This document shows, piece by piece, positions 1 to 64,000 of a DNA stretch of 64,000 bases. The position numbers and the translations under genes were made by a program. Numbering within the stretch: position 1 is the first letter of the stretch; each line of letters begins with the position of its first letter. This DNA is from Anaerolineae bacterium (lineage in GTDB: Bacteria > Chloroflexota > Anaerolineae > Epilineales > JAHCIE01): positions 3,905-67,904 of the forward strand of contig DAOUDG010000031.1 in assembly GCA_034431435.1 (NCBI GenBank). Direction: 5' to 3'. Under the pieces are notes generated by a model that saw nothing but the letters and a program-made list of their open reading frames with translations, searched no databases and was not told where the DNA came from.

Positions 1-594
1 CTGTACCGCACACGGGTCAGTGGCCCGCGCCCACCCGCGCCGCTGGTCGTGCGCCACGTCCGCGACCGGGTGCAGGTATTTGCTGACGGCGTGGAGGCTG
101 GCGTACTGGAGCGAGAGTTCCCCCAACAGGGAGTTGAGCTGGCCGTGCCCCCCGGCGGGCTATCCCTCGACCTGCTGGTCGAGAATATGGGGCGCGTCAA
201 CTACGGCCCCGACCTGCTCGACCGCAAGGGCATCGGTGATGGCGTCCTCCTCGGCGGGCAATACCTGGCCGATTGGGATATCTACCCGTTGCCGCTGGAT
301 GATCTGAGTCGCCTGCGCTTCGGCCCATTGGCGGCGACAGGGCCGCGCTTCTTTCGCGGCGTGTTCGATGTCGATGCCCCTGCCGACACCTACCTTGCCC
401 TGCCCGGCTGGACCAAGGGCGTCGCGTGGCTCAATAACTTCAACCTCGGCCGCTACTGGCGGCGCGGCCCGCAGCAGACCCTCTACATTCCGGCGCCACT
501 ACTGAAGCGAGGGCGCAACGAACTCGTTATCTTCGAGTTGCACGCGGCGGCGCGACCCGTAGTCGAGCTGCGCGACAGGTCAGACTTGGGGTAG
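1..594 (+). CDS. Glycoside hydrolase family 35 beta-galactosidase, C-terminal fragment (5' end outside window)
   Basis: Frame of ORF 49..594 is open back to the window edge. C-terminal motif ...WLNNFNLGRYW...LYIPAPLL... matches the GH35 beta-galactosidase C-terminal jelly-roll region. Confidence 0.6.
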   Translation: MYRTRVSGPRPPAPLVVRHVRDRVQVFADGVEAGVLEREFPQQGVELAVPPGGLSLDLLVENMGRVNYGPDLLDRKGIGDGVLLGGQYLADWDIYPLPLDDLSRLRFGPLAATGPRFFRGVFDVDAPADTYLALPGWTKGVAWLNNFNLGRYWRRGPQQTLYIPAPLLKRGRNELVIFELHAAARPVVELRDRSDLG

Positions 595-597
595 ACC

Positions 598-1359
598 ATG
601 AGCGAGTGGAACGCGGCCCACTATGACAGTGGCTACAGCTTCGTCTGGAAGCACGGTCGCGGCGCGCTAGACATGCTGGACCCGCAGCCCGGCGAGCGCG
701 TCCTGGACCTCGGCTGCGGCACCGGCCACCTGACCCACCAGATTGCCGCGACGGGCGCTGAGGTCGTCGGTATCGACAGCGCGCCTGACATGATTCGCGC
801 CGCGCGCCAGGCCTACCCCGACCTGCGCTTCGAGGTCGCTGATGCCGCCGACTACGTGGCCGACGCGCCCTTTGATGCCGTGTTCTCCAACGCCGCGCTG
901 CACTGGATGCGCCCGCCGTCGCGCGTCGCCGCCCGCATCGCGGCCGCCCTCAAGCCCGGCGGTCGGCTGGTGGCCGAGATGGGTGGTCACGGCAACATCC
1001 AGGCCATCCTTGACGCTCTGTATCCGGCGCTACGCGCTGTCGGCTACGAATCGCCCGAAGAGTTGAACCCGTGGTACTTTCCCAGCATTGGCGAGTACGC
1101 CGCGCTGCTGGAGCGCCATAGCCTTGCGGTCAACTTCGCCGCCCTGTTTGACCGCCCGACACAACTGGAGGGCGGCGAGGCCGGCATGCGCCACTGGCTG
1201 GACATGTTCGCGGGCACGCTCCTCGCCCCCCTCGACGTGGCGCAGCGCGAACATGTCGTGGCCCAGGTGGAACGCGACTTGCGGCCGCACCTCTGCGAGG
1301 GTGGGACCTGGGTGGCCGACTATCGGCGGCTGCGGATTACGGCAACGCGGGAGAGGTGA
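598..1359 (+). CDS. Class I SAM-dependent methyltransferase (Tam-like)
   Basis: 253 aa; motif I VLDLGCGTGHLT. Follows the previous stop by 3 nt. Confidence 0.8.
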   Translation: MSEWNAAHYDSGYSFVWKHGRGALDMLDPQPGERVLDLGCGTGHLTHQIAATGAEVVGIDSAPDMIRAARQAYPDLRFEVADAADYVADAPFDAVFSNAALHWMRPPSRVAARIAAALKPGGRLVAEMGGHGNIQAILDALYPALRAVGYESPEELNPWYFPSIGEYAALLERHSLAVNFAALFDRPTQLEGGEAGMRHWLDMFAGTLLAPLDVAQREHVVAQVERDLRPHLCEGGTWVADYRRLRITATRER

Positions 1360-1363
1360 GTCT

Positions 1364-1645
1364 ATGCTGTCCCAAGACATCGTGCTCACGATCGTGCCCA
1401 TCCTAAAGCGGCACGCTGTCAGCCACGCCTCGATTTTCGGCTCCTACGCGCGAGGGGCGGCGACAGCAGACAGCGATATCGATCTTCTGGTCGACTTGCC
1501 GCCCTCCAAGAGTTTGCTCGACCTGGTTGACCTGAAGCTAGAACTGGAAGATGCGTTGGGGCGCTCCGTGGATGTGCTCACGTATCGGTCACTCCATCCG
1601 CTCATCCGAGAAGGTGTGCTAGCCGAGCAGGTCACCATCCTATGA
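1364..1645 (+). CDS. MntA-like nucleotidyltransferase (antitoxin of a HepT/MntA-type TA pair)
   Basis: ATG at 1364 preceded by GGAGAGG. GS-x-ARG...DSDIDLLVDL minimal nucleotidyltransferase motif; 93 aa. Confidence 0.7.
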   Translation: MLSQDIVLTIVPILKRHAVSHASIFGSYARGAATADSDIDLLVDLPPSKSLLDLVDLKLELEDALGRSVDVLTYRSLHPLIREGVLAEQVTIL

Positions 1646-1884
1646 ATCCCACGGTCCGCGTCTTTCTTGAGCACATCCTGGAGAGCAGTCAGATCATTCA
1701 GGAGTATGTGTCGAGCATGACGAAGGAGGCGTTTCTGACCTCGCGCCAGGCCCAGGACGCTGTCATTCGACGATTAGAAATCATCGCAGAGGCGGATTAT
1801 GATCTGACGTGGACCATCACTCAAAAGAACATTCCAGAGCTTGAGCTGCATGTTCAGCGAATACTCGCCGAGTCGGAAGGGTAA
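1642..1884 (+). CDS. HepT-like (DUF86) protein, apparently truncated or degenerate
   Basis: ATGA overlap with the MntA-like gene. Central ...AVIRRLEIIAEA... resembles the HepT core, but the protein is only 80 aa and lacks the C-terminal R-x4-HxY catalytic motif. Locally AT-richer DNA. Confidence 0.5.
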   Translation: MNPTVRVFLEHILESSQIIQEYVSSMTKEAFLTSRQAQDAVIRRLEIIAEADYDLTWTITQKNIPELELHVQRILAESEG

Positions 1885-1886
1885 GC

Positions 1887-3278
1887 ATGACCCGCACTGA
1901 GATGATTGAGGCGCTCGAAACCATCTTTGGCGTTGCCAACGTCCTGCACCGTCCGGCCGACCTGCTCGCCTACGAGTACGACGCCACCATCTTTCGCGGC
2001 CAGCCGGCCGTCGTCGTCTTTCCCACGGCCACCGAGCAACTGGTCAGGCTGGTCGAACTGAGCCGCCGCAGTGGCGTGCCCTACGTGGCGCGCGGCGCGG
2101 GCACAGGTCTGGCGGGCGGCTCGGTCCCGCCCGACGGCGGCATCGTTGTCGCCTTCTCCAAGATGAACCGCATCCTGGACATCGACGCCCCCAACCGCCG
2201 CGCCATTGTCGAGCCAGGCGTCGTCAACCTGCACCTCAAGAACGCTCTGGCCCCGCTGGGCTTGACCTACGCTCCCGACCCCGCCTCGCAAAAAGTTTCG
2301 ACCCTCGGCGGCAACGTCGCCAACAACGCGGGCGGTCCCTTCTGCCTCAAGTACGGCGTGACCACCAACCACATCGTCGGTCTGGAGGTCGTGCTGCCCA
2401 GCGGCAAGGTCGTCACCCTGGGCGGCAAGGCCCCCGACGCCCCCGGCTACGACCTGGTGGGCCTGTTCGTCGGCGCGGAGGGAACGCTCGGTCTCGTGAG
2501 CAAGATCGTAGTACGCCTCTCGCCCCTGCCCGAGGCCCACAAGACCATGACCGCCGTCTTCCCCAGGCTCCGCGACGGCGCGCAGGCTGTCTCCGACATC
2601 ATCGCTCGCGGCATTATCCCGGCCGCGCTGGAGATGCTCGACCGCTCGGCCATTCGCATCACCGAGGACGCCATCAAGGTCGGCCTGCCGCTGGACGTGG
2701 ACGCCCTGCTGCTGATCGAATTGCAGGGACCACCCCAGGGTATGAACCGCCAGGCCCAGGAGATCGTCGACATCTGCTGGGCCAGCGGGGCCAGTGACGT
2801 CCAGGTGGCCCGCTCCGAGGCCGAGCGGGAACGACTGTGGGTAGCCCGCCGCAACGCCTTCGGCGCGATGGCGAAGCTGCGCCCCAACTGCTACATCGCC
2901 GATGGCACGGTTCCACGCACGAAGCTGCCCGACGTGCTCGAAGCCGTGTACGCCATCGCCGACCGCTACGGGCTGACCCTGGCCAGCATGTTCCACGCCG
3001 GCGACGGCAACCTGCACCCCAACATCCTCTTCGACGCTCGCGACGCAGAGGAGACCGAGCGCGTCTTCAAGGCGTCCACCGAGATGCAGCAGGTATGCAT
3101 CGCCGCCGGTGGCACCATCACCGGCGAGCATGGCGTGGGCATCGAGAAGCGCGAGGATATGGCCCGCCTGTTCGACGCCGAGACGCTGGAGGCGATGGCC
3201 CGCCTCAAGCGCGCCTTCGACCCTGACAGCCTGTGCAACCCGCGCAAGATGTTTCCCAGCGTGGTACGAGGGGTGTGA
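1887..3278 (+). CDS. FAD-linked oxidase, glycolate oxidase subunit GlcD / D-lactate dehydrogenase family
   Basis: 463 aa; FAD-binding PCMH domain (AVVVFPTATEQL...RGAGTGLAGG) and C-terminal FAD-oxidase domain (GTITGEHGVGIEKR). Confidence 0.85.
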   Translation: MTRTEMIEALETIFGVANVLHRPADLLAYEYDATIFRGQPAVVVFPTATEQLVRLVELSRRSGVPYVARGAGTGLAGGSVPPDGGIVVAFSKMNRILDIDAPNRRAIVEPGVVNLHLKNALAPLGLTYAPDPASQKVSTLGGNVANNAGGPFCLKYGVTTNHIVGLEVVLPSGKVVTLGGKAPDAPGYDLVGLFVGAEGTLGLVSKIVVRLSPLPEAHKTMTAVFPRLRDGAQAVSDIIARGIIPAALEMLDRSAIRITEDAIKVGLPLDVDALLLIELQGPPQGMNRQAQEIVDICWASGASDVQVARSEAERERLWVARRNAFGAMAKLRPNCYIADGTVPRTKLPDVLEAVYAIADRYGLTLASMFHAGDGNLHPNILFDARDAEETERVFKASTEMQQVCIAAGGTITGEHGVGIEKREDMARLFDAETLEAMARLKRAFDPDSLCNPRKMFPSVVRGV

Positions 3279-3279
3279 C

Positions 3280-4215
3280 ATGCGTATCGTGGTCATTGGG
3301 GCGGGTGGGATCGGCGCGTACTATGGCGCACGCCTTGCCGCGGCGGGCGAGGACGTGGTGTTCGTGGCGCGCGGGGAAAATCTCCAGGCGTTGCGCACGG
3401 GCGGCCTGCGCGTCATCAGTCCGCTAGGCGACCTGAGCCTGCCCCACGTCCAGGCCACCGACGCCCCAGCCCCGGTTGACCCGGTCGACCTCGTGCTGTT
3501 CTGTGTCAAGACCTACGGAACCAGCGACGCCCTGGCCTTGCTGCCGCCCCTGGTCAGCCCCGCGACCGCTGTTATCTCGCTGCAAAATGGCCTCGACGCC
3601 GCCGACCACCTGGCCGCCGTCGTGGGCCGCGAGCATGTCCTGGGCGGGCTGACCGCCATCTCGGCGCAGTTGGTCGCGCCTGGCGAGGTGCGCCATAGCA
3701 GCGCCTTCGCCCGCGTAACCCTCGGTGAGCTGGACAGCCCATCCTCGCCCCGCGCCGAGGCCATCGTTGCCGCATTCCGGGCGGCGGGCGTCGAAGCCGC
3801 TGTGTCCGACGACATCCAGCGTGACCTGTGGCTCAAGTTCATGTTCATCGCCGTCCACGGCCCGCTGACCGCGCTGACCCGCCAACCCCTGGGCGCGATT
3901 CGCGACTTCCCCCCGGCCTGGCAGCTTTACCAGGCCGCGGTGCGCGAGGTCGAAGCCGTGGCTCGCGCGCGCGGCGTGCGCCTGCCGCCCGACGCGGTCG
4001 ATAGCCTCGTCGCCAACGTCGCCAGCATCGCGCCTGGGATGCGCTCGTCTATGGCCGCCGATTTCGAGCATGGGCGACGGCTGGAAAACGAGGACTTCAG
4101 CGGCACGGTGGTACGCCTCGGCGAGGCGGCAGGCGTACCCACGCCCGTCCACGGTGTGCTATACGCCCTGCTAGGCGCCGCCGACCGGCGGGCGGCAACT
4201 ATGGCCCAATATTGA
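3280..4215 (+). CDS. 2-dehydropantoate 2-reductase family (ApbA/PanE) NAD(P)-dependent oxidoreductase
   Basis: ATG at 3280 (GTGACATG coupling to the upstream stop). N-terminal MRIVVIGAGGIGAYYGARL Rossmann motif; 311 aa. The longer ORF 3109..4215 in the track overlaps glcD and is rejected. Confidence 0.75.
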   Translation: MRIVVIGAGGIGAYYGARLAAAGEDVVFVARGENLQALRTGGLRVISPLGDLSLPHVQATDAPAPVDPVDLVLFCVKTYGTSDALALLPPLVSPATAVISLQNGLDAADHLAAVVGREHVLGGLTAISAQLVAPGEVRHSSAFARVTLGELDSPSSPRAEAIVAAFRAAGVEAAVSDDIQRDLWLKFMFIAVHGPLTALTRQPLGAIRDFPPAWQLYQAAVREVEAVARARGVRLPPDAVDSLVANVASIAPGMRSSMAADFEHGRRLENEDFSGTVVRLGEAAGVPTPVHGVLYALLGAADRRAATMAQY

Positions 4216-4255
4216 CACGGCTGACAGTCACCTTGCAATTCACCTGGAGTATTCC

Positions 4256-4816
4256 GTGCCTGACGAGAAATACAACCCGATTCATCCCAAATACCGTCCG
4301 GCCCACGAGGAGCCGCCGTCCCGCGAGAAGAAATGGCAGGACGCCATCGACGAGCGGATTCGCGAGGCCCAGGAGCGCGGCGACTTCGACAACCTGCGCG
4401 GCAAGGGCAAGCCTCTGGACCTGCGCGGTAACCCCTACGCCGGCGACTGGGAGATGGCCTACAACGCGATGGCCAACGCGGGCTATGTCCCCGATTGGAT
4501 CGACCGCGACAAGGAGATTCGTCAGTTGCAGGCGGAGGCCGACGGCGCGCTGGAGCGGCACATCGCCTGGCACAACCAGGCTGTCGCCGACCTGGAGGAG
4601 ATGCCCCCGGCCCAGCGCACTCAACGGCGGCAGTTGATTGTCGAGGCGCACGCCTCGGCCGCCAATCGCTATCGGACGCGAGCCAGGACCATCAATGCCA
4701 AGATTCTCGACTTCAATCTGCTGTGCCCGATAGCGGCTCTGCATAAGTTCAGCCTGCGCCCCGACGAGATCATCGCCCACTTCGAGGCGCGCCTCACGCC
4801 CGTGCCCGACGCCTAG
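4256..4816 (+). CDS. DUF1992 (DnaJ-homolog subfamily C28-like) domain protein
   Basis: GTG start with GGAG upstream. Signature ERIREAQERGDFDNLRGKGKPLDL. Confidence 0.65.
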   Translation: MPDEKYNPIHPKYRPAHEEPPSREKKWQDAIDERIREAQERGDFDNLRGKGKPLDLRGNPYAGDWEMAYNAMANAGYVPDWIDRDKEIRQLQAEADGALERHIAWHNQAVADLEEMPPAQRTQRRQLIVEAHASAANRYRTRARTINAKILDFNLLCPIAALHKFSLRPDEIIAHFEARLTPVPDA

Positions 4817-4859
4817 CCGCCGCATCTATCGCCCCCCTACCTGGAGAGTTCGTCGCCGT

Positions 4860-5648
4860 ATGCCTGACTTCGCCTATGATCTTGACCCCTGGCTACTGGG
4901 TATCCTGACCGTCGCCATCGTCGTCATTCCATCGCTTATGGGTCTTGTGCTCTTCCGCCGCTTCGTCGCCCCCCGCCTCAACTTCGACGTCGATGTCAAC
5001 GACGCCGCGGGCGCGGCCATCCAGGCCATCGGCGTCTTCTATGGTATCACCGTCGGCCTGCTCGCCGTGGGCGTCTGGACCACCCACGCCGACCTCGAAG
5101 ACCTGGTCTCCCAGGAAGCGGCCGCCATCGCTGCGCTCTACCGGGACATAGCCGCCTACCCCGACCCGCCTCGGCAGGCGTTACAGGCGCAGCTACGAGA
5201 GTATACCCAGGCGGTCATCGACATAGACTGGCCTGCGCAGACCCGGGGGACGCTTCCAGATGACAGCACCGATATCCTGAATCGTTTCCAGGCAGTGCTC
5301 ACCGACTTCGAACCAACTACGCAGGGCGACGCGATCTTCCACGCGGAGGCGCTCCGGCAGTACAACAACGTCGTCACGTACCGACGAGAACGCGCTGACT
5401 CGGTGGGGGATGGCCTGGCCGGATCGATGTGGGCGGTCATCTGGTTGGGAGCCATCATCAATCTTGGTGTAGCCTACTTCCTGACGGTCGATGATGTGCG
5501 CATCCATGCCGCGCTCGTCGGCCTGATTGCAGCCTTCATCGGCCTGGTCATCTTCGTCATTGCCGTCAACGATGATCCATTTCGCGGCTCACTGGGCATT
5601 GATGCCCACGACTACCAACTCGTCGTCGACAGGGTCATGAATAGGTGA
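4860..5648 (+). CDS. DUF4239-family integral membrane protein
   Basis: 262 aa; N- and C-terminal TM helices flanking a soluble helical region. A paralog sits at 45625..46410. Confidence 0.5.
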   Translation: MPDFAYDLDPWLLGILTVAIVVIPSLMGLVLFRRFVAPRLNFDVDVNDAAGAAIQAIGVFYGITVGLLAVGVWTTHADLEDLVSQEAAAIAALYRDIAAYPDPPRQALQAQLREYTQAVIDIDWPAQTRGTLPDDSTDILNRFQAVLTDFEPTTQGDAIFHAEALRQYNNVVTYRRERADSVGDGLAGSMWAVIWLGAIINLGVAYFLTVDDVRIHAALVGLIAAFIGLVIFVIAVNDDPFRGSLGIDAHDYQLVVDRVMNR

Positions 5649-5990
5649 CCCTGAGCGGCCACCCCGCTCGCCTCATTCTCGGCGGCGACGACACGCCGGC
5701 CATCCATCTGAGCGAGGCGGCGCAGAGCCAGATAGCCAGCAGGTCGGGCTGGAAATGGTGGCGCGGCTGGCAGGGCAGGCGCACGCCGCGCCGCCGTCGC
5801 CTACACTGGCCGCCGCGTTTGCCTTGCGCTCCGCTCACAACTATACTACGTTTGTAGGCATCGCCTTCCCCACGCACCAGCCATCTCCCCGCCTATCATT
5901 GGCCTGTTCCGCCTGTCGGCGCCCGACCGACGGGGCGGCAGCGCCTGTCCCTGCCCTAGCAACCCCCTCACGTAGAAAGCCAGGCACCGG

Positions 5991-7355
5991 ATGTTGGAGC
6001 GCCTGCGACGCCAGGGAGCGGGTGGCCTCGCCCCGTTCCTTGTAGCGCTAATCATGGTGGCCGTGACCCTCGTCGCTGGCTGGCTCCCTCGAGCCACGCC
6101 CCAGCCGACCAGCCGCACCTCGCCCGCTGGCCCTGCGACGCCAGAGCCGCCGCCCACCAGCGTGGCCGCCGCCACGGCTGGAGCGTTCACAGCCACGGCG
6201 ATCGTGACGCGCGCCGTCGCCACCGCCCCGGCCACCCCGTTGCCCAGCCACGCCGCGCTACCGCCGCGTCGCGCTGTGCTGGACGTGCCCGTCCTGTCAG
6301 CGGCGGCGCTACCGACGGATACGATGCCCCTCCGCCCCTCAATCACGCCGACGCTACAGATCCCCGGCAGCCGCCTGCTGGACTCGGTCGGCCAGGTCTT
6401 CCAGACCCTGAACAACTGCGGCCCGGCCTCAGTGGCGATGGTGCTCGCCTACTACGGCCATTCGGTCAGCCAGGCTGAGGCGCAGGCTTCGCTGCGGCCC
6501 GACCCCGACGAGTGGGGCATGCTGCCCGATGTCGTCGCCCCCTACGTCGAGCAGTTCGGGCTGGACACGCGCGTCCTGGACCACGGAACGCCCGCTGACC
6601 TCAAGACTCTGCTCAACCAGGGCGTGCCGGTCATCGTCACCCAGTGGCTCAGCGAGGCCGATCCGATTCCCCACTACCGGGTCATCGTCGGCTACGACGA
6701 CGTCGCGCAGGCATTCATCGTCAACGACGGCGTGCTTGGCTTCGGGCAGACTATCCCCTACGGCGATTTCGAGGGCCTGTGGGATGTATATGCAAACCTG
6801 TATCTGCCGGTCTTCCCCAAGACCGACGCGGCCCAGCTGCACGCGCTGCTGGGGAGCCAATGGGATCGCACCGTCAGCATTGTATCTCAGTCGGCGTCGC
6901 GGCCGGCCTGGGACGAGTTCCTGCGCGCGGGTGGCCTGAGCGCGCCAGCGCCGACGCCGGATGGCGAGACCCCGACGCCCACGCCAGCGCCGACGCGCAC
7001 GCCCAACACCCGCGCCGAGACGGCCTGGCCGCTGACGAAGGATAAGGCCGAGGCCGGGGAGTTGGTCGGCTCCACGGGTGGCGCGTACCTCTTCTACAGC
7101 GTTACCCTCGACAAGGACACCCAGGACAACGGGCACATCGACCTGCGCTACACGCCGGATGATCCCGCCATCGGGCATAGCCTCGGCGTCAAGCTCTATG
7201 ACGCCCGTGGCGATGTGATCGGCGAGGCCGTGAATACCAGTGGCCTGGTCGGCACGCGCAGCGTCGCGCTGCCAGGCAGGGCGGGCACATATCTCGTGCA
7301 GGTGTACAACTACCTGCCTGACGTGCAACTGGAGTTCAGCCTCACCTACAAGTAG
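5991..7355 (+). CDS. Membrane-anchored C39-like cysteine peptidase domain protein with Pro/Thr linker and C-terminal PPC-like beta-sandwich
   Basis: N-terminal TM helix; NNCGPASVAMVLAYYG catalytic-Cys region typical of peptidase_C39-like domains. PAPTPDGETPTPTPAPTRTP linker. C-terminal ~110 aa pre-peptidase-like domain. Confidence 0.6.
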   Translation: MLERLRRQGAGGLAPFLVALIMVAVTLVAGWLPRATPQPTSRTSPAGPATPEPPPTSVAAATAGAFTATAIVTRAVATAPATPLPSHAALPPRRAVLDVPVLSAAALPTDTMPLRPSITPTLQIPGSRLLDSVGQVFQTLNNCGPASVAMVLAYYGHSVSQAEAQASLRPDPDEWGMLPDVVAPYVEQFGLDTRVLDHGTPADLKTLLNQGVPVIVTQWLSEADPIPHYRVIVGYDDVAQAFIVNDGVLGFGQTIPYGDFEGLWDVYANLYLPVFPKTDAAQLHALLGSQWDRTVSIVSQSASRPAWDEFLRAGGLSAPAPTPDGETPTPTPAPTRTPNTRAETAWPLTKDKAEAGELVGSTGGAYLFYSVTLDKDTQDNGHIDLRYTPDDPAIGHSLGVKLYDARGDVIGEAVNTSGLVGTRSVALPGRAGTYLVQVYNYLPDVQLEFSLTYK

Positions 7356-7594
7356 CGCCGGGCGATGCGCGCGAACGGCGAGTGTCGAGCCGGAGTTGCG
7401 CCAGCCTCACGATAAGCACATGCAAGGCCAGGCCCACCCCACAGGTGAACCTGGCCTTTTGTCGTCACCCCAACAATCTCCCCGTAGCTTCTTAACAATG
7501 TCTGAAGATTGGCTGGCTATGATAGGGCCACGACGCAAAGACGCGCCATCGCCTACGATGGTCGAGGCATCATTCAAGTGAAGGAGAGATACAA

Positions 7595-9259
7595 ATGGCA
7601 ACCGTAACTGCTCCGGGTACGCGTGTGAACCGACGGGTGAGTAAGAGCCGCTGGTGGTTGTGGCTGACGCTGCTGGCGCTGCTGGGCGTTGGCGCCTACT
7701 TTGGCTACCAGCGCTACCAGGCCCAGACGACGGCGGTGGCGACCACCATTCAGACCGCCCAGGTTACCAGGGGCGACATCACCACAACGGTCGCGGCGAC
7801 TGGCAACATCCAGCCGGTCACGCAGACCGATCTCAATGTTCATACCAGCGGCACGGTCCAGACGCTGGCGAAGCTCGGTGACAGCGTCAAGAAAGGCGAC
7901 ACGGTCCTCCAGCTCGATACCACGGACCTGGGGTTGGCGGTCAAGACGGCCGAGACCAACCTGGAGTCGGCTCAACTCAAGCTGGAGCAGGCCAGGCAAG
8001 GGGCGACCGAGGCCGAACTCGCCGCCTCGCAGGCGAAGGTAGACGCAGCACAGGCGGCGCTGAACGGCCTGTACAGCGGCGCGACGGCGTCCGACCTGGC
8101 CACTGCCCAGTCCAGGCTGCGCACCGCGCAGATCAACCTCGACCAGGCCCAGGCCGGCCCGACCGAGATCGCGATCGCCAACGCGCAGAACAAGGTCGAG
8201 CAGGCCAAGAACAGCCTGTGGAGCGCGCAATCCAACCGCGACTCCATCTGCGGCCGCGTCAAGGATGGCGACCAGGACTCGAGCTGCCAGGGCGCGCGCG
8301 CCTCGGTGAACAATGCCGAACTGGCCGTTCAGACGGCCGCGAATGATCTGGCGACGCTGCTGGCAGGTCCCGACGCCAACGACGTAGCCGTGGCGCAGGA
8401 GAGCGTGAACCAGGCGCAGGCGTCGCTGGCCGCGCTGCAGCAGGGTCCGACGGCCGAGAATGTCGCCTCCGCCAGGTCCAACCTCGTGCAGGCCCAGTCG
8501 AGCCTGGCAACCTTACAGGCCGGCCCCGACCCGCTGACCGTTCAGCAGGCCGAGGTGGCTGTGCGCCAGGCGCAGGCCAACGTCGACGAGGCCAAGGTCA
8601 AGCTCTCGCAGGCCGCGATTACCGCCCCCTACGATGGCATCATCACCGAGGTCAACACGGCGGTCGGCGCGACAGTGACGACGAATAGCGCGCCGCTCCA
8701 GATCACCGACTTCGCCAATCTGCAAATCCAGAGCCCGGTGTCGGAGATGGACCGCCCCAAGATCAAGGTGGGGCAGGCTGTGAACATCACGGTCGAGGCG
8801 CTGCCCAACGTCACTCTGAAGGGTGAGGTCACCAGCATCAGCCCCACGGCGAGCGTGACGAGCGGCGTCGTAAACTACCCCGTGACGATCAAGGTGACCC
8901 AGAGCGACGACCGCCTGGCGTCGGGCATGACGGCCGCCCTGGCGATTGTCACCGACAGCAAGACGGGTGTGCTGAAGGTCCCCGCCAAGGCCATCCAGAC
9001 CGTCAACAACCAGAAGGTGCTGAATGTCCAGCGCGGCGACCAGATCGTGCAGGTGCCGGTGACGGTGGGCAGCGCGGATAGCTCCAACACCGAGATCAGC
9101 GGCGAGGTGCAGGCGGGCGACGTCGTCATCATCGGCAGCGTGAGCGGAACGAGCAACGGGTCGACCACCACGACGACCACCACCACCAACCGCCAGGGCG
9201 GCATGGGCGTGCCCGGCATGATGGGCCCCGGCGCTGGTGGCCCCCCGCCAAGCCCGTGA
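7595..9259 (+). CDS. HlyD/MacA-family periplasmic adaptor subunit with extended repetitive coiled-coil hairpin and poly-Thr/Gly-Pro tail
   Basis: RBS GAAGGAG. N-terminal TM anchor, beta-barrel/lipoyl motifs ([19 protein letters not shown]...), six ~26-aa A/Q-rich repeats, C-terminal membrane-proximal domain, tail [31 protein letters not shown]. Confidence 0.85.
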
Positions 9260-9353
9260 CCACGTACGACGCGACGAAGGACCAGGGGAACCGCATAGGA
9301 TGACGTCAACCTCTTGGTCCTTCGTCTTTGGTTCCTGGTCGATAGGAGACAGT

Positions 9354-10118
9354 ATGTTGCACCGAGTTATCGACATCGAGCACGCGACAAAACTCTATCA
9401 GATGGGGGATGTGGAAGTGCGGGCGCTACGCGGGGTGACGTGCCACGTCGAGCAGGGCGAGTTCGTCGCCATCACGGGGCCGAGCGGATCGGGCAAGTCC
9501 ACCCTCATGAACATCATCGGCTGCCTCGACCAGCCCACCGACGGCGCGTATCGCCTGGACGGCGTGGAGGTCGGCGACCTGAGCGACGACGAACTGGCCG
9601 CCATCCGCAACGAGAAGATCGGTTTCGTGTTCCAGAGCTTCAATCTGCTGCCCCGCGTGCCGGCCTGGAAGCAGGTGGCGCTGCCTCTCGTATACGCCGG
9701 GGCGAGTGACCGCCGCGAGCGGGCCGTGGCTGTCCTGGCAGAGGTGGGCCTGGGCGAGCGTCTCGACCACAAGCCCGCCGAGCTATCGGGCGGCCAGCAG
9801 CAGCGCGTCGCCATCGCTCGCGCCCTGGTCACCCAGCCGTCGCTGCTATTGGCTGACGAGCCGACGGGTAACCTCGACTCGAAGGCGGGCGCGGAAGTGA
9901 TGGGCATCTTCAAGCGGCTGAACCGCCAGCAGGGCCTGACGGTGGTGCTGGTTACCCACGATCCCGCCATCGCCGCCCAGGCCGACCGAACCATTCGCAT
10001 CTTTGACGGCATGGCCTACGACGCCCACGACACGATCCCCGTCGATGGCGAGCCTGTGGCGAGCGAGGCGCTGGTCGCGGTCCAGGTGGCCGTGGCTCAG
10101 AACGGGAGACACTCATGA
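9354..10118 (+). CDS. ABC transporter ATP-binding protein, MacB/DevA (lipoprotein-releasing-like) family
   Basis: ATG 9354 after GGAGAC. Walker [10 protein letters not shown], signature [15 protein letters not shown], Walker [13 protein letters not shown]. Confidence 0.9.
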
Positions 10119-11362
10119 GCATCTTGGAATCCCTACAGATTGCGGTGGATGGGCTGGTAGCGAATAAGCTGCGCGCGATTCTGACCATGTTGGGCATTAT
10201 CATCGGCGTAGCGGCGGTCATCGTCATGCTGGGCATCGGGCGCGGCGCGCAGGCCAGCATCGAGGCGCAGATTCAGTCCAACGGCACGAACCTGTTGTAC
10301 GTGCGGCCGGGTTCGACACAGTCGAGCGGCGTGCGCCAGGCGCAAGGCTCAGCGGCGACGCTGACCTACGCCGACGCCCAGGCGCTGGCCGAGCCGGGCG
10401 CGGCCCCGGCGGTAAAGGCCGTCGCGCCGGAGTACAACGCCTTCGGCCAGGTGGTCTACCAGGGCACGAACAGCAACTCGCGGGTGACGGGCGTGACGCC
10501 GGAGTACTTGGACGTGCGCATCCTGAAGCTTGCCAGTGGCGACTTCATCGACGCGGCGGCGGTGAGCGCCAAGTCGACGGTGGCTGTGCTGGGCGCGAAT
10601 GTCGCCAAGACTCTGTTCGGAGACGCCGACCCTGTCGGCCAGAGCATTCGTATCAACAACGTGGCGTTCCAGGTCGTGGGCGTGCTGGCGGCGAAGGGCG
10701 GCACGGGCTTCGGCAGCCTCGACGACCAGGTGATGGTTCCCATCACCACGGCCCAGGCTCGCCTATCGGGTAGCGGCCAGTTCCGCGGCTCCAACAATAT
10801 CTCGACCATCAACGTCCAGATCGTAGACGCGGCCCAGAATGACGCGGCCATCCAGCAAGTGACGGCCATTCTGGAGGAACGCCATCGCACGACAGGCGAT
10901 AACAACGACTTCAGCGTCCTCAGCCAGCAGGACATCCTGGAGACGGCGACCACGACGACCGGCGTGTTCACCCTGTTCCTGGGCGCTATCGCGGGCATCT
11001 CGCTCCTCGTCGGCGGCATCGGCATCATGAATATCATGCTGGTCAGCGTGACCGAGCGCACCCGCGAGATCGGCCTGCGCAAGGCCGTGGGCGCGCGGCG
11101 CGGCGACATCCTGATGCAGTTCCTGGTGGAGGCAACGGTGCTCAGTGTGCTGGGCGGTCTCATCGGTGTGGGCATCGCCTTCGGCGTGGCGCGCCTCATC
11201 GGGGGCATGTCGGTGGGCAGCATCTCGCTCAACCCCACCATCGGCCTGGACTCGGTGTTGCTGGCGTCGCTGTTCTCCATCGGTGTCGGCCTCTTCTTCG
11301 GCGCGTACCCGGCCAACCGCGCCGCCGGGTTGAACCCCATTGAGGCGCTGCGCTACGAGTAG
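10115..11362 (+). CDS. ABC transporter permease, FtsX/MacB-type (4 TM with large periplasmic domain)
   Basis: ATGA overlap with the ATPase gene. N-terminal TM, ~230-aa periplasmic domain, C-terminal FtsX TM bundle ([27 protein letters not shown]). Confidence 0.85.
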
Positions 11363-11799
11363 GGGGCAGAGAGATTGGAGGTTAGGGATTGGAGATTGGT
11401 TGCGGATGCGGAGCGTGGAGCATACACAGGGGGCGGCGTGGCCGATAAGGCGCGCCGCCCCGCTGCATGTCGGTCGTTCGCATCGCTGTGCCTGGGAATC
11501 CTGGCGCTCTACCCACCGCGAGGCCGACTGTTGTCGGCTACGGCGTCGTTCCCGCCTCGATGTTCCAACGGAAGTCGACGTGAATGGTGCCGAACGTCGA
11601 GAAGCGCGCCGTCGGCACGGCCACCGTTGTCGGGGCACACGCGGCCAGGCCGAAGCCGCTGGCCGCGACCCAGGCCAACGTTTGTCCGCGTTCGTCCGTG
11701 CCCCCCTTGTATCCCCGAGCACAGCCCAAGCCTCTCACCCTGGCTGGCCCCCTTCCCCCGTAGACAGGGGCAGACGGAAGGGGCAGAGGGGCCAGACCC

Positions 11800-13440
<1,641 letters not shown>

Positions 13441-13697
13441 CGTGCTTACCTCGTCGTGGGGTGATTGATGTGGCGACGGCGGCCCCTGTGGTTGCGCCGT
13501 GTCTGTCCTGATTATACCCTACGTTATCAGCATCGCCGGCCCTCTGGCAACGAAGATGTTGCCGAAGATCGGAGTCCAGTATATGCTCCCGCCAACGCCG
13601 CGTCAAAGCACGCGGCGCATCTTGATCCGATGGGCGTCGTTGGTTCGCTTGCGGCTCGCCACCACTGAGACTATACTCCTGCTCACAAGGAGGCGCT

Positions 13698-14525
13698 ATG
13701 ACCGAGACAACCCCTCCCCCGATGACCGTGGCCGAGTTCGCCGCCGCACTCGACCAGCACATCCGCCCCGCCACCTTCCCCATCGCCATCAAGATGCTTG
13801 CCTCTGGCGAGCCGCTGCCGCCCAAGACGCGCCGCCCAACGGAGATGGGCTTCCAGACGGCCATCTGCCAGGGCTTCGCCCTCGCCCGCCGCTACGGCTG
13901 GCCCATCGCCATCGGCATCGAGGACCTGTCATGCCCGCTGGCGAAGGCCGTGTTCGGCTTCGCTCCCCTGGTGGACTTCTACGAGCAGGGGCACGCCTGC
14001 GCCGGGATGTACACGGCGACGCCCGCCGCCGGGGCGATGACCGAAGCGGCGGTGGACAAGTTCCCCTATCGTCGCTATGAGCATATCGTGGTCGCGCCCA
14101 TCCAGCGCACGAACTTCGACCCCGACGTGATTCTGGTCTACGGGACGCCGGGGCAGGTGATGCGGCTGGTGACGGCGGCGCTGTGGAAGACAGGCGGGCG
14201 GCTGGCGGCGTCCTTCTCAGGGCGCATCGACTGCGCGGATGCGGTCATCACCACCATGCAGACGCAGCAGCCCCAGGTCGTGTTACCGTGCTACGGCGAC
14301 CGCGTCTTCGCCCAGACCGAAGACCACGAGATGGCCTTCGCCCTACCTGTGGCCGCCATGGCCGACATTGTGGAGGGTCTAGAGGGAACGCACAAGGGCG
14401 GCATCCGCTACCCCATCCCCAGCTTCCTGCGCTACACCGGCCAGTACCCCGACCACTACAACGTCCTCAACGACAAGCTCGACGACGCCCGCGCCGAGCA
14501 TCCTCAATCGGCGCGTGAAATCTGA
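13698..14525 (+). CDS. DUF169 domain protein
   Basis: 275 aa; family-typical conserved Cys/His pattern (CQGFA...CP...). RBS AGGAGG upstream. Confidence 0.6.
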   Translation: MTETTPPPMTVAEFAAALDQHIRPATFPIAIKMLASGEPLPPKTRRPTEMGFQTAICQGFALARRYGWPIAIGIEDLSCPLAKAVFGFAPLVDFYEQGHACAGMYTATPAAGAMTEAAVDKFPYRRYEHIVVAPIQRTNFDPDVILVYGTPGQVMRLVTAALWKTGGRLAASFSGRIDCADAVITTMQTQQPQVVLPCYGDRVFAQTEDHEMAFALPVAAMADIVEGLEGTHKGGIRYPIPSFLRYTGQYPDHYNVLNDKLDDARAEHPQSAREI

Positions 14526-16900
14526 CATAGATAGGCGCGGTGCGGGACGGAGCCGCTCACCGGGTCTATTTCGCCGTTGCCGATAATCATATTGAAGTTG
14601 GCTCCATCGGCGCTGAATGGGTCATAGCCCGGCGCACCGATGTCCGAGCAGGCCTGCCACCAGCCGTGCTGGCCGCAAACCACGTTGGGCTGAAGCGTGT
14701 CGTTGAGCCGCGCCCGCGCTCGCACGCTCCCGTCTGGCGTTTCAATGCGTACCCAGTCACCGGGCGCGACACCTCGTTCGGCGGCCGCGACCGGGTGTAG
14801 CTCGACCTCTGGGTCGAGCGCCAGGCGTCGCAGGCTTGGCAGCGCCCGCTGCTGCGTCTCACAGAACAGCGCGTGCTTGGCGCACGTCAGAATCAGCGGA
14901 AACCTCGCCACCAGGTCGGGCCGTGAGATAGGTCCCATGCGCGGCTCTTCATATTCTGGCAGGGGTGGATAGCCACCAGCCAGCAAGGTCTCTGAATATA
15001 ACTCGATTCTCCGGGTTGGCGTGGCGAAGCCCCTCGCGACCCCGTCAGTTCGCTCCGCGAACTTGCGGTAGCGCGTTTGAACCGGGGCGCGAACTCCGCT
15101 CGGGTTGGCGCGCAGCGCATCGAGCGCAATGCCGGAGGGTTGAAGCTGGTAGCGATAGGCGGCCTCGATGTTGCCGTCCCAGAAATGGTCACCGAGACCG
15201 AGGCGGCAGGCGAGGTCAAAGACAATCTCCACATCGCCGCGCGCCTCACCACGCGGCTCGACCACGCGCCGACGCAGCTGCACCAGCGCTTGCGCCTCCG
15301 GACTAATCTCGAAGCCGATCTTGAGCGCTTCGCGCTCGAAGGCGCTGGCGACGGGCAACACAATATCGGCTAGCTCGGCCGTAGGATTCATGAACAGGTC
15401 GGCGTGGACATAGAAGTCGAGGGCAATCAACGCCCGGCGCCCATGCCGGCTGTCCGCATGAGCCATCAGGAGGTTGGCGCCGAACCCCACCAGCCCGCGC
15501 ACCGGGTACGGCTTCTCTTTCAGGATGGCCCGATACATATCGTCCGTTGTGACGAACTGCCAGCGCGCAGGACCCAGGGGCCGCTCCAGCAGGCCCAGGC
15601 TGCGCGAGCGCAGCTCGGCAGGCAGAAGCTCCGCAGCCTGGACATTGGCCGTGGGGGCAGCCGCGAACAGCACATTGCCGCCCGGCGCATCGAGGCTCCC
15701 GGTCAGCGCGTAGAGTTGGGCAATCGCCCGCGCGATCTGGGTGGCGTTCGTCTGCATCTCGACGCCGCTCCACGCATAGTAGGCGACGGGTCGAGCGTGC
15801 CAGAGCATGCTGGCCGCGCTCTCGACTTGAGACGCATCAAGGCCACAAATCGCGGCCACCCGGTCGGGCGGATACTGACGGCAGTTGTCGGCCGTCAGGT
15901 CAAATACCGACCGGCACACGACGGTACCCTCAAGCGTCGAGATGGGGAAGCTGCCGAAGAGGGCCAGCTCGCCGGTATTGCCCTCATAGAGACCTGACGC
16001 CGGATCATACACGACGGGGCGCGCCGTGACCTCGTTCCAGGCAACGTAGCGGCGCTGGCTGCCGCCCGTCGCGAGGTCACTTTCCGTCAGCAAGCGCCCG
16101 TTGTCCGTCCGGACGAGCAGCGGGCCGTTCGTCCAGTCGCGAGTGAAGTCCACGTCATACCAACCCCGCTCGATCATCACGGCGGCGATGCCCAGCGCGA
16201 GCGCCGCATCGGTGCCCGGTCGCACCTGTAGCCAAAGGTCGGCTTTGTTCGCCGGCCCGGCGCGACGTGGGTCAACCACAATCAGGCGGGCGCCGCGCTT
16301 GAGCGCGCCTGTCGTGGCAACAGCATGCGCGATTCGCGCCAGGTTCGGGTTGTAGCCCCAGAACAGGATGCACCCGGCCCGTTCGAGATCAGGCATATAG
16401 TTACCCGGGACAGCGGCGCCAAACGTGTAGGCTGTGGCCAGGTATCGCCCCCACCCGCACAACTCCATTGCCACACAGAAGTTGGGTGACCCGAACGCAT
16501 TCTTCAGGCGCTCGATCCACACCTGCGCATCCGAGGAGGCCGATGTGGACGGCGAGACGCAACTGAACACGACGCTTTCCGGCCCATGCGTGGCGGCCAA
16601 CTGGCGCAGCCGGGTGGCGGTCATATTCAGCGCTTCGTCCCAACTAATCCGCTCCCACCCGGGATCTGGGTCGCCCTTAGGGTGGGTGCGCTTCATGGGA
16701 TACAGCAGCCGATCTGAGTGATAGACAAGCTCTGGCGCGGCCCGCCCCTTGGCGCACAAGGCTTTTCCCGTCGGGTGCGATGGATTCGGTTCCAGGGCGA
16801 TGAAGCGGCCGTTCTCGACAACAGCGATTGAGCCGCACCGCGAAACGCACAGAGCGCAGTAACAAGGAATCCGCTCACTGGCTTGTGTGTGGGCTACCAT
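14504..16900 (-). CDS. Molybdopterin-dependent oxidoreductase (MopB/DMSO-reductase superfamily), cytoplasmic type
   Basis: ATG at 16900 preceded by GGAGG (the ORF track start at 16915 is a GTG). N-terminal 4Fe-4S motif CYCALCVSRCG with no Tat signal; molybdopterin-binding domains throughout. Confidence 0.8.
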   Translation of the reverse strand: MVAHTQASERIPCYCALCVSRCGSIAVVENGRFIALEPNPSHPTGKALCAKGRAAPELVYHSDRLLYPMKRTHPKGDPDPGWERISWDEALNMTATRLRQLAATHGPESVVFSCVSPSTSASSDAQVWIERLKNAFGSPNFCVAMELCGWGRYLATAYTFGAAVPGNYMPDLERAGCILFWGYNPNLARIAHAVATTGALKRGARLIVVDPRRAGPANKADLWLQVRPGTDAALALGIAAVMIERGWYDVDFTRDWTNGPLLVRTDNGRLLTESDLATGGSQRRYVAWNEVTARPVVYDPASGLYEGNTGELALFGSFPISTLEGTVVCRSVFDLTADNCRQYPPDRVAAICGLDASQVESAASMLWHARPVAYYAWSGVEMQTNATQIARAIAQLYALTGSLDAPGGNVLFAAAPTANVQAAELLPAELRSRSLGLLERPLGPARWQFVTTDDMYRAILKEKPYPVRGLVGFGANLLMAHADSRHGRRALIALDFYVHADLFMNPTAELADIVLPVASAFEREALKIGFEISPEAQALVQLRRRVVEPRGEARGDVEIVFDLACRLGLGDHFWDGNIEAAYRYQLQPSGIALDALRANPSGVRAPVQTRYRKFAERTDGVARGFATPTRRIELYSETLLAGGYPPLPEYEEPRMGPISRPDLVARFPLILTCAKHALFCETQQRALPSLRRLALDPEVELHPVAAAERGVAPGDWVRIETPDGSVRARARLNDTLQPNVVCGQHGWWQACSDIGAPGYDPFSADGANFNMIIGNGEIDPVSGSVPHRAYLCQISRAD

Positions 16901-17136
16901 CTGATGCCTCCCCACTGACCGAAAGTATCACCAACGGCGCCGATTGTAGGGCCAGCAATCATACACCCAATGACATCGCCGTCAAGCAAGTTCAGCCTGC
17001 TGCTCGACCGTCCGACGCCACGCCCTAAAACTACTTGCATTCTGCAAGCAACTAGATTATAGATGTACCGGGCCGTGTCACACTACCCAGTTGGCGCGCT
17101 GCCGCGCCGATTCTGACGCCGGTCTTCCTCGCGCCC

Positions 17137-17364
17137 GTGCTGGCTGAAGCGCTGCTGGTCGTCCGCAGGCTGACGACGGCCGAAGGGTGGAACGACCGTC
17201 ATCGCCTCGCCCTCATCGTTGGAGCCAGTCTGGCGAGTATGCTGGGCGGCGTGATGGCAGTGGTGGCCGCGCCTCCGGCGGACCGGATCGGCAAGCTCGT
17301 GTTTGACGTCGTCGCCATCGTAGCCTTCGGCTATCTGGCCCGGCGCGTTCGGCAACGTACTTAG
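17137..17364 (+). CDS. Small two-TM membrane protein (hypothetical)
   Basis: GTG start, 75 aa, two hydrophobic helices, 15 nt upstream of the next gene. Weak evidence. Confidence 0.3.
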   Translation: MLAEALLVVRRLTTAEGWNDRHRLALIVGASLASMLGGVMAVVAAPPADRIGKLVFDVVAIVAFGYLARRVRQRT

Positions 17365-17379
17365 GAAGGGGTCTACCAC

Positions 17380-18240
17380 ATGCTCGCCTTCATCAAGGCC
17401 GTTCTATGGGCTATTTTCGCCCTCATTATCGCCGCGGCGGCTCTACTGGGTATCGGCCAGTGGACCTACAATCGACGGGTGAGCGCCGATGTCCGCGACT
17501 TCTTCGCCCGCCAATCCGGCGGCCAGGCGGCGGCCGACGTGGTCGTGAGTGAGGCCATGCTAGACAACCTGCCCGCGCCCATCCGCCGCTACCTGATCTA
17601 CAGTGGGGTCGTCGGTCAGCCCATCCCGCATACCGTGCGCCTCCACCAGGTAGGGCAGTTCCGCACCGCCCCCACCCAGCCCTGGCTGGACATCGCCGCC
17701 GACGAATACTACACCGTCGACGAGCCGGGCTTCATGTGGGACGCGACGTTCTACATGGCGGGTGTGCCCTTCATGCGCATCCGCGACAGGTACACCGATG
17801 GCGAGGGCAACATCCGCATGACGGTGTGGTCGCTGGTCCCGGCCATGGACAGGCGGAGCGCGGGGCTGAATCAGGGCGCGCTACTGCGCTACTTCAACGA
17901 GCTGGCGACGTGGTTCCCCGCCGCGCTGCTGAAGGACAACGTCACCTACCGCGCCATCGACGACGAGACTGCCGAGGTCATCTTCACCGATCGCGGGCAG
18001 AGCGTGTCCGCCATCCTCTACGTCGACGCCGAGGGTCGGCTGACCAACTTCATCGCCGATCGCTACCAGGATGGCGTCGACGAGTATCGGCGGTGGGCCA
18101 CGCCGCTAACGGTGTATGGCGAGCAGGCGGGACTGCGGCTGCCGCTACGCGGACGGGGGGTGTGGCTCAACCCCGAGGGCGATTTCGAATACATCAACCT
18201 CGAGATAACCGAGATTATCTACGACGACGCGAGGAGCTAA
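17380..18240 (+). CDS. N-terminally membrane-anchored hypothetical protein
   Basis: RBS GGAAGGGG. TM helix FIKAVLWAIFALIIAAAALLGI followed by a 250-aa soluble domain. No family recognised with confidence. Confidence 0.55.
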   Translation: MLAFIKAVLWAIFALIIAAAALLGIGQWTYNRRVSADVRDFFARQSGGQAAADVVVSEAMLDNLPAPIRRYLIYSGVVGQPIPHTVRLHQVGQFRTAPTQPWLDIAADEYYTVDEPGFMWDATFYMAGVPFMRIRDRYTDGEGNIRMTVWSLVPAMDRRSAGLNQGALLRYFNELATWFPAALLKDNVTYRAIDDETAEVIFTDRGQSVSAILYVDAEGRLTNFIADRYQDGVDEYRRWATPLTVYGEQAGLRLPLRGRGVWLNPEGDFEYINLEITEIIYDDARS

Positions 18241-18303
18241 CCTTGGCCGGGTGAAGGTTTCACCACGCAAGCGAAATGGGTCGATTTTGGAGCGCGCCAG
18301 TCA

Positions 18304-18332
18304 TTGACATGGCGCGCTTTGTGTCGTATACT
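18304..18332 (+). promoter_or_regulatory. Consensus sigma70/SigA-type promoter (TTGACA-17 nt-TATACT) in an AT-rich leader
   Basis: TTGACA at 18304..18309, 17-nt spacer, TATACT at 18327..18332, about 90 nt upstream of the regulator gene start at 18424. Short TGGTA/TACCA and TAAC repeats follow. Confidence 0.45.
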
Positions 18333-18423
18333 GCATCATGCCGCTTGTGGTAACGATAACATGGTAAGTGTACCAGTGTAGTCCTTTCATCGCCCTTCGC
18401 TTCGACGCCAGGACCTGGCCGCG

Positions 18424-20556
18424 ATGCCCACCATAAGCGATGTCGCGAAACGAGCCGGCGTAGCCCCCATCACCGTCTCGCGCGTTCTCAACGGCGCGGA
18501 GAACGTGAACCCCGCCACGCGGCACAAGGTCGAGCAGGCTATCCAGGACCTGGGGTATCTACCCAACCTGGCCGCCCGCAGCCTGCGCTCCGGCCAGACG
18601 CGCACCCTGGCCCTGCTAGTCCCCGATATCGGCAACCCCTTCTGGCCCATCGTCGCGCGCGGTATCGAAGACGCCGCGCAGAGCGAGGGCTACTCCATCT
18701 TCCTCTGCAACACCGACGAGAATCCCGCCAAGCAGTTGAACTATCTGCGCGCCGTGCTGCAGCAGCGCGTCGATGGCGTCATCCTTGCCCCCTGCGACCC
18801 CGACGCTCAGAGCCTCCAGCCGCTGCGCGAGCAAGGCACGCCCACTGTCATCATCGACCGCCGCGTCGATGGCTGGGATGTGGATTCCGTGGTCGCCGAC
18901 TCGGTGTCTGGCGCTCGCGCCCTGGTCCAGCACCTGCTAAACCTGGGGCATACCCGCATCGCCATCCTGACCGGCCCCCCCGGCGTGAGTACGGCTGAAG
19001 ACCGCGTGATCGGCTATCGGCTGGCGTTGCACGACGCGGGTCTTGAGGTCGATACGCGCCTCATTCGCTGGGGCGAGTATCGCATCGCCTCCGGCTCTCA
19101 GCAGGCTCAGGCCATTTTGGACGAGGGGCTGGCGCCCACCGCCATCTTCACCGCCAACCAGGCCATCGCCCTGGGCGCGCTGGATGCGCTGACGGCGCGT
19201 GGCCTGGACGTGCCACGCGATGTGGCCCTGGTCAGCTTCGACGACCTGCCCGACGTGGATCACCTGTTTCCATTCCTGACCGTCGTGGCGCAGTCGGCCT
19301 ACGACATGGGGCTGAATGCGGCGCAACTGCTGCTGAGCCGCATGAGCGCGGGTGTTGCCCTCGAGCCGCGCCACGTCGTGCTGCCTACGCGCCTGATCCT
19401 GCGCTACTCGTGCGGGCGCACACTCCGCACCAACGAGGCCGAGGGCTACCGTCTGGTGCGCCCGCGAGATGTCCCCGTGCAGTCGGTGCTGGTAAAGCCC
19501 CTGACGCCGGCTGAGCATGAACGAGCCGCCGCCCTGGTGCCCGAAACGGCGTGGTCCGGCCTGGCGCAGCGCAATGCCATGACCGATACGGATCGCTCCA
19601 GCGTCCGCCGCCTGCGTCGCGCGCTGCAACACCAGGCGACAGACCGCGTACCTTGCCTCGCCTACCCCATCGCCCAGCGCGCGCTGGTCGAATCCGTACT
19701 GGGCCGGAGCGCGCCGGCCGCCGTCAACGGCAGCGCGTCGTCGATTGCGCCCGGCGACCAGGTCGAGTTTGCCCAGCGCCTCGGCCTGGATGCGATAGGC
19801 TGCGACCTGACGTCTCACCTCGAGCCAGGCGCGACACGGGCCGATCTGGTCACACCACCGCGCCTGGCGGATCAACTCAGCCGGCTTGAGAACTATCTGC
19901 GCGCGGCACAACGTACCGAAGTGGGCGTTTTCGCCGAGCTTGGCGCGCATCTGCCCTCCGACGCAGGGGAGGCGCTGGCCGGACATGAGTGGCTCGACGT
20001 GGTATTGGCCCACCAGGAGAAGGTACTGCGTGCGGTGTGCGATCGCTTCGCCGCTGACCTCGTCTTTGTCATGCTCGACAGTACCGTCCTGGGACCGCAC
20101 CCACCAAGCATTCACGCCCCCTCTTTCGCCAACGAGATTCTGCCGCGCCTGCGCCGCCTGATTCAGCCGGCGCGCGAACACGGCCTGCCGGTCGGGCTGC
20201 GCGTGCGCGGGCCAATCGACGGCGACCTGGCGGCGGTGAGGGAAGCGGGCTTCGAGGTGCTTGCCCTCAGTGACGCCGACCTCGCGACATTGGCGGCCAT
20301 CAAGCGCACCTGGGGCGACACACTCACTCTGGTGGGCGGCGTGCCCACCGGCCTGCTGGTGACAGGATCGCGTGAGGCCATCGAGGCGCAGGTGCGTGAG
20401 GCCTGCCTGGCTCTGGGCGCTGGCGGCGGCTTCGTGCTCAGCCCATCCGACGGCGTGCCCGAAGCAGCGAGCGCCGACAATTTTGTGGCGCTCGTCCGCG
20501 CCGCGTGGCGCTGGGGGAGAGAGAGCAGCGACTCGGGGGTGGAGATTGGGAACTAG
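18424..20556 (+). CDS. LacI-family transcriptional regulator fused to a C-terminal UroD-like domain
   Basis: Single 710-aa ORF. Residues 1-~330: HTH (ISDVAKRAGVAPITVSRVLNG) plus periplasmic-binding-fold sugar sensor. Residues ~360-710: (beta/alpha)8 UroD/MtaA-like features (TDRVPCL..., ...FVLSPSDGVPE..., C-terminal FVALVRAAW). Confidence 0.7.
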   Translation: MPTISDVAKRAGVAPITVSRVLNGAENVNPATRHKVEQAIQDLGYLPNLAARSLRSGQTRTLALLVPDIGNPFWPIVARGIEDAAQSEGYSIFLCNTDENPAKQLNYLRAVLQQRVDGVILAPCDPDAQSLQPLREQGTPTVIIDRRVDGWDVDSVVADSVSGARALVQHLLNLGHTRIAILTGPPGVSTAEDRVIGYRLALHDAGLEVDTRLIRWGEYRIASGSQQAQAILDEGLAPTAIFTANQAIALGALDALTARGLDVPRDVALVSFDDLPDVDHLFPFLTVVAQSAYDMGLNAAQLLLSRMSAGVALEPRHVVLPTRLILRYSCGRTLRTNEAEGYRLVRPRDVPVQSVLVKPLTPAEHERAAALVPETAWSGLAQRNAMTDTDRSSVRRLRRALQHQATDRVPCLAYPIAQRALVESVLGRSAPAAVNGSASSIAPGDQVEFAQRLGLDAIGCDLTSHLEPGATRADLVTPPRLADQLSRLENYLRAAQRTEVGVFAELGAHLPSDAGEALAGHEWLDVVLAHQEKVLRAVCDRFAADLVFVMLDSTVLGPHPPSIHAPSFANEILPRLRRLIQPAREHGLPVGLRVRGPIDGDLAAVREAGFEVLALSDADLATLAAIKRTWGDTLTLVGGVPTGLLVTGSREAIEAQVREACLALGAGGGFVLSPSDGVPEAASADNFVALVRAAWRWGRESSDSGVEIGN

Positions 20557-20626
20557 CTCAATCTCATTCCCGCTCCCTCGGAACGGGTCAGAGGGTCAGG
20601 GTGGGGGTCTTCGCTCAGGAGGGGCT

Positions 20627-21559
20627 GTGAATTATCGAGCGTTGGGGAACACAGGCCTGGAGGTGTCGGCGCTGAGCTTTGGCGCATCGTCGTTAGGTAG
20701 CGTCTTCCGCGACATCGACGAAGCCGAGGGCATCCGCACTGTCCACGCCGCCATCGACCTGGGCATCAACCTCATCGATGTGTCGCCCTACTACGGTCTG
20801 ACGAAGGCCGAGACAGTGCTGGGCAAGGCGCTGCGCAGCCTACCGCGTGACCGCTACATCGTGGCGACGAAGGTCGGGCGCTACGGCGACGACGACTTCG
20901 ACTTCTCGGCGGCGCGAGTCACAGCCAGCGTTGATGAGAGCCTGGCGCGGTTGGGCAGCGACCATATCGACATCATCCAGTGCCACGATATCGAGTTCGG
21001 CTCGCTGGCCCAGGTGGTGGAGGAAACACTGCCCGCCCTGCGCCGCCTGCAAGAACAGGGCAAAGTGCGCCACGTAGGCGTGACCGGCCTGCCCCTGGGT
21101 ATCTTCACCTACGTCCTGGATCGCACACCCCTGGATACCATCCTGTCCTACTGCCATTATGAGTTGAATGACACCTCCCTGGCCGACATGCTGCCCTATC
21201 TCCAGGCTAAAGGCGTCGGCATCATCAACGCCTCCCCGTTGGGTATGGGGCTACTGACGGAGCGCGGCACGCCCACCTGGCACCCCGCGCCCGACGAGGT
21301 CAAGGCCGCCTGTGCCCAGGCGGCGGCCTACTGCCGGGCGCAGGGTGTCGACATTGCCCGGCTGGCCATCCAGTTTAGCGTCGCCAACCCCGATATCCCC
21401 ACCACGCTGGTGGGCACAGCCAGCCCGGCAAACCTGGAGAAGAACGTCCGCTGGAGCGAAGACCCGATGGACCTGGGCCTGCTGGCCGAGGTGCAGGCCA
21501 TTCTCGCGCCCATCCACAATCGTACCTGGCCCACCGGTCGCCCGGAGAACAACCCATGA
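20627..21559 (+). CDS. Aldo/keto reductase family oxidoreductase (L-galactose/L-fucose-dehydrogenase-like)
   Basis: GTG 20627 with GGAGG 5 nt upstream; start uncertain (the track ORF opens at 20372). AKR motifs ...[18 protein letters not shown]..., IDVSPYYG, catalytic-tetrad context. Confidence 0.75.
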
Positions 21560-23094
21560 AGGAGCCGCCTATGGGGGATGTGCTGGTTTCGATGGTCGGC
21601 ATCGACAAGAGCTTTCCGGGTGTCCACGCCCTGAATCAGTGCCAGTTCGAGATGCGCTCCGGCGAGGTTCACGCTCTCGTGGGCGAGAACGGCGCGGGCA
21701 AGTCGACACTGATGAAGATTCTGGCCGGCATCTATCGCAAGGATGCCGGGACCATCCTCTACAAGGGCAAGGAGGTGGACATCGCCTCGCCCCGTGCCGC
21801 CCAAGACCTGGGCATCAGCATGATTCACCAGGAACTCAACCTGATGAACCATCTGACGGTGGCCCAGAATATCTTTATCGGCCGCGAGCCGCGCCGCCTG
21901 GGTCTGCTGGACGACAAGGCCATCAACGCCCAGGCGCAGACCCTCTTCGAGACGATGCGTCTCAACCTGGACCCGCGCGTCAGGGTCGCCGATCTCACCG
22001 TCGCCAAGCAGCAGATGGTGGAAATCGCCAAGGCGCTGTCCTTCAACTCCGATGTGCTCATCATGGACGAGCCGACGGCCGCGCTCACCGATGTCGAGAT
22101 CGACGACCTGTTCCGCATCATCCGCGACCTGCGGGCGCGGGGCGTCGGCATCGTCCACATCTCCCACCGCCTGGAAGAGTTGAAGCAGATCTCCGACCGG
22201 GTCACTGTCATGCGCGATGGGCGCTACATCGACACCGTGCCAACCCAGGCGACGACGACCGACCAGATTATCAGCATGATGGTCGGCCGCACCATCTTCG
22301 AGGCAACGCCGGAGGTCCCCGAGCATCCCAGCGAGGAGATCGTCCTGGAAGCCCGCCACCTCAACCGTGGCCGCGCCCTCAAGGACGTCAGCTTTAGCCT
22401 CAAGAAGGGTGAGATTCTGGGCTTCGCGGGGCTGGTCGGCGCCGGCCGCACCGAGGTCGCCCGCGCCCTGTTCGGGGCGGACCCACTGGACTCGGGCGAG
22501 ATTCTCATCCACGGCCAGCGCGTCAATATCCACAGTCCGCAAGATGCCGTGCGTCACGGTATCGCCTACCTGTCGGAGGACCGCAAGCGTTATGGCCTCG
22601 CGCTCAAGATGGACGTCGAGACCAATGTGGCCCTGGCGACGATGCGCCAGTTCATGCGGCTGTTGGGCGTCATCGATACAGCCAAGACGCGCTCGACGGC
22701 CCAGCACTACGTGGATGCTCTCGCCATCAAGACGCCCAGCATCCAGCAAAAGGTAGCCAACCTGTCAGGCGGCAACCAGCAGAAGGTGATCATCGGCAAG
22801 TGGCTGACCGCCGACACCGAGATTCTAATCTTCGACGAGCCGACGCGCGGCATCGATGTCGGCGCCAAGAGCGAAATCTACCGCCTGCTAAACGACCTGG
22901 CCCAGCAGGGCAAGTCCATCATCATGATCTCGTCGGAGTTGCCTGAGATTCTGCGCATGAGCCACCGCATCATCGTGATGTGCGAGGGACGCATCACCGG
23001 CGAGCTTGCCAGCGCCGAAGCCACCCAAGAGAGCATCATGCGCTTCGCTACCCAGCGCGCCCCCGTCGCGGCCAACGAGCCAGCCACCGCCTAG
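21556..23094 (+). CDS. Sugar ABC transporter ATP-binding protein, CUT2 family (tandem ATPase domains)
   Basis: 512 aa with two Walker A/B sets ([12 protein letters not shown] ... second domain [16 protein letters not shown]); RbsA/MglA/RhaT-like. Confidence 0.9.
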
Positions 23095-23117
23095 TAGCCA
23101 AGGGAGACCCACCACCT

Positions 23118-24113
23118 ATGCAAGCTCAAGCGCCCGCCGTTCAATCCAAGTCGCTGTTCCGCTCGGACGCTATGCAACGCCTTCTGGCCTTCGGCGCGCT
23201 CATCGTGCTGTTCATCGTCTTCTCACTGTTGTCGCCCAACTTCCTCCAGTTCGACAACATCGTCGGTATCCTGCTGGCGACCTCGGTCAACGGCATCCTC
23301 GCCCTGGGCGTGACTTTCGTCATCATCAGCGGCGGCATCGACCTGTCGGTGGGCACGGTCATGACGCTATCGGCGGTCATGACCGGCGTCTTCATCACCA
23401 TGTGGGGATTGCCCATCCCCCTAGGCATCCTGGCCGGGCTGGGCACGGGCGCGTTGTGCGGCCTCGTCAACGGTACGGTCATCTCGCGCATGAAGATCCC
23501 GCCCTTCATCGCCACGCTGGGCATGTTCTACATCTCGCGCGGCCTGGCGCTCATCTTCTCCGGGCTGAAGCCCGTCTACTTCAACGACACGCCCATCTTC
23601 CGCGACCTCGCCATGGGTTCGGTGCTGGGTGCGATCGTCCCCGGCTTCGATATCCCCAACGCCGTGCTCATCATGTTCGGCGCGGCCCTGGTCGCTGCGT
23701 TCATCTTGAACCGCACCGTGTTGGGCCGCTACACCTTCGCCATCGGCAGCAATGAGGAAGCCACCCGCCTGTCGGGCGTCAACGTCGCCTTCTGGAAGAC
23801 GTCCATCTACGCCCTGTGTAGCGCGTTCGCGGGCCTGGGCGGCGTCGTCATCGCCTCGCGCCTCAACTCCGCTCAGCCATCCCTCGGCGCGGGCTACGAG
23901 TTGGACGCCATCGCCGCCGCCGTCATCGGCGGCACGTCGCTGAGCGGTGGTGAGGGAACAATCCTGGGTACGGTTATCGGCGCGTTCCTCATCAGCACCC
24001 TCACCAATGGCCTGCGCATCCTGTCGGTGCCCCAGGAATGGCAGATTGTCGTGACAGGCTGTATCCTGATCCTGGCCGTCTTCCTGGACATCCTCCGCCG
24101 CCGGCAGCGCTGA
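23118..24113 (+). CDS. Sugar ABC transporter permease, CUT2 family (RbsC-like)
   Basis: ATG 23118 after AGGGAG. ~10 TM; motif GGIDLSVGTVM. Confidence 0.85.
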   Translation: MQAQAPAVQSKSLFRSDAMQRLLAFGALIVLFIVFSLLSPNFLQFDNIVGILLATSVNGILALGVTFVIISGGIDLSVGTVMTLSAVMTGVFITMWGLPIPLGILAGLGTGALCGLVNGTVISRMKIPPFIATLGMFYISRGLALIFSGLKPVYFNDTPIFRDLAMGSVLGAIVPGFDIPNAVLIMFGAALVAAFILNRTVLGRYTFAIGSNEEATRLSGVNVAFWKTSIYALCSAFAGLGGVVIASRLNSAQPSLGAGYELDAIAAAVIGGTSLSGGEGTILGTVIGAFLISTLTNGLRILSVPQEWQIVVTGCILILAVFLDILRRRQR

Positions 24114-24207
24114 GCCTGGCGGGGCAGCCTTCCCACGTTTGTTAGCTCCATCGTGGAGCTTGACAATGTCCTCACCACTAGAACGAAGAGGAGAAAGGAC
24201 GCTCGGT

Positions 24208-25251
24208 ATGAAATCCCTAAGATTCGTTGTCGTTCTTGCCAGCCTGGTGGCCATCCTGGCCCTACTGGCGGCATGCACGCCAACACAGCAAGCCGCGGTC
24301 GAGAAGGCCGCGCCCACCGTCGCCGCCGCTGCCAAGGCCGCCGCGCCCACTGTGGCCGCCGCCGCTGCCGCCAAGACCGGCGACATGTACATCCCGGTCA
24401 TCTCGAAGGGCTTCCAGCACCAATTCTGGCAGGCGGTGAAGCAAGGCTCGGAGAAGGCGGCTAAGGACCTCGGCGTCCGCATCACCTTCGAAGGCCCAGA
24501 GAACGAGTCCCAGGTCGACAAGCAGATTGAGATGCTCCAGGCGGCCATCGACAAGAAGCCCGCCGCCATCTGCTTCGCCGCGCTGGACTCCAAGGCCGCC
24601 ATCCCGCTGTTGGAGAAGGCCAAGGCCGCCAACATTCCGGTGATCGGCTTCGACTCCGGCGTCGATAGCGACATCGTCAAGACGACGGCCGCCACGGACA
24701 ACATCGCCGCCGCCGCCGCCGCCGCCGACAAGATGGCCGCGCTGATCAATAACGAGGGCGAGATCGCGGTCATCGTCCACGACCAGACCAGCCGCACCGG
24801 CATCGACCGCCGCGACGGCTTCGTCAACCGCATCAAGGAGAAGTACCCCAACATCAAGATCGTCGACATCCAGTACGGCGGCGGCGACCAGCTCAAGTCT
24901 ACCGACCTGGCCAAGGCGATTCTCCAGGCCCGCCCCAACCTCAAGGGCTTCTTTGGCGCGAACGAGGGGTCCATCATCGGTGTCCTCAATGCCGTCAAGG
25001 AACTGAAGAGGGAAGGCAAGGTCGTGGTCATTGGCTACGACTCTGGCAAGCAGCAGATCGACGCCATCAAGGCAGGGACTGAGGCCGGCGCCATCACCCA
25101 GGACCCGATCGGCATCGGCTACAAGTGCGTCGAGGCCGCTGTCAAGGCCGTCAAGGGCGAAACACTGCCCAAGACCATCGACACTGGCTTCCACTGGTAC
25201 GACAAGACCAACGTCGACTCCGACCAGATCAAGCCACTGCTGTACAACTAG
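24208..25251 (+). CDS. Sugar ABC transporter substrate-binding lipoprotein, CUT2 family
   Basis: ATG 24208 after GAGGAGAAAGG. Lipobox LLAAC, Ala/Pro-rich linker, periplasmic-binding-protein type I fold (IGFDSG, VVVIGYDSG). Confidence 0.85.
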   Translation: MKSLRFVVVLASLVAILALLAACTPTQQAAVEKAAPTVAAAAKAAAPTVAAAAAAKTGDMYIPVISKGFQHQFWQAVKQGSEKAAKDLGVRITFEGPENESQVDKQIEMLQAAIDKKPAAICFAALDSKAAIPLLEKAKAANIPVIGFDSGVDSDIVKTTAATDNIAAAAAAADKMAALINNEGEIAVIVHDQTSRTGIDRRDGFVNRIKEKYPNIKIVDIQYGGGDQLKSTDLAKAILQARPNLKGFFGANEGSIIGVLNAVKELKREGKVVVIGYDSGKQQIDAIKAGTEAGAITQDPIGIGYKCVEAAVKAVKGETLPKTIDTGFHWYDKTNVDSDQIKPLLYN

Positions 25252-25338
25252 CGGGCGTCGCCCAGCCCGACAGGCGAAAGAGGGGCTGGCCACTCTGGAC
25301 AGCCTCTCTTCCCTGGCGGGGAGTAAGGAGACTCGCGG

Positions 25339-26172
25339 GTGCGCATCGACTCCCATCAGCATTTCTGGCGCTATAATCGAACCGAATATGACTGGATGCG
25401 TGACGCTCTGGCGAACCTGCAACGCGATTTCCTGCCGCCCGACCTGGCGCCTCTCCTGACCGCCACGGCTCTCGACGGTACGGTTGCTGTACAGGCCAGG
25501 CAAACCCTGGCCGAGACAGAGTGGTTGCTGGACCTATCGGATCGCTTCGACTTCATCAAGGGTGTTGTCGGCTGGGTCGACCTACGCTCGCCCCACGTCG
25601 ACGCGCAACTCGACCAGGTAGCGCGCCACCCCAAGCTGCGAGGAATACGCCACGTCGTCCACGACGAGCCAGACGACCGCTTCATGCTCGGCGCTGATTT
25701 CCTGGCCGGCCTCAACCAGTTGCGGGGCCTGGGACTGACCTACGATCTGCTATTGTTTCCCAGGCATCTGCCCATCGCCGTGGAAGTGGTGCGCCGCTTT
25801 CCCCACCAGCGTTTTGTGTTGGATCACATCGCCAAGCCGCCCATCAAGGACCACCGCATCGGCGCGTGGGAAAATGACTTGCGGGAACTGGCGGGCTTCG
25901 ACAACGTATTCTGCAAGGTGTCAGGCATGGTCACCGAGGCCGACTGGCAGCACTGGCAGCCGAGCGACTTCGAGCCGTACCTGGACATTGTATTCGATGC
26001 CTTTGGCGTCGAGCGGCTGATGTTTGGCTCTGACTGGCCCGTCTGCACGATCGCCGCCGACTATGAGCAGGTCGTTGGCCTGGTGGACAGCTACGTGGCT
26101 CGCCGCGCGCCCCACGCCCGCGATGCAATTTTCGGCGGCACAGCGGCGGCGGTCTATGGGTTGACCGAGTGA
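25339..26172 (+). CDS. Amidohydrolase_2 family metal-dependent hydrolase (L-fucono/L-rhamnono-1,5-lactonase-like)
   Basis: MRIDSHQHFW N-terminus, ...FVLDHIAKP..., ...MFGSDWP... typical of amidohydrolase_2 lactonases. Confidence 0.7.
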   Translation: MRIDSHQHFWRYNRTEYDWMRDALANLQRDFLPPDLAPLLTATALDGTVAVQARQTLAETEWLLDLSDRFDFIKGVVGWVDLRSPHVDAQLDQVARHPKLRGIRHVVHDEPDDRFMLGADFLAGLNQLRGLGLTYDLLLFPRHLPIAVEVVRRFPHQRFVLDHIAKPPIKDHRIGAWENDLRELAGFDNVFCKVSGMVTEADWQHWQPSDFEPYLDIVFDAFGVERLMFGSDWPVCTIAADYEQVVGLVDSYVARRAPHARDAIFGGTAAAVYGLTE

Positions 26173-26179
26173 GGATGCC

Positions 26180-27475
26180 ATGATCTCAATCGGCGTAGGC
26201 GAAGCGAAGCGTTTCCTGAGCGAGGCGGAGATTGAGCGCATCGTGGCCGAAGGGCTGGCCGCTCTGCCTTTGACCGGGCAGCGTGTGCTGGTCCTGATCC
26301 CTGACCATACCCGCACCATGCCGCTGCCCCTGTTCTTCCGCCTGCTGACACGGCATCTGGCGGGGCGAGCCAGCGCCATCGACTTCCTGGTCGCCCTGGG
26401 TACGCATCCGCCCCTGGACGACGCCAGTCTGCTCCGTCTCGTCGGCATCACCGCCGAGGAGAAAGCAACAACCTACCGCAACGTCCACGTCTACAACCAC
26501 GCCTGGGACGACCCCGCCGCGCTGACCACCCTGGGCGTCATCCCGGCCGCCGACATCGCCGCCCTCAGCCAGGGCATGCTCCGCCAGGAGGTGCCGGTAC
26601 GCCTCAACAAGCGGGTTCTCGACTACGACCACATCCTCATCTGCGGCCCGGTCTTTCCCCACGAGGTCGTTGGCTTCTCCGGCGGCAACAAGTACTTCTT
26701 CCCCGGCATTGCCGGGCCTGACATCATCGACTTCACCCACTGGCTCGGCGCGCTCATCACCTCCTACGACATCATTGGGACGCAGGACACCCCTGTGCGG
26801 CGCGTCATCGACCGCGCTGCATCCCTCATCCCCCGCCCGCGCCACGCCCTGTGTAGCGTCGTCAGCCACGACGGCGTGTCGGGCGTATTCTCCGGCACGC
26901 CCGAGGCGGCCTACGCCGCCGCCGCCGACCTGTCCGCCCAGGTCCACATCAAGTGGCTGGACCAGCCCTACCGCACCGTGCTATCCGTGCTGCCCAGCAT
27001 GTACGACGAGCTATGGGTGGGCGGCAAAGGCATGTACAAGCTGGAGCCTGTCGTCGCCGACGGCGGCGAGCTTATCATCTACGCGCCCCATATCAAGGAA
27101 ATCAGCGTGACCCACGGCGCGGCGATCCGAGCCGTCGGCTATCACGTGCGCGACTATTTCGTCAGGCAATGGGACCAGTTCCAGGGTTATCCCTGGGGCG
27201 TGCTGGCCCACTCGACCCACGTGCGCGGTGTAGGCACATACGAAAACGGCATCGAGCGCCCGCGCATCCAGGTCACCCTGGCGACGGGCATCCCCGAGGA
27301 CGAGTGCCGCGCCGTGAACCTGGGCTATCGTGACCCGGCATCTATCGACCCGTCAGCATGGGCAGGCCGCGAGGCTGAGGGCATCCTGGTCGTGCCGCGC
27401 GCGGGCGAGTATCTGTACCGACTCAAGGATAAAACCCATTCGACCGTCCCGTCCGAAATGAGGGTGAACCCATGA
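26180..27475 (+). CDS. LarA-family (DUF2088, lactate-racemase-like) protein
   Basis: 431 aa; [12 protein letters not shown] with the conserved Lys (cofactor-tethering position in LarA) and downstream His. ATGA-coupled to fucI. Confidence 0.65.
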
Positions 27476-29283
27476 CCCAGTCTGCCCCTATCCCGACCGC
27501 CTGGAGCATCGGCGGCCTGCCCAAAATTGGCATCCGCCCGGCCATCGACGGGCGACGGCGCGGCGTGCGCGAGTCCCTGGAAGCGCCAACGATGGGGATG
27601 GCCCGCGCTACGGCCGACTTCCTGAGCGCCCACCTGCGCTACCCGACGGGTCAGCCCGTCGAGTGTGTCATCGCCGACTCGTGCATTGGCGGCGTGGCGG
27701 AGGCGGCCCAGTGCGCCGAGAAGTTCGCCCGCGCCGGCGTGGGCCTGACCATTACCGTCACGCCCTGCTGGTGCTACGGCTCCGAGACGATGGACATGGA
27801 CCCACAGATGCCCACGGCGGTGTGGGGCTTCAACGGCACGGAGCGACCCGGTGCGGTCTATCTGGCCGCGGTGCTGGCCGGGCACAACCAGAAGGGGCTG
27901 CCCGCCTTCAGCATCTATGGCCACGACGTGCAGGACCTGGGCGACCCTGGCATTCCTGCCGACGTGCAGGAGAAGCTGCTGCGCTTCGCCCGCGCCGGGC
28001 TGGCCGTGGCGATGATGCGCGGCAAGTCGTACCTGTCCATCGGCGGCACATCGATGGGCATCGCCGGCTCCATCGTCGACCAGCCCTTCTTCGAGACGTA
28101 TCTCGGCATACGCGTCGAGGTCGTCGATATGAGCGAGCTGACGCGCCGCATCGATGAGAACCTCTTCGACGGGGCGGAGTATGAGCGCGCTCTGGCCTGG
28201 ACAAAGCAGAACTGCGCCGAGGGCCGCGAGTACAACCCGCCCGCCAACCAGCGCAGCCGCGAGCAGAAGGACCACGACTGGGAGACCTCGGTCAAGATGA
28301 CCCTCATCGCCCGCGACCTGATGGTCGGCAACCCGCGCCTGGCCGAGATGGGCTTCGGCGAGGAGGCGCTAGGCCGCAATGCTCTGGCAGGAGGCTTCCA
28401 GGGCCAGCGCCAGTGGACCGATCATTTCCCCAACGGCGACTTCATGGAGGCCATCCTAAACTCGTCCTTCGACTGGAACGGCATCCGCGCCCCCTATATC
28501 TTCGCCACCGAGAACGACAGTCTGAACGGCGCGACGATGCTCCTGGGGTATCTGCTGACCAACACGGCCCAGATTTTCGCCGACGTCCGCACCTTCTGGA
28601 GTCCCGAGGCGGTCAAGCGCGTGACTGGCTACACCCTGGATGGCATCGCCGCCCAGGGCATCATCCACCTCATCAACTCTGGCGCGGCTACCCTGGACGC
28701 CTCGGGCGAGCAGGAGCGCGACGGCGCGCCGGTGATGAAGCCCTACTGGGAGATTAGCCAGGCCGAGGCGGAGCGTTGTCTCAAGGCGACCACCTGGTAC
28801 CCGGCCATGACCGAGTACTTCCGGGGCGGCGGCTACTCGTCCCAGTTCCTGACGCGCGGCGAGATGCCAGTGACGATGGCTCGTATCAACATCATCAAGG
28901 GCCTGGGGCCGGTCCTTCAACTGGCCGAGGGCGTGACCGTCGACCTGCCACCCGACGTGCACCACACCATCAACGAGCGCACCAACCCAACGTGGCCGAC
29001 CCACTACTTCGTGCCACGCACCACGGGTGAGGGGCCATTCCGCGACGTGTACTCAGTCATGGCGGCCTGGGGCGCGAACCACGGCGCGATCAGCTACGGC
29101 CACATCGGGGCGGACCTGATCACGCTGGCGTCCATGCTGCGCATCCCGGTGACGATGCACAACGTCCCCAACCCGCGACTGTTCCGCCCCGCGACGTGGA
29201 ACCACTTCGGCGCGCTGGAACCGGTCGGCGCGGACTATCGCGCCTGCGCCACCTTCGGCCCGCTGTACGGCCGGTACGCGTAG
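27472..29283 (+). CDS. fucI: L-fucose isomerase (also D-arabinose isomerase family)
   Basis: 603 aa, collinear with E. coli FucI: [48 protein letters not shown]...[41 protein letters not shown]. Confidence 0.92.
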
Positions 29284-29363
29284 GGGCGTGAGGCGCGAGC
29301 TGCCTCGGCGGCCTCGCGTTTCACATGCTGGCGCGGCGTCCGCATTCCATTCTCGGCGGCCCT

Positions 29364-29396
29364 CTGGAGTGCGGGAGCACGGCCCCCGCACTCCAG
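29364..29396 (+). terminator. GC-rich hairpin (12-bp perfect stem CTGGAGTGCGGG/CCCGCACTCCAG, 9-nt loop) in the fucI-kinase intergenic region; candidate terminator or attenuator without a U-tract
   Basis: Read directly from the sequence. A second imperfect stem sits at ~29290..29317 immediately after the fucI stop, followed by TTT. Confidence 0.3.
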
Positions 29397-29418
29397 GACG
29401 ACGGGCGAGAGAGGCACG

Positions 29419-30909
29419 ATGAGCGAATCGACCGGTACAGCCTACCTGGCCTTTGACCTGGGCGCGGAGAGCGGCCGCGCTGTCCTCGGCTGGCTCGCTG
29501 ACGACGAGTTGCGCCTGGAAGAGGTGCATCGCTTCGCCAACGGCCCGGTGCGTGTAGGCGACAGCCTGCATTGGGACGTTCTGCGCCTGTGGAGCGAGGT
29601 GCAGCGCGGGCTGGCGCTGGCCGCGGCGCGGGCGGGCGACGGGCTGGCGAGCCTGGGTGTCGATACCTGGGGCGTCGACTTCGGCCTGCTGGCCGCCGAC
29701 GACAGCCTGCTTGGCAACCCACACCACTACCGCGACCCGCGTACCGACGGCATGCTGGAGGCCGCCTTCGCGGTGACGCCCCGCGATGAAATCTACCGCC
29801 AGACGGGCATCCAACTCATGCAACTGAACACCCTCTACCAGTTGCTGGCGATGGTCCGCGCCGACTCGCCCGCCCTGGCGAGCGCGCGTCACCTGCTGAT
29901 GATGCCCGACCTGCTCAACTTCTGGCTATCCGGCGTCAAGGCCAACGAGTTCACCGACGCCACCACGACACAATGCTATGACCCGCGGGGCGAAAGGTGG
30001 GCGACGGGGCTTCTGGAACGGCTCGGCATCCCAACCGGCCTGTTTGGCGACATCGTACCGCCGGGCACGGCCCTCGGCCCGCTGCGCCCCAGCGTTGCAG
30101 CCGATGCCCATTGCCCACCCGTACAGGTCATCGCCACGGCCAGCCATGACACCGCCTCGGCCGTGGCCGCCGTGCCCGCGGCGGCCACCGACTACGTGTA
30201 CATCAGCTCCGGCACGTGGTCCCTTATGGGCATCGAGTCGCCCGCGCCAGTCATCAGCGACGCCAGCCTGCGCGCCAACCTCACCAACGAGGGCGGCGTC
30301 GCTGGCACGATTCGCCTGCTCAAGAACATCATGGGCATGTGGCTCGTCCAGGAATGCCGCCGCGCCTGGGCCGCCGAGGGCAAGACCTACACCTACGATG
30401 CCCTGACCGCCCTGGCCGAGGCAGCGCCCGCCTTCGGGCCGCTCATCAACCCGTCCGACGCGCGCTATCTGGCCCCTGGCGAGATGCCCGCCCGCATCCA
30501 GGCCGCATGTCGAGAGAGCGATCAGTCTGTGCCCGACACGCCGGGCGCGCTGGTGCGCTGCGTTCTAGAGAGCCTGGCTCTGGAGTATCGCCGCGTCATC
30601 GACCTTATCGAGACGATCGTTAGCCGCCCCATGACTGCGGTCCACATCGTCGGCGGCGGCTCGCGTAATCGCCTGCTCAACCAGTTGACGGCCAACGCCA
30701 CCGGCCGCCCCGTCATCGCCGGCCCCGTCGAGGCGACGGCGACGGGCAACATCCTGGTACAGGCCATCGCGACTGGACGGCTGGCCTCGCTGCGCGAGGG
30801 CCGCGACCTGCTGCGCCGCATCGTCGAAACCACAACCTACGAGCCGCGGGACGGCGCGGCGTGGGATGCGGTGTATGAGCGCTATCTGGGGCTTGTCAGC
30901 GACCACTGA
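29419..30909 (+). CDS. FGGY-family ketose kinase, rhamnulokinase-like (RhaB-type)
   Basis: 496 aa, collinear with E. coli RhaB: FDLGA.SGR, VDTWGVDF, YRD.RT.G, NTLYQL, SSGTWSLMG, NEGG..G.IR.LKNIMG.WL.QE, IVGGGS.N.LLNQL.A.A.G.PV.AGPVEA...GN. Confidence 0.8.
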   Translation: MSESTGTAYLAFDLGAESGRAVLGWLADDELRLEEVHRFANGPVRVGDSLHWDVLRLWSEVQRGLALAAARAGDGLASLGVDTWGVDFGLLAADDSLLGNPHHYRDPRTDGMLEAAFAVTPRDEIYRQTGIQLMQLNTLYQLLAMVRADSPALASARHLLMMPDLLNFWLSGVKANEFTDATTTQCYDPRGERWATGLLERLGIPTGLFGDIVPPGTALGPLRPSVAADAHCPPVQVIATASHDTASAVAAVPAAATDYVYISSGTWSLMGIESPAPVISDASLRANLTNEGGVAGTIRLLKNIMGMWLVQECRRAWAAEGKTYTYDALTALAEAAPAFGPLINPSDARYLAPGEMPARIQAACRESDQSVPDTPGALVRCVLESLALEYRRVIDLIETIVSRPMTAVHIVGGGSRNRLLNQLTANATGRPVIAGPVEATATGNILVQAIATGRLASLREGRDLLRRIVETTTYEPRDGAAWDAVYERYLGLVSDH

Positions 30910-30988
30910 CCCAGGGCAAGGGGCCAGCGACCAACCGGGACGAGCCTGACTACTCGCCTTTGGTCACTCGCCCGCGAAGGGAGACCGT

Positions 30989-32335
30989 GTGGATAGCGTC
31001 ACTACCGACCTGGAAGCCAAACTCAATGACCTGTCGTTCCAGCAGCGGCTCGAAGCCCTGGCGGAACTGGCGCGGCGGGCCAGGCTGTCCGATACGCCCC
31101 GCCCGGCTGAGACCGAGCGGGTCAACATGCACTGTCACAGCCTCTACTCGTATAACGCCTACGGCTACTCGCCGGCCGCCCTGGCCTGGCTGGCCTATCA
31201 GCGCGGCTGGCGCGCCATTGGCCTGGTCGACTTCGACGTGCTGGACGGCGTGGATGAGTTCCTCGATGCCTGCGACCTGCTCGGCGTGCGTGGCGCGGCC
31301 GCCCTGGAAACGCGCACCTTCCTGCCCCCGTTCGCCGACCGCGAGATCAACTCGCCGGGCGAGCCGGGTGTGTTGTATCACATGGGCCTCGGCTTCAGCA
31401 GCAGCCGGGTCCCCGACGCTGCTGGCAGCGCCCTGGCCGACCTGCGCACCCGCGCCACGCGCCGCAACCGCGACATGATCGCGCGCCTGAACCGCTACCT
31501 CGACCCGGTTACCGTCGACTACGACACCGACGTACTGACCATGACGCCTTCAGGCAATGCGACGGAGCGACACATGCTCGTCGCCTACGTGCGCGCCGCC
31601 GAAGCGCAGACGCCCAACCCGACCGCCTTCTGGGCTGACCGGCTCGACTTACCCGGCGACAAGGTCGCCACGCTGATGGAGAACCCGGCGCAGTTCCAGA
31701 ATACGCTACGCGCCAGGCTGATGAAGCGCGGCGGTGTGGGCTACGAGCAGCCCGGCCCCGACACTTTCCCGCCCTTCGCCGAGGTGCAACGCCTCATCCT
31801 GGCCTGCGGCGCGCTGCCGTGCTACGCCTTCCTCGACGGCACATCCAGCGGCGAGCAGGCGCTGGGCGAGCTGGTGGGGCTGCTGGTGGACCACGGTACG
31901 GTGGCCGTGAACATTATTCCCGATCGTAACTGGAACATCGCCGACGCCGCGACCAAGGCGGTCAAGCTGCAACGCCTGCATGACCTGGCGCGGCTGGCCG
32001 ACGACCTGGCGCTGCCTTTCAACATTGGCACCGAGATGAACAGCCCCGGCCAACGGCTGGTGGACGACCTGGACGCGCCCGAACTGGCGTCGCTACGCCA
32101 GGCCTTCCTCGACGGCGCGTACTTCGTCTACGGCCATACCGTGTTACAACGCGCCCTGGGTCTGGGCTACCAGAGCGACTGGGCGCGGGACTGTCTCCCT
32201 GAGCGACGCGCGCGGAACGCCTTCTACACCCAGGTCGGCCGGGCCGTTCCACCCGGTCGCGCGGGCCTGGCCCAACTCCAGGCATTGGATGCTTCCATGT
32301 CGCCATCAGACCTATTAGCGAGGTTGAGCCTATGA
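30989..32335 (+). CDS. PHP-domain (polymerase/histidinol-phosphatase-like) metal-dependent phosphoesterase family protein, function unknown
   Basis: GTG 30989 after AGGGAG. N-terminal PHP motif VNMHCHSLYS...IGLVDFD; 448 aa with no further family assignment. Confidence 0.5.
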   Translation: MDSVTTDLEAKLNDLSFQQRLEALAELARRARLSDTPRPAETERVNMHCHSLYSYNAYGYSPAALAWLAYQRGWRAIGLVDFDVLDGVDEFLDACDLLGVRGAAALETRTFLPPFADREINSPGEPGVLYHMGLGFSSSRVPDAAGSALADLRTRATRRNRDMIARLNRYLDPVTVDYDTDVLTMTPSGNATERHMLVAYVRAAEAQTPNPTAFWADRLDLPGDKVATLMENPAQFQNTLRARLMKRGGVGYEQPGPDTFPPFAEVQRLILACGALPCYAFLDGTSSGEQALGELVGLLVDHGTVAVNIIPDRNWNIADAATKAVKLQRLHDLARLADDLALPFNIGTEMNSPGQRLVDDLDAPELASLRQAFLDGAYFVYGHTVLQRALGLGYQSDWARDCLPERRARNAFYTQVGRAVPPGRAGLAQLQALDASMSPSDLLARLSL

Positions 32336-34071
32336 GCGTCACTACCTTGAAGCGCGACAAACTGGATGAGTATAAGCGCGCCGACGCGCCGCTGCCCGAG
32401 CACAATGTTGTGTGGCCTACCTACGGCGCAGGCTTCGAGAACTTCGGTCGTGACGAACGGCCCATCGAGACGCCGCTGCCTCCCGCCGGCGCCGATGAAC
32501 TGATCGTCCGCCATGACGCCTGCGGCCTGTGCTTCTCCGACATCAAGATTATCTCCCTCGGTGAGCAGCACCCGCGCATCTTCCGCGACATCCGCCAGGA
32601 GCCGGTCGTCCAGGGCCACGAGGTCGCCATGACCGTCGTCCAGGTCGGCGACGATCTGCGCGACCAATACCACGTCGGCGACCGCTTCATCATCCAGGCG
32701 GACATCTTCAAGGACGGCGTCGGCTACGCCTACGGCTACATGATCGACGGCGGGCTGTCGCTATACGGGCGCATCGACCAGCGCATCCTCAACGGTGACG
32801 GCGGCAACTATCTGATTCCCATCCAGCCGCGCGACGGGTACGCCGAAACGGCCCTGGCCGAACCGTGGGCGTGTGTCATCGCCGCCTACGAGCTGACCTA
32901 TCGCAGCGGGTTGAAGCCCGGCGGCACGACCTGGATCGTGGGCACGGGCGCGAGCGGCACGGCGTACACTATCAGCGCCGGCTTCGACGCGGCGAGTCAC
33001 CCGGCGCGGCTGCTGCTGACCGACGTACCGCCGGCCTTTGCGGCCTGGCTTCGGGAGCGCGCCGCCGCCCTCGGCGTCGAGGTGCTGGATGCGCCGGACG
33101 TGACTGCGCCGCCGGTCACTCCCAGCGACGACATCGTGCTACTCGCCACGACCGCCGATCTGGTGGAGACGGTCAGCCCGCATCTGGCCGACTTCGGCAT
33201 CGTTGCCCTGCTGGGCAACACGCCCCTCGACCGACCGGCCCAGGTGGACATTGGCCGCGTCCACTATAACCGCTGGACCTACGTCGGCGGGCGGGGAACC
33301 GACGTGGCGCGCGCCTACAGCGACCTGCCGGTGCGCGCCGCGCTGCGGCCGGGCGGGCGCGCCTGGTTCATCGGCGCGGGTGGGCCGATGGGACGCATGC
33401 ACGTCCAGCGCGCCCTGCAAAGCCCGCAACCGCCCGCCATCATCGTCTGCACGGACATGGGCGACGTGCGCCTCCAGGCCCTGCGCGACACCTTCGCCGG
33501 GGAGGCAGCGGCGCGCGGCATCGAGTTCGTGTGCATCAATCCGGCGCATCGCGGCGCCGCCGCAGCCGAGCAGGAGATGGACCATTTCAGGGCGGAAGGC
33601 TTCGACGACATTGTCGTCCTGGCCCCCGCGCCGGCCGCCATCGCCGACGCGGCCAACTGGCTCGCGCCCCAGGGTGTGATGAACATCTTCGCGGGCGTGG
33701 CGCGCGGCGTGACGACCCGGCTGGACCTGAGTGCGGTGTATCTACGGGACGTGCGCTTCATCGGCCACTCAGCATCGGACATCGATGACCTGCGCCTGAC
33801 GCTCCACAAGGTCGAGACGGCCGAGTTGTCGCCCAACCGCTCCGTGGCGGCTATCGGCTCATTGAGCGCGGCGCGCGACGGGCTGATCGCCGTGCGCGAC
33901 AGCGTCTTCCCCGGCAAGGTAGTCATCTACCCGCACATCACGGACTTGCCGCTAACGCCACTGGCCGACCTGAAGGATCGCCTGCCGACCGTGTACGCGA
34001 AACTCAAGGATGGTCGCGAGTGGACCATCGAGGCCGAGGAAGAGTTGCTGCGCGTGATGCTACCAGAGTGA
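32332..34071 (+). CDS. Zn-dependent medium-chain dehydrogenase/reductase (polyol or polyol-phosphate dehydrogenase-like) with long C-terminal extension
   Basis: ATGA overlap with the upstream gene. GroES-like domain (CGLCFSDIK, GHEVAMTVVQVGDD) plus Rossmann domains; 579 aa is ~200 aa longer than typical MDRs. Confidence 0.7.
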   Translation: MSVTTLKRDKLDEYKRADAPLPEHNVVWPTYGAGFENFGRDERPIETPLPPAGADELIVRHDACGLCFSDIKIISLGEQHPRIFRDIRQEPVVQGHEVAMTVVQVGDDLRDQYHVGDRFIIQADIFKDGVGYAYGYMIDGGLSLYGRIDQRILNGDGGNYLIPIQPRDGYAETALAEPWACVIAAYELTYRSGLKPGGTTWIVGTGASGTAYTISAGFDAASHPARLLLTDVPPAFAAWLRERAAALGVEVLDAPDVTAPPVTPSDDIVLLATTADLVETVSPHLADFGIVALLGNTPLDRPAQVDIGRVHYNRWTYVGGRGTDVARAYSDLPVRAALRPGGRAWFIGAGGPMGRMHVQRALQSPQPPAIIVCTDMGDVRLQALRDTFAGEAAARGIEFVCINPAHRGAAAAEQEMDHFRAEGFDDIVVLAPAPAAIADAANWLAPQGVMNIFAGVARGVTTRLDLSAVYLRDVRFIGHSASDIDDLRLTLHKVETAELSPNRSVAAIGSLSAARDGLIAVRDSVFPGKVVIYPHITDLPLTPLADLKDRLPTVYAKLKDGREWTIEAEEELLRVMLPE

Positions 34072-34086
34072 TGAGGTAACACATCC

Positions 34087-34887
34087 ATGATGCTTCCAGA
34101 TAGAGTCGCCATTGTCACCGGCGGCGCGCAGGGGTTGGGCGAAGCCCTCTGCCAGCGCCTGGCCCGCGAGGGCTGCCACGTTGTCGTGGCCGACATCAAC
34201 GCCGAGCAGGCCGCCGCCACTGCCGACGGCATTACCACCGCCGCGCGCGCCACCGGCTCCGACCGCCGCGCCATTGGCGTCAAGGTCGACGTCACGAGTG
34301 AAGAGCAGGTCGCCGCCCTGGTCGACCGCGCCGTCGCCGAGTTTGGCCGTCTCGATGTGCTGGTGTCCAATGCGGGCATCCTCATCGCCGAGGACATTAC
34401 CGACTTCCCCGCCGACAAGTGGCAGGCCGTGATGATGGTCAATCTCTACGGCTACTTCCTGTGTGCCAAGCACGCCGCGCGGGTGATGAAGCCGCAAGGT
34501 AAGGGCGTCATCATCCAGATCAACTCCAAGTCGGGCAAGAAGGGCAGCTTCAAGAACTCCGCCTACGCGGCCTCCAAGTTCGGCGGCATCGGCCTCACCC
34601 AGAGCATCGCCCTCGACCTGGCCGAGCATGGCGTGCGCGTCAACGCTGTCTGCCCCGGCAACCTGCTCGACTCGCCCTTGTGGGTCAACTCGCTTTACAA
34701 GCAGTATGCCCGGAAGTGGGGCATCACCGAGGCCGAGGTACGCCAGCGCTACATCGACCAGGTTCCCATGAAGCGCGGCTGCACCTACGACGACGTCTGC
34801 AATGTGGTCGCCTTCCTGGCCTCCGACCAGGCCAGCTACATGACCGGCCAGGCCATCAACGTGACCGGCGGCCAGGAGATGCGCTAA
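34087..34887 (+). CDS. Short-chain dehydrogenase, sorbitol-6-phosphate 2-dehydrogenase (SrlD)-like
   Basis: 266 aa; [67 protein letters not shown]. Close motif-by-motif resemblance to SrlD. Confidence 0.8.
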
Positions 34888-34897
34888 GCGAGACCGT

Positions 34898-36217
34898 ATG
34901 CCAATCGCTGTCATTCTGCCCAAGCTGGGCAACACCGTCGAGAGTTCCATTATCGCCCGCTGGCTCAAGCGACCCGGCGAGACCGTCGCCGAAGGCGAGC
35001 CACTGGTGGAGATCGAGACCGACAAGAGCAGCCTTGAGGTAAACAGCCCCGCCGCGGGCGTCCTCCTCGACACGTTCTTCGGCCCAGGCGACGACGTGCC
35101 CGTGCTGACCACCATCGCCGCCATCGGCCAGCCGGGCGAGGAGGCGGCTTCCCTTCGCCCGCGTGACGCGGCGACACCCGCCACCCCTGCCCCCCCTCCG
35201 GCTCCCCCCGTCGACCATGGGAAGGGGGAGGAGGGAATCAGTGAGGTCTTCGTCTCGCCACGCGCGCGGCGGCTGGCCGAGCACAAGGGGCTGGCCGTGG
35301 CGGACCTGACGGGTAGCGGCCCCGGCGGGCGCATCATCGAGCGCGACGTGCAGGCCGCCCTCGCCGCCCGACCGCGTCTGACGCCCCTGGCGCGCGCCCT
35401 GGTCGAGAAGGGCGGCTTCACCCCGCCCGCCGACGCCGCCGGCCGCGTCACCAGCCGCGACCTTACGCCACCCACCGCGACGGCCTCCGCGCCTGGCATA
35501 GCCGGGCCAACCCAGGCCGTCGCCGAGTACGAAGATATACCGCTCAGCAACGTGCGCCGCCTCATCGCCGAGCGCATGCTGGCCTCCTTGCAGACCACGG
35601 CCCAGCTGACCCTCAACGCCTCGGCCGACGCCCGCCAGGTGCAGGCCCTCCGCCAGCGGCTCAAGGCCAGCCCCGAGGCCCTCGGCCTGCGCGAGGTGAC
35701 GGTCAACGATCTGGTGCTGTTCGCCGTCAGCCGCACCTTGACCCGCTTCCCCGACCTCAACGCCCTCTTCCTGGACAAGAGTCTGCGCCGCTTCACGCCG
35801 GTTCACCTCGGCTTCGCTGTGGACACGCCGCGCGGCCTGCTCGTACCCGTCATCCGTCATGCCGACAGCCTCAGCCTGCGCGCCCTGTCCCAGGCGGCGC
35901 GGCGGCTGGCCCAGGCGGCGCAAGACGGCAAGGCCACCCCCGACGACCTCAGCGGCGGCACGTTCACCGTGACCAACCTGGGCAGCCTCGGCATCGAGAG
36001 CTTCACGCCGGTGCTCAACCCGCCCCAGGTCGCCATCCTCGGCGTGGGATCCATTCAATTGAAGCCCGTCGACGCCGACGGCGAGGTGCAGTTCATCCCA
36101 CACCTGGGCCTGTCCCTGACCATCAACCACCAGGTTGTAGACGGCGCGCCGGGCGCGCGCTTCCTGCACGCCGTGACCCAGGCCATAGCCAGCCTGGACT
36201 TGCTATTGGCGACGTGA
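34898..36217 (+). CDS. 2-oxoacid/acetoin dehydrogenase complex E2 (dihydrolipoamide acyltransferase), single lipoyl domain
   Basis: Lipoyl motif [13 protein letters not shown]3/E1-binding domain ([32 protein letters not shown]), catalytic domain ending ...[15 protein letters not shown]. Confidence 0.85.
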
Positions 36218-36283
36218 TACGCGGGTGGTCACATGGCCGCCCGCGACCCCGATTGGCCCGTCGATCATTGCCCCAGAGGAACT

Positions 36284-38734
36284 ATGCCCAAGACCCTACT
36301 CATTGATCCCGTGGAAGTACGTCGACCTGGCGTCATCGTCGCCCCCAACATCCCCATCAACCAGTACACGCCCGACCCCCAGGCCGAGGCGAAGACCTAC
36401 GGCCGCGACGCCCTGGTGCGCATCTACCGCGACATGGTACTCATTCGCGAGTTCGAGACCATGCTCGACCGCATCAAGAAAGAGGGCGTCTACGAGGGCA
36501 TCGAGTACAGCCACAAAGGCCCCGCCCACCTGTCCATCGGCCAGGAAGCCGCCGCCGTTGGCCAGGCCTTCCATCTCACTCGCGACGACTTCATCTTCGG
36601 TTCGCATCGCAGCCACGGCGAGATTCTCGCCAAGAGCTTCTCGGCCATCGCCGGGCTAGCCGAGGCTGAGCTGACCGCCATCATGGAGAGCTACCTGGAT
36701 GGCGCGCCGCTGCGCGTCGTCGAGACCTACAGCCGCGCCGACGCGCCGAGCCTGGCCCTCGATTATGTCCTGTACGGCACGCTGGCCGAGATCTTCGGCC
36801 GCGCCGCCGGCTTCAACCAGGGCCTGGGCGGGTCGATGCACGCCTTCTTCCCTCCCTTCGGCGTCCTACCCAACAACGCCATCGTCGGCGGCTCGGCCGA
36901 TATTGCGACTGGCTCGGCCCTCTACAAGCGCGTCAACCGCAAGCCCGGCATCGTCATCGCCAACATCGGCGACGCCAGCATGGGCTGCGGGCCGGTTTGG
37001 GAAGCGATGATGTTCGCCGCCATGGACCAGTATCGCACGCTGTGGGATGCGGAGATCGGCGGCGCGCCGCCCATCCTGTTCAACTTCATGAATAACTTCT
37101 ACGGCATGGGCGGTCAGCCGAAAGGCGAGACCATGGGCTTCGACGTGCTGGCCCGCGTCGGGTTGGGCGTCAACCCGGAGGGTATGCACGCCGAGCGCGT
37201 CGACGGCTTCAACCCGCTGGCCGTGGCCGACGCCATCGCCCGCAAGCGACCGGTCCTCGAAGGCGGGCGCGGCCCTGTGTTGCTGGATGTGGTAACCTAT
37301 CGCTTCTCCGGTCACTCGCCGTCGGACGCCTCCAGCTACCGCGACAAGGCCGAGATGGACCTGTGGCAGGGCGTCGACTCCCTGGTGACCTACCGCCAGT
37401 ACCTGCTGGACAACGGCCACGCCGACGCGGCCGCCCTCGACGCCATTCGCGCCGACGCCGTGGCCCGCATCAGCCAGGCCCTGCGCGCCGCCGCCGACCT
37501 GGAGCGCTCGCCGCGCCTCAGCGAGGAGGCCATCGCGGCCGTCATGTTCTCGAACGAGTTGAAGGATCGCATCGCTGAGGGCACGCCGGAGGTGCGGCTG
37601 GCGAAGGCTGACAGCCGCCTGGCCGTCACAGAGGGCAAGTTCCGCTTCGCCTTCGACGCTCAGGGCCAGCCCCACCCCAGGCTCAAGACGCTGACCTACG
37701 CCGAGGCCCTGTTCGAGGCGATGATGCACCGCTTCTACGCCGATCCTACGATGGTGGCCTACGGCGAGGAGAACCGCGACTGGGGAGGCGCGTTCGGCGT
37801 GTATCGCGGGCTGACGGAGTGCCTACCCTACCACCGCCTGTTCAACTCGCCCATCTCCGAGGGGGCCATCGTGGGCACGGCGGTAGGCTACGCCCTCAGC
37901 GGCGGGCGCGTCGTGGCCGAGCTGATGTACGCCGACTTCATGGGGCGCGCAGGCGACGAGATCTTCAACCAGATGGCGAAGTGGCAGGCCATGTCGGCCG
38001 GGCTGCTGGCATTGCCCCTGGTGCTACGTATCTCGGTGGGCGCCAAATATGGCGCGCAGCACTCCCAGGACTGGTCAGCGCTGGTGGCCCATGTGCCCGG
38101 CCTGCGGGTCATGTATCCGGCCACGCCCTACGACGCCAAGGGCATGCTGAACCTGGCCTTGCGGGGAACGGACCCGGTGGTGTTCTTCGAGAGCCAGCGC
38201 CTCTATCCGGAGCCGGAGAGGCTGGTTCAGGGCGGCGTGCCTGTGGACTACTACGAAGTTCCCCTCGGCGAGCCAGTGGTACGCCGCGAGGGCGGCGACC
38301 TGACGCTCATCACCCTCGGCCCGGCCCTCTACATCGCGCTGGAAGCGGCCGACGAGTTGGCGAAGCATGGCGTCGCGGCCGAGGTTATCGACCTGCGCTT
38401 CCTGAACCCACTGAACTACGAACCCCTAGTCCAGTCGATCCGCAAGACGGGCAAGGCGGCGCTGGTATCGGAGGCGTGCGAGCGCGGCTCGTTCATGCAC
38501 ACCGTCGCCTCCAATCTAACGCAGCTGGCCTTCGACTACCTGGACGGCCCCATCGCGGTGGTCGGAGCGCGCAACTGGATCACGCCCGCCGCTGAGATAG
38601 AGGACCTGTTCTTCCCCCAGAAAGAGTGGATTGTGGACACTGTCCACGAACGAGTGCTGCCCCTGGCGGGCTACACGCCCCTCACACGCCAGGCCACGTC
38701 TGAGATCATCACTCGCAACCGCGCGGGGATTTAG
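36284..38734 (+). CDS. Fused E1 alpha-beta component of a TPP-dependent 2-oxoacid/acetoin dehydrogenase complex
   Basis: ATG 36284 after AGAGGA (the track ORF opens at 36233). N-terminal E1-alpha TPP-binding region ([17 protein letters not shown]) and C-terminal E1-beta transketolase-like Pyr and C-terminal domains in one 816-aa polypeptide. Confidence 0.85.
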
Positions 38735-38820
38735 GTTGGTAGCCACGCAGGGCAGGGCCTCGCCCCTGCCCTCTTGACGGAAGAATGGGACACGGACGAA
38801 CACACAATGAGGTGGAACTC

Positions 38821-40494
38821 GTGAGCCAAACCAAATATGCCCTGGGACTGGACTTTGGTACCGAGTCGGGGCGCGCGGTTGTCGTCGACGTCGGCAGCGG
38901 CAAGACCGTCGGCAGCGCCACCTACCGCTACGCCGATGGCGTCATCGACGAGAAGCTGCCGGGCACGAGCACCCGCCTCGGCCCCGATTGGGCCTTACAG
39001 AACCCCGCCGACTACCTGGCGACCCTCAAGCAGGCCGTGCCCGAGGCCCTCACGGCGGCGGGCGTGCCGGCCGAAGACGTGATTGGCATCGGCATCGACT
39101 TCACCGCCTGCACCATCCTGCCGACGCGGGCCGACGGCACGCCACTGTGCTTCGAGCCGGAGTGGAAGGGTAACCCCCACGCCTGGACCAAACTGTGGAA
39201 ACATCATGCCGCCCAACCCGAGGCTGACCGCATCAATGCCGTGGCCGTGGAGCGGGACGAGGCGTGGCTACCCCTATACGGTGGGCGCATCTCGTCCGAG
39301 TGGCTGCACAGCAAGGCGTTACAGATCCTCGACGAGTCGCCCGATGTCTACGCAGCGATGGACAGAATCGTCGAGGCGGGTGACTGGGTCGTCTGGCAGA
39401 TGACCGGCGTAGAGAAGCGCAATGCCTGCGCCGCTGGCTACAAGGGCATGTGGAACAAAGCCACCGGCTACCCCAGCAATGACTTCCTGCGCGCCCTCGA
39501 CCCGCGCCTCGACGGCTTCCATCAGACGAAGGCGGCGGGCGAGGTGGTCGCCCCGGGCGCGCGGGTGGGCCACCTGACCGAGAAGGCGGCGGCGTGGATG
39601 GGCCTGCGGCCCGGCATCGCCGTCGCCGCACCGACCATCGACGCCCACGCCGCCGTACCGGGCGCGGGCGTGACAACGCCAGGCCGCATGACCCTCATCC
39701 TGGGCACGTCCACCTGCCACATGATCGTGGACGAGGAACAGCATCTGGTGCCCGGCATCAGCGGCGTCGTCGGCGACGGCATCATCCCCGGCCTGTATGG
39801 CTACGAGGGCGGACAGGCCGGGGTGGGCGACATCTTCGAGTGGTTCGTGGAGAATGCGGTACCGAGCTGGTATGAGCGGGGTGCGGCGGAGGCAGGGCTG
39901 AGTGTCTACCAGGCCCTGGAGCGCGACGCCGCCCAACAGCGGCCAGGCGAAGCGGGCCTCATCGCCCTCGACTGGTGGAACGGCAACCGCTCGGTGTTGG
40001 TCAACGCCGGGTTGAGCGGCCTGCTCATCGGCATGACCCTCGGCACGCGCCCACCCGACATCTACCGCGCCCTGATCGAAGCGACCGCCTTCGGGACCAA
40101 GATTATCGTCGACACCTTCGAGCAGCACGGCGTGCGCGTCGATGAGCTGGTGGCGTGCGGCGGCCTGGCCGAGCGCAACAAGCTACTCTTGCAGATTTAC
40201 GCCGACGTGACCGGCCGCGAGTTCGTGGTCGGCGGCACGGGCCAGGCGTCGGCCCTCGGCGCGGCCATGCTCGGCGCGCTGGCGGCAGGACGAGCGGCGG
40301 GCGGCTTCGACTCGCTGACCGACGCAGCCCGGTCGATGGTCGCCAGCACCGGCGAGACCTACCGGCCCCACGCGGCGAACCACAGGGTCTACCAGAGCCT
40401 CTTCGCCGACTATCAGCGCCTGCACGACACCTTTGGGCGCGGCGCGAACGACGTCATGCTGCGCCTGCGCGAGATGCGCCACCAGGAGATGTAG
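38821..40494 (+). CDS. FGGY-family kinase, ribulokinase (AraB)-like
   Basis: GTG 38821 with GAGGTGG 7 nt upstream (alternative ATG 38785). ALGLDFGTES, GIDFTACT, SSEW...KALQIL, LGTSTC, GYEGGQAGVGDIFEWF, LDWWNGNRS, CGGLAERNKLLLQIYADVTGRE. Confidence 0.8.
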   Translation: MSQTKYALGLDFGTESGRAVVVDVGSGKTVGSATYRYADGVIDEKLPGTSTRLGPDWALQNPADYLATLKQAVPEALTAAGVPAEDVIGIGIDFTACTILPTRADGTPLCFEPEWKGNPHAWTKLWKHHAAQPEADRINAVAVERDEAWLPLYGGRISSEWLHSKALQILDESPDVYAAMDRIVEAGDWVVWQMTGVEKRNACAAGYKGMWNKATGYPSNDFLRALDPRLDGFHQTKAAGEVVAPGARVGHLTEKAAAWMGLRPGIAVAAPTIDAHAAVPGAGVTTPGRMTLILGTSTCHMIVDEEQHLVPGISGVVGDGIIPGLYGYEGGQAGVGDIFEWFVENAVPSWYERGAAEAGLSVYQALERDAAQQRPGEAGLIALDWWNGNRSVLVNAGLSGLLIGMTLGTRPPDIYRALIEATAFGTKIIVDTFEQHGVRVDELVACGGLAERNKLLLQIYADVTGREFVVGGTGQASALGAAMLGALAAGRAAGGFDSLTDAARSMVASTGETYRPHAANHRVYQSLFADYQRLHDTFGRGANDVMLRLREMRHQEM

Positions 40495-40519
40495 CCAGCG
40501 GCACGGGCGGGGGCGAGCG

Positions 40520-41236
40520 CTAGCCCTGTCGCAGGCGATGGCTCACGCCCCCTGCCCCTGCCACAATCAAGTCGGTGGCGAGATCGATGAACAGGCCGTG
40601 TTCGACAATGCCCGCGCGGGAATCTAGCGCCGCCGCCAGCTGCCGCACATCACTGATGGGGCCGAAGTCACAGTCCAGAATCATGTTGCCCGAGTCGGTC
40701 ACAAACTGTGCGCCGTCGCGCGTCTGGCGGACGGCGTAGCGCGCGCCCAGAGCTTCGAGGTAGCGCGCCTGCGCCAGCCAGCCGAAGGGTAGCACCTCGA
40801 CGGGCACCGGCCAGCGCGTTCCCAGCCGGGGTGATGGCTTCGTCTCATCCACCACGATAACCTCTCGCGCGCTCACCTGGGCGACAATCTTCTCGCGCAG
40901 CAACGCGCCGCCGCCGCCCTTGATCAGGTTCATCGCCGGGTCGACCTCGTCCGCGCCGTCAATGGTCACGTCCAGGTCCTCGGGTAGGTCATCCGGCAGC
41001 AGCGGGATGCCGAGCCGCATGGCCTCCTGCGCCGTCGCCCTGGAGGTGGCGAAGGCGACAATATCGCGCAACTCACCGCTGCGTAGCCGTTCGGCGATGA
41101 GGCGCGTCGCGAAGGTGGCCGTGCTGCCCGTGCCGAGGCCCACCCTCATTCCCGATTGCACGAATTGGACCGCTTGATGCGCGGCCTGTTCCTTATAGTG
41201 CGCCAGAGGATCGGCCACGGCCGAAGCCCCACTCAT
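40520..41236 (-). CDS. rpiA: Ribose-5-phosphate isomerase A
   Basis: 238 aa; GLGTGSTA, DGADEVD, KGGGGAL..EKIVA motifs. Confidence 0.9.
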   Translation of the reverse strand: MSGASAVADPLAHYKEQAAHQAVQFVQSGMRVGLGTGSTATFATRLIAERLRSGELRDIVAFATSRATAQEAMRLGIPLLPDDLPEDLDVTIDGADEVDPAMNLIKGGGGALLREKIVAQVSAREVIVVDETKPSPRLGTRWPVPVEVLPFGWLAQARYLEALGARYAVRQTRDGAQFVTDSGNMILDCDFGPISDVRQLAAALDSRAGIVEHGLFIDLATDLIVAGAGGVSHRLRQG

Positions 41237-41246
41237 ACAGACCCCC

Positions 41247-41999
41247 TTACTCCGCGCTGGCCGCCACCTTCGCCGCCGCCGCCGCGTCCACCAGCCAGTG
41301 CAACGCGCCGTTGGGCGGCTGAATCAACTGCGCGGGCCACACATCGGGTTGATACGGTCCTTGAAGCACGTTCCACAGCATATCCGCTTTGGCTGCGCCT
41401 TCCACCAGAAAGGCCACGTCGCGCGCGGCGTTGATGAGCGGCGCGGTGAGGGTCACCCGCCAGGTCGCCATGATCTCGACGTACTGGGGCGCGACCCACC
41501 GCGACTCCTCGCGCAGAACAGCCGTACCCGGAAACAGGGACGCCGTATGCCCATTATCGCCCATGCCCAACAGGATGAGATCGAAGCGGGGCAGGGTTGC
41601 GACGCGAAAGAAACGCTGCATCTCCTGCTCGTAGGTCAGCGCAGCCTGGGCCGGGTCGATCTCCCCCCGGATGCGGTGAACGTTAGCCGGCGGCAGCGCC
41701 ACGTGGTCGAGCAGGGCCTCCCGCGCCATGCGGTAGTTGCTGCGCGCGTCCTCAGACGGCACACAGCGCTCGTCGCCAAACCAGACGTGCGTCGCCTGCC
41801 AGGCGATCCCATCCTTGAAGTCTGCGCTCGCCAGCCGCGCGTAGATGGGCCGGGGCGTGCCGCCCCCGGCTAGAGCGACGACGAAGCGGCCACGCGCGGC
41901 GATTGCCTGCGCGGCGCGCTGCGCGATAAACTCAGCCGCCCCCGCCGCGAAGCTCAGCCCGTCGGGGAATACGCGCCAGTTCAGCACGCCCGTGCTCAA
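41247..41999 (-). CDS. pgl: 6-phosphogluconolactonase
   Basis: 250 aa, NagB/Pgl fold; [33 protein letters not shown]. Confidence 0.85.
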
Positions 42000-43642
42000 C
42001 GGCGGCCGCGCAGGGTGCGGTAGCGGCGCATCAGGGTATTGGTGGAACTGTCGTGCTGGAGGTCAGGTGGGCTGGCGCTCGCCAACTCAGGGATGATGCG
42101 CGCCGCCAATACCTTGCCGAGTTCCACGCCCCACTGGTCAAACGCATCGATGTTCCAGATGACGCTTTGGGTAAAGACGCTGTGCTCGTACAGGGCGATC
42201 AGCGCGCCGAGAATCTCCGGCGTGAGCAGGTCGGCCAGGATGACGCTACTCGGCCGGTTGCCCTCGAACGTGCGATGGGGAACCAGCCAGTCCGGCGTGC
42301 CTTCCGCCTTGACCTCGTCGGCCGTCTTGCCAAAGGCCAGGGCCTCTGCCTGGGCAAAGATATTGGACATCAGGATGTCGTGGTGGTCACCCAGCGGGTT
42401 GAGGCTGTTGGCAAAGCCGATGAAGTCGCAGGGAACCAGCTTGGTTCCCTGGTGAATCAACTGGTAAAACGAGTGCTGCCCATTGGTCCCCGGCTCGCCC
42501 CAATAGATCGGCCCCGTCTGGTAATCGCGAATCGCTGCCCCGTCCAGCGTCACGTACTTGCCGTTGCTCTCCATCGTCAGTTGCTGCAAGTAGGCGGGGA
42601 AGCGCTTCAGATACTGGTCGTAGGGCAACACCGCCACCGTCTGCGCGCCAAAGAAATCGTTGTACCAGACGGCCAGCAGCCCCATCAGCGCCGGGAGATT
42701 CTGAGCCAACGGCGCGGTGCGGAAGTGCTCGTCCATGGCGTGGAAGCCCGCCAGCAGCGCGCGGAAGCCCTGCGGCCCGATCGCCAGCATGGTCGAGAGG
42801 CCGATGGCGGAGTCCATCGAGTAGCGGCCCCCCACCCAATCCCAGAAGCCAAACATGTTGGCCGTGTCGATGCCAAACCTGGCTACCTGCTCTGCATTGG
42901 TCGAGACGGCGACGAAGTGCCTGGCAATCGCCTGCTCGTCCTTGAGCGCGGCCAGCATCCAGCTGCGTGCGGTGTGGGCGTTGGTCATCGTCTCCAGGGT
43001 GGTGAAGGTCTTAGATGACACGATGAACAGCGTCTCAGCCGGGTTCAGGTCGTGGGTGGCCTCGGCGAAGTCCGTGCCATCCACGTTGGACACGAAGCGG
43101 AAGATTATGTCGCGCGCCGCGTAATGGCGCAGCGCCTCATACGCCATGACCGGGCCGAGGTCTGAGCCGCCGATGCCGATATTGACGACGTTGCGAATCG
43201 GTCGCCCCGTGTAGCCCATCCACTCGCCGCCACGCACGCTGTCGGCAAAGGCGGCCATGCGGTCCAGCACGGCATGCACCTCAGGCACGACATTCTTGCC
43301 ATCAACGACGATCTGGGCGTCGCGCGGCGCGCGCAGCGCCACGTGCAGCACGGCGCGATTCTCGGTAATGTTGATTCGGTCGCCCCGGAACATGGCGTCG
43401 CGGCGCGCTTCCAGGCCGCTCTCGCGGGCCAGGTCCACCAGCAACCGCAGCGTCTCGTCGGTGATGCGATGCTTGGAGTAGTCAAGATACAGGCCGGCCG
43501 CGTCTAGCGCCAGCCGCTCCCCGCGCTGGGGGTCCTGCGCGAACAACGTCTTGAGCTGGACATCCTTGATGGACTGGTAGTGAGCCGCTAACGCCCGCCA
43601 GGCGGGACGCTGGGTTACAGAAATATGGTCGGCCATAGCCAT
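41996..43642 (-). CDS. pgi: Glucose-6-phosphate isomerase
   Basis: 548 aa; GIGGSDLGP and other PGI signature regions. ATGA-coupled to pgl. Confidence 0.92.
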
Positions 43643-43771
43643 CAGACTCCTCCCCTTCGTGGGCGACCGCGCCGCCGGTGCGCCATGCGCCCGGCGACCA
43701 GATTATAGCACAACGCGCGCCCAGACCAGGGAGCGTTGGCCAGTATCGGCCTCACGCCTCTGGATGCGGAG

Positions 43772-45412
43772 TTAGCCCGTGCCGGCGCCGCTCGGCGTCG
43801 GTAGCGCCGCCGCTGGCTCGTCGCCTGTCGCGCGGGTCGGCAGCCGTCGCACGTACCACAACGCCAGCAGGGCAAACAGAGCAATAGAGGCGAACGCCGC
43901 CTTGAGCGCGGCGATCTGGGCGTTGGCGTACTCCGTGACAATGGCGTCCACCTGGGCGGGGCTGAGGCCCGCCGCCTCGGCGCTCGCTTGCACCTGCGCC
44001 GTGCTGACAAAGTTGGCGTTCTTCTCGGCCGCCGCGGCGATCTCGCTGCTCACGTCGGCCAGAGCCGGGTCTGCCAGCACGGCCGTCTGGAAGTTGGTCA
44101 CCAGCGACGCGATGAGAATCGAGCCGACAAGAGCCGTTCCCAGCGATGCGCCCAGGTTTTGGGCCGTCCCTTGCAGGCCGCCAGCCTCACTCCCTCGTTC
44201 GGGCGCGACCGACGACATGATGACGTTGCCTAGCTGCGAGGCCAGCAAGCCCAGCCCCGCACCCACCAGCGCCAGCGCTATAGCAAAGCCCGTCGACTGC
44301 AAGTTCGGCCCCGTAAAGGCGATGAGCAACACCTCACCGATCAGCATGCCGACGAGGCCAATCTCGACAATGCGCTTCGGAGAATAGCGCGCCGCCAGCG
44401 ACGCGCCCAGCAGCGCGAAGAAGAACAGGCCCATCGACAGCGGCAGGATCGTGATGCCGGTTTGCAGCGAGTCGTAGCCGAGCACCGTCTGCAAATAGAG
44501 CGGCAGCACGAAGAACGTGCTCATGATGATGAACTGCTGGCAGAGCAGTGTGGTCAGGCCCGCCCGCAGGCGCGGGATGCCCAGCAGGCGCACATCGAGC
44601 AGCGGTTCCTTGCCCGCTTCTATCAACGACTCCTCGCGGCGGGCGAACAACGCCATCAGGATGAGGCCGACCACGATGAGCCAGAAGACGGGAGACAGCC
44701 CCAACGGGGTGAACGGGGCAGCGGCCTTGGGCGTGATCCAACCCCACTGGCTGGAGCGCAGGATGCCGAAGACGGCCAGGCCCAGGCCCGCCGCCGACAG
44801 GAACGCGCCACCCAGGTCGAGCCGGCCGTGCCGCCCCGCCGTCGCGGGGATGGCGCGCAGGAATAGCATCAGCGCCAGCACGACGACCGTCTCCGTAGCA
44901 AAGACCAGCCGCCAGGTGTAGTTGGCCGTCACCCAGCCACCAATCAGCGGGCCAAGCGCCGCCGATGCGCCGCTGACGCCACCCAGGATACCGTAAGCCA
45001 GGGCGCGCTGGCGGCCCGCATAGGTAGCCGCCGTCAGGGCGGCGATGGCCGGGATGACCAGCACCGCGCCCAACCCCTCCACGAACGACCATCCGACAAT
45101 CAACACGCCCAGCGTCGGCGACAGCGCCGTGATCAGCGAGCCGGTGCCGTAGACCAGCAGGCCAACGGCATAGGCGCGCTTGGCTCCCCAGCGGTCACCA
45201 AGCTTGCCACCAATCAGCATAAAGGCCGCCATCACCAGGGTATAGAGGGTGATAGCCGTCTGCAAGCCGACGACGGTCGTGTTGAGGTCCTCGACGATCT
45301 GGGAGATCGACACGTTCATCACAGTCGTGTCGAGGACCATGATAAACTGCGCCGCCGCCAGCATGGCGATGACGCCCCAGCCCGCCTTCTTCTCTGCTGC
45401 ATTGGTTGCCAT
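43772..45412 (-). CDS. MFS transporter, DHA2 (EmrB/QacA, 14-TMS) family
   Basis: 546 aa, ~14 hydrophobic segments; motif A-like GGKLGDRWGAKR. Confidence 0.85.
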   Translation of the reverse strand: MATNAAEKKAGWGVIAMLAAAQFIMVLDTTVMNVSISQIVEDLNTTVVGLQTAITLYTLVMAAFMLIGGKLGDRWGAKRAYAVGLLVYGTGSLITALSPTLGVLIVGWSFVEGLGAVLVIPAIAALTAATYAGRQRALAYGILGGVSGASAALGPLIGGWVTANYTWRLVFATETVVVLALMLFLRAIPATAGRHGRLDLGGAFLSAAGLGLAVFGILRSSQWGWITPKAAAPFTPLGLSPVFWLIVVGLILMALFARREESLIEAGKEPLLDVRLLGIPRLRAGLTTLLCQQFIIMSTFFVLPLYLQTVLGYDSLQTGITILPLSMGLFFFALLGASLAARYSPKRIVEIGLVGMLIGEVLLIAFTGPNLQSTGFAIALALVGAGLGLLASQLGNVIMSSVAPERGSEAGGLQGTAQNLGASLGTALVGSILIASLVTNFQTAVLADPALADVSSEIAAAAEKNANFVSTAQVQASAEAAGLSPAQVDAIVTEYANAQIAALKAAFASIALFALLALWYVRRLPTRATGDEPAAALPTPSGAGTG

Positions 45413-45624
45413 AGTTCAGCGCCTTCATGCTCTGTCGCCCAGCCGGCCTCGCGGCCCTCACGGCGCCGACGATGGAGCAGGCGCTCCTGTGCCAGTACGT
45501 CTTTGAACTGCTGGTCAGGCTCAGGCCACAGAGTCGTTGTCTATATCTCGCCCTGGCAGGGCGGCCAGGCAGCCTTCAGCGCGGCGTAGCCTCCAACGCC
45601 CCCGGCAGGTGCAACCATCGGTAC

Positions 45625-46410
45625 TCAGGGGCCGTTCGGATCCGCTGCCATCCATGTCTGCAGATCGGCCAGGGGCTGCTGCGAAACAACGAGAGAGCCA
45701 GCTTGCGGGCGATCAAGCTCGACGATTAGCATAATCACCAGGGAGAACGAGAGGGCCAGGAAGAAGGTGGCCCAGGTCCGCCGCGAGCCGGCGATGGCGG
45801 TCTGGTATCCCACCCCGATCATGCTGAGTATGATGAGGGCAATGAGTACCAGCCAGACGGTGGGAGGAATCCGCGCTTGAAGGCCGATGGCCACCCTCAA
45901 TGCTTGCAGATTGGTCACCTCGTTGAGCGATTCAATATAGAGAGCGGCCACGTCGGAGTTCATATCCTGGCGCGCATTGGCGACCGCCATGTCCCATAGA
46001 CGTCGTTGGGTCTGGTCCGCCCTGACAAGGGCTTTCGAGACCTGATCGAGATCACCGCTCTGAACAGCAGCCAGGCGATTGGCCACATATTCGCGGAGCA
46101 GCGTCTTCGCTTCGTTGCGATCCGGCTGCGGGAGGAACTCGGACCGCGCATAGGCCGTCCGAAGCGCGTTGGCTTCATCGCGCACGAGGGCCTTGCGCGT
46201 GTCAAACCGATCGGACACGATCGCGAAGGTAAAGGCCAGAATGAACGCCAGCAAGCCCAGGGTAGTACCCGAGATGGCCGAGACCGGCGATTCCTTCTCA
46301 TCCTCGGTGCGGTCGCGGATACGCCGGCCGCCCCGATAGCCCACCTCAATCGCAATCATCACCGCGGCAACTGAGAGTGCGAAAATGGCCCATGCAGGTG
46401 CGCTGTCCAT
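45625..46410 (-). CDS. DUF4239-family integral membrane protein (paralog of 4860..5648)
   Basis: 261 aa, same architecture as the first copy (TM, helical soluble region, TM pair). Confidence 0.5.
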   Translation of the reverse strand: MDSAPAWAIFALSVAAVMIAIEVGYRGGRRIRDRTEDEKESPVSAISGTTLGLLAFILAFTFAIVSDRFDTRKALVRDEANALRTAYARSEFLPQPDRNEAKTLLREYVANRLAAVQSGDLDQVSKALVRADQTQRRLWDMAVANARQDMNSDVAALYIESLNEVTNLQALRVAIGLQARIPPTVWLVLIALIILSMIGVGYQTAIAGSRRTWATFFLALSFSLVIMLIVELDRPQAGSLVVSQQPLADLQTWMAADPNGP

Positions 46411-46633
46411 ACTGATTCAGATCTCCTACGCAGGGACTGGCGCTGCTATCGTTGGCAAGACCCTGATTCGCAGCCAGCCCATCGGTCCTTCGCCACGGCA
46501 GCCGGCCGTCGAGCAGTCTGGCCTGGCTGGCCATAACTACTCGACGGCCTGACGCCTCCTTACGCATTCACAGCTGGCGGGGCGAGAGATTGCGTCACGG
46601 GGAGCGACGCGGCGTCTCTGACCCAACGGGCAG

Positions 46634-46933
46634 CTAGTAGCCGGTGTAGCCCGGCACGCGCTTGCGGCCATAGCCGCCGGTGTAGCTGGCAATGTCAGCG
46701 AAGACCGCCAGACCCAGCCACAACCAGTCCCAGCCGACAACCCCACCAGGCGCGACGAGGACGTACATCAGAGTCGTCCAGGGAAGGAAGATGAGACCCG
46801 CTACCGGCCATAGCCACCAGACGATGGGCCAGCCATTGAAGGCCAGCTGCCACACAACGGGCTGGAACAGCCACCACAGCGCGCCGACAATGCGCGGGCC
46901 GAGCAACACAAGGGCCAGGAAGAAGCAACACAT
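46634..46933 (-). CDS. Small Trp-rich membrane protein (hypothetical)
   Basis: 99 aa, 2-3 TM helices, ~14 Trp residues. Co-directional and downstream of the P-type ATPase gene. Confidence 0.4.
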   Translation of the reverse strand: MCCFFLALVLLGPRIVGALWWLFQPVVWQLAFNGWPIVWWLWPVAGLIFLPWTTLMYVLVAPGGVVGWDWLWLGLAVFADIASYTGGYGRKRVPGYTGY

Positions 46934-46982
46934 AGCCAGTCTCCTTTTCAGGTGTCAGTAGGATGAGTTCTCGAATCCGTTT

Positions 46983-47222
46983 CTATGCACTTCCTGGCGG
47001 CGCGCCTCCTTTCTTCTGTTCGCGGGCCTGGGCGCGTCGCTCGCTCCACGAGACGGCAGCGAAGAAGCCAAACACCGCGCCCGCGCCCGCGCCGACCAGC
47101 ATGACGGCCGTGCCAATCAGTGTGAAGCCCAACTGCCAGAGCAGCAAGCCAATCAGGAATCCCACGGCCGCACCCAGGAACGCCCCCACGACCCCCACGA
47201 GACTCAGACGACATCCGCCCAT
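46983..47222 (-). CDS. Small glycine-zipper membrane protein (hypothetical)
   Basis: 79 aa, two TM helices rich in GxxxG/A motifs. 48 nt downstream of the ATPase stop. Confidence 0.4.
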   Translation of the reverse strand: MGGCRLSLVGVVGAFLGAAVGFLIGLLLWQLGFTLIGTAVMLVGAGAGAVFGFFAAVSWSERRAQAREQKKGGAPPGSA

Positions 47223-47270
47223 GTTACTGCTCCTCCCGTGAGTCTCAACGCCGGCGCATCGATTGTTGCG

Positions 47271-50102
47271 CTACCTGGCGGGGCCAGGCGCGGCCGCGAC
47301 CTGACTCGCCTGGGCCGCAGCCGAACGCCGCCGCCGGCGCAGGAAGAACTTGATGACTTCGTCGATGAGCAGCAAGACAAAGGCGAACACAATGCACACC
47401 AGCCAGTGCGTCAGATTGAGCCCGGTCAGGCCCAGGGCGCGCTGCAGGAAGCCGATCACTGTGGGCGCCAGGGTCGCCAGGAGCGCCAGGCCGTACAGCT
47501 GGAGCTGCCGCCGGTCGCCCAGCGTATCGCGGTCGAACGCCGACTCGGTTTCGCTCCGGCAGCTCAGGCCGATAACAATGTTGAACAGGGAGAAGGCCAC
47601 ATAGGCCATCGTCGCCGCCAGGGCTACCCCGCCGGGCGTGTAGGAGGCTTGCAGGAACAACGTACCAAAGGCCATCAGCAGCCCGATGAAGATGATGCGC
47701 ACCCACTGCGACCGCGATAGCACCGGCTGAGCCAGCGGCCGCGGCTTGCGCTCCATCAGCCCCGGCGATGGCTTGTCGAAGCCCAGCGCCACGGCGATCG
47801 GAACCTGCACCAGGAAGTTGATCCACAGGATGACGAACGGCGCGAAGGGAATGCCGTTGGCGATGGCAAAGAACGCCGCCCCCAGGAAGGTGGCGATGAA
47901 CGCCACCAACGCCGTCATCTGGAAGCGGATGTACTTGGTCAGGTTGTCGTACAGGGCGCGGCCATACTCTACCGCCTTGACGATGGTGGCGAAGTTGTCG
48001 TCGGTGAGAATCATCACCGCCGCCTCCTTCGACACCTCGGTGCCGGTGATACCCATCGCCACACCGATGTCAGCCTTCTTGAGGGCGGGCGCGTCGTTGA
48101 CCCCATCGCCCGTCATCGCCACGATGTTGCTCTGCTTCTGGAGCATGGTCACCAGGCGAATCTTGTCCTCCGGCGCGACGCGCGCCACCACCCCAATATC
48201 GGGTAGCTCCTTCATCAGCTCATCGTCGCTCATGGCGGCGAATTCCGCGCCCGTCAGCGCCTTGCCCTCGATACCCAACTCGTGACCGATGGCCGCCGCC
48301 GTGACGGCATGGTCGCCGGTGATCATGCGCACCTGGATGCCGGCGCTGTGGCACTTGGCGATGGCGTCCTTCGCCTCGGCGCGTGGCGGGTCCACGATGC
48401 CCACCATCGCCATCAGCGTCAGGTTCTTGATCTGGCTGATCAGGTCGCTCTTGGCGTCGAAAGTCTGGGGGTCAAAGTCACGCCGCCCCACCACCATGAC
48501 GCGCATGCCGCCCTGGGCGAGGGATGCGTTGCCTTCCAGGGCCAACTGGCGATTCTCGTCGGTGACTGCGGCGGACTGGCCGCCGGGCAACCAATACGAA
48601 CCGGCGCGGCTGATAAGAACGTCGGGCGCGCCCTTGACGAAGCAGCGCACCACGGGCTGGCCCTGCTCGTTGGTCATGTTGTGGAAGGTCGCCATGAACT
48701 TGTATTCGGAGTCGAAGGGAACCTCGGCGACGCGGGGGTACATCTGTCGTGCGCCGCTCACGCTGATACCGCCCTTTTCGGCCAGCACGATGAGCGCGCC
48801 TTCGGTGGGATCGCCGATGAGGGTGTCGCCGTCCAGGCGGGCATCGGCGCATAGGGCCATGGGCAGCAGCACCGCGTCAAGATCGACCTTTGCCCCGCCC
48901 GCGCTCAGGATTTGCCCCTCGGTGGTGTAGGCGGCCGCGCCCTTCTGCCAGGGTTGGGCCGCTGGGGCGGCGCCCATGGCGACCCGCTCCAGTTGGCCCT
49001 GGGTGCTGTAGCCCTCGCCCGTGATCTTGAAGCGGTTCCGACCGGGGACGATCAGCTCGCGGGCGGTCATCTTGTTGAGAGTCAGGGTGCCAGTCTTGTC
49101 GGAGCAGATGGCCGACACCGAGCCGAGGGTCTCCACCGACGGCAGGCGCTTGACGATGGCATTCTGGCTGGCCAACACCCGCGTGCCCATGGAGTACAGG
49201 GTGGTGACAACGGCGGGCATGCCGGTGGGGATGGCCGAGATGGCGAGGGCGATACCGGCGATGAAGATGGTGTTGAAGTCCTGGCCGTTACGCAGACCCA
49301 TGAAGATCATCAGGATGAACGCCAGACCCGCCAGGCCGGCGATGATCAGGGTCAGGCGGTCGAGTTGCTTCTGCAGGGGGGTCTTGTCGGCCTCGGTCTT
49401 ATTGAGCAGGTCGGCAATGTGCCCCATCTCCGTGCCCATGCCGGTCGTCGTGACGATCATCTCGCCACGCCCGCGGGTGACAGAGGTGTTCATGAAGGCC
49501 ATGTTCACGCGGTCACCCAGGGCCACCTCCGGCTTGGTGATGGGCGCGGTATCCTTGAGCGTGGCGACGCTCTCGCCGGTCAGCGCCGCCTCCTCGATCT
49601 CCAGGGTCGCCGCGATGAACAGGCGGCCGTCGGCGGGCACGCGGTTGCCGGCCTCCATCAGGACAACGTCGCCGGGCACGAGACCCTCGGCTTCGATCTC
49701 GATGGCCTCCCCGTCGCGGCGGACGCGGGCGATATTCTTGAGCATCTTTTCGAGGGCCGAGAGGCTGGCCTCGGCCTTGGCTTCCTGACGTAGGCCCAGC
49801 ACAGCGTTGAAGATGGTCAACAGGACCAGAACCAGGGTCGTGCCCAGATCGCGGGTAAAGACGAAGCTGAGGATAGCAGCGACGATGAGGATGATCTGCA
49901 TGAAGTCGCGATACTGGCGCAGGAAAGCCTTCCAACCAGGTTCCTTCTGCTTGGTGGCGAGCAGGTTGGGGCCATACTGCTGAAGGCGGGCCTGGGCCTC
50001 GGCCGCGCTCAAGCCCTTCGCCGGATCGACGCCCAGGGCTTGCGCCACCTGGTCTGGCGACTGCGCATACCACGCGGGTTGAGTTCCTGACGGTTCAGCC
50101 AT
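47271..50102 (-). CDS. Cation-transporting P-type ATPase (type IIA/IIB, Ca2+/Mg2+-like)
   Basis: 943 aa; phosphorylation motif ICSDKTGTLT, TGES, MITGDH, GDGVNDAPALKKADIGVAMG hinge motif, 10 TM. Confidence 0.9.
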   Translation of the reverse strand: MAEPSGTQPAWYAQSPDQVAQALGVDPAKGLSAAEAQARLQQYGPNLLATKQKEPGWKAFLRQYRDFMQIILIVAAILSFVFTRDLGTTLVLVLLTIFNAVLGLRQEAKAEASLSALEKMLKNIARVRRDGEAIEIEAEGLVPGDVVLMEAGNRVPADGRLFIAATLEIEEAALTGESVATLKDTAPITKPEVALGDRVNMAFMNTSVTRGRGEMIVTTTGMGTEMGHIADLLNKTEADKTPLQKQLDRLTLIIAGLAGLAFILMIFMGLRNGQDFNTIFIAGIALAISAIPTGMPAVVTTLYSMGTRVLASQNAIVKRLPSVETLGSVSAICSDKTGTLTLNKMTARELIVPGRNRFKITGEGYSTQGQLERVAMGAAPAAQPWQKGAAAYTTEGQILSAGGAKVDLDAVLLPMALCADARLDGDTLIGDPTEGALIVLAEKGGISVSGARQMYPRVAEVPFDSEYKFMATFHNMTNEQGQPVVRCFVKGAPDVLISRAGSYWLPGGQSAAVTDENRQLALEGNASLAQGGMRVMVVGRRDFDPQTFDAKSDLISQIKNLTLMAMVGIVDPPRAEAKDAIAKCHSAGIQVRMITGDHAVTAAAIGHELGIEGKALTGAEFAAMSDDELMKELPDIGVVARVAPEDKIRLVTMLQKQSNIVAMTGDGVNDAPALKKADIGVAMGITGTEVSKEAAVMILTDDNFATIVKAVEYGRALYDNLTKYIRFQMTALVAFIATFLGAAFFAIANGIPFAPFVILWINFLVQVPIAVALGFDKPSPGLMERKPRPLAQPVLSRSQWVRIIFIGLLMAFGTLFLQASYTPGGVALAATMAYVAFSLFNIVIGLSCRSETESAFDRDTLGDRRQLQLYGLALLATLAPTVIGFLQRALGLTGLNLTHWLVCIVFAFVLLLIDEVIKFFLRRRRRSAAAQASQVAAAPGPAR

Positions 50103-50132
50103 AAGATGAGTCCTTCCTCTAGGAAAACATCG

Positions 50133-50852
50133 TCACTGGACACTGGACAGCACAGCAGCGACCAGAAAGCCCAGTACGGTCACGAGACCTACCAGCTTGC
50201 CGCCATGCTCGAAGGCCTCCGGCATCATGGCATCCGCCAACATGGTCAGCATCGCGCCAGCGGCGAAGGCTTGAGCCAGGCGGCCGTCGACGCCAGGCAG
50301 CCGGGTTACGACACCATAGCCAAGCCCCGCACCCAGGGCCGAGACCAGGACGAGCATCAGCCACATCCAGAAAATTCTGCGCTGCGAGTACCCTACTCCT
50401 TCGAGGTTGAGCGACCCCGCCATGCCTTCGGGGAGGTTGGAGATGAAGACCGACACCAGAAAAGCGACGTTGATAGCGCCACCCAGCGCGAGTCCCATCC
50501 CCAGGACAAGCGACTCGGGCACGTTGTCGAGGAGGGTACCGATGAAGATGGCTGTGCCAGACCCGCCGCTTTGCTCAGCGGTGATGTCCTTGCGCCTCGC
50601 TCCCCCTCGGCTATCGACGACCCAGTCGCCCACGAAGAAGGTGAGCGCGCCCAGCGCGAAGGCGACGGCCCCCACCCAGCCCGGCGCCGACGACTCCGGA
50701 ATCAACTCATAGGCGATGGCGCTGATCAGCGCGCCCGCGCCGAGGCCCATGATCAGCCCAATGGTGCGATTCGAGGGGGCGCGCAGCGCGAGAAGATACC
50801 CGATCAGCAGTGATGCGGCCGCCAGCCCGCCCCACCACGTCGCCGCGATCAT
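50133..50852 (-). CDS. ZIP-family divalent metal (zinc/iron) transporter
   Basis: 239 aa, 8 TM; ZIP-typical His/Glu-containing TM helices (AYELIPE, NLPEGMAGS). Confidence 0.8.
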   Translation of the reverse strand: MIAATWWGGLAAASLLIGYLLALRAPSNRTIGLIMGLGAGALISAIAYELIPESSAPGWVGAVAFALGALTFFVGDWVVDSRGGARRKDITAEQSGGSGTAIFIGTLLDNVPESLVLGMGLALGGAINVAFLVSVFISNLPEGMAGSLNLEGVGYSQRRIFWMWLMLVLVSALGAGLGYGVVTRLPGVDGRLAQAFAAGAMLTMLADAMMPEAFEHGGKLVGLVTVLGFLVAAVLSSVQ

Positions 50853-50890
50853 AGGCTGCCTCCGGCCGGGTTGGGGGCGCTGCGTCCACC

Positions 50891-51763
50891 CTAGTACTTC
50901 TCCGGAATGCGGCGGAAGGGATAATCAGGCTCCACGTAGTCGCCGCGCGGCTGACGCTTGGGTAGCTTCACCTTCTCGCGCGGAATCTCGTAGTAAGGGA
51001 CGAGGCTCAGGAAGTGAGAAATGCAGTTGAGGCGACCTCGCCGCTGGTCATGCGAATCCACCACCCACCACGGCGATTCGGGTGTGTCGGTGGCCGCGAA
51101 CATCTCGTCGCGCGCGCGCGAATAGTCGTACCACCGCCGATGACTCTCGAGGTCCATCGGGCTGAGCTTCCAGATCTTGCGGTAGTCGTTGATGCGCTCC
51201 TCAAACCGCTCGGTCTGGTCCTCCATCGTCTCTTCCAGCCAGTATTTGACCAGAACGACCCCCGAGGCGATGATAGCACGCTCCACGGGCGGCGTGAACT
51301 TCAAGAACGCCGCCACCTGTTCCTCCGTCGCGTAGCCCATGACGCGCTCGACGCCAGCCCGATTGTACCAGCTTCGGTCAAAGAGTACAATCTCGCCGGC
51401 GGCCGGGAGATGGGGCAGATAGCGCTGGATGTACATCTGCGACTTCTCCCGCTCGGTCGGCGACGGGAGCGCCACCACGCGGAAGACACGCGGGCTGGTG
51501 CGCTCGGTGATGCGCTTGATGATACCACCCTTGCCCGCCGCATCGCGCCCCTCGAACAGCACGCAGATCTTGGCCCCCGTGGCCTTGACCCACTCCTGCA
51601 GCTTGACAAGCTCGATCTGGAGCTTTTCCAGCTCGGCCTCGAACTCCTTGCGGCTCAGCTTGGGCTTGGGTTCCGTCGCTCCCGCCTCGGCCGCCGGCGC
51701 CACGCCTACCGCCGCCGAGCCATCGCCCTTCGACTTGCGCTTCTTAGCCTTCTTGCCTGCCAT
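50891..51763 (-). CDS. Polyphosphate kinase 2 (PPK2, class I-like)
   Basis: ATG at 51763 with AGGAGG 5 nt upstream (the track ORF opens further up with a GTG). FEGRDAAGKGG Walker A and PPK2 lid motifs; basic Lys-rich N-tail. Confidence 0.85.
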   Translation of the reverse strand: MAGKKAKKRKSKGDGSAAVGVAPAAEAGATEPKPKLSRKEFEAELEKLQIELVKLQEWVKATGAKICVLFEGRDAAGKGGIIKRITERTSPRVFRVVALPSPTEREKSQMYIQRYLPHLPAAGEIVLFDRSWYNRAGVERVMGYATEEQVAAFLKFTPPVERAIIASGVVLVKYWLEETMEDQTERFEERINDYRKIWKLSPMDLESHRRWYDYSRARDEMFAATDTPESPWWVVDSHDQRRGRLNCISHFLSLVPYYEIPREKVKLPKRQPRGDYVEPDYPFRRIPEKY

Positions 51764-52038
51764 ACAGCCTCCTGTGCCGGTTGGGTGAGTCGATTGCTCC
51801 CAGCCTGGCGCGATGCGCGGTACGCATGCGTCGGCTCGCTGTATACTAGTCGCCACCGTCCCCCACTGCATCACCCTTCCCGGTCCATTACTGGGCCATT
51901 GTAGCACATTCTCCAATTATGCCAACTCGATGTCGGCAAGCTGCGATGAGTGGGTGGTTGAGGTAGCCCCGACGTGCCCACGAGCGTGGGCCTTCCCAGG
52001 GGGGGAGAGGGGCCATCGTGGCCGCGCGTTGGCGCTGG

Positions 52039-54774
52039 TCAGTCGAGGGTCACCAGGCCCAGGCGTTGGCTGACTTCGATAGCTTCCGCCCGGCTGCTGA
52101 CATCCAGCTTCTCGTAGATGTGATGAATGTGCTTCTTGACCGTCGATGGCGAGATGACCAGGCGGTGGGCGATTTCCCGATACGAGTGGCGGCGGACCAG
52201 CAGGTCCAGAATCTCCATCTCGCGAGGGCTGAGGGGGTCGCGAAGGCGAGCCTGGGCCTGCCGCTGGCGAAGCATGACACGATCGGTGGCGACGTGCAGC
52301 GATGGGCTGACGGCGAACTGCCGCAGCAGGTAGCCAACGTAGTCAGCCAACTCCTCACCTGGCGTCCATCGGTCGAGCAGGCGAGCCATATCGGGGCCAA
52401 GATCGAGGAAGCTGCGTGTGAACTGCCCCGGCTTGCCGAGGCGCACAGCCTGCTCAAGCCACGTCTCGGCCGCGGTCTTATCCCCCAGCTGGTCATAGGC
52501 CAGCGCGCTCAAGGCGGACACTTCGACGCGCATGGGGACATTCGAGAAGTCGGCCGACAGGTGTTCTAGATGCGCCAGGTGCGTGAGCGCCTCATGCGCA
52601 TCGTCACGCTGACCGCTGGCGAGTAGAACCCTTGCCTGCGCCAGCTGCGGCACCTCGGTAAGGATCATGGCCCCCCGCTCGGGCGTCGGCTGCGCATCGC
52701 GGAGCCAACGCAGAGCCTCGGCCGCATTCCTGCGCCGGGCAGCGCGGCGGGCACGGAACGAGGCGAGCAGGCGCAGCGTCACGAGGTTCGTCGTATCCCA
52801 GGCCAGCTCACTGAGACTGTCGAGCAAGGCATCCGCTGCCTGCGGCTGGCCCTCGAGGTCATTGACACGAGCCAGGGTAAAGATGCTGCTGCGCAGTACC
52901 ATGTGATTCATCTCATGGCGCTGGGCGAGAATCGCCTCGAGATGGCGGCGCGCCTCGCTCAGCTGGTTCCGCTCGTAGTGACTCAGCCCCAGGAAGAGAT
53001 TGGCCCAACCCACCCCAATGAGCCGTCGGTGGCGGCTGAAAAGCCGCAGCAACTGCTCACCGACGACCTCCATACTCGCCAGGTCCCCCCGCAGCCAGTG
53101 AACAAAGGTCAGGCCGAGGAGCGAGCGAATCACCAACTCCATGTTGTCTCGCTGCGTGCCATCCGCCACCGCCACATTCAGCAGGTCCAGCGCCGCCGCG
53201 TGGCGGCCGGTCAGGTGCAAGGCAACTCCCGAATTGAGGGTGGCCCAGCCATCCAGCGGCGAGTAAGAGGCGTCCACCGTCAGCCGCGCGCGAGTCGCCC
53301 GTTGCAGGGCCGCCTCGACATTGCCAGCCATCCATTCAACCGGCGCGGCCAGGGCAGCGAGACCCGCTTCGATGCCCGCCCTCGACCACGTCACCTGGTC
53401 AGCCACTGGCTCGTGGAGCAGCCGCTCGATTTGCTCGATGCGCCCGTGGAGCTGGGAATATCCCTGGCGGAGCGTCATGATCCACGTCTCGCCGATGAGG
53501 AGCACGGGGCTGCATGCGACCCTATCGGGTGGCAGCAGGCGCAGCCAGCCCTCCAGGCGCAGCCACTCCTCGTGCTTGATGAGCGTCAGCATGTGACTCT
53601 CGACGAGCCGCACGGCCCTGTCCACCGCTCCCGCTGCCAGGTAATGCCTGATCGCCTTATCAATCAGCCCACGCTCCTCGAACCAGGCCGCCGCGCGCCC
53701 ATGCAGCGTTTCGATCTCGGCCGGCTCAAGTGTCGCTTGCAGCCGAAACTGGAGCGCCTTATGCAGGAGACTGTGATGGCGGAACCAGACGCCATCGGCA
53801 TCCACTGGCACAACCAGGAGGTTCGTGCTGGCCAGCCAGTCGACAAACGCCTGCCCCGTCCACTCGCCGCGCACGCTGTTCGCTACCGCCTCGCACAGCG
53901 AGGGCGTAAGACCATCGAGAATCGAGGTCCTTAGCAGCATGGCTTGTACGGCAGGGGGCTGGTGAGAGTAGATTTCCTCTAGAAAGTAGGCCAGCACCTG
54001 ACTACGCGACGAGGCGTGTAGCCCCGTCATCACACTCGTCGCGGCGGCGTCATCGCGCCAGGCCAGGCCGAGAAGGCGGAGGGCAACCGCCCACCCTTCG
54101 GTGTGGGTAAGCGCCTCATCGACGAGCCTGGAAGCGACGGCGCGGCCCGCCGTCTGTTCCAGCAGCGCCTGCGCCTCCTGGTGGTCGAAGCGCAGATCGT
54201 CGGCCGATATGTCGAGGACAGCGCCCTGAGCGCGCAGGCGCGCCATCGGGAAGGGCGGCAGCCGTCGGCTGGCGATGATGAGATGGGTGGTCGAGGGCAG
54301 GCGGAGCAGCAACTCGTGCATGATGTGGTGCGTCGTCGCATCGCTGACCGCCTCGTAGTCGTCGAGGATGACCACCAGCTCCTGGCCCAGGGCGTCCAGC
54401 TCCGCCGCGAGACTGGCCGCCAGGGCGAGGGCGGATGGGACGGTCGCGCCGTTGAGAGACGTCAGCGTCGAGCGGCCAAAGGTAGGGAAATGGGTTTGGA
54501 TGCTGGCAATCAACGCCCGCAGGAAGGCTTCGGGGTGACTGTCGTCCCTCTCTACCGACAGCCAGGCGACCGGTAGGGGGCACATCTCCACCCAACTGCT
54601 CAAGAGGGAAGTCTTGCCGGTCCCGGCGGGCGCGGCAATCACCGTGATGGGTAGGCGCAGGGCGTGGTTGAGGCGATCCAGGAGGCGAGGGCGGGGGGTG
54701 AAGGCTGACGATATTCTGGGACGGTTGCGCTGTGTCTGCGGGCGAGGCGGTCTAGCAATCATGCCAACGGCCAT
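52039..54774 (-). CDS. LAL/MalT-type large ATP-binding LuxR-family transcriptional regulator (STAND NTPase + TPR-like + C-terminal LuxR HTH)
   Basis: Start placed at ATG 54774 (GGAGAG RBS); the track ORF extends to a GTG at 54822. Walker A APAGTGKTS; C-terminal LSPREMEILDLLVRRHSYREIAHRLVISPSTVKKHIHHIYEKLDVSSRAEAI LuxR-type HTH. Confidence 0.8.
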   Translation of the reverse strand: MAVGMIARPPRPQTQRNRPRISSAFTPRPRLLDRLNHALRLPITVIAAPAGTGKTSLLSSWVEMCPLPVAWLSVERDDSHPEAFLRALIASIQTHFPTFGRSTLTSLNGATVPSALALAASLAAELDALGQELVVILDDYEAVSDATTHHIMHELLLRLPSTTHLIIASRRLPPFPMARLRAQGAVLDISADDLRFDHQEAQALLEQTAGRAVASRLVDEALTHTEGWAVALRLLGLAWRDDAAATSVMTGLHASSRSQVLAYFLEEIYSHQPPAVQAMLLRTSILDGLTPSLCEAVANSVRGEWTGQAFVDWLASTNLLVVPVDADGVWFRHHSLLHKALQFRLQATLEPAEIETLHGRAAAWFEERGLIDKAIRHYLAAGAVDRAVRLVESHMLTLIKHEEWLRLEGWLRLLPPDRVACSPVLLIGETWIMTLRQGYSQLHGRIEQIERLLHEPVADQVTWSRAGIEAGLAALAAPVEWMAGNVEAALQRATRARLTVDASYSPLDGWATLNSGVALHLTGRHAAALDLLNVAVADGTQRDNMELVIRSLLGLTFVHWLRGDLASMEVVGEQLLRLFSRHRRLIGVGWANLFLGLSHYERNQLSEARRHLEAILAQRHEMNHMVLRSSIFTLARVNDLEGQPQAADALLDSLSELAWDTTNLVTLRLLASFRARRAARRRNAAEALRWLRDAQPTPERGAMILTEVPQLAQARVLLASGQRDDAHEALTHLAHLEHLSADFSNVPMRVEVSALSALAYDQLGDKTAAETWLEQAVRLGKPGQFTRSFLDLGPDMARLLDRWTPGEELADYVGYLLRQFAVSPSLHVATDRVMLRQRQAQARLRDPLSPREMEILDLLVRRHSYREIAHRLVISPSTVKKHIHHIYEKLDVSSRAEAIEVSQRLGLVTLD

Positions 54775-55118
54775 GCGACTCTCCTGGAACGCAGCCGCGA
54801 AGCTGGCGAAGCGTTCGCGCACAAGTCAATAGGCGCCACAGCGCCGTCGGCACACCAATTCAACGCCGCATTCGGGCAATTATACGTTCTCAGGTAAAGC
54901 TGTCAATATGCTGCTGAGACACGGCCACCCTTCAGGCGCACCTGCACCAACGGCTAGGTACGGCCCGCCCGCCTGCTATCCCCTCGCCGCCATTGGAATA
55001 GCCAATTCTTATCACGCACCGCGTCAAAACAGCCCATTTGACTATTGTTTTTCGCCTGACTCGGATGTATGATGGAGGCAGTGATGCAGCGCGTCATTTC
55101 CTCCACTTCACCCTCTGA

Positions 55119-56576
<1,458 letters not shown>

Positions 56577-56597
56577 TGCCGCAGCGAGGAGCCAGCA

Positions 56598-57017
56598 ATG
56601 CGTATCACCCAGGGTACCTTCTCCTATTTGCCCGACCTGACCGACGAGCAGATCACCGCCCAGGTGCAGTACTGCCTGGAGAATGACTGGCCCGTGTCCA
56701 TCGAGTACACCGACGACCCCCACCCGCGCAACGTCTACTGGGACATGTGGGGCATGCCCATGTTCGACCTCAAGGACGCCGCCGGGGTCATGAGCGAGAT
56801 CAACGCCTGCCGCGCCGCCTTCCCGAATCGCTATATCCGCGTCAACGGCTACGACCGTCGCCTGGGCCGTCAGACGACGGCCATCAGCTTCATCGTCAAC
56901 CGCCCGCTGGCGGAGCCGGGCTTCTACCTGGAGCGACAAGAGGTCGCGGATCGCCAGGTGCGCTATACCTTGCGTCCCTATGCGGCGGACCGGCCCAGCG
57001 GCCAGCGTTACGAGTAG
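56598..57017 (+). CDS. cbbS: RuBisCO small subunit (red-type, with C-terminal beta-hairpin extension)
   Basis: 139 aa; [19 protein letters not shown]...[26 protein letters not shown]. 21 nt after cbbL. Confidence 0.9.
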
Positions 57018-57025
57018 ACCAGCCT

Positions 57026-57934
57026 ATGGACCAGACACCGACGACTGATACTTTCATCGACCTGGACGAAATGTACCGCGAGTCCAACATCCAGGAGATT
57101 CTGGACGAGCTGGACCGCGAGCTGGTGGGGCTGAAGCCGGTCAAGCGGCGGCTGCGCGAGATCGCCGCCCTGCTCCTGGTGGCGCGGCTGCGCGAGAACC
57201 TAGGTCTCAGCACCGAACGCCCCTCGCTGCACATGAGTTTCACCGGCCGCCCCGGCACGGGCAAGACGACCGTCGCGTTACGCATGGCCAAGATTCTGCA
57301 CCACGTGGGCTACGTGCGACGTGGCCATCTGGTCGTGGCAACCCGCGATGACCTGGTGGGCCAGTACGTGGGCCACACCGCGCCCAAGACGAAGGAAGTG
57401 CTGAAGAAGGCCATGGGCGGCGTGCTGTTCATCGACGAGGCGTACTACCTGTACCGCCCCGAAAATGAGCGCGACTATGGGCAGGAAGCCATCGAGATGC
57501 TGCTCCAGGTGATGGAGAACCAGCGCGAGGACCTGGTAGTTATCCTGGCGGGTTACAAGGACCGCATGGAGACCTTCTTCCAGTCTAACCCTGGTTTCCA
57601 CTCACGCATCGCCCACCACCTGGACTTTCCCGACTACGAGTTGGACGAACTGATGGCAATTGCCGAGCTGATGCTACAGCGGCAGCGCTACCACCTCGAC
57701 GCCGCCGCGCGGCAGGCTTTCGCCGAGTATCTGGCCCTGCGCGTCACCCAACCCCACTTCGCCAACGCCCGCAGTGTCCGCAACGCCATCGACCGCCTCA
57801 AGCTGCGCCAGGCTAACCGCCTGCTCGCCCACGGTGGCCGCATCAGCGCCGAGGAATTGACGCGCATCGACGCTGCCGACATCCGCGCCAGCCGCGTCTT
57901 CCGCGGCGGCCTGGACAGCGACAACGGCGCGTAG
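57026..57934 (+). CDS. cbbX: CbbX, red-type RuBisCO activase (AAA+ ATPase)
   Basis: ATG 57026, 9 nt after the cbbS stop. Walker [10 protein letters not shown], Walker B VLFIDEAY; overall collinear with CbbX. Confidence 0.9.
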
Positions 57935-57958
57935 ACGCTTCACAGGAGAGTAACGCTC

Positions 57959-58963
57959 ATGAGAACAGGACGCCGCCCCATCATCCTGGGTATCGTCGGC
58001 GACAGCGCGGCGGGCAAGACGACCCTGACTCGCGGCCTGGTGAACATCCTCGGGCCAGAGCGTGTCACCCATGTCTGCACCGACGACTACCACAAGTACG
58101 ACCGCAAGGAGCGCGCCGAACTTGGCATCTCAGCGCTCCACCCCGACTGCAACTATGTCGACATCATGGAACTGCATATGGAGCGTCTGCATTACGGGCA
58201 ACCCATCCTCAAGCCGGTGTACGACCATTCCAACGGCACACTGACCCGGCCGCAGTACGTCCAACCACGCGACTTTGTGATTGTCGAGGGCCTGCTAGGC
58301 TACTCGACGCCCAATCTGCGCCAGTTTTACGATGTCAAGGTCTACCTCGACCCGCCTGAGGACTTGCGCCACGTCTGGAAGATTCGCCGCGATACGACCA
58401 AGCGCGGCTACACGCCCGATCAGGTCCGGGCGGAACTGGTGCGGCGTGAGCCGGATTCCCGCGACTTCATCCGCCCGCAGCGCGCCCACGCCGACATGGT
58501 AGTGAGCTTCTACCCGCCTACGGGCCAGTCCGTGGAGGAGGCCGACGGCACGCTGAACGTGCGCCTGACCCTGCGCCCGACCATCCCGCACCCCGACCTG
58601 GCCTATCTGCTAGAGAATGAGTCCCACCCCGACTACGGCATCCGCCTCGGCCTGGGGCGCGACAGCGGCCGCCCCGTCGACATCCTCGACATTGATGGTG
58701 GCGTTGCCAGCGAGCACGCCGCCAACCTGGAAGAGGCCATCTGGCAGCACCTGCCCGACCTGCGCCCCTTGCGCGACGACCAGTTTGGCGACTACCAGGG
58801 GAGCAGTGGCTCGGCGCATAGCCACCCACTGGCGCTGACCCAATTGCTGCTGACCTATCACCTGCTGCGTAAGTACAAGGACCTCAGCCACCTGCCCTTC
58901 GCCACCCCGCTGGAGGCGCTCAGCCGTATCAAGCGTTCCCAGCAGCCCGCCATGAGCGGGTGA
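57959..58963 (+). CDS. prk: Phosphoribulokinase
   Basis: 334 aa; P-loop IILGIVGDSAAGKTT, CTDDYHKYDRKER, PRK/UK-family core. Confidence 0.85.
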   Translation: MRTGRRPIILGIVGDSAAGKTTLTRGLVNILGPERVTHVCTDDYHKYDRKERAELGISALHPDCNYVDIMELHMERLHYGQPILKPVYDHSNGTLTRPQYVQPRDFVIVEGLLGYSTPNLRQFYDVKVYLDPPEDLRHVWKIRRDTTKRGYTPDQVRAELVRREPDSRDFIRPQRAHADMVVSFYPPTGQSVEEADGTLNVRLTLRPTIPHPDLAYLLENESHPDYGIRLGLGRDSGRPVDILDIDGGVASEHAANLEEAIWQHLPDLRPLRDDQFGDYQGSSGSAHSHPLALTQLLLTYHLLRKYKDLSHLPFATPLEALSRIKRSQQPAMSG

Positions 58964-59017
58964 CGCCTGGGTGGTGGCTAATCGACCCGCCTCGCCACCA
59001 CGAACGGCATACAGGTA

Positions 59018-59073
59018 CACAGACACACAGGCACGTCAGGAGGTCAGCCCCCCGACGTGCCTGTGTGTCTGTG
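59018..59073. terminator. Perfect 20-bp inverted repeat (CACAGACACACAGGCACGTC / GACGTGCCTGTGTGTCTGTG) with 16-nt loop AGGAGGTCAGCCCCCC; candidate bidirectional terminator between convergent prk and methyltransferase genes
   Basis: Read directly from the sequence: left arm 59018..59037, loop 59038..59053, right arm 59054..59073. Confidence 0.45.
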
Positions 59074-59136
59074 CCCTCATCGATGCCGCATCGCCCCACA
59101 CATCGACGTTCTCGGCGTGCCTCTCCACGCGCTGCC

Positions 59137-59940
59137 TCACCCTTTGCTCGCCGTCACTATGTGCGCGGGCATGCTGAACGTCACCGTTCCATCCCCCGCT
59201 ACGAAGGGCTGGAGGCGCTCCTGGGCAGCCGCCAGCAGCGCCTCGAATTGGGCGTCATCCAGGCGTTGCGCCAGGGGCGGCCAGCCCTTTACCTCGGTCG
59301 CGACCCAATCACGGAGCGACGGGAAGCGCACCGTGCCTGGGTGAGTCGTGACGACCGCCGACGGCACACCGGCCGCCGCGAACAAGGCCGCCAGCTCATC
59401 AGGGTCGCCCAGCACGAACGGCGCGCGCAGAATGTCCGCGACCGACACGCCGAAGCGCTCCTCGAGCAGGCCGGTGAGCGCCGCCTCGCCGGGCGCGTGT
59501 TCCAGCGTATCCCAGACGGCCACCACCAGCCGCCCGCCTGGCCGCAGCGCGCGCATCATTTCCCTCAAAGCCGCCGGTCGATCGGTAAAGAACATCAAGC
59601 CGAACTGGCTGACCACGGCATCGAAGCTGTCATCTGCAAAGGGCAACGCCTCTGCTGGTCCCTGCCGCCACTCAATCCCTGGCGCGAGCCGCGCGGCGAC
59701 CGCCAGCATACCATCATCCAGATCGAGGCCGGTGACCCGCCCCACAGCGCCGACCCGCGCCGCCACCGTCCGCGCCAGAATACCCGTGCCGCACGCCACA
59801 TCGAGCGCGTGGGCGCCCGGTGTGACAGCCGCTGCATCCGCCACCCGATACGCCCACGGTTGGAACAGCATCGGCACGAAGAGCGCCTCATACATCTCCG
59901 CCGCCTCGGTCGCGGTCGGCAATCGTTCCGCCGCACGCAT
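59137..59940 (-). CDS. Class I SAM-dependent methyltransferase (Methyltransf_11-like)
   Basis: ATG 59940 with AAGGAGG 6 nt upstream. LDVACGTGILAR motif I; ...LRPGGRLVVAVWD.... Confidence 0.75.
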   Translation of the reverse strand: MRAAERLPTATEAAEMYEALFVPMLFQPWAYRVADAAAVTPGAHALDVACGTGILARTVAARVGAVGRVTGLDLDDGMLAVAARLAPGIEWRQGPAEALPFADDSFDAVVSQFGLMFFTDRPAALREMMRALRPGGRLVVAVWDTLEHAPGEAALTGLLEERFGVSVADILRAPFVLGDPDELAALFAAAGVPSAVVTTHPGTVRFPSLRDWVATEVKGWPPLAQRLDDAQFEALLAAAQERLQPFVAGDGTVTFSMPAHIVTASKG

Positions 59941-60098
59941 CGCGTCCTCCTTGCTGCTGAAGACTGCGCGGGCCAGCCGCTGGCGGGTTAGCCCAGCGCG
60001 AGTATAATTTCGGCCCCATGCTGCCATTCTACCGCCCTACCCACAGGGGTCTAGTTCAATTTCTGAACCTGTCGCCGCCCTACGGAAGGAGGCCGACC

Positions 60099-60809
60099 AT
60101 GCGCAGCTACGGCCAGTACTGCCCCATCGCGAAGGCGGTGGAAGTCTTGGGCGATCGTTGGACGCTCCTGATCGTGCGCGATATGCTCACGGGCACGCGG
60201 CGCTTCAACGACCTGGAGCGCGGGCTGCCTGGCATCTCGCGGGCGCTGCTGGCGTCGCGTCTCCGCCACTTGCAGCGAATGGGTATCCTTGAAAAGAGGG
60301 TCATGGGGCATGAGCGGGCCACCGAGTACCACCTGACCGCAGCTGGTCAGGAGTTGCAAGGGGTGATCAATGCCCTGCTGACGTGGGGCGCACAGTGGGC
60401 CTTCGGCCCGCCGACCGCCGAGGAGATCGACCCGCTCCTGCTCATGTGGTGGATGCGCGACCGGGTCTATCGTGACCGACTGCCGGCGCGGCGCGTGGTC
60501 GTGCAATTCGACTTCGACGGCGCGGAGCGGGTCACGTACTGGCTGATTCTCGCGCCGAACGATGTGTCCGTGTGCCTTACCCAGCCGGGTTACGACGTCG
60601 ATGTCCTGGTCGAAGCTGACCCGGCGGTCTGCCTCCAGGTGTGGATGGGACGCATGAACTTCGCCCAGGCGGTACGGCAGCGACAGATCGAGCTGGCAGG
60701 CCCCTCTGCATTGGTGCGTGCCTTCCCTGACTGGTTCGCTCTCAGCCTGGCCGCGCCCGCCGTCCGCGCGTCAGGTCGCAGCATGGGCGCATCGCTTGAG
60801 CTAGCCTGA
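60099..60809 (+). CDS. HxlR-family (MarR-like winged-helix) transcriptional regulator with C-terminal extension
   Basis: ATG 60099 after GGAAGGAGG. YCPIAKAVEVLGDRWTLLIVRDML...RFNDLERGLPGISRALLASRLRHLQRMGIL HxlR signature, then a ~130-aa extra domain. Confidence 0.75.
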   Translation: MRSYGQYCPIAKAVEVLGDRWTLLIVRDMLTGTRRFNDLERGLPGISRALLASRLRHLQRMGILEKRVMGHERATEYHLTAAGQELQGVINALLTWGAQWAFGPPTAEEIDPLLLMWWMRDRVYRDRLPARRVVVQFDFDGAERVTYWLILAPNDVSVCLTQPGYDVDVLVEADPAVCLQVWMGRMNFAQAVRQRQIELAGPSALVRAFPDWFALSLAAPAVRASGRSMGASLELA

Positions 60810-60819
60810 GGAGAAGACC

Positions 60820-61278
60820 ATGTCCACGAGCCAACCCACCGACGAGTCCCGTGTCCCCTGGCGCGGCGTCCACCACATCGCCCTGGTGACGCCCGACCTG
60901 GAGGCAACCATCGACTTCTACCAGGACGTGCTTGGCATGACCGTGCTCGCCTTCTTCCCGGCCACCAACTACTCCGGCCGCCATGCCTTCATCCAACCGG
61001 GCGACACGCCGACTTGGGGTCTGCACTTCTTCGAGCAGCCCGAGGCGCAGGTCTTCGCCTACCCCGCCGCCATGCCCCGCTTTGCCGTCGTGCCTGGCGC
61101 CTTGCAGCACATCGCCTTCGCCCTGCCAGGTCGCGCCGACGGCGAGGCGCTGCGCGCGCGGCTCATCGCCCACGGCGTCACCCCCACGCCCGTCACGACC
61201 CTGGGCCAGATTCAAAACACCCTCTTCCGCGACAACAACGGCCTGCTCCTGGAAGCGACCTGGCCGCGGGAGGAGTAG
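60820..61278 (+). CDS. VOC-family (glyoxalase/bleomycin-resistance/dioxygenase fold) protein
   Basis: 152 aa; HHIALVTPDLEATIDFYQDVLGM ... HIAFAL paired beta-alpha-beta-beta-beta modules. Confidence 0.7.
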   Translation: MSTSQPTDESRVPWRGVHHIALVTPDLEATIDFYQDVLGMTVLAFFPATNYSGRHAFIQPGDTPTWGLHFFEQPEAQVFAYPAAMPRFAVVPGALQHIAFALPGRADGEALRARLIAHGVTPTPVTTLGQIQNTLFRDNNGLLLEATWPREE

Positions 61279-61408
61279 CTCGCCGGGGCAAGACATGCGC
61301 TTGACATACTGTGGGGTTGCCCTTACACTACGAGTGGACTTCTGCCCTGTCATGCTGTACGAGGCGGCGATGGGCGAACTGGCCCCGCCCGGCTGAGTCA
61401 GGCTGCAT

Positions 61409-61858
61409 ATGCGAGCGCGCTACGTTCACACCAATCTGATCGCCGAGGACTGGCGGCGGCTGGCTGACTTCTACCGCCAGGTCTTTGGCTGTGTGCCCGT
61501 GCCGCCGGAGCGAGACTACAGCGGCGCGGCCCTGGCGGCAGGCACAGGGCTTGCCGATGCTCGCCTGAGCGGCGTTCATCTCCGCCTGCCGGGCTATGGG
61601 GACGGCGGGCCTACGCTCGAAATCTACACGTACCATGTCCTCGCTACCTCGGGCACACGCGCCGTCAATCGCCCTGGCTATGGGCACATTGCCTTTGAAG
61701 TGGACGACGTGGCGCGGGCACGCCAGGCGATTCTGGAGCACGGCGGGCAGCCCATCGGAGACATCGTAACGTTGACGACTGCCATCGGCACGCGGGTGAC
61801 GTGGTGTTACGTGACCGACCCCGAGGGCAACGCCATCGAGTTGCAGGCATGGGGCTAG
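61409..61858 (+). CDS. VOC-family (glyoxalase-like) protein, second paralog
   Basis: 149 aa; HTNLIAEDWRRLADFYRQVFG ... GHIAFEVDDV ... DPEGNAIEL. Confidence 0.7.
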   Translation: MRARYVHTNLIAEDWRRLADFYRQVFGCVPVPPERDYSGAALAAGTGLADARLSGVHLRLPGYGDGGPTLEIYTYHVLATSGTRAVNRPGYGHIAFEVDDVARARQAILEHGGQPIGDIVTLTTAIGTRVTWCYVTDPEGNAIELQAWG

Positions 61859-61882
61859 CGGTGGCCCAGTAGGGAGGATACC

Positions 61883-62377
61883 ATGCTTCGCCCGCTCGTT
61901 CTGATCGCCCTCACGGTAGCCCTGGTTGTCCTGCTTGGTGGCTGCCAGCGCGAAACGCCGCCCGGCCCGGAGGCCGCCGCCACGATTCCCGCCCTGGTCG
62001 CGGCCCAGGCGACAGCGACGCCTCGGTCGACTCTGGTGGCCCAGCCTGCCACGCCGCTGGCCCCGCTCTCGACCATCCCTGCGGTTCCGGCGGCGACGGT
62101 TGTCGGCCGCCCGGCGCCGGCGGCCACGGCCCGCCCGGCCATCGTGGCGTCGCCGACCGACACCCAGTACATCCGCTTCCTCATCAACGTCAACCTGCGC
62201 GGCGGGCCGGGCGTGAACTACCCGCGCCTCGGCCAGATTTTCGCCGGGCAGACCGCCAAAGTGACGGGCGTGAGCGCCGACAAGGGCTGGTGGCGCATCC
62301 TGTGCCTGGACGGGACGACCGGCAACTGCTGGGTATCCGCCGACCCTAAGCTCACGCAACCGACGACAGGCCCGTGA
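61883..62377 (+). CDS. Lipoprotein with Ala/Pro/Thr-rich linker and C-terminal bacterial SH3-like domain
   Basis: Lipobox LLGGC; C-terminal ...NVNLRGGPGVNYPRLGQIFAGQTAKVTGVSADKGWWRI... SH3b-like. Confidence 0.55.
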   Translation: MLRPLVLIALTVALVVLLGGCQRETPPGPEAAATIPALVAAQATATPRSTLVAQPATPLAPLSTIPAVPAATVVGRPAPAATARPAIVASPTDTQYIRFLINVNLRGGPGVNYPRLGQIFAGQTAKVTGVSADKGWWRILCLDGTTGNCWVSADPKLTQPTTGP

Positions 62378-62445
62378 CCAATCGCATGCCAGGGCGATGA
62401 GTGCGAGGGGCGGGGTCTCGCTGCCCGTCGAGCGCAGAGTGGAAC

Positions 62446-62474
62446 TTGAATCTGCGGGTCAACGCGCCTACAGT
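62446..62474 (+). promoter_or_regulatory. Candidate promoter TTGAAT-17 nt-TACAGT upstream of the 62650 gene
   Basis: Hexamers read from the sequence. A 10-bp-stem hairpin GCCGCCGACT-TCG-AGTCGGCGGC lies at ~62544..62566, between this element and the gene start. Confidence 0.2.
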
Positions 62475-62649
62475 ATAGGTATGCTTCGCCTGCGGGCCTT
62501 GTGACCGTCGGTCGACCAGCCCACTTCGAGCGGGCTGCGTATTCTTGCCGCCGACTTCGAGTCGGCGGCCCTGGTGAGACCTCTCATGCCCCCGCCTGCC
62601 AACAATCCCCTGCCCACTGCGAAAGTCTGTATCATGGCGAGGCCAGGCC

Positions 62650-63300
62650 GTGATTGACGAGCACAGCTACGACGGCCTGCCACTTCAGACAGGCGACATC
62701 ATCTGCACCCAGAACGGCCAGCCGCGCAGTCTGGCCGGCCAGTTCTGGTACGCCATCGGTCGCCTGGTCCCTGGCGAGATCGACCACGTGGCCGTCTACG
62801 TTGGGCCGGGCGGGCGGCTGGTCGAGGCGGGGGTGCGGGGCGTCATCGCCTATACGATGGCGGGCGACACGTGGGACGCCTTCAAGCTGCGCCAGGCGCG
62901 TGCCCTGCGGGATACCCTCGTCGGCGTCGCATATCCATTGTTGGGGTTGGGCCTGTCTCTGGACGACGAGACGCGCATCCGCGAGGACGTCGCCGAGTTC
63001 TGCCTGGCCCAGGCGGCCGCTGGCAAGCCCTACAACCCCATCATTCCCATCGCGGAGACCGACGCCTGGTTCTATTGCAGCCAGTTGGCGTATCGCGCCT
63101 ATCAGGCCCACGGCATCGACCTCAACTGCAACCGAGGCGTCCCGCGCGGCCCGGGCCTGGACGGAATCATCTTCCCCGAGGAAATCTGGCAGGCCTGCCC
63201 CCATCGGCGTGTGGGCGGTGCGTTGGAGACGCCCGACGGCGCTGCAGGGCGGTCTGCCACCCCATCCGCGGCCGGCCGGGTGGGCCGGGACATCCCATGA
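62650..63300 (+). CDS. Permuted papain-fold (YiiX/YaeF-like, NlpC/P60 superfamily) putative amidase
   Basis: 216 aa; GDIICTQNG...DHVAVYVG...CSQLAYRAY arrangement (Cys after His) typical of permuted papain-like enzymes. Family assignment tentative. Confidence 0.45.
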   Translation: MIDEHSYDGLPLQTGDIICTQNGQPRSLAGQFWYAIGRLVPGEIDHVAVYVGPGGRLVEAGVRGVIAYTMAGDTWDAFKLRQARALRDTLVGVAYPLLGLGLSLDDETRIREDVAEFCLAQAAAGKPYNPIIPIAETDAWFYCSQLAYRAYQAHGIDLNCNRGVPRGPGLDGIIFPEEIWQACPHRRVGGALETPDGAAGRSATPSAAGRVGRDIP

Positions 63301-64000
63301 AGGGCGATGTGGTGGCGCTAGGGCGCACGGCCGAGGTACTCGACTGGGGCGACGGTCGTGTCCTGAAATTGTTCTACGCCTGGTGCCCCCCCGCATGGGC
63401 GGATCGCGAGGCGCGAGCGGCGCGTTTCATCGATGGGCTGGGGCTGCCCGCGCCAGCTCTCCTGGACGAGGTGGCGATCGAGGGGCGGCGCGGTCTGGTC
63501 TACGAGCGCGTCGACGGCCCCAACCTGCTGGACGCGCTGTTCGCTGATCTATCCCAGGCGCCGACCCTCATCGGGCAGTTGGGCGCGCTGCATGCCGAGA
63601 TGCATCGGCGACGCGCGCCGGGCCTGGACGCCATCAAGGACGCCCTGCGCTGGTCCATCGAGCGCGCCGAGATTACGGTCGCCATCCGCGACGCGGCGCT
63701 GGCGCGGCTGGTCGCGCTACCCGACGGTGACTGCCTGCTGCACTTCGACTTCCACCCGCAGCAGGTCCTGGTTACGGCGCGCGGGCCGATCATCCTGGAT
63801 TGGATTACGGCCGCGCGCGGCCATCCTCTGGCCGACGTGGCGCGCACCAGCATGCTGTTCAGGGTAAGCGCCAAGCCGGGCGGCAGCGCGGCTGAGATGG
63901 CCGTCATCGATGCCCAGCGCGCGGCGCTGCTAGGCCACTACCTGGCAGCGTACTTTGCGGCACGGCCTGACCTGGACCGCCAGATGCTGGATCAATGGCT
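63297..64000 (+). CDS. Aminoglycoside/choline-kinase-like phosphotransferase (APH) family protein, 3' end outside window
   Basis: ATG 63297 (ATGA overlap with the upstream gene). Frame open to the window end, so absent from the ORF track. Brenner-like motif LLHFDFHPQQVLV and ILDWITAARGHPLADVA. Confidence 0.6.
   Translation, partial: MKGDVVALGRTAEVLDWGDGRVLKLFYAWCPPAWADREARAARFIDGLGLPAPALLDEVAIEGRRGLVYERVDGPNLLDALFADLSQAPTLIGQLGALHAEMHRRRAPGLDAIKDALRWSIERAEITVAIRDAALARLVALPDGDCLLHFDFHPQQVLVTARGPIILDWITAARGHPLADVARTSMLFRVSAKPGGSAAEMAVIDAQRAALLGHYLAAYFAARPDLDRQMLDQW

Follow-up and report, generated by a model that had tools for sequence, protein, structure and literature searches.

Among the 6-deoxy sugars in the glycans of plants, algae, mucin and bacteria, L-fucose and L-rhamnose predominate. 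To our knowledge, the textbook phosphorylative routes for these sugars all involve aldolase cleavage, with L-lactaldehyde as an intermediate. The lactaldehyde routes of anaerobes either end in the excretion of 1,2-propanediol or require B12-dependent microcompartments. Acetoin dehydrogenase, which works in anaerobes too, converts a methyl ketol (CH3-CO-CHOH-R) to acetyl-CoA and an aldehyde. Thiamine diphosphate (ThDP)-dependent making or breaking of the C2-C3 bond of ketose phosphates is known from DXS, the apulose-4-P transketolase and the sulfo-TK pathway. Here we describe a gene pair for a dihydrolipoamide acyltransferase (E2) and a fused E1 alpha-beta, whose recurrence in fucose operons of several phyla points to an undescribed route of 6-deoxy-sugar breakdown.

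Genetic organization of the locus

The gene pair lies within a 64-kb stretch of DNA, all of which was analysed and which is referred to as the window. On the forward strand the genes follow each other in the order ABC sugar transporter, Amidohydro_2, LarA-like, FucI, FGGY kinase 1, PHP-like, MDR, SDR, E2, E1 and FGGY kinase 2 (Table 1). The intergenic gaps around the E2-E1 pair are 10, 66 and 50 nt long, and no terminator signals above shuffled expectation were detected at the locus. A sequence-only reading of this DNA had described the pair as flanked by sugar genes. Indeed, FucI, the FGGY kinases, dehydrogenases and the ABC sugar transporter surround it, and amino-acid genes are absent from its vicinity.

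Table 1 Features of the fucose cluster surrounding the E2-E1 gene pair (positions refer to the window)
Feature	Position	Strand	Length (aa)	Evidence
LacI-type regulator, same ORF as URO-D-like domain	18424..20556	+		Pfam
ABC sugar transporter: ATPase, permease, binding protein	21556..25251	+		Pfam
L-fucose isomerase FucI	27472..29283	+	603	NF008220 1073 bits, cut-off 775
FGGY kinase 1, rhamnulokinase/fuculokinase-like	29419..30909	+	496	TIGR02627 492 bits, cut-off 528
PHP-family metal-dependent phosphoesterase-like protein	30989..32335	+	448	Homologue, predicted fold
Long divergent zinc-type MDR dehydrogenase	32332..34071	+	579	ADH_N, weak ADH_zinc_N (Pfam)
SDR, sorbitol-6-phosphate 2-dehydrogenase type	34087..34887	+	266	NF009050 389 bits, cut-off 307
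E2, dihydrolipoamide acyltransferase	34898..36217	+	439	Lipoyl, E3-binding and catalytic domains (Pfam)
Fused E1 alpha-beta, thiamine-diphosphate-dependent	36284..38734	+	816	Pfam, RBS + ATG
FGGY kinase 2, ribulokinase (AraB)-like	38785..40494	+	569	NF003154 710 bits, cut-off 428

A LacI gene is also the first gene of the equivalent cluster in locus L100, where the same ABC transporter genes are located upstream of FucU and FucI. FGGY kinase 1 gave 104 bits in comparison with an E. coli-type fuculokinase; an orthologue with 57% identity follows RhaA in L104, and the kinase is present in L004, L072 and L084 as well. FGGY kinase 2 has the same placement, directly downstream of E1, in L004, L100, L034 and L040.

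When four E3 sequences taken from related loci served as tblastn queries, the 64-kb window gave no match (best E = 0.17), and the scanned window ORFs of at least 200 aa contain no Pyr_redox_2 domain. The earlier claim that E3 is missing therefore holds for the 64-kb window. It does not hold as a general trait, since 13 related loci carry an E3 gene between E2 and E1. As the E2 of the window keeps its E3-binding domain, an E3 encoded elsewhere is expected. No second copy of E1 or E2 is present in the 64-kb window, and tblastn with two queries revealed no class II aldolase (FucA/RhaD) there at E ≤ 1e-3. Genes for lactaldehyde reductase, aldehyde dehydrogenase or microcompartments were not found in the fucose cluster of the window.

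Domain structure of E2 and the fused E1

The E2 protein comprises a lipoyl domain (Biotin_lipoyl, aa 5-75), a peripheral subunit (E1/E3) binding domain (E3_binding, aa 117-152, 49 bits) and a C-terminal acyltransferase domain (2-oxoacid_dh, aa 210-437, 235 bits), so that all three features defining the E2 of a 2-oxoacid dehydrogenase complex were identified. The lipoylatable lysine is that of the DK in the motif ETDKSS (about aa 40-45), and the catalytic-His motif NHQVVDG fits the pattern (D)H(R/Q)xxDG.

The ORF of E1 opens at 36233. ATG 36284, which has a GAGG just 5′ of it, is likely the start codon; the resulting protein is 100% identical to database protein P0001, and for this reason the length of 816 aa noted earlier proved right. 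E1_dh, Transket_pyr and Transketolase_C are combined in this single chain, and the Pfam domains thus bear out the arrangement of E2 followed by a fused E1. The protein contains the ThDP motif GDAS...NN (GDA...NN, a GDG-type ThDP/Mg motif) and keeps the catalytic histidines of the alpha part (in TYRFSGHS) and of the beta part (in GAQHSQ). It has the features of heterotetramer-type ThDP-dependent E1 enzymes and departs from their usual two-gene form by the subunit fusion. With all E2 domains and motifs, the ThDP motif and both catalytic histidines in place, the E1/E2 complex looks intact at the sequence level. The active-site residues of E1 do not discriminate between a 2-oxoacid and a ketol substrate.

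Classification of E1 and E2

A neighbour-joining (NJ) tree and percent identities were used to place the alpha part of E1 relative to PdhA, AcoA-like and BkdA sequences. It falls outside all three groups into a clade of its own, formed by fused proteins of about 770-850 aa. Identity amounts to 29-31% with PdhA- and AcoA-like sequences and 23% with BkdA. Two sequences annotated as pdhA (29-30% identical) form a clade that excludes the alpha part. Clustering with housekeeping pyruvate dehydrogenase, which the sequence-only reading had named, together with being the only PDH copy of the genome, as speaking against its interpretation, was consequently not seen.

Assignment to the PdhA/PdhB equivalog was rejected, since all curated scores are below cut-off and the alpha part lies outside the pdhA clade: E1 reached 180 bits with TIGR03182 (cut-off 394) and 120 bits with TIGR03181 (cut-off 411), and its beta part 242 bits with the PDH E1-beta subfamily model PRK09212 (cut-off 321). 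AcoA/AcoB was rejected as well, the AcoA-like alpha subunit of C. difficile and the AcoA-annotated one of Sphingobium sharing only 30-31% identity and forming a separate clade. The same applies to BkdA/BkdB (23% identity to Rhizobium BkdA; no amino-acid or acyl-CoA genes found nearby) and to a shorter class of fused alpha/beta E1 proteins (about 650-740 aa compared to 816 aa; 31-34% identity, separate clade). A PDB search with E1 gave 51 bits for BCKDH alpha versus 79 for PDHA1, and DXS and transketolase models were weakly matched by the beta part (61-72 bits). The best curated or solved relatives of E2 are PDH-type acetyltransferases (NF008814, 278 bits, cut-off 722; PDB 9y7v E2p, 239 bits; E2o about 140 bits; E2b 106 bits). 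Judged by these scores, E2 is nearest to acetyl-transferring E2p enzymes.

As the main alternative to a sugar-cleaving complex, the gene pair might encode a pathway-linked pyruvate (2-oxoacid) dehydrogenase, E2 and the beta part of E1 being most similar to PDH components. A class II aldolase, encoded within the cluster in the case of rhamnose and at another site in that of fucose, would cut fuculose- or rhamnulose-1-phosphate, L-lactaldehyde would be converted to L-lactate by a RhaW-like SDR and further to pyruvate, and E1, E2 and E3 would form acetyl-CoA, so that the operon would cover the lactaldehyde branch to its end. The conservation of E1, with 62-76% identity across phyla, resembles that of a central enzyme, and rhamnose regulons extended towards pyruvate by lactate dehydrogenases have already been described (PMC3870299). 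Nevertheless, we consider this explanation unlikely. The alpha part stands apart from PdhA, and no lactate dehydrogenase was found in the cluster. Moreover, the DHAP branch also yields pyruvate, for which the housekeeping enzyme is needed anyway, so that a dedicated pyruvate dehydrogenase would be superfluous; a pathway-specific complex would be hard to justify for a substrate that every cell already handles.

The PHP, MDR and SDR proteins

Three further proteins of the cluster bear on this question. The window copy of the PHP-like protein has no Pfam match, and its orthologue in L074 matches the PHP domain at 1.5e-7. About 6089 homologues are present in the database (E ≤ 1e-5), which are termed 'hypothetical' wherever the source names them. 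The AlphaFold model (pLDDT 90.7) has its closest solved folds among COG0613 PHP phosphoesterases, 2yb1 and RNase AM, and an HxH together with further His, Asp and Glu residues is invariant. The MDR dehydrogenase showed weak PDB and NCBIfam matches throughout; its orthologues (57-75% identity) always adjoin the PHP and SDR genes.

The SDR matched sorbitol-6-phosphate dehydrogenase in the PDB (5o3z) with 262 bits, the runner-up with 156. Its orthologues share 75-85% identity in Chloroflexota clusters, and relatives with 38-46% identity occur in clusters of Spirochaetota and Atribacterota. Sorbitol-6-phosphate dehydrogenase oxidises the last carbon but one at the end opposite the phosphate; in fuculose-1-phosphate this position corresponds to C5. 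A match of the SDR to the dehydrogenase half of RhaEW (192 bits) is in line with the formation of pyruvate from lactaldehyde, but at 389 bits the protein is much nearer to the sorbitol-6-phosphate dehydrogenase model than to RhaW. Conversion of pyruvate would also leave the PHP phosphoesterase, the long MDR and the second kinase without a role.

Conservation of the module across related loci

E2 is located directly upstream of this type of E1 in 67 of 72 related loci. The order of the two genes, previously regarded as unusual, is thus the standard layout of the family. Sugar-type regulators are encoded near the pair (DeoR in 26 loci, furthermore SorC and LacI). PHP, MDR and SDR together accompany E2-E1 in 17 of 82 loci, which belong to Chloroflexota, Spirochaetota and Atribacterota. 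In the same three phyla the module occurs with fucose or rhamnose genes (FucI, FucU, fucosidases, RhaA), and sugar genes, specifically those for fucose and rhamnose, are kept near E1/E2 across phyla, as the suggested check of synteny revealed. FucU and FucI are present in L004, L100 and L074, FucI in L079 and L084, and GH29 and GH95 fucosidases in L072. None of the seven fucose-only clusters contains a class II aldolase, which argues against a route through lactaldehyde and pyruvate.

Rhamnose-linked versions of the cluster contain RhaA or RhaI, and in four of them (L101-L104) a RhaE-like class II aldolase directly adjoins the module. Such an Aldolase_II gene also lies next to the module in L012 and L037, an arrangement that would suit a pyruvate-forming branch. 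L103 and L104, from which the E1 type of the window is missing, encode orthologues of PHP, MDR and SDR (62%, 57-63% and 76% identity) next to an E2 and a fused E1 of another type (681-688 aa, 34% identity). The coupling of the trio to two E1 lineages suggests that it depends on a lipoamide E1/E2 pair, which may belong to one lineage or the other.

This coupling also bears on the view that the position of E2-E1 carries no functional meaning, the pair being a mobile unit of two genes that serves branched-chain or other 2-oxoacids and was inserted at random into a sugar operon. The pair does occur in many unrelated neighbourhoods of Chloroflexota and Poribacteria. Yet the same neighbours recur in three phyla, the PHP-MDR-SDR trio goes with both lineages of E1/E2, the cluster is tightly spaced (10-66 nt), the alpha part is distant from BkdA and amino-acid genes are missing nearby, all of which makes a chance adjacency very improbable.

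E1 relatives with about 50% identity from proteobacteria (Pleomorphomonas, Rhizobium plasmids) are encoded beside a split AcoC-type acetoin E2, in which a lipoyl protein and an alpha/beta-hydrolase are separate (65 and 202 bits to PRK14875). This partnership speaks against pyruvate as the substrate. Furthermore, the module was found in Atribacterota and Treponema, strict anaerobe lineages in which pyruvate is normally oxidised by PFOR.

In about half of the Chloroflexota loci no deoxy-sugar genes are recognisable within 10 kb of E2-E1, which weighs against a dedicated role in deoxyhexose breakdown. The complex could alternatively act like an oxidative transketolase on ordinary or short ketose phosphates, fucose being one of several feeders. 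A XylB-, AraB- or PfkB-like kinase would, for example, make pentulose-5-P, erythrulose phosphate or 1-deoxy-pentulose-5-P, which E1/E2 would cut to glycolyl-CoA or acetyl-CoA and a triose or C2 phosphate. In many Chloroflexota and Alphaproteobacteria the minimal set in fact consists of a kinase, E1, E2 and sometimes a HAD phosphatase with a DeoR/SorC regulator, and the kinase beside the Pleomorphomonas relative is a true xylulokinase (463 bits, cut-off 380). Other contexts include a ROK kinase, GMC/GFO oxidoreductases, an RPE-like epimerase, mannitol dehydrogenase and inositol-1-P synthase. However, glycolyl-CoA would be of little use in catabolism, and Xu5P and Ru5P can do without a special cleavage step. 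The E2 belongs to the acetyl-transferring enzymes, the E1 relatives go with an AcoC-type E2, and the tight coupling to PHP, MDR, SDR and deoxyhexose genes would stay unexplained. Such a broader role thus appears rather improbable.

A possible route for L-fucose

According to our preferred reading, E2 and the fused E1, together with an E3 from elsewhere, may form a dedicated lipoamide-dependent, acyl-transferring complex for C-C cleavage of 6-deoxyhexoses, here L-fucose; we put its probability at roughly 0.4. Gene context and homology are best read as an acetoin-dehydrogenase-like cleavage of a deoxyhexose-derived methyl ketol phosphate to acetyl-CoA, for which we would give similar odds; this agrees with the thiamine-dependent C-C cleavage of a sugar-derived ketol that the sequence-only reading had suggested.

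L-fuculose would be formed by FucI and converted to L-fuculose-1-phosphate by the rhamnulokinase-like FGGY kinase. Aldolase cleavage would be skipped, and the SrlD-type SDR and the long MDR would shift the carbonyl to C5, beside the methyl group, giving a methyl ketol (5-keto-6-deoxyhexulose phosphate or 1-deoxy-ketohexose 6-phosphate). The thiamine diphosphate of E1 would then attack the methyl ketone in the fashion of acetoin dehydrogenase, so that a four-carbon sugar-phosphate aldehyde is freed and the acetyl group passes to the lipoyl arm of E2 and on to acetyl-CoA. Finally, the PHP phosphoesterase and the second kinase may reposition the phosphate on the C4 product for entry into central metabolism.

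Several points count against our reading. Given the stereochemistry of L-fucose, D-threose-4-P or a compound of the D-erythrulose-1-P type is predicted as the C4 product; both lie outside central metabolism, and an isomerase acting on either was not identified. In addition, FucA may be encoded outside the 64-kb window. If the RhaE-like protein of L101-L104 is a true aldolase, the module would act downstream of L-lactaldehyde and not on the intact hexulose phosphate.

In its general form, the proposal of an aldolase-independent route for L-fucose in Chloroflexota, Spirochaetota, Atribacterota and other phyla is a tentative one. The carbonyl would be moved beside the methyl group, C5-C6 cut off as acetyl-CoA and a C4 sugar phosphate left, L-rhamnose being included via an added 4-epimerase-like class II aldolase homologue. 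We found no published description of such a system. If it exists, it would bypass lactaldehyde, 1,2-propanediol and microcompartments and alter how much carbon and energy Anaerolineae, Caldilineae, Spirochaetes and Atribacteria, which are abundant and poorly cultured groups, are predicted to gain from fermenting deoxy sugars. Genome-based predictions would change for carriers that are now called 'FucA-negative' or whose complex is mislabelled as PDH or BCKDH. The 'hypothetical' PHP-like family and the large fused E1 family would gain a function, and the substrate range of lipoamide complexes would extend to sugar phosphates. Should the complex turn out to be a pyruvate dehydrogenase, the PHP-MDR-SDR module conserved in deoxy-sugar operons would still call for an explanation, and one that can be tested.

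Comparison with known systems

Acetoin dehydrogenase (AcoA/AcoB/AcoC/AcoL) likewise combines an alpha/beta-type ThDP-dependent E1 with a lipoyl-E2 and E3, and a split form of AcoC is found beside the relatives that share about 50% identity with the E1 described here. In contrast, the alpha and beta parts are fused in the window, E2 precedes E1, and the alpha part (about 30% identical to AcoA-like sequences) belongs to a separate clade. E2 lacks the AcoC-type architecture of a lipoyl domain and an alpha/beta-hydrolase fold and has the classical 2-oxoacid_dh catalytic domain instead. The window contains no acoR, acoX or butanediol genes, the context being deoxy-sugar catabolism.

The Gram-positive/mitochondrial-type PDH complex (PdhA/PdhB/PdhC/PdhD) shares the domain set, the conserved catalytic histidines and the E2p-like E2. 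It differs in that the window proteins score under the cut-offs (alpha 180/394, beta 242/321, E2 278/722), the E1 subunits form one chain, the genes stand in the reverse order and the operon lacks E3. Moreover, the surroundings of the pair are those of a sugar operon, with DeoR-, SorC- or LacI-type regulator genes next to it.

The shorter fused 'alpha-ketoacid dehydrogenase subunit alpha/beta' is also a single-chain E1 adjoining E2. As it adjoins orthologues of the PHP, MDR and SDR proteins in L103 and L104, it seems functionally interchangeable there. Its gene nevertheless precedes that of E2, the window protein is about 130-160 aa longer, and the shorter type, with only 31-34% identity, forms a separate clade.

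With the canonical fucose and rhamnose pathways (FucI-FucK-FucA; RhaA-RhaB-RhaD or RhaEW) the cluster shares a FucI above its curated cut-off and, in the window or in relatives, a rhamnulokinase/fuculokinase-like kinase, FucU, fucosidases and the ABC transporter. FucA/RhaD, however, are absent from the window and from the fucose-only clusters, and PHP, MDR, SDR and E1/E2 are in their place. Formally, the proposed reaction would be the oxidative reverse of a DXS-type condensation. DXS and transketolase enzymes, in contrast, transfer their C2 unit onto an aldehyde as acceptor and work without a lipoyl-E2, whereas the complete E2 beside the E1 of the window implies an oxidative transfer to CoA.

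The E2 and E1 genes lie in a fucose gene run

The pair of genes for E2 (acyltransferase) and E1 (ThDP enzyme) belongs to a 22-kb stretch of co-directional genes. The genes around the pair are separated by gaps of 10, 66 and 50 nt, and no terminator or promoter signal above shuffled expectation splits the pair from the sugar genes. The sequence-only reading had described an E2 gene placed before a single fused E1 of 816 aa with sugar genes on both sides. ORFs and Pfam-type domains agree with this description, and FGGY kinases, FucI and dehydrogenases are indeed found in the same run. E1 probably starts at the ATG at 36284, which is preceded by a GAGG ribosome-binding site; counted from this codon, the protein comprises 816 aa and is identical to the database protein P0001. 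E2 contains the motifs ETDKSS (lipoyl-lysine) and NHQVVDG (catalytic histidine), and E1 contains GDAS...NN (ThDP), TYRFSGHS (alpha-subunit histidine) and GAQHSQ (beta-subunit histidine). Active-site residues highlighted in a paper on E1p of G. stearothermophilus are also conserved in this E1. These residues were dropped as a means to tell a 2-oxoacid from a ketol substrate, since they are general catalytic ones.

Location of the genes considered, in the window and in related loci of other genomes
Locus	Feature	Position	Strand	Remarks
Window	URO-D-like protein and LacI regulator	18424-20556	+	share one stop-free ORF
Window	LacI-type regulator, aldo-keto reductase, ABC sugar transporter			start of the gene run
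Window	aldo-keto reductase, Amidohydro_2 lactonase-like and LarA-like genes	20372-21559 and 25339-27475	+	Amidohydro_2 and LarA-like genes after the transporter
Window	L-fucose isomerase (FucI)			after LarA-like gene; 1073 bits, exceeds curated cut-off
Window	FGGY kinase, rhamnulokinase-like			after L-fucose isomerase
Window	448-aa protein (PHP)	30989-32335	+	after rhamnulokinase-like kinase; without Pfam match
Window	MDR dehydrogenase	32332-34071	+	579 aa, divergent; after 448-aa protein
Window	SDR	34087-34887	+	between MDR and E2; exceeds curated sorbitol-6-phosphate dehydrogenase cut-off
Window	E2, 439 aa	34898-36217	+	lipoyl, E3-binding and 2-oxoacid_dh catalytic domains
Window	fused E1 alpha-beta	36233-38734 (ORF)	+	E1_dh, Transket_pyr, Transketolase_C in a single chain
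Window	FGGY kinase, AraB-like			after E1, end of the run
Window	ribose-5-phosphate isomerase A, 6-phosphogluconolactonase, glucose-6-phosphate isomerase	40520-43642	-	convergent with the fucose cluster, at its end
Window	red-type form I RuBisCO operon	55131-58963	+
Window	RuBisCO large subunit	55131-56576	+
Window	RuBisCO small subunit	56598-57017	+
Window	CbbX-like AAA+ protein	within ORF 56747-57934	+
Window	phosphoribulokinase	57959-58963	+
L072	SDR with N-terminal extension	14318-15547
L074	SDR with N-terminal extension	13981-15231
L074	URO-D-like gene	4943-6049
L101	URO-D-like gene	5928-7127
L103	different fused E1, then E2	14833-18318		after the PHP, MDR and SDR genes
L104	different fused E1, then E2	12139-15668		after the PHP, MDR and SDR genes

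Further genes of the window deserve mention. The aldo-keto reductase, the Amidohydro_2 protein (fuconolactonase-like, 288 bits, under the cut-off of 400) and the LarA-like nickel-pincer protein ('hexonate epimerase'-like, 174 bits, under the cut-off of 500) hint that sugar acids might be handled by a second, oxidative branch, for which no dehydratase was found in the gene run. The ORF shared by the URO-D-like protein and the LacI regulator reflects either a gene fusion or an artefact of the assembly. URO-D-like proteins, which give weak matches of the MtaA/CmuA methyltransferase type, recur beside fucose/rhamnose and PHP/E1 clusters (L074, L101, L023, L037, L052, L053, L080). The convergent pentose-phosphate genes may be a coincidence, or may be tied to a sugar-phosphate product entering the pentose phosphate pathway. 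A RuBisCO operon is also present, in a genome that protein matches suggest to be of Chloroflexota (Anaerolineae/Caldilineae-like).

Placement of the fused E1

Curated models placed both parts of E1 below the cut-offs for pyruvate dehydrogenase: with the PDH E1-alpha model the alpha part reached 180 bits (cut-off 394), and the PDH E1-beta subfamily model gave 242 bits for the beta part (cut-off 321). Models of other 2-oxoacid dehydrogenase E1 proteins were absent from the curated-model matches. Among solved structures the beta part matched Thermus and Geobacillus E1-beta (198-212 bits), and the alpha part gave weak matches to human PDHA1 (79 bits) and to BCKDHA and Geobacillus PdhA (51 bits). 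An exhaustive profile search yielded a graded series of fused proteins of 770-850 aa down to about 35% identity, after which shorter fused proteins of 650-690 aa followed.

The alpha core was compared by neighbour joining with annotated alpha subunits from plasmid records (one from an Aco-like operon of C. difficile, 'AcoA' of Sphingobium, BkdA of Rhizobium and two pdhA). In the resulting tree the long fused proteins formed a clade of their own. According to this tree, the window's E1 alpha part does not cluster with housekeeping pyruvate dehydrogenase, the outcome named beforehand as speaking against a sugar-specific role, nor was it found in the Aco or Bkd clade of these references. Its identity was 29-31% to AcoA-like and pdhA proteins and 23% to BkdA.

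Gene order in related loci

The window's E1 has thousands of relatives, the best of which (816-822 aa, 73-94% identical) stem mainly from Anaerolineae and Caldilineae MAGs. A scan of E1 loci with one genome per species yielded at least 572 loci, of which 80 were kept (E1 identity 62-76%; Chloroflexota, Poribacteria, Trueperaceae, Spirochaetota, Atribacterota, Lentisphaeria and others); ORFs were called in every locus and then clustered. E2 lies directly upstream of E1 on the same strand in 67 of the 72 loci with room upstream. Such counts exceed the number of independent events, as the MAGs behind many of the loci are related. Since these 67 loci share it, the order of E2 followed by fused E1 is standard for this E1 family. 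The order noticed in the sequence-only reading is therefore real, but not a local oddity.

The absence of E3 (dihydrolipoyl dehydrogenase) is a different matter. As that reading had stated, no E3 gene was detected within the 64 kb by tblastn with four E3 queries from related loci (best E = 0.17), and a second E1 or E2 was likewise not found in the window. Nevertheless this is a local feature, because a dihydrolipoyl dehydrogenase-type gene (378 bits) is located between E2 and E1 in 13 loci, mostly of Spirochaetota and allies. The window's E2 retains its E3-binding domain, and an E3 encoded elsewhere is therefore expected. In L004 (Anaerolineae) an lpd-like gene 7 kb downstream is about 30% identical to the E3s between E2 and E1 and was not counted as the E3 of the module. 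In some related loci (L029, L030, L048, L055) another E2 or another fused E1 is encoded nearby. Litorilinea aerophila (L001), OZ241871.1, OZ246960.1 and contig JAXLWL010000002.1 (L004) are among the carriers of the module.

The neighbourhoods vary between lineages. In Poribacteria and relatives (L003/L011, L014, L018, L019, L046) E2-E1 is situated between genes for a GFO/IDH/MocA oxidoreductase and inositol-1-phosphate synthase, and no fucose genes were found nearby in these loci. In four Chloroflexota loci (L021, L027, L048, L060) the upstream genes encode a SorC regulator, an MDR, two oxidoreductases (one GFO-family, one GMC), a ROK kinase and a protein resembling ribulose-phosphate 3-epimerase, which suggests a keto-sugar route feeding the same E2-E1 complex.

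Association with fucose and rhamnose genes

At least two genes of a trio (PHP protein, long MDR, SDR) accompany E2-E1 in 17 of 82 non-redundant loci (Chloroflexota, Spirochaetota, Atribacterota). The 448-aa PHP-like protein has about 6000 homologues, termed 'hypothetical protein' wherever the source names them. Its AlphaFold model (pLDDT 90.7 with a 60-sequence alignment, 36 for the single-sequence model) has the COG0613 PHP phosphoesterases pAp phosphatase (2yb1) and RNase AM as closest solved folds, and neither the metal-binding HxH nor a set of additional His, Asp and Glu residues varies. It was rejected as a candidate for the missing aldolase, the nearest folds all being phosphoesterases. 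The best solved relative of the SDR is Erwinia sorbitol-6-phosphate dehydrogenase (262 bits vs. 156 for the next match).

Two Anaerolineae loci (L004, L100) repeat the window's cluster with FucU added. L072 carries GH29 and GH95 fucosidases and a rhamnulokinase-like kinase upstream of DeoR-E2-E3-E1-PHP-SDR-MDR, L074 (Atribacterota) combines FucU, FucI, E2, E1, PHP, SDR, MDR and two PfkB kinases, and FucI is also present in L079 and L084 (Spirochaetota). No class II aldolase was detectable in the window or in the fucose-only clusters, of which L079 and L084, being short contigs, weigh less. PHP homologues led to five additional loci, L100 and L101-L104. The latter four are rhamnose-linked (RhaA or RhaI, GH106 rhamnosidase, rhamnulokinase-like kinase), and in each a RhaE-like class II aldolase homologue adjoins the module. 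The conserved synteny with sugar genes thus holds for clusters of Chloroflexota, Spirochaetota and Atribacterota.

In L103 and L104 the trio is orthologous to that of the window (identity of PHP 62%, MDR 57-63%, SDR 76%), and is followed by a different fused E1 (681-688 aa, 34% identical) and then E2, i.e. in the canonical order. By sequence, the complex looks as if it had been replaced by a distantly related paralogous lineage. The trio keeps a lipoamide E1/E2 partner across this change, and no other observation argues as strongly for the complex being an integral part of the deoxy-sugar pathway. Mere chance adjacency of E2-E1 and sugar genes is very unlikely, given this constancy and the conserved partners across phyla.

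The SDRs of several Spirochaetota and Atribacterota loci (L072, L074, L075, L077, L080) possess an N-terminal extension of 100-145 aa, which weakly resembles RhaE-like class II aldolase homologues in their C-terminal part (E about 0.003). A fusion of the RhaEW type may have left it behind; the similarity is too weak to interpret.

A possible route to acetyl-CoA

The main rival explanation is a pathway-linked pyruvate dehydrogenase: an aldolase would yield L-lactaldehyde, the SDR would convert it to lactate and then pyruvate would be formed, from which E1/E2 would produce acetyl-CoA. The RhaE-like genes next to the module, the relationship of the SDR to the RhaW half of RhaEW and the described extension of rhamnose regulons by lactate dehydrogenases (PMC3870299) count for it. 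We nevertheless regard it as unlikely: there are fucose-only clusters without aldolase, no lactate dehydrogenase is present in the cluster, the SDR is far nearer to SrlD than to RhaW (389 vs. 192 bits), E1 is no PdhA, and this explanation assigns no function to the PHP protein, the long MDR or the second kinase. Moreover, pyruvate from the DHAP branch is already converted by the housekeeping enzyme of the cell, so that a pathway-specific complex suggests a pathway-specific substrate.

The best-fitting, though tentative, reading of homology and gene context is that the complex would cleave a methyl ketol derived from a deoxyhexose to acetyl-CoA. The carbon oxidised by sorbitol-6-phosphate dehydrogenase is the penultimate one at the end remote from the phosphate; in L-fuculose-1-phosphate this is C5, beside the methyl group. 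MDR enzymes such as galactitol-1-phosphate 5-dehydrogenase perform the same chemistry on hexitol phosphates. Because of these chemistries we propose that SDR and MDR would shift the carbonyl from C2 to C5. A plain 358-aa MDR in L102, with no established orthology to the long MDR of the window, weakly matches the galactitol-1-phosphate 5-dehydrogenase model. The methyl ketol would be 5-keto-6-deoxyhexulose-1-phosphate or, via L-fucitol-1-phosphate, 1-deoxy-D-tagatose-6-phosphate; PMC2962223 equates L-fucitol with 1-deoxy-D-galactitol. E1 would cleave the ketol in the manner of acetoin dehydrogenase acting on acetoin, and E2 would deliver acetyl-CoA with release of a C4 sugar phosphate. On this product the PHP phosphoesterase and the second kinase (AraB-like in the window, XylB-like or PfkB elsewhere) could reposition the phosphate, e.g. 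from erythrulose-1-phosphate to erythrulose-4-phosphate. L-Rhamnulose-1-phosphate and L-fuculose-1-phosphate differ at C4 alone, and the RhaE-like protein of the rhamnose clusters could therefore serve as a 4-epimerase. For its superfamily such an activity is reported in PMC5434028, namely for AraD.

Relation to acetoin dehydrogenase and other known systems

The top plasmid matches to E1 were fused E1s of about 50% identity from Pleomorphomonas sp. SM30 and a Rhizobium strain. As a feature shared with acetoin dehydrogenase, two proteins come after E1 in both records, a lipoyl protein of 80 aa and an alpha/beta-hydrolase, which jointly cover the acetoin-dehydrogenase E2 model PRK14875 (65 + 202 bits). 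A gene for a SorC-type regulator comes after the operon, sugar ABC transporter genes are found nearby in both records and the Rhizobium record also contains a mannitol-dehydrogenase-family gene. The kinase encoded upstream on the opposite strand is a true xylulokinase by score (463 bits, cut-off 380) and most similar to FGGY kinases adjoining E2-E1 in many Chloroflexota. A metagenomic E1 relative (44% identical) also adjoins an alpha/beta-hydrolase. On account of these plasmid, Chloroflexota and metagenomic neighbourhoods, the wider E1 family is linked with sugar kinases and, in certain lineages, with an E2 of the acetoin type. A general complex cleaving ketose phosphates to glycolyl-CoA or acetyl-CoA would fit the minimal modules of kinase, E1 and E2 as well as the range of sugar contexts that Chloroflexota and Poribacteria show; we consider it improbable and rank it after the pyruvate dehydrogenase explanation.

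A full-text literature search found no published description of such a lipoamide-complex module in deoxy-sugar operons. Its components are of known kinds; new would be their combination, the long fused E1 and the fact that the aldolase step seems to be replaced.
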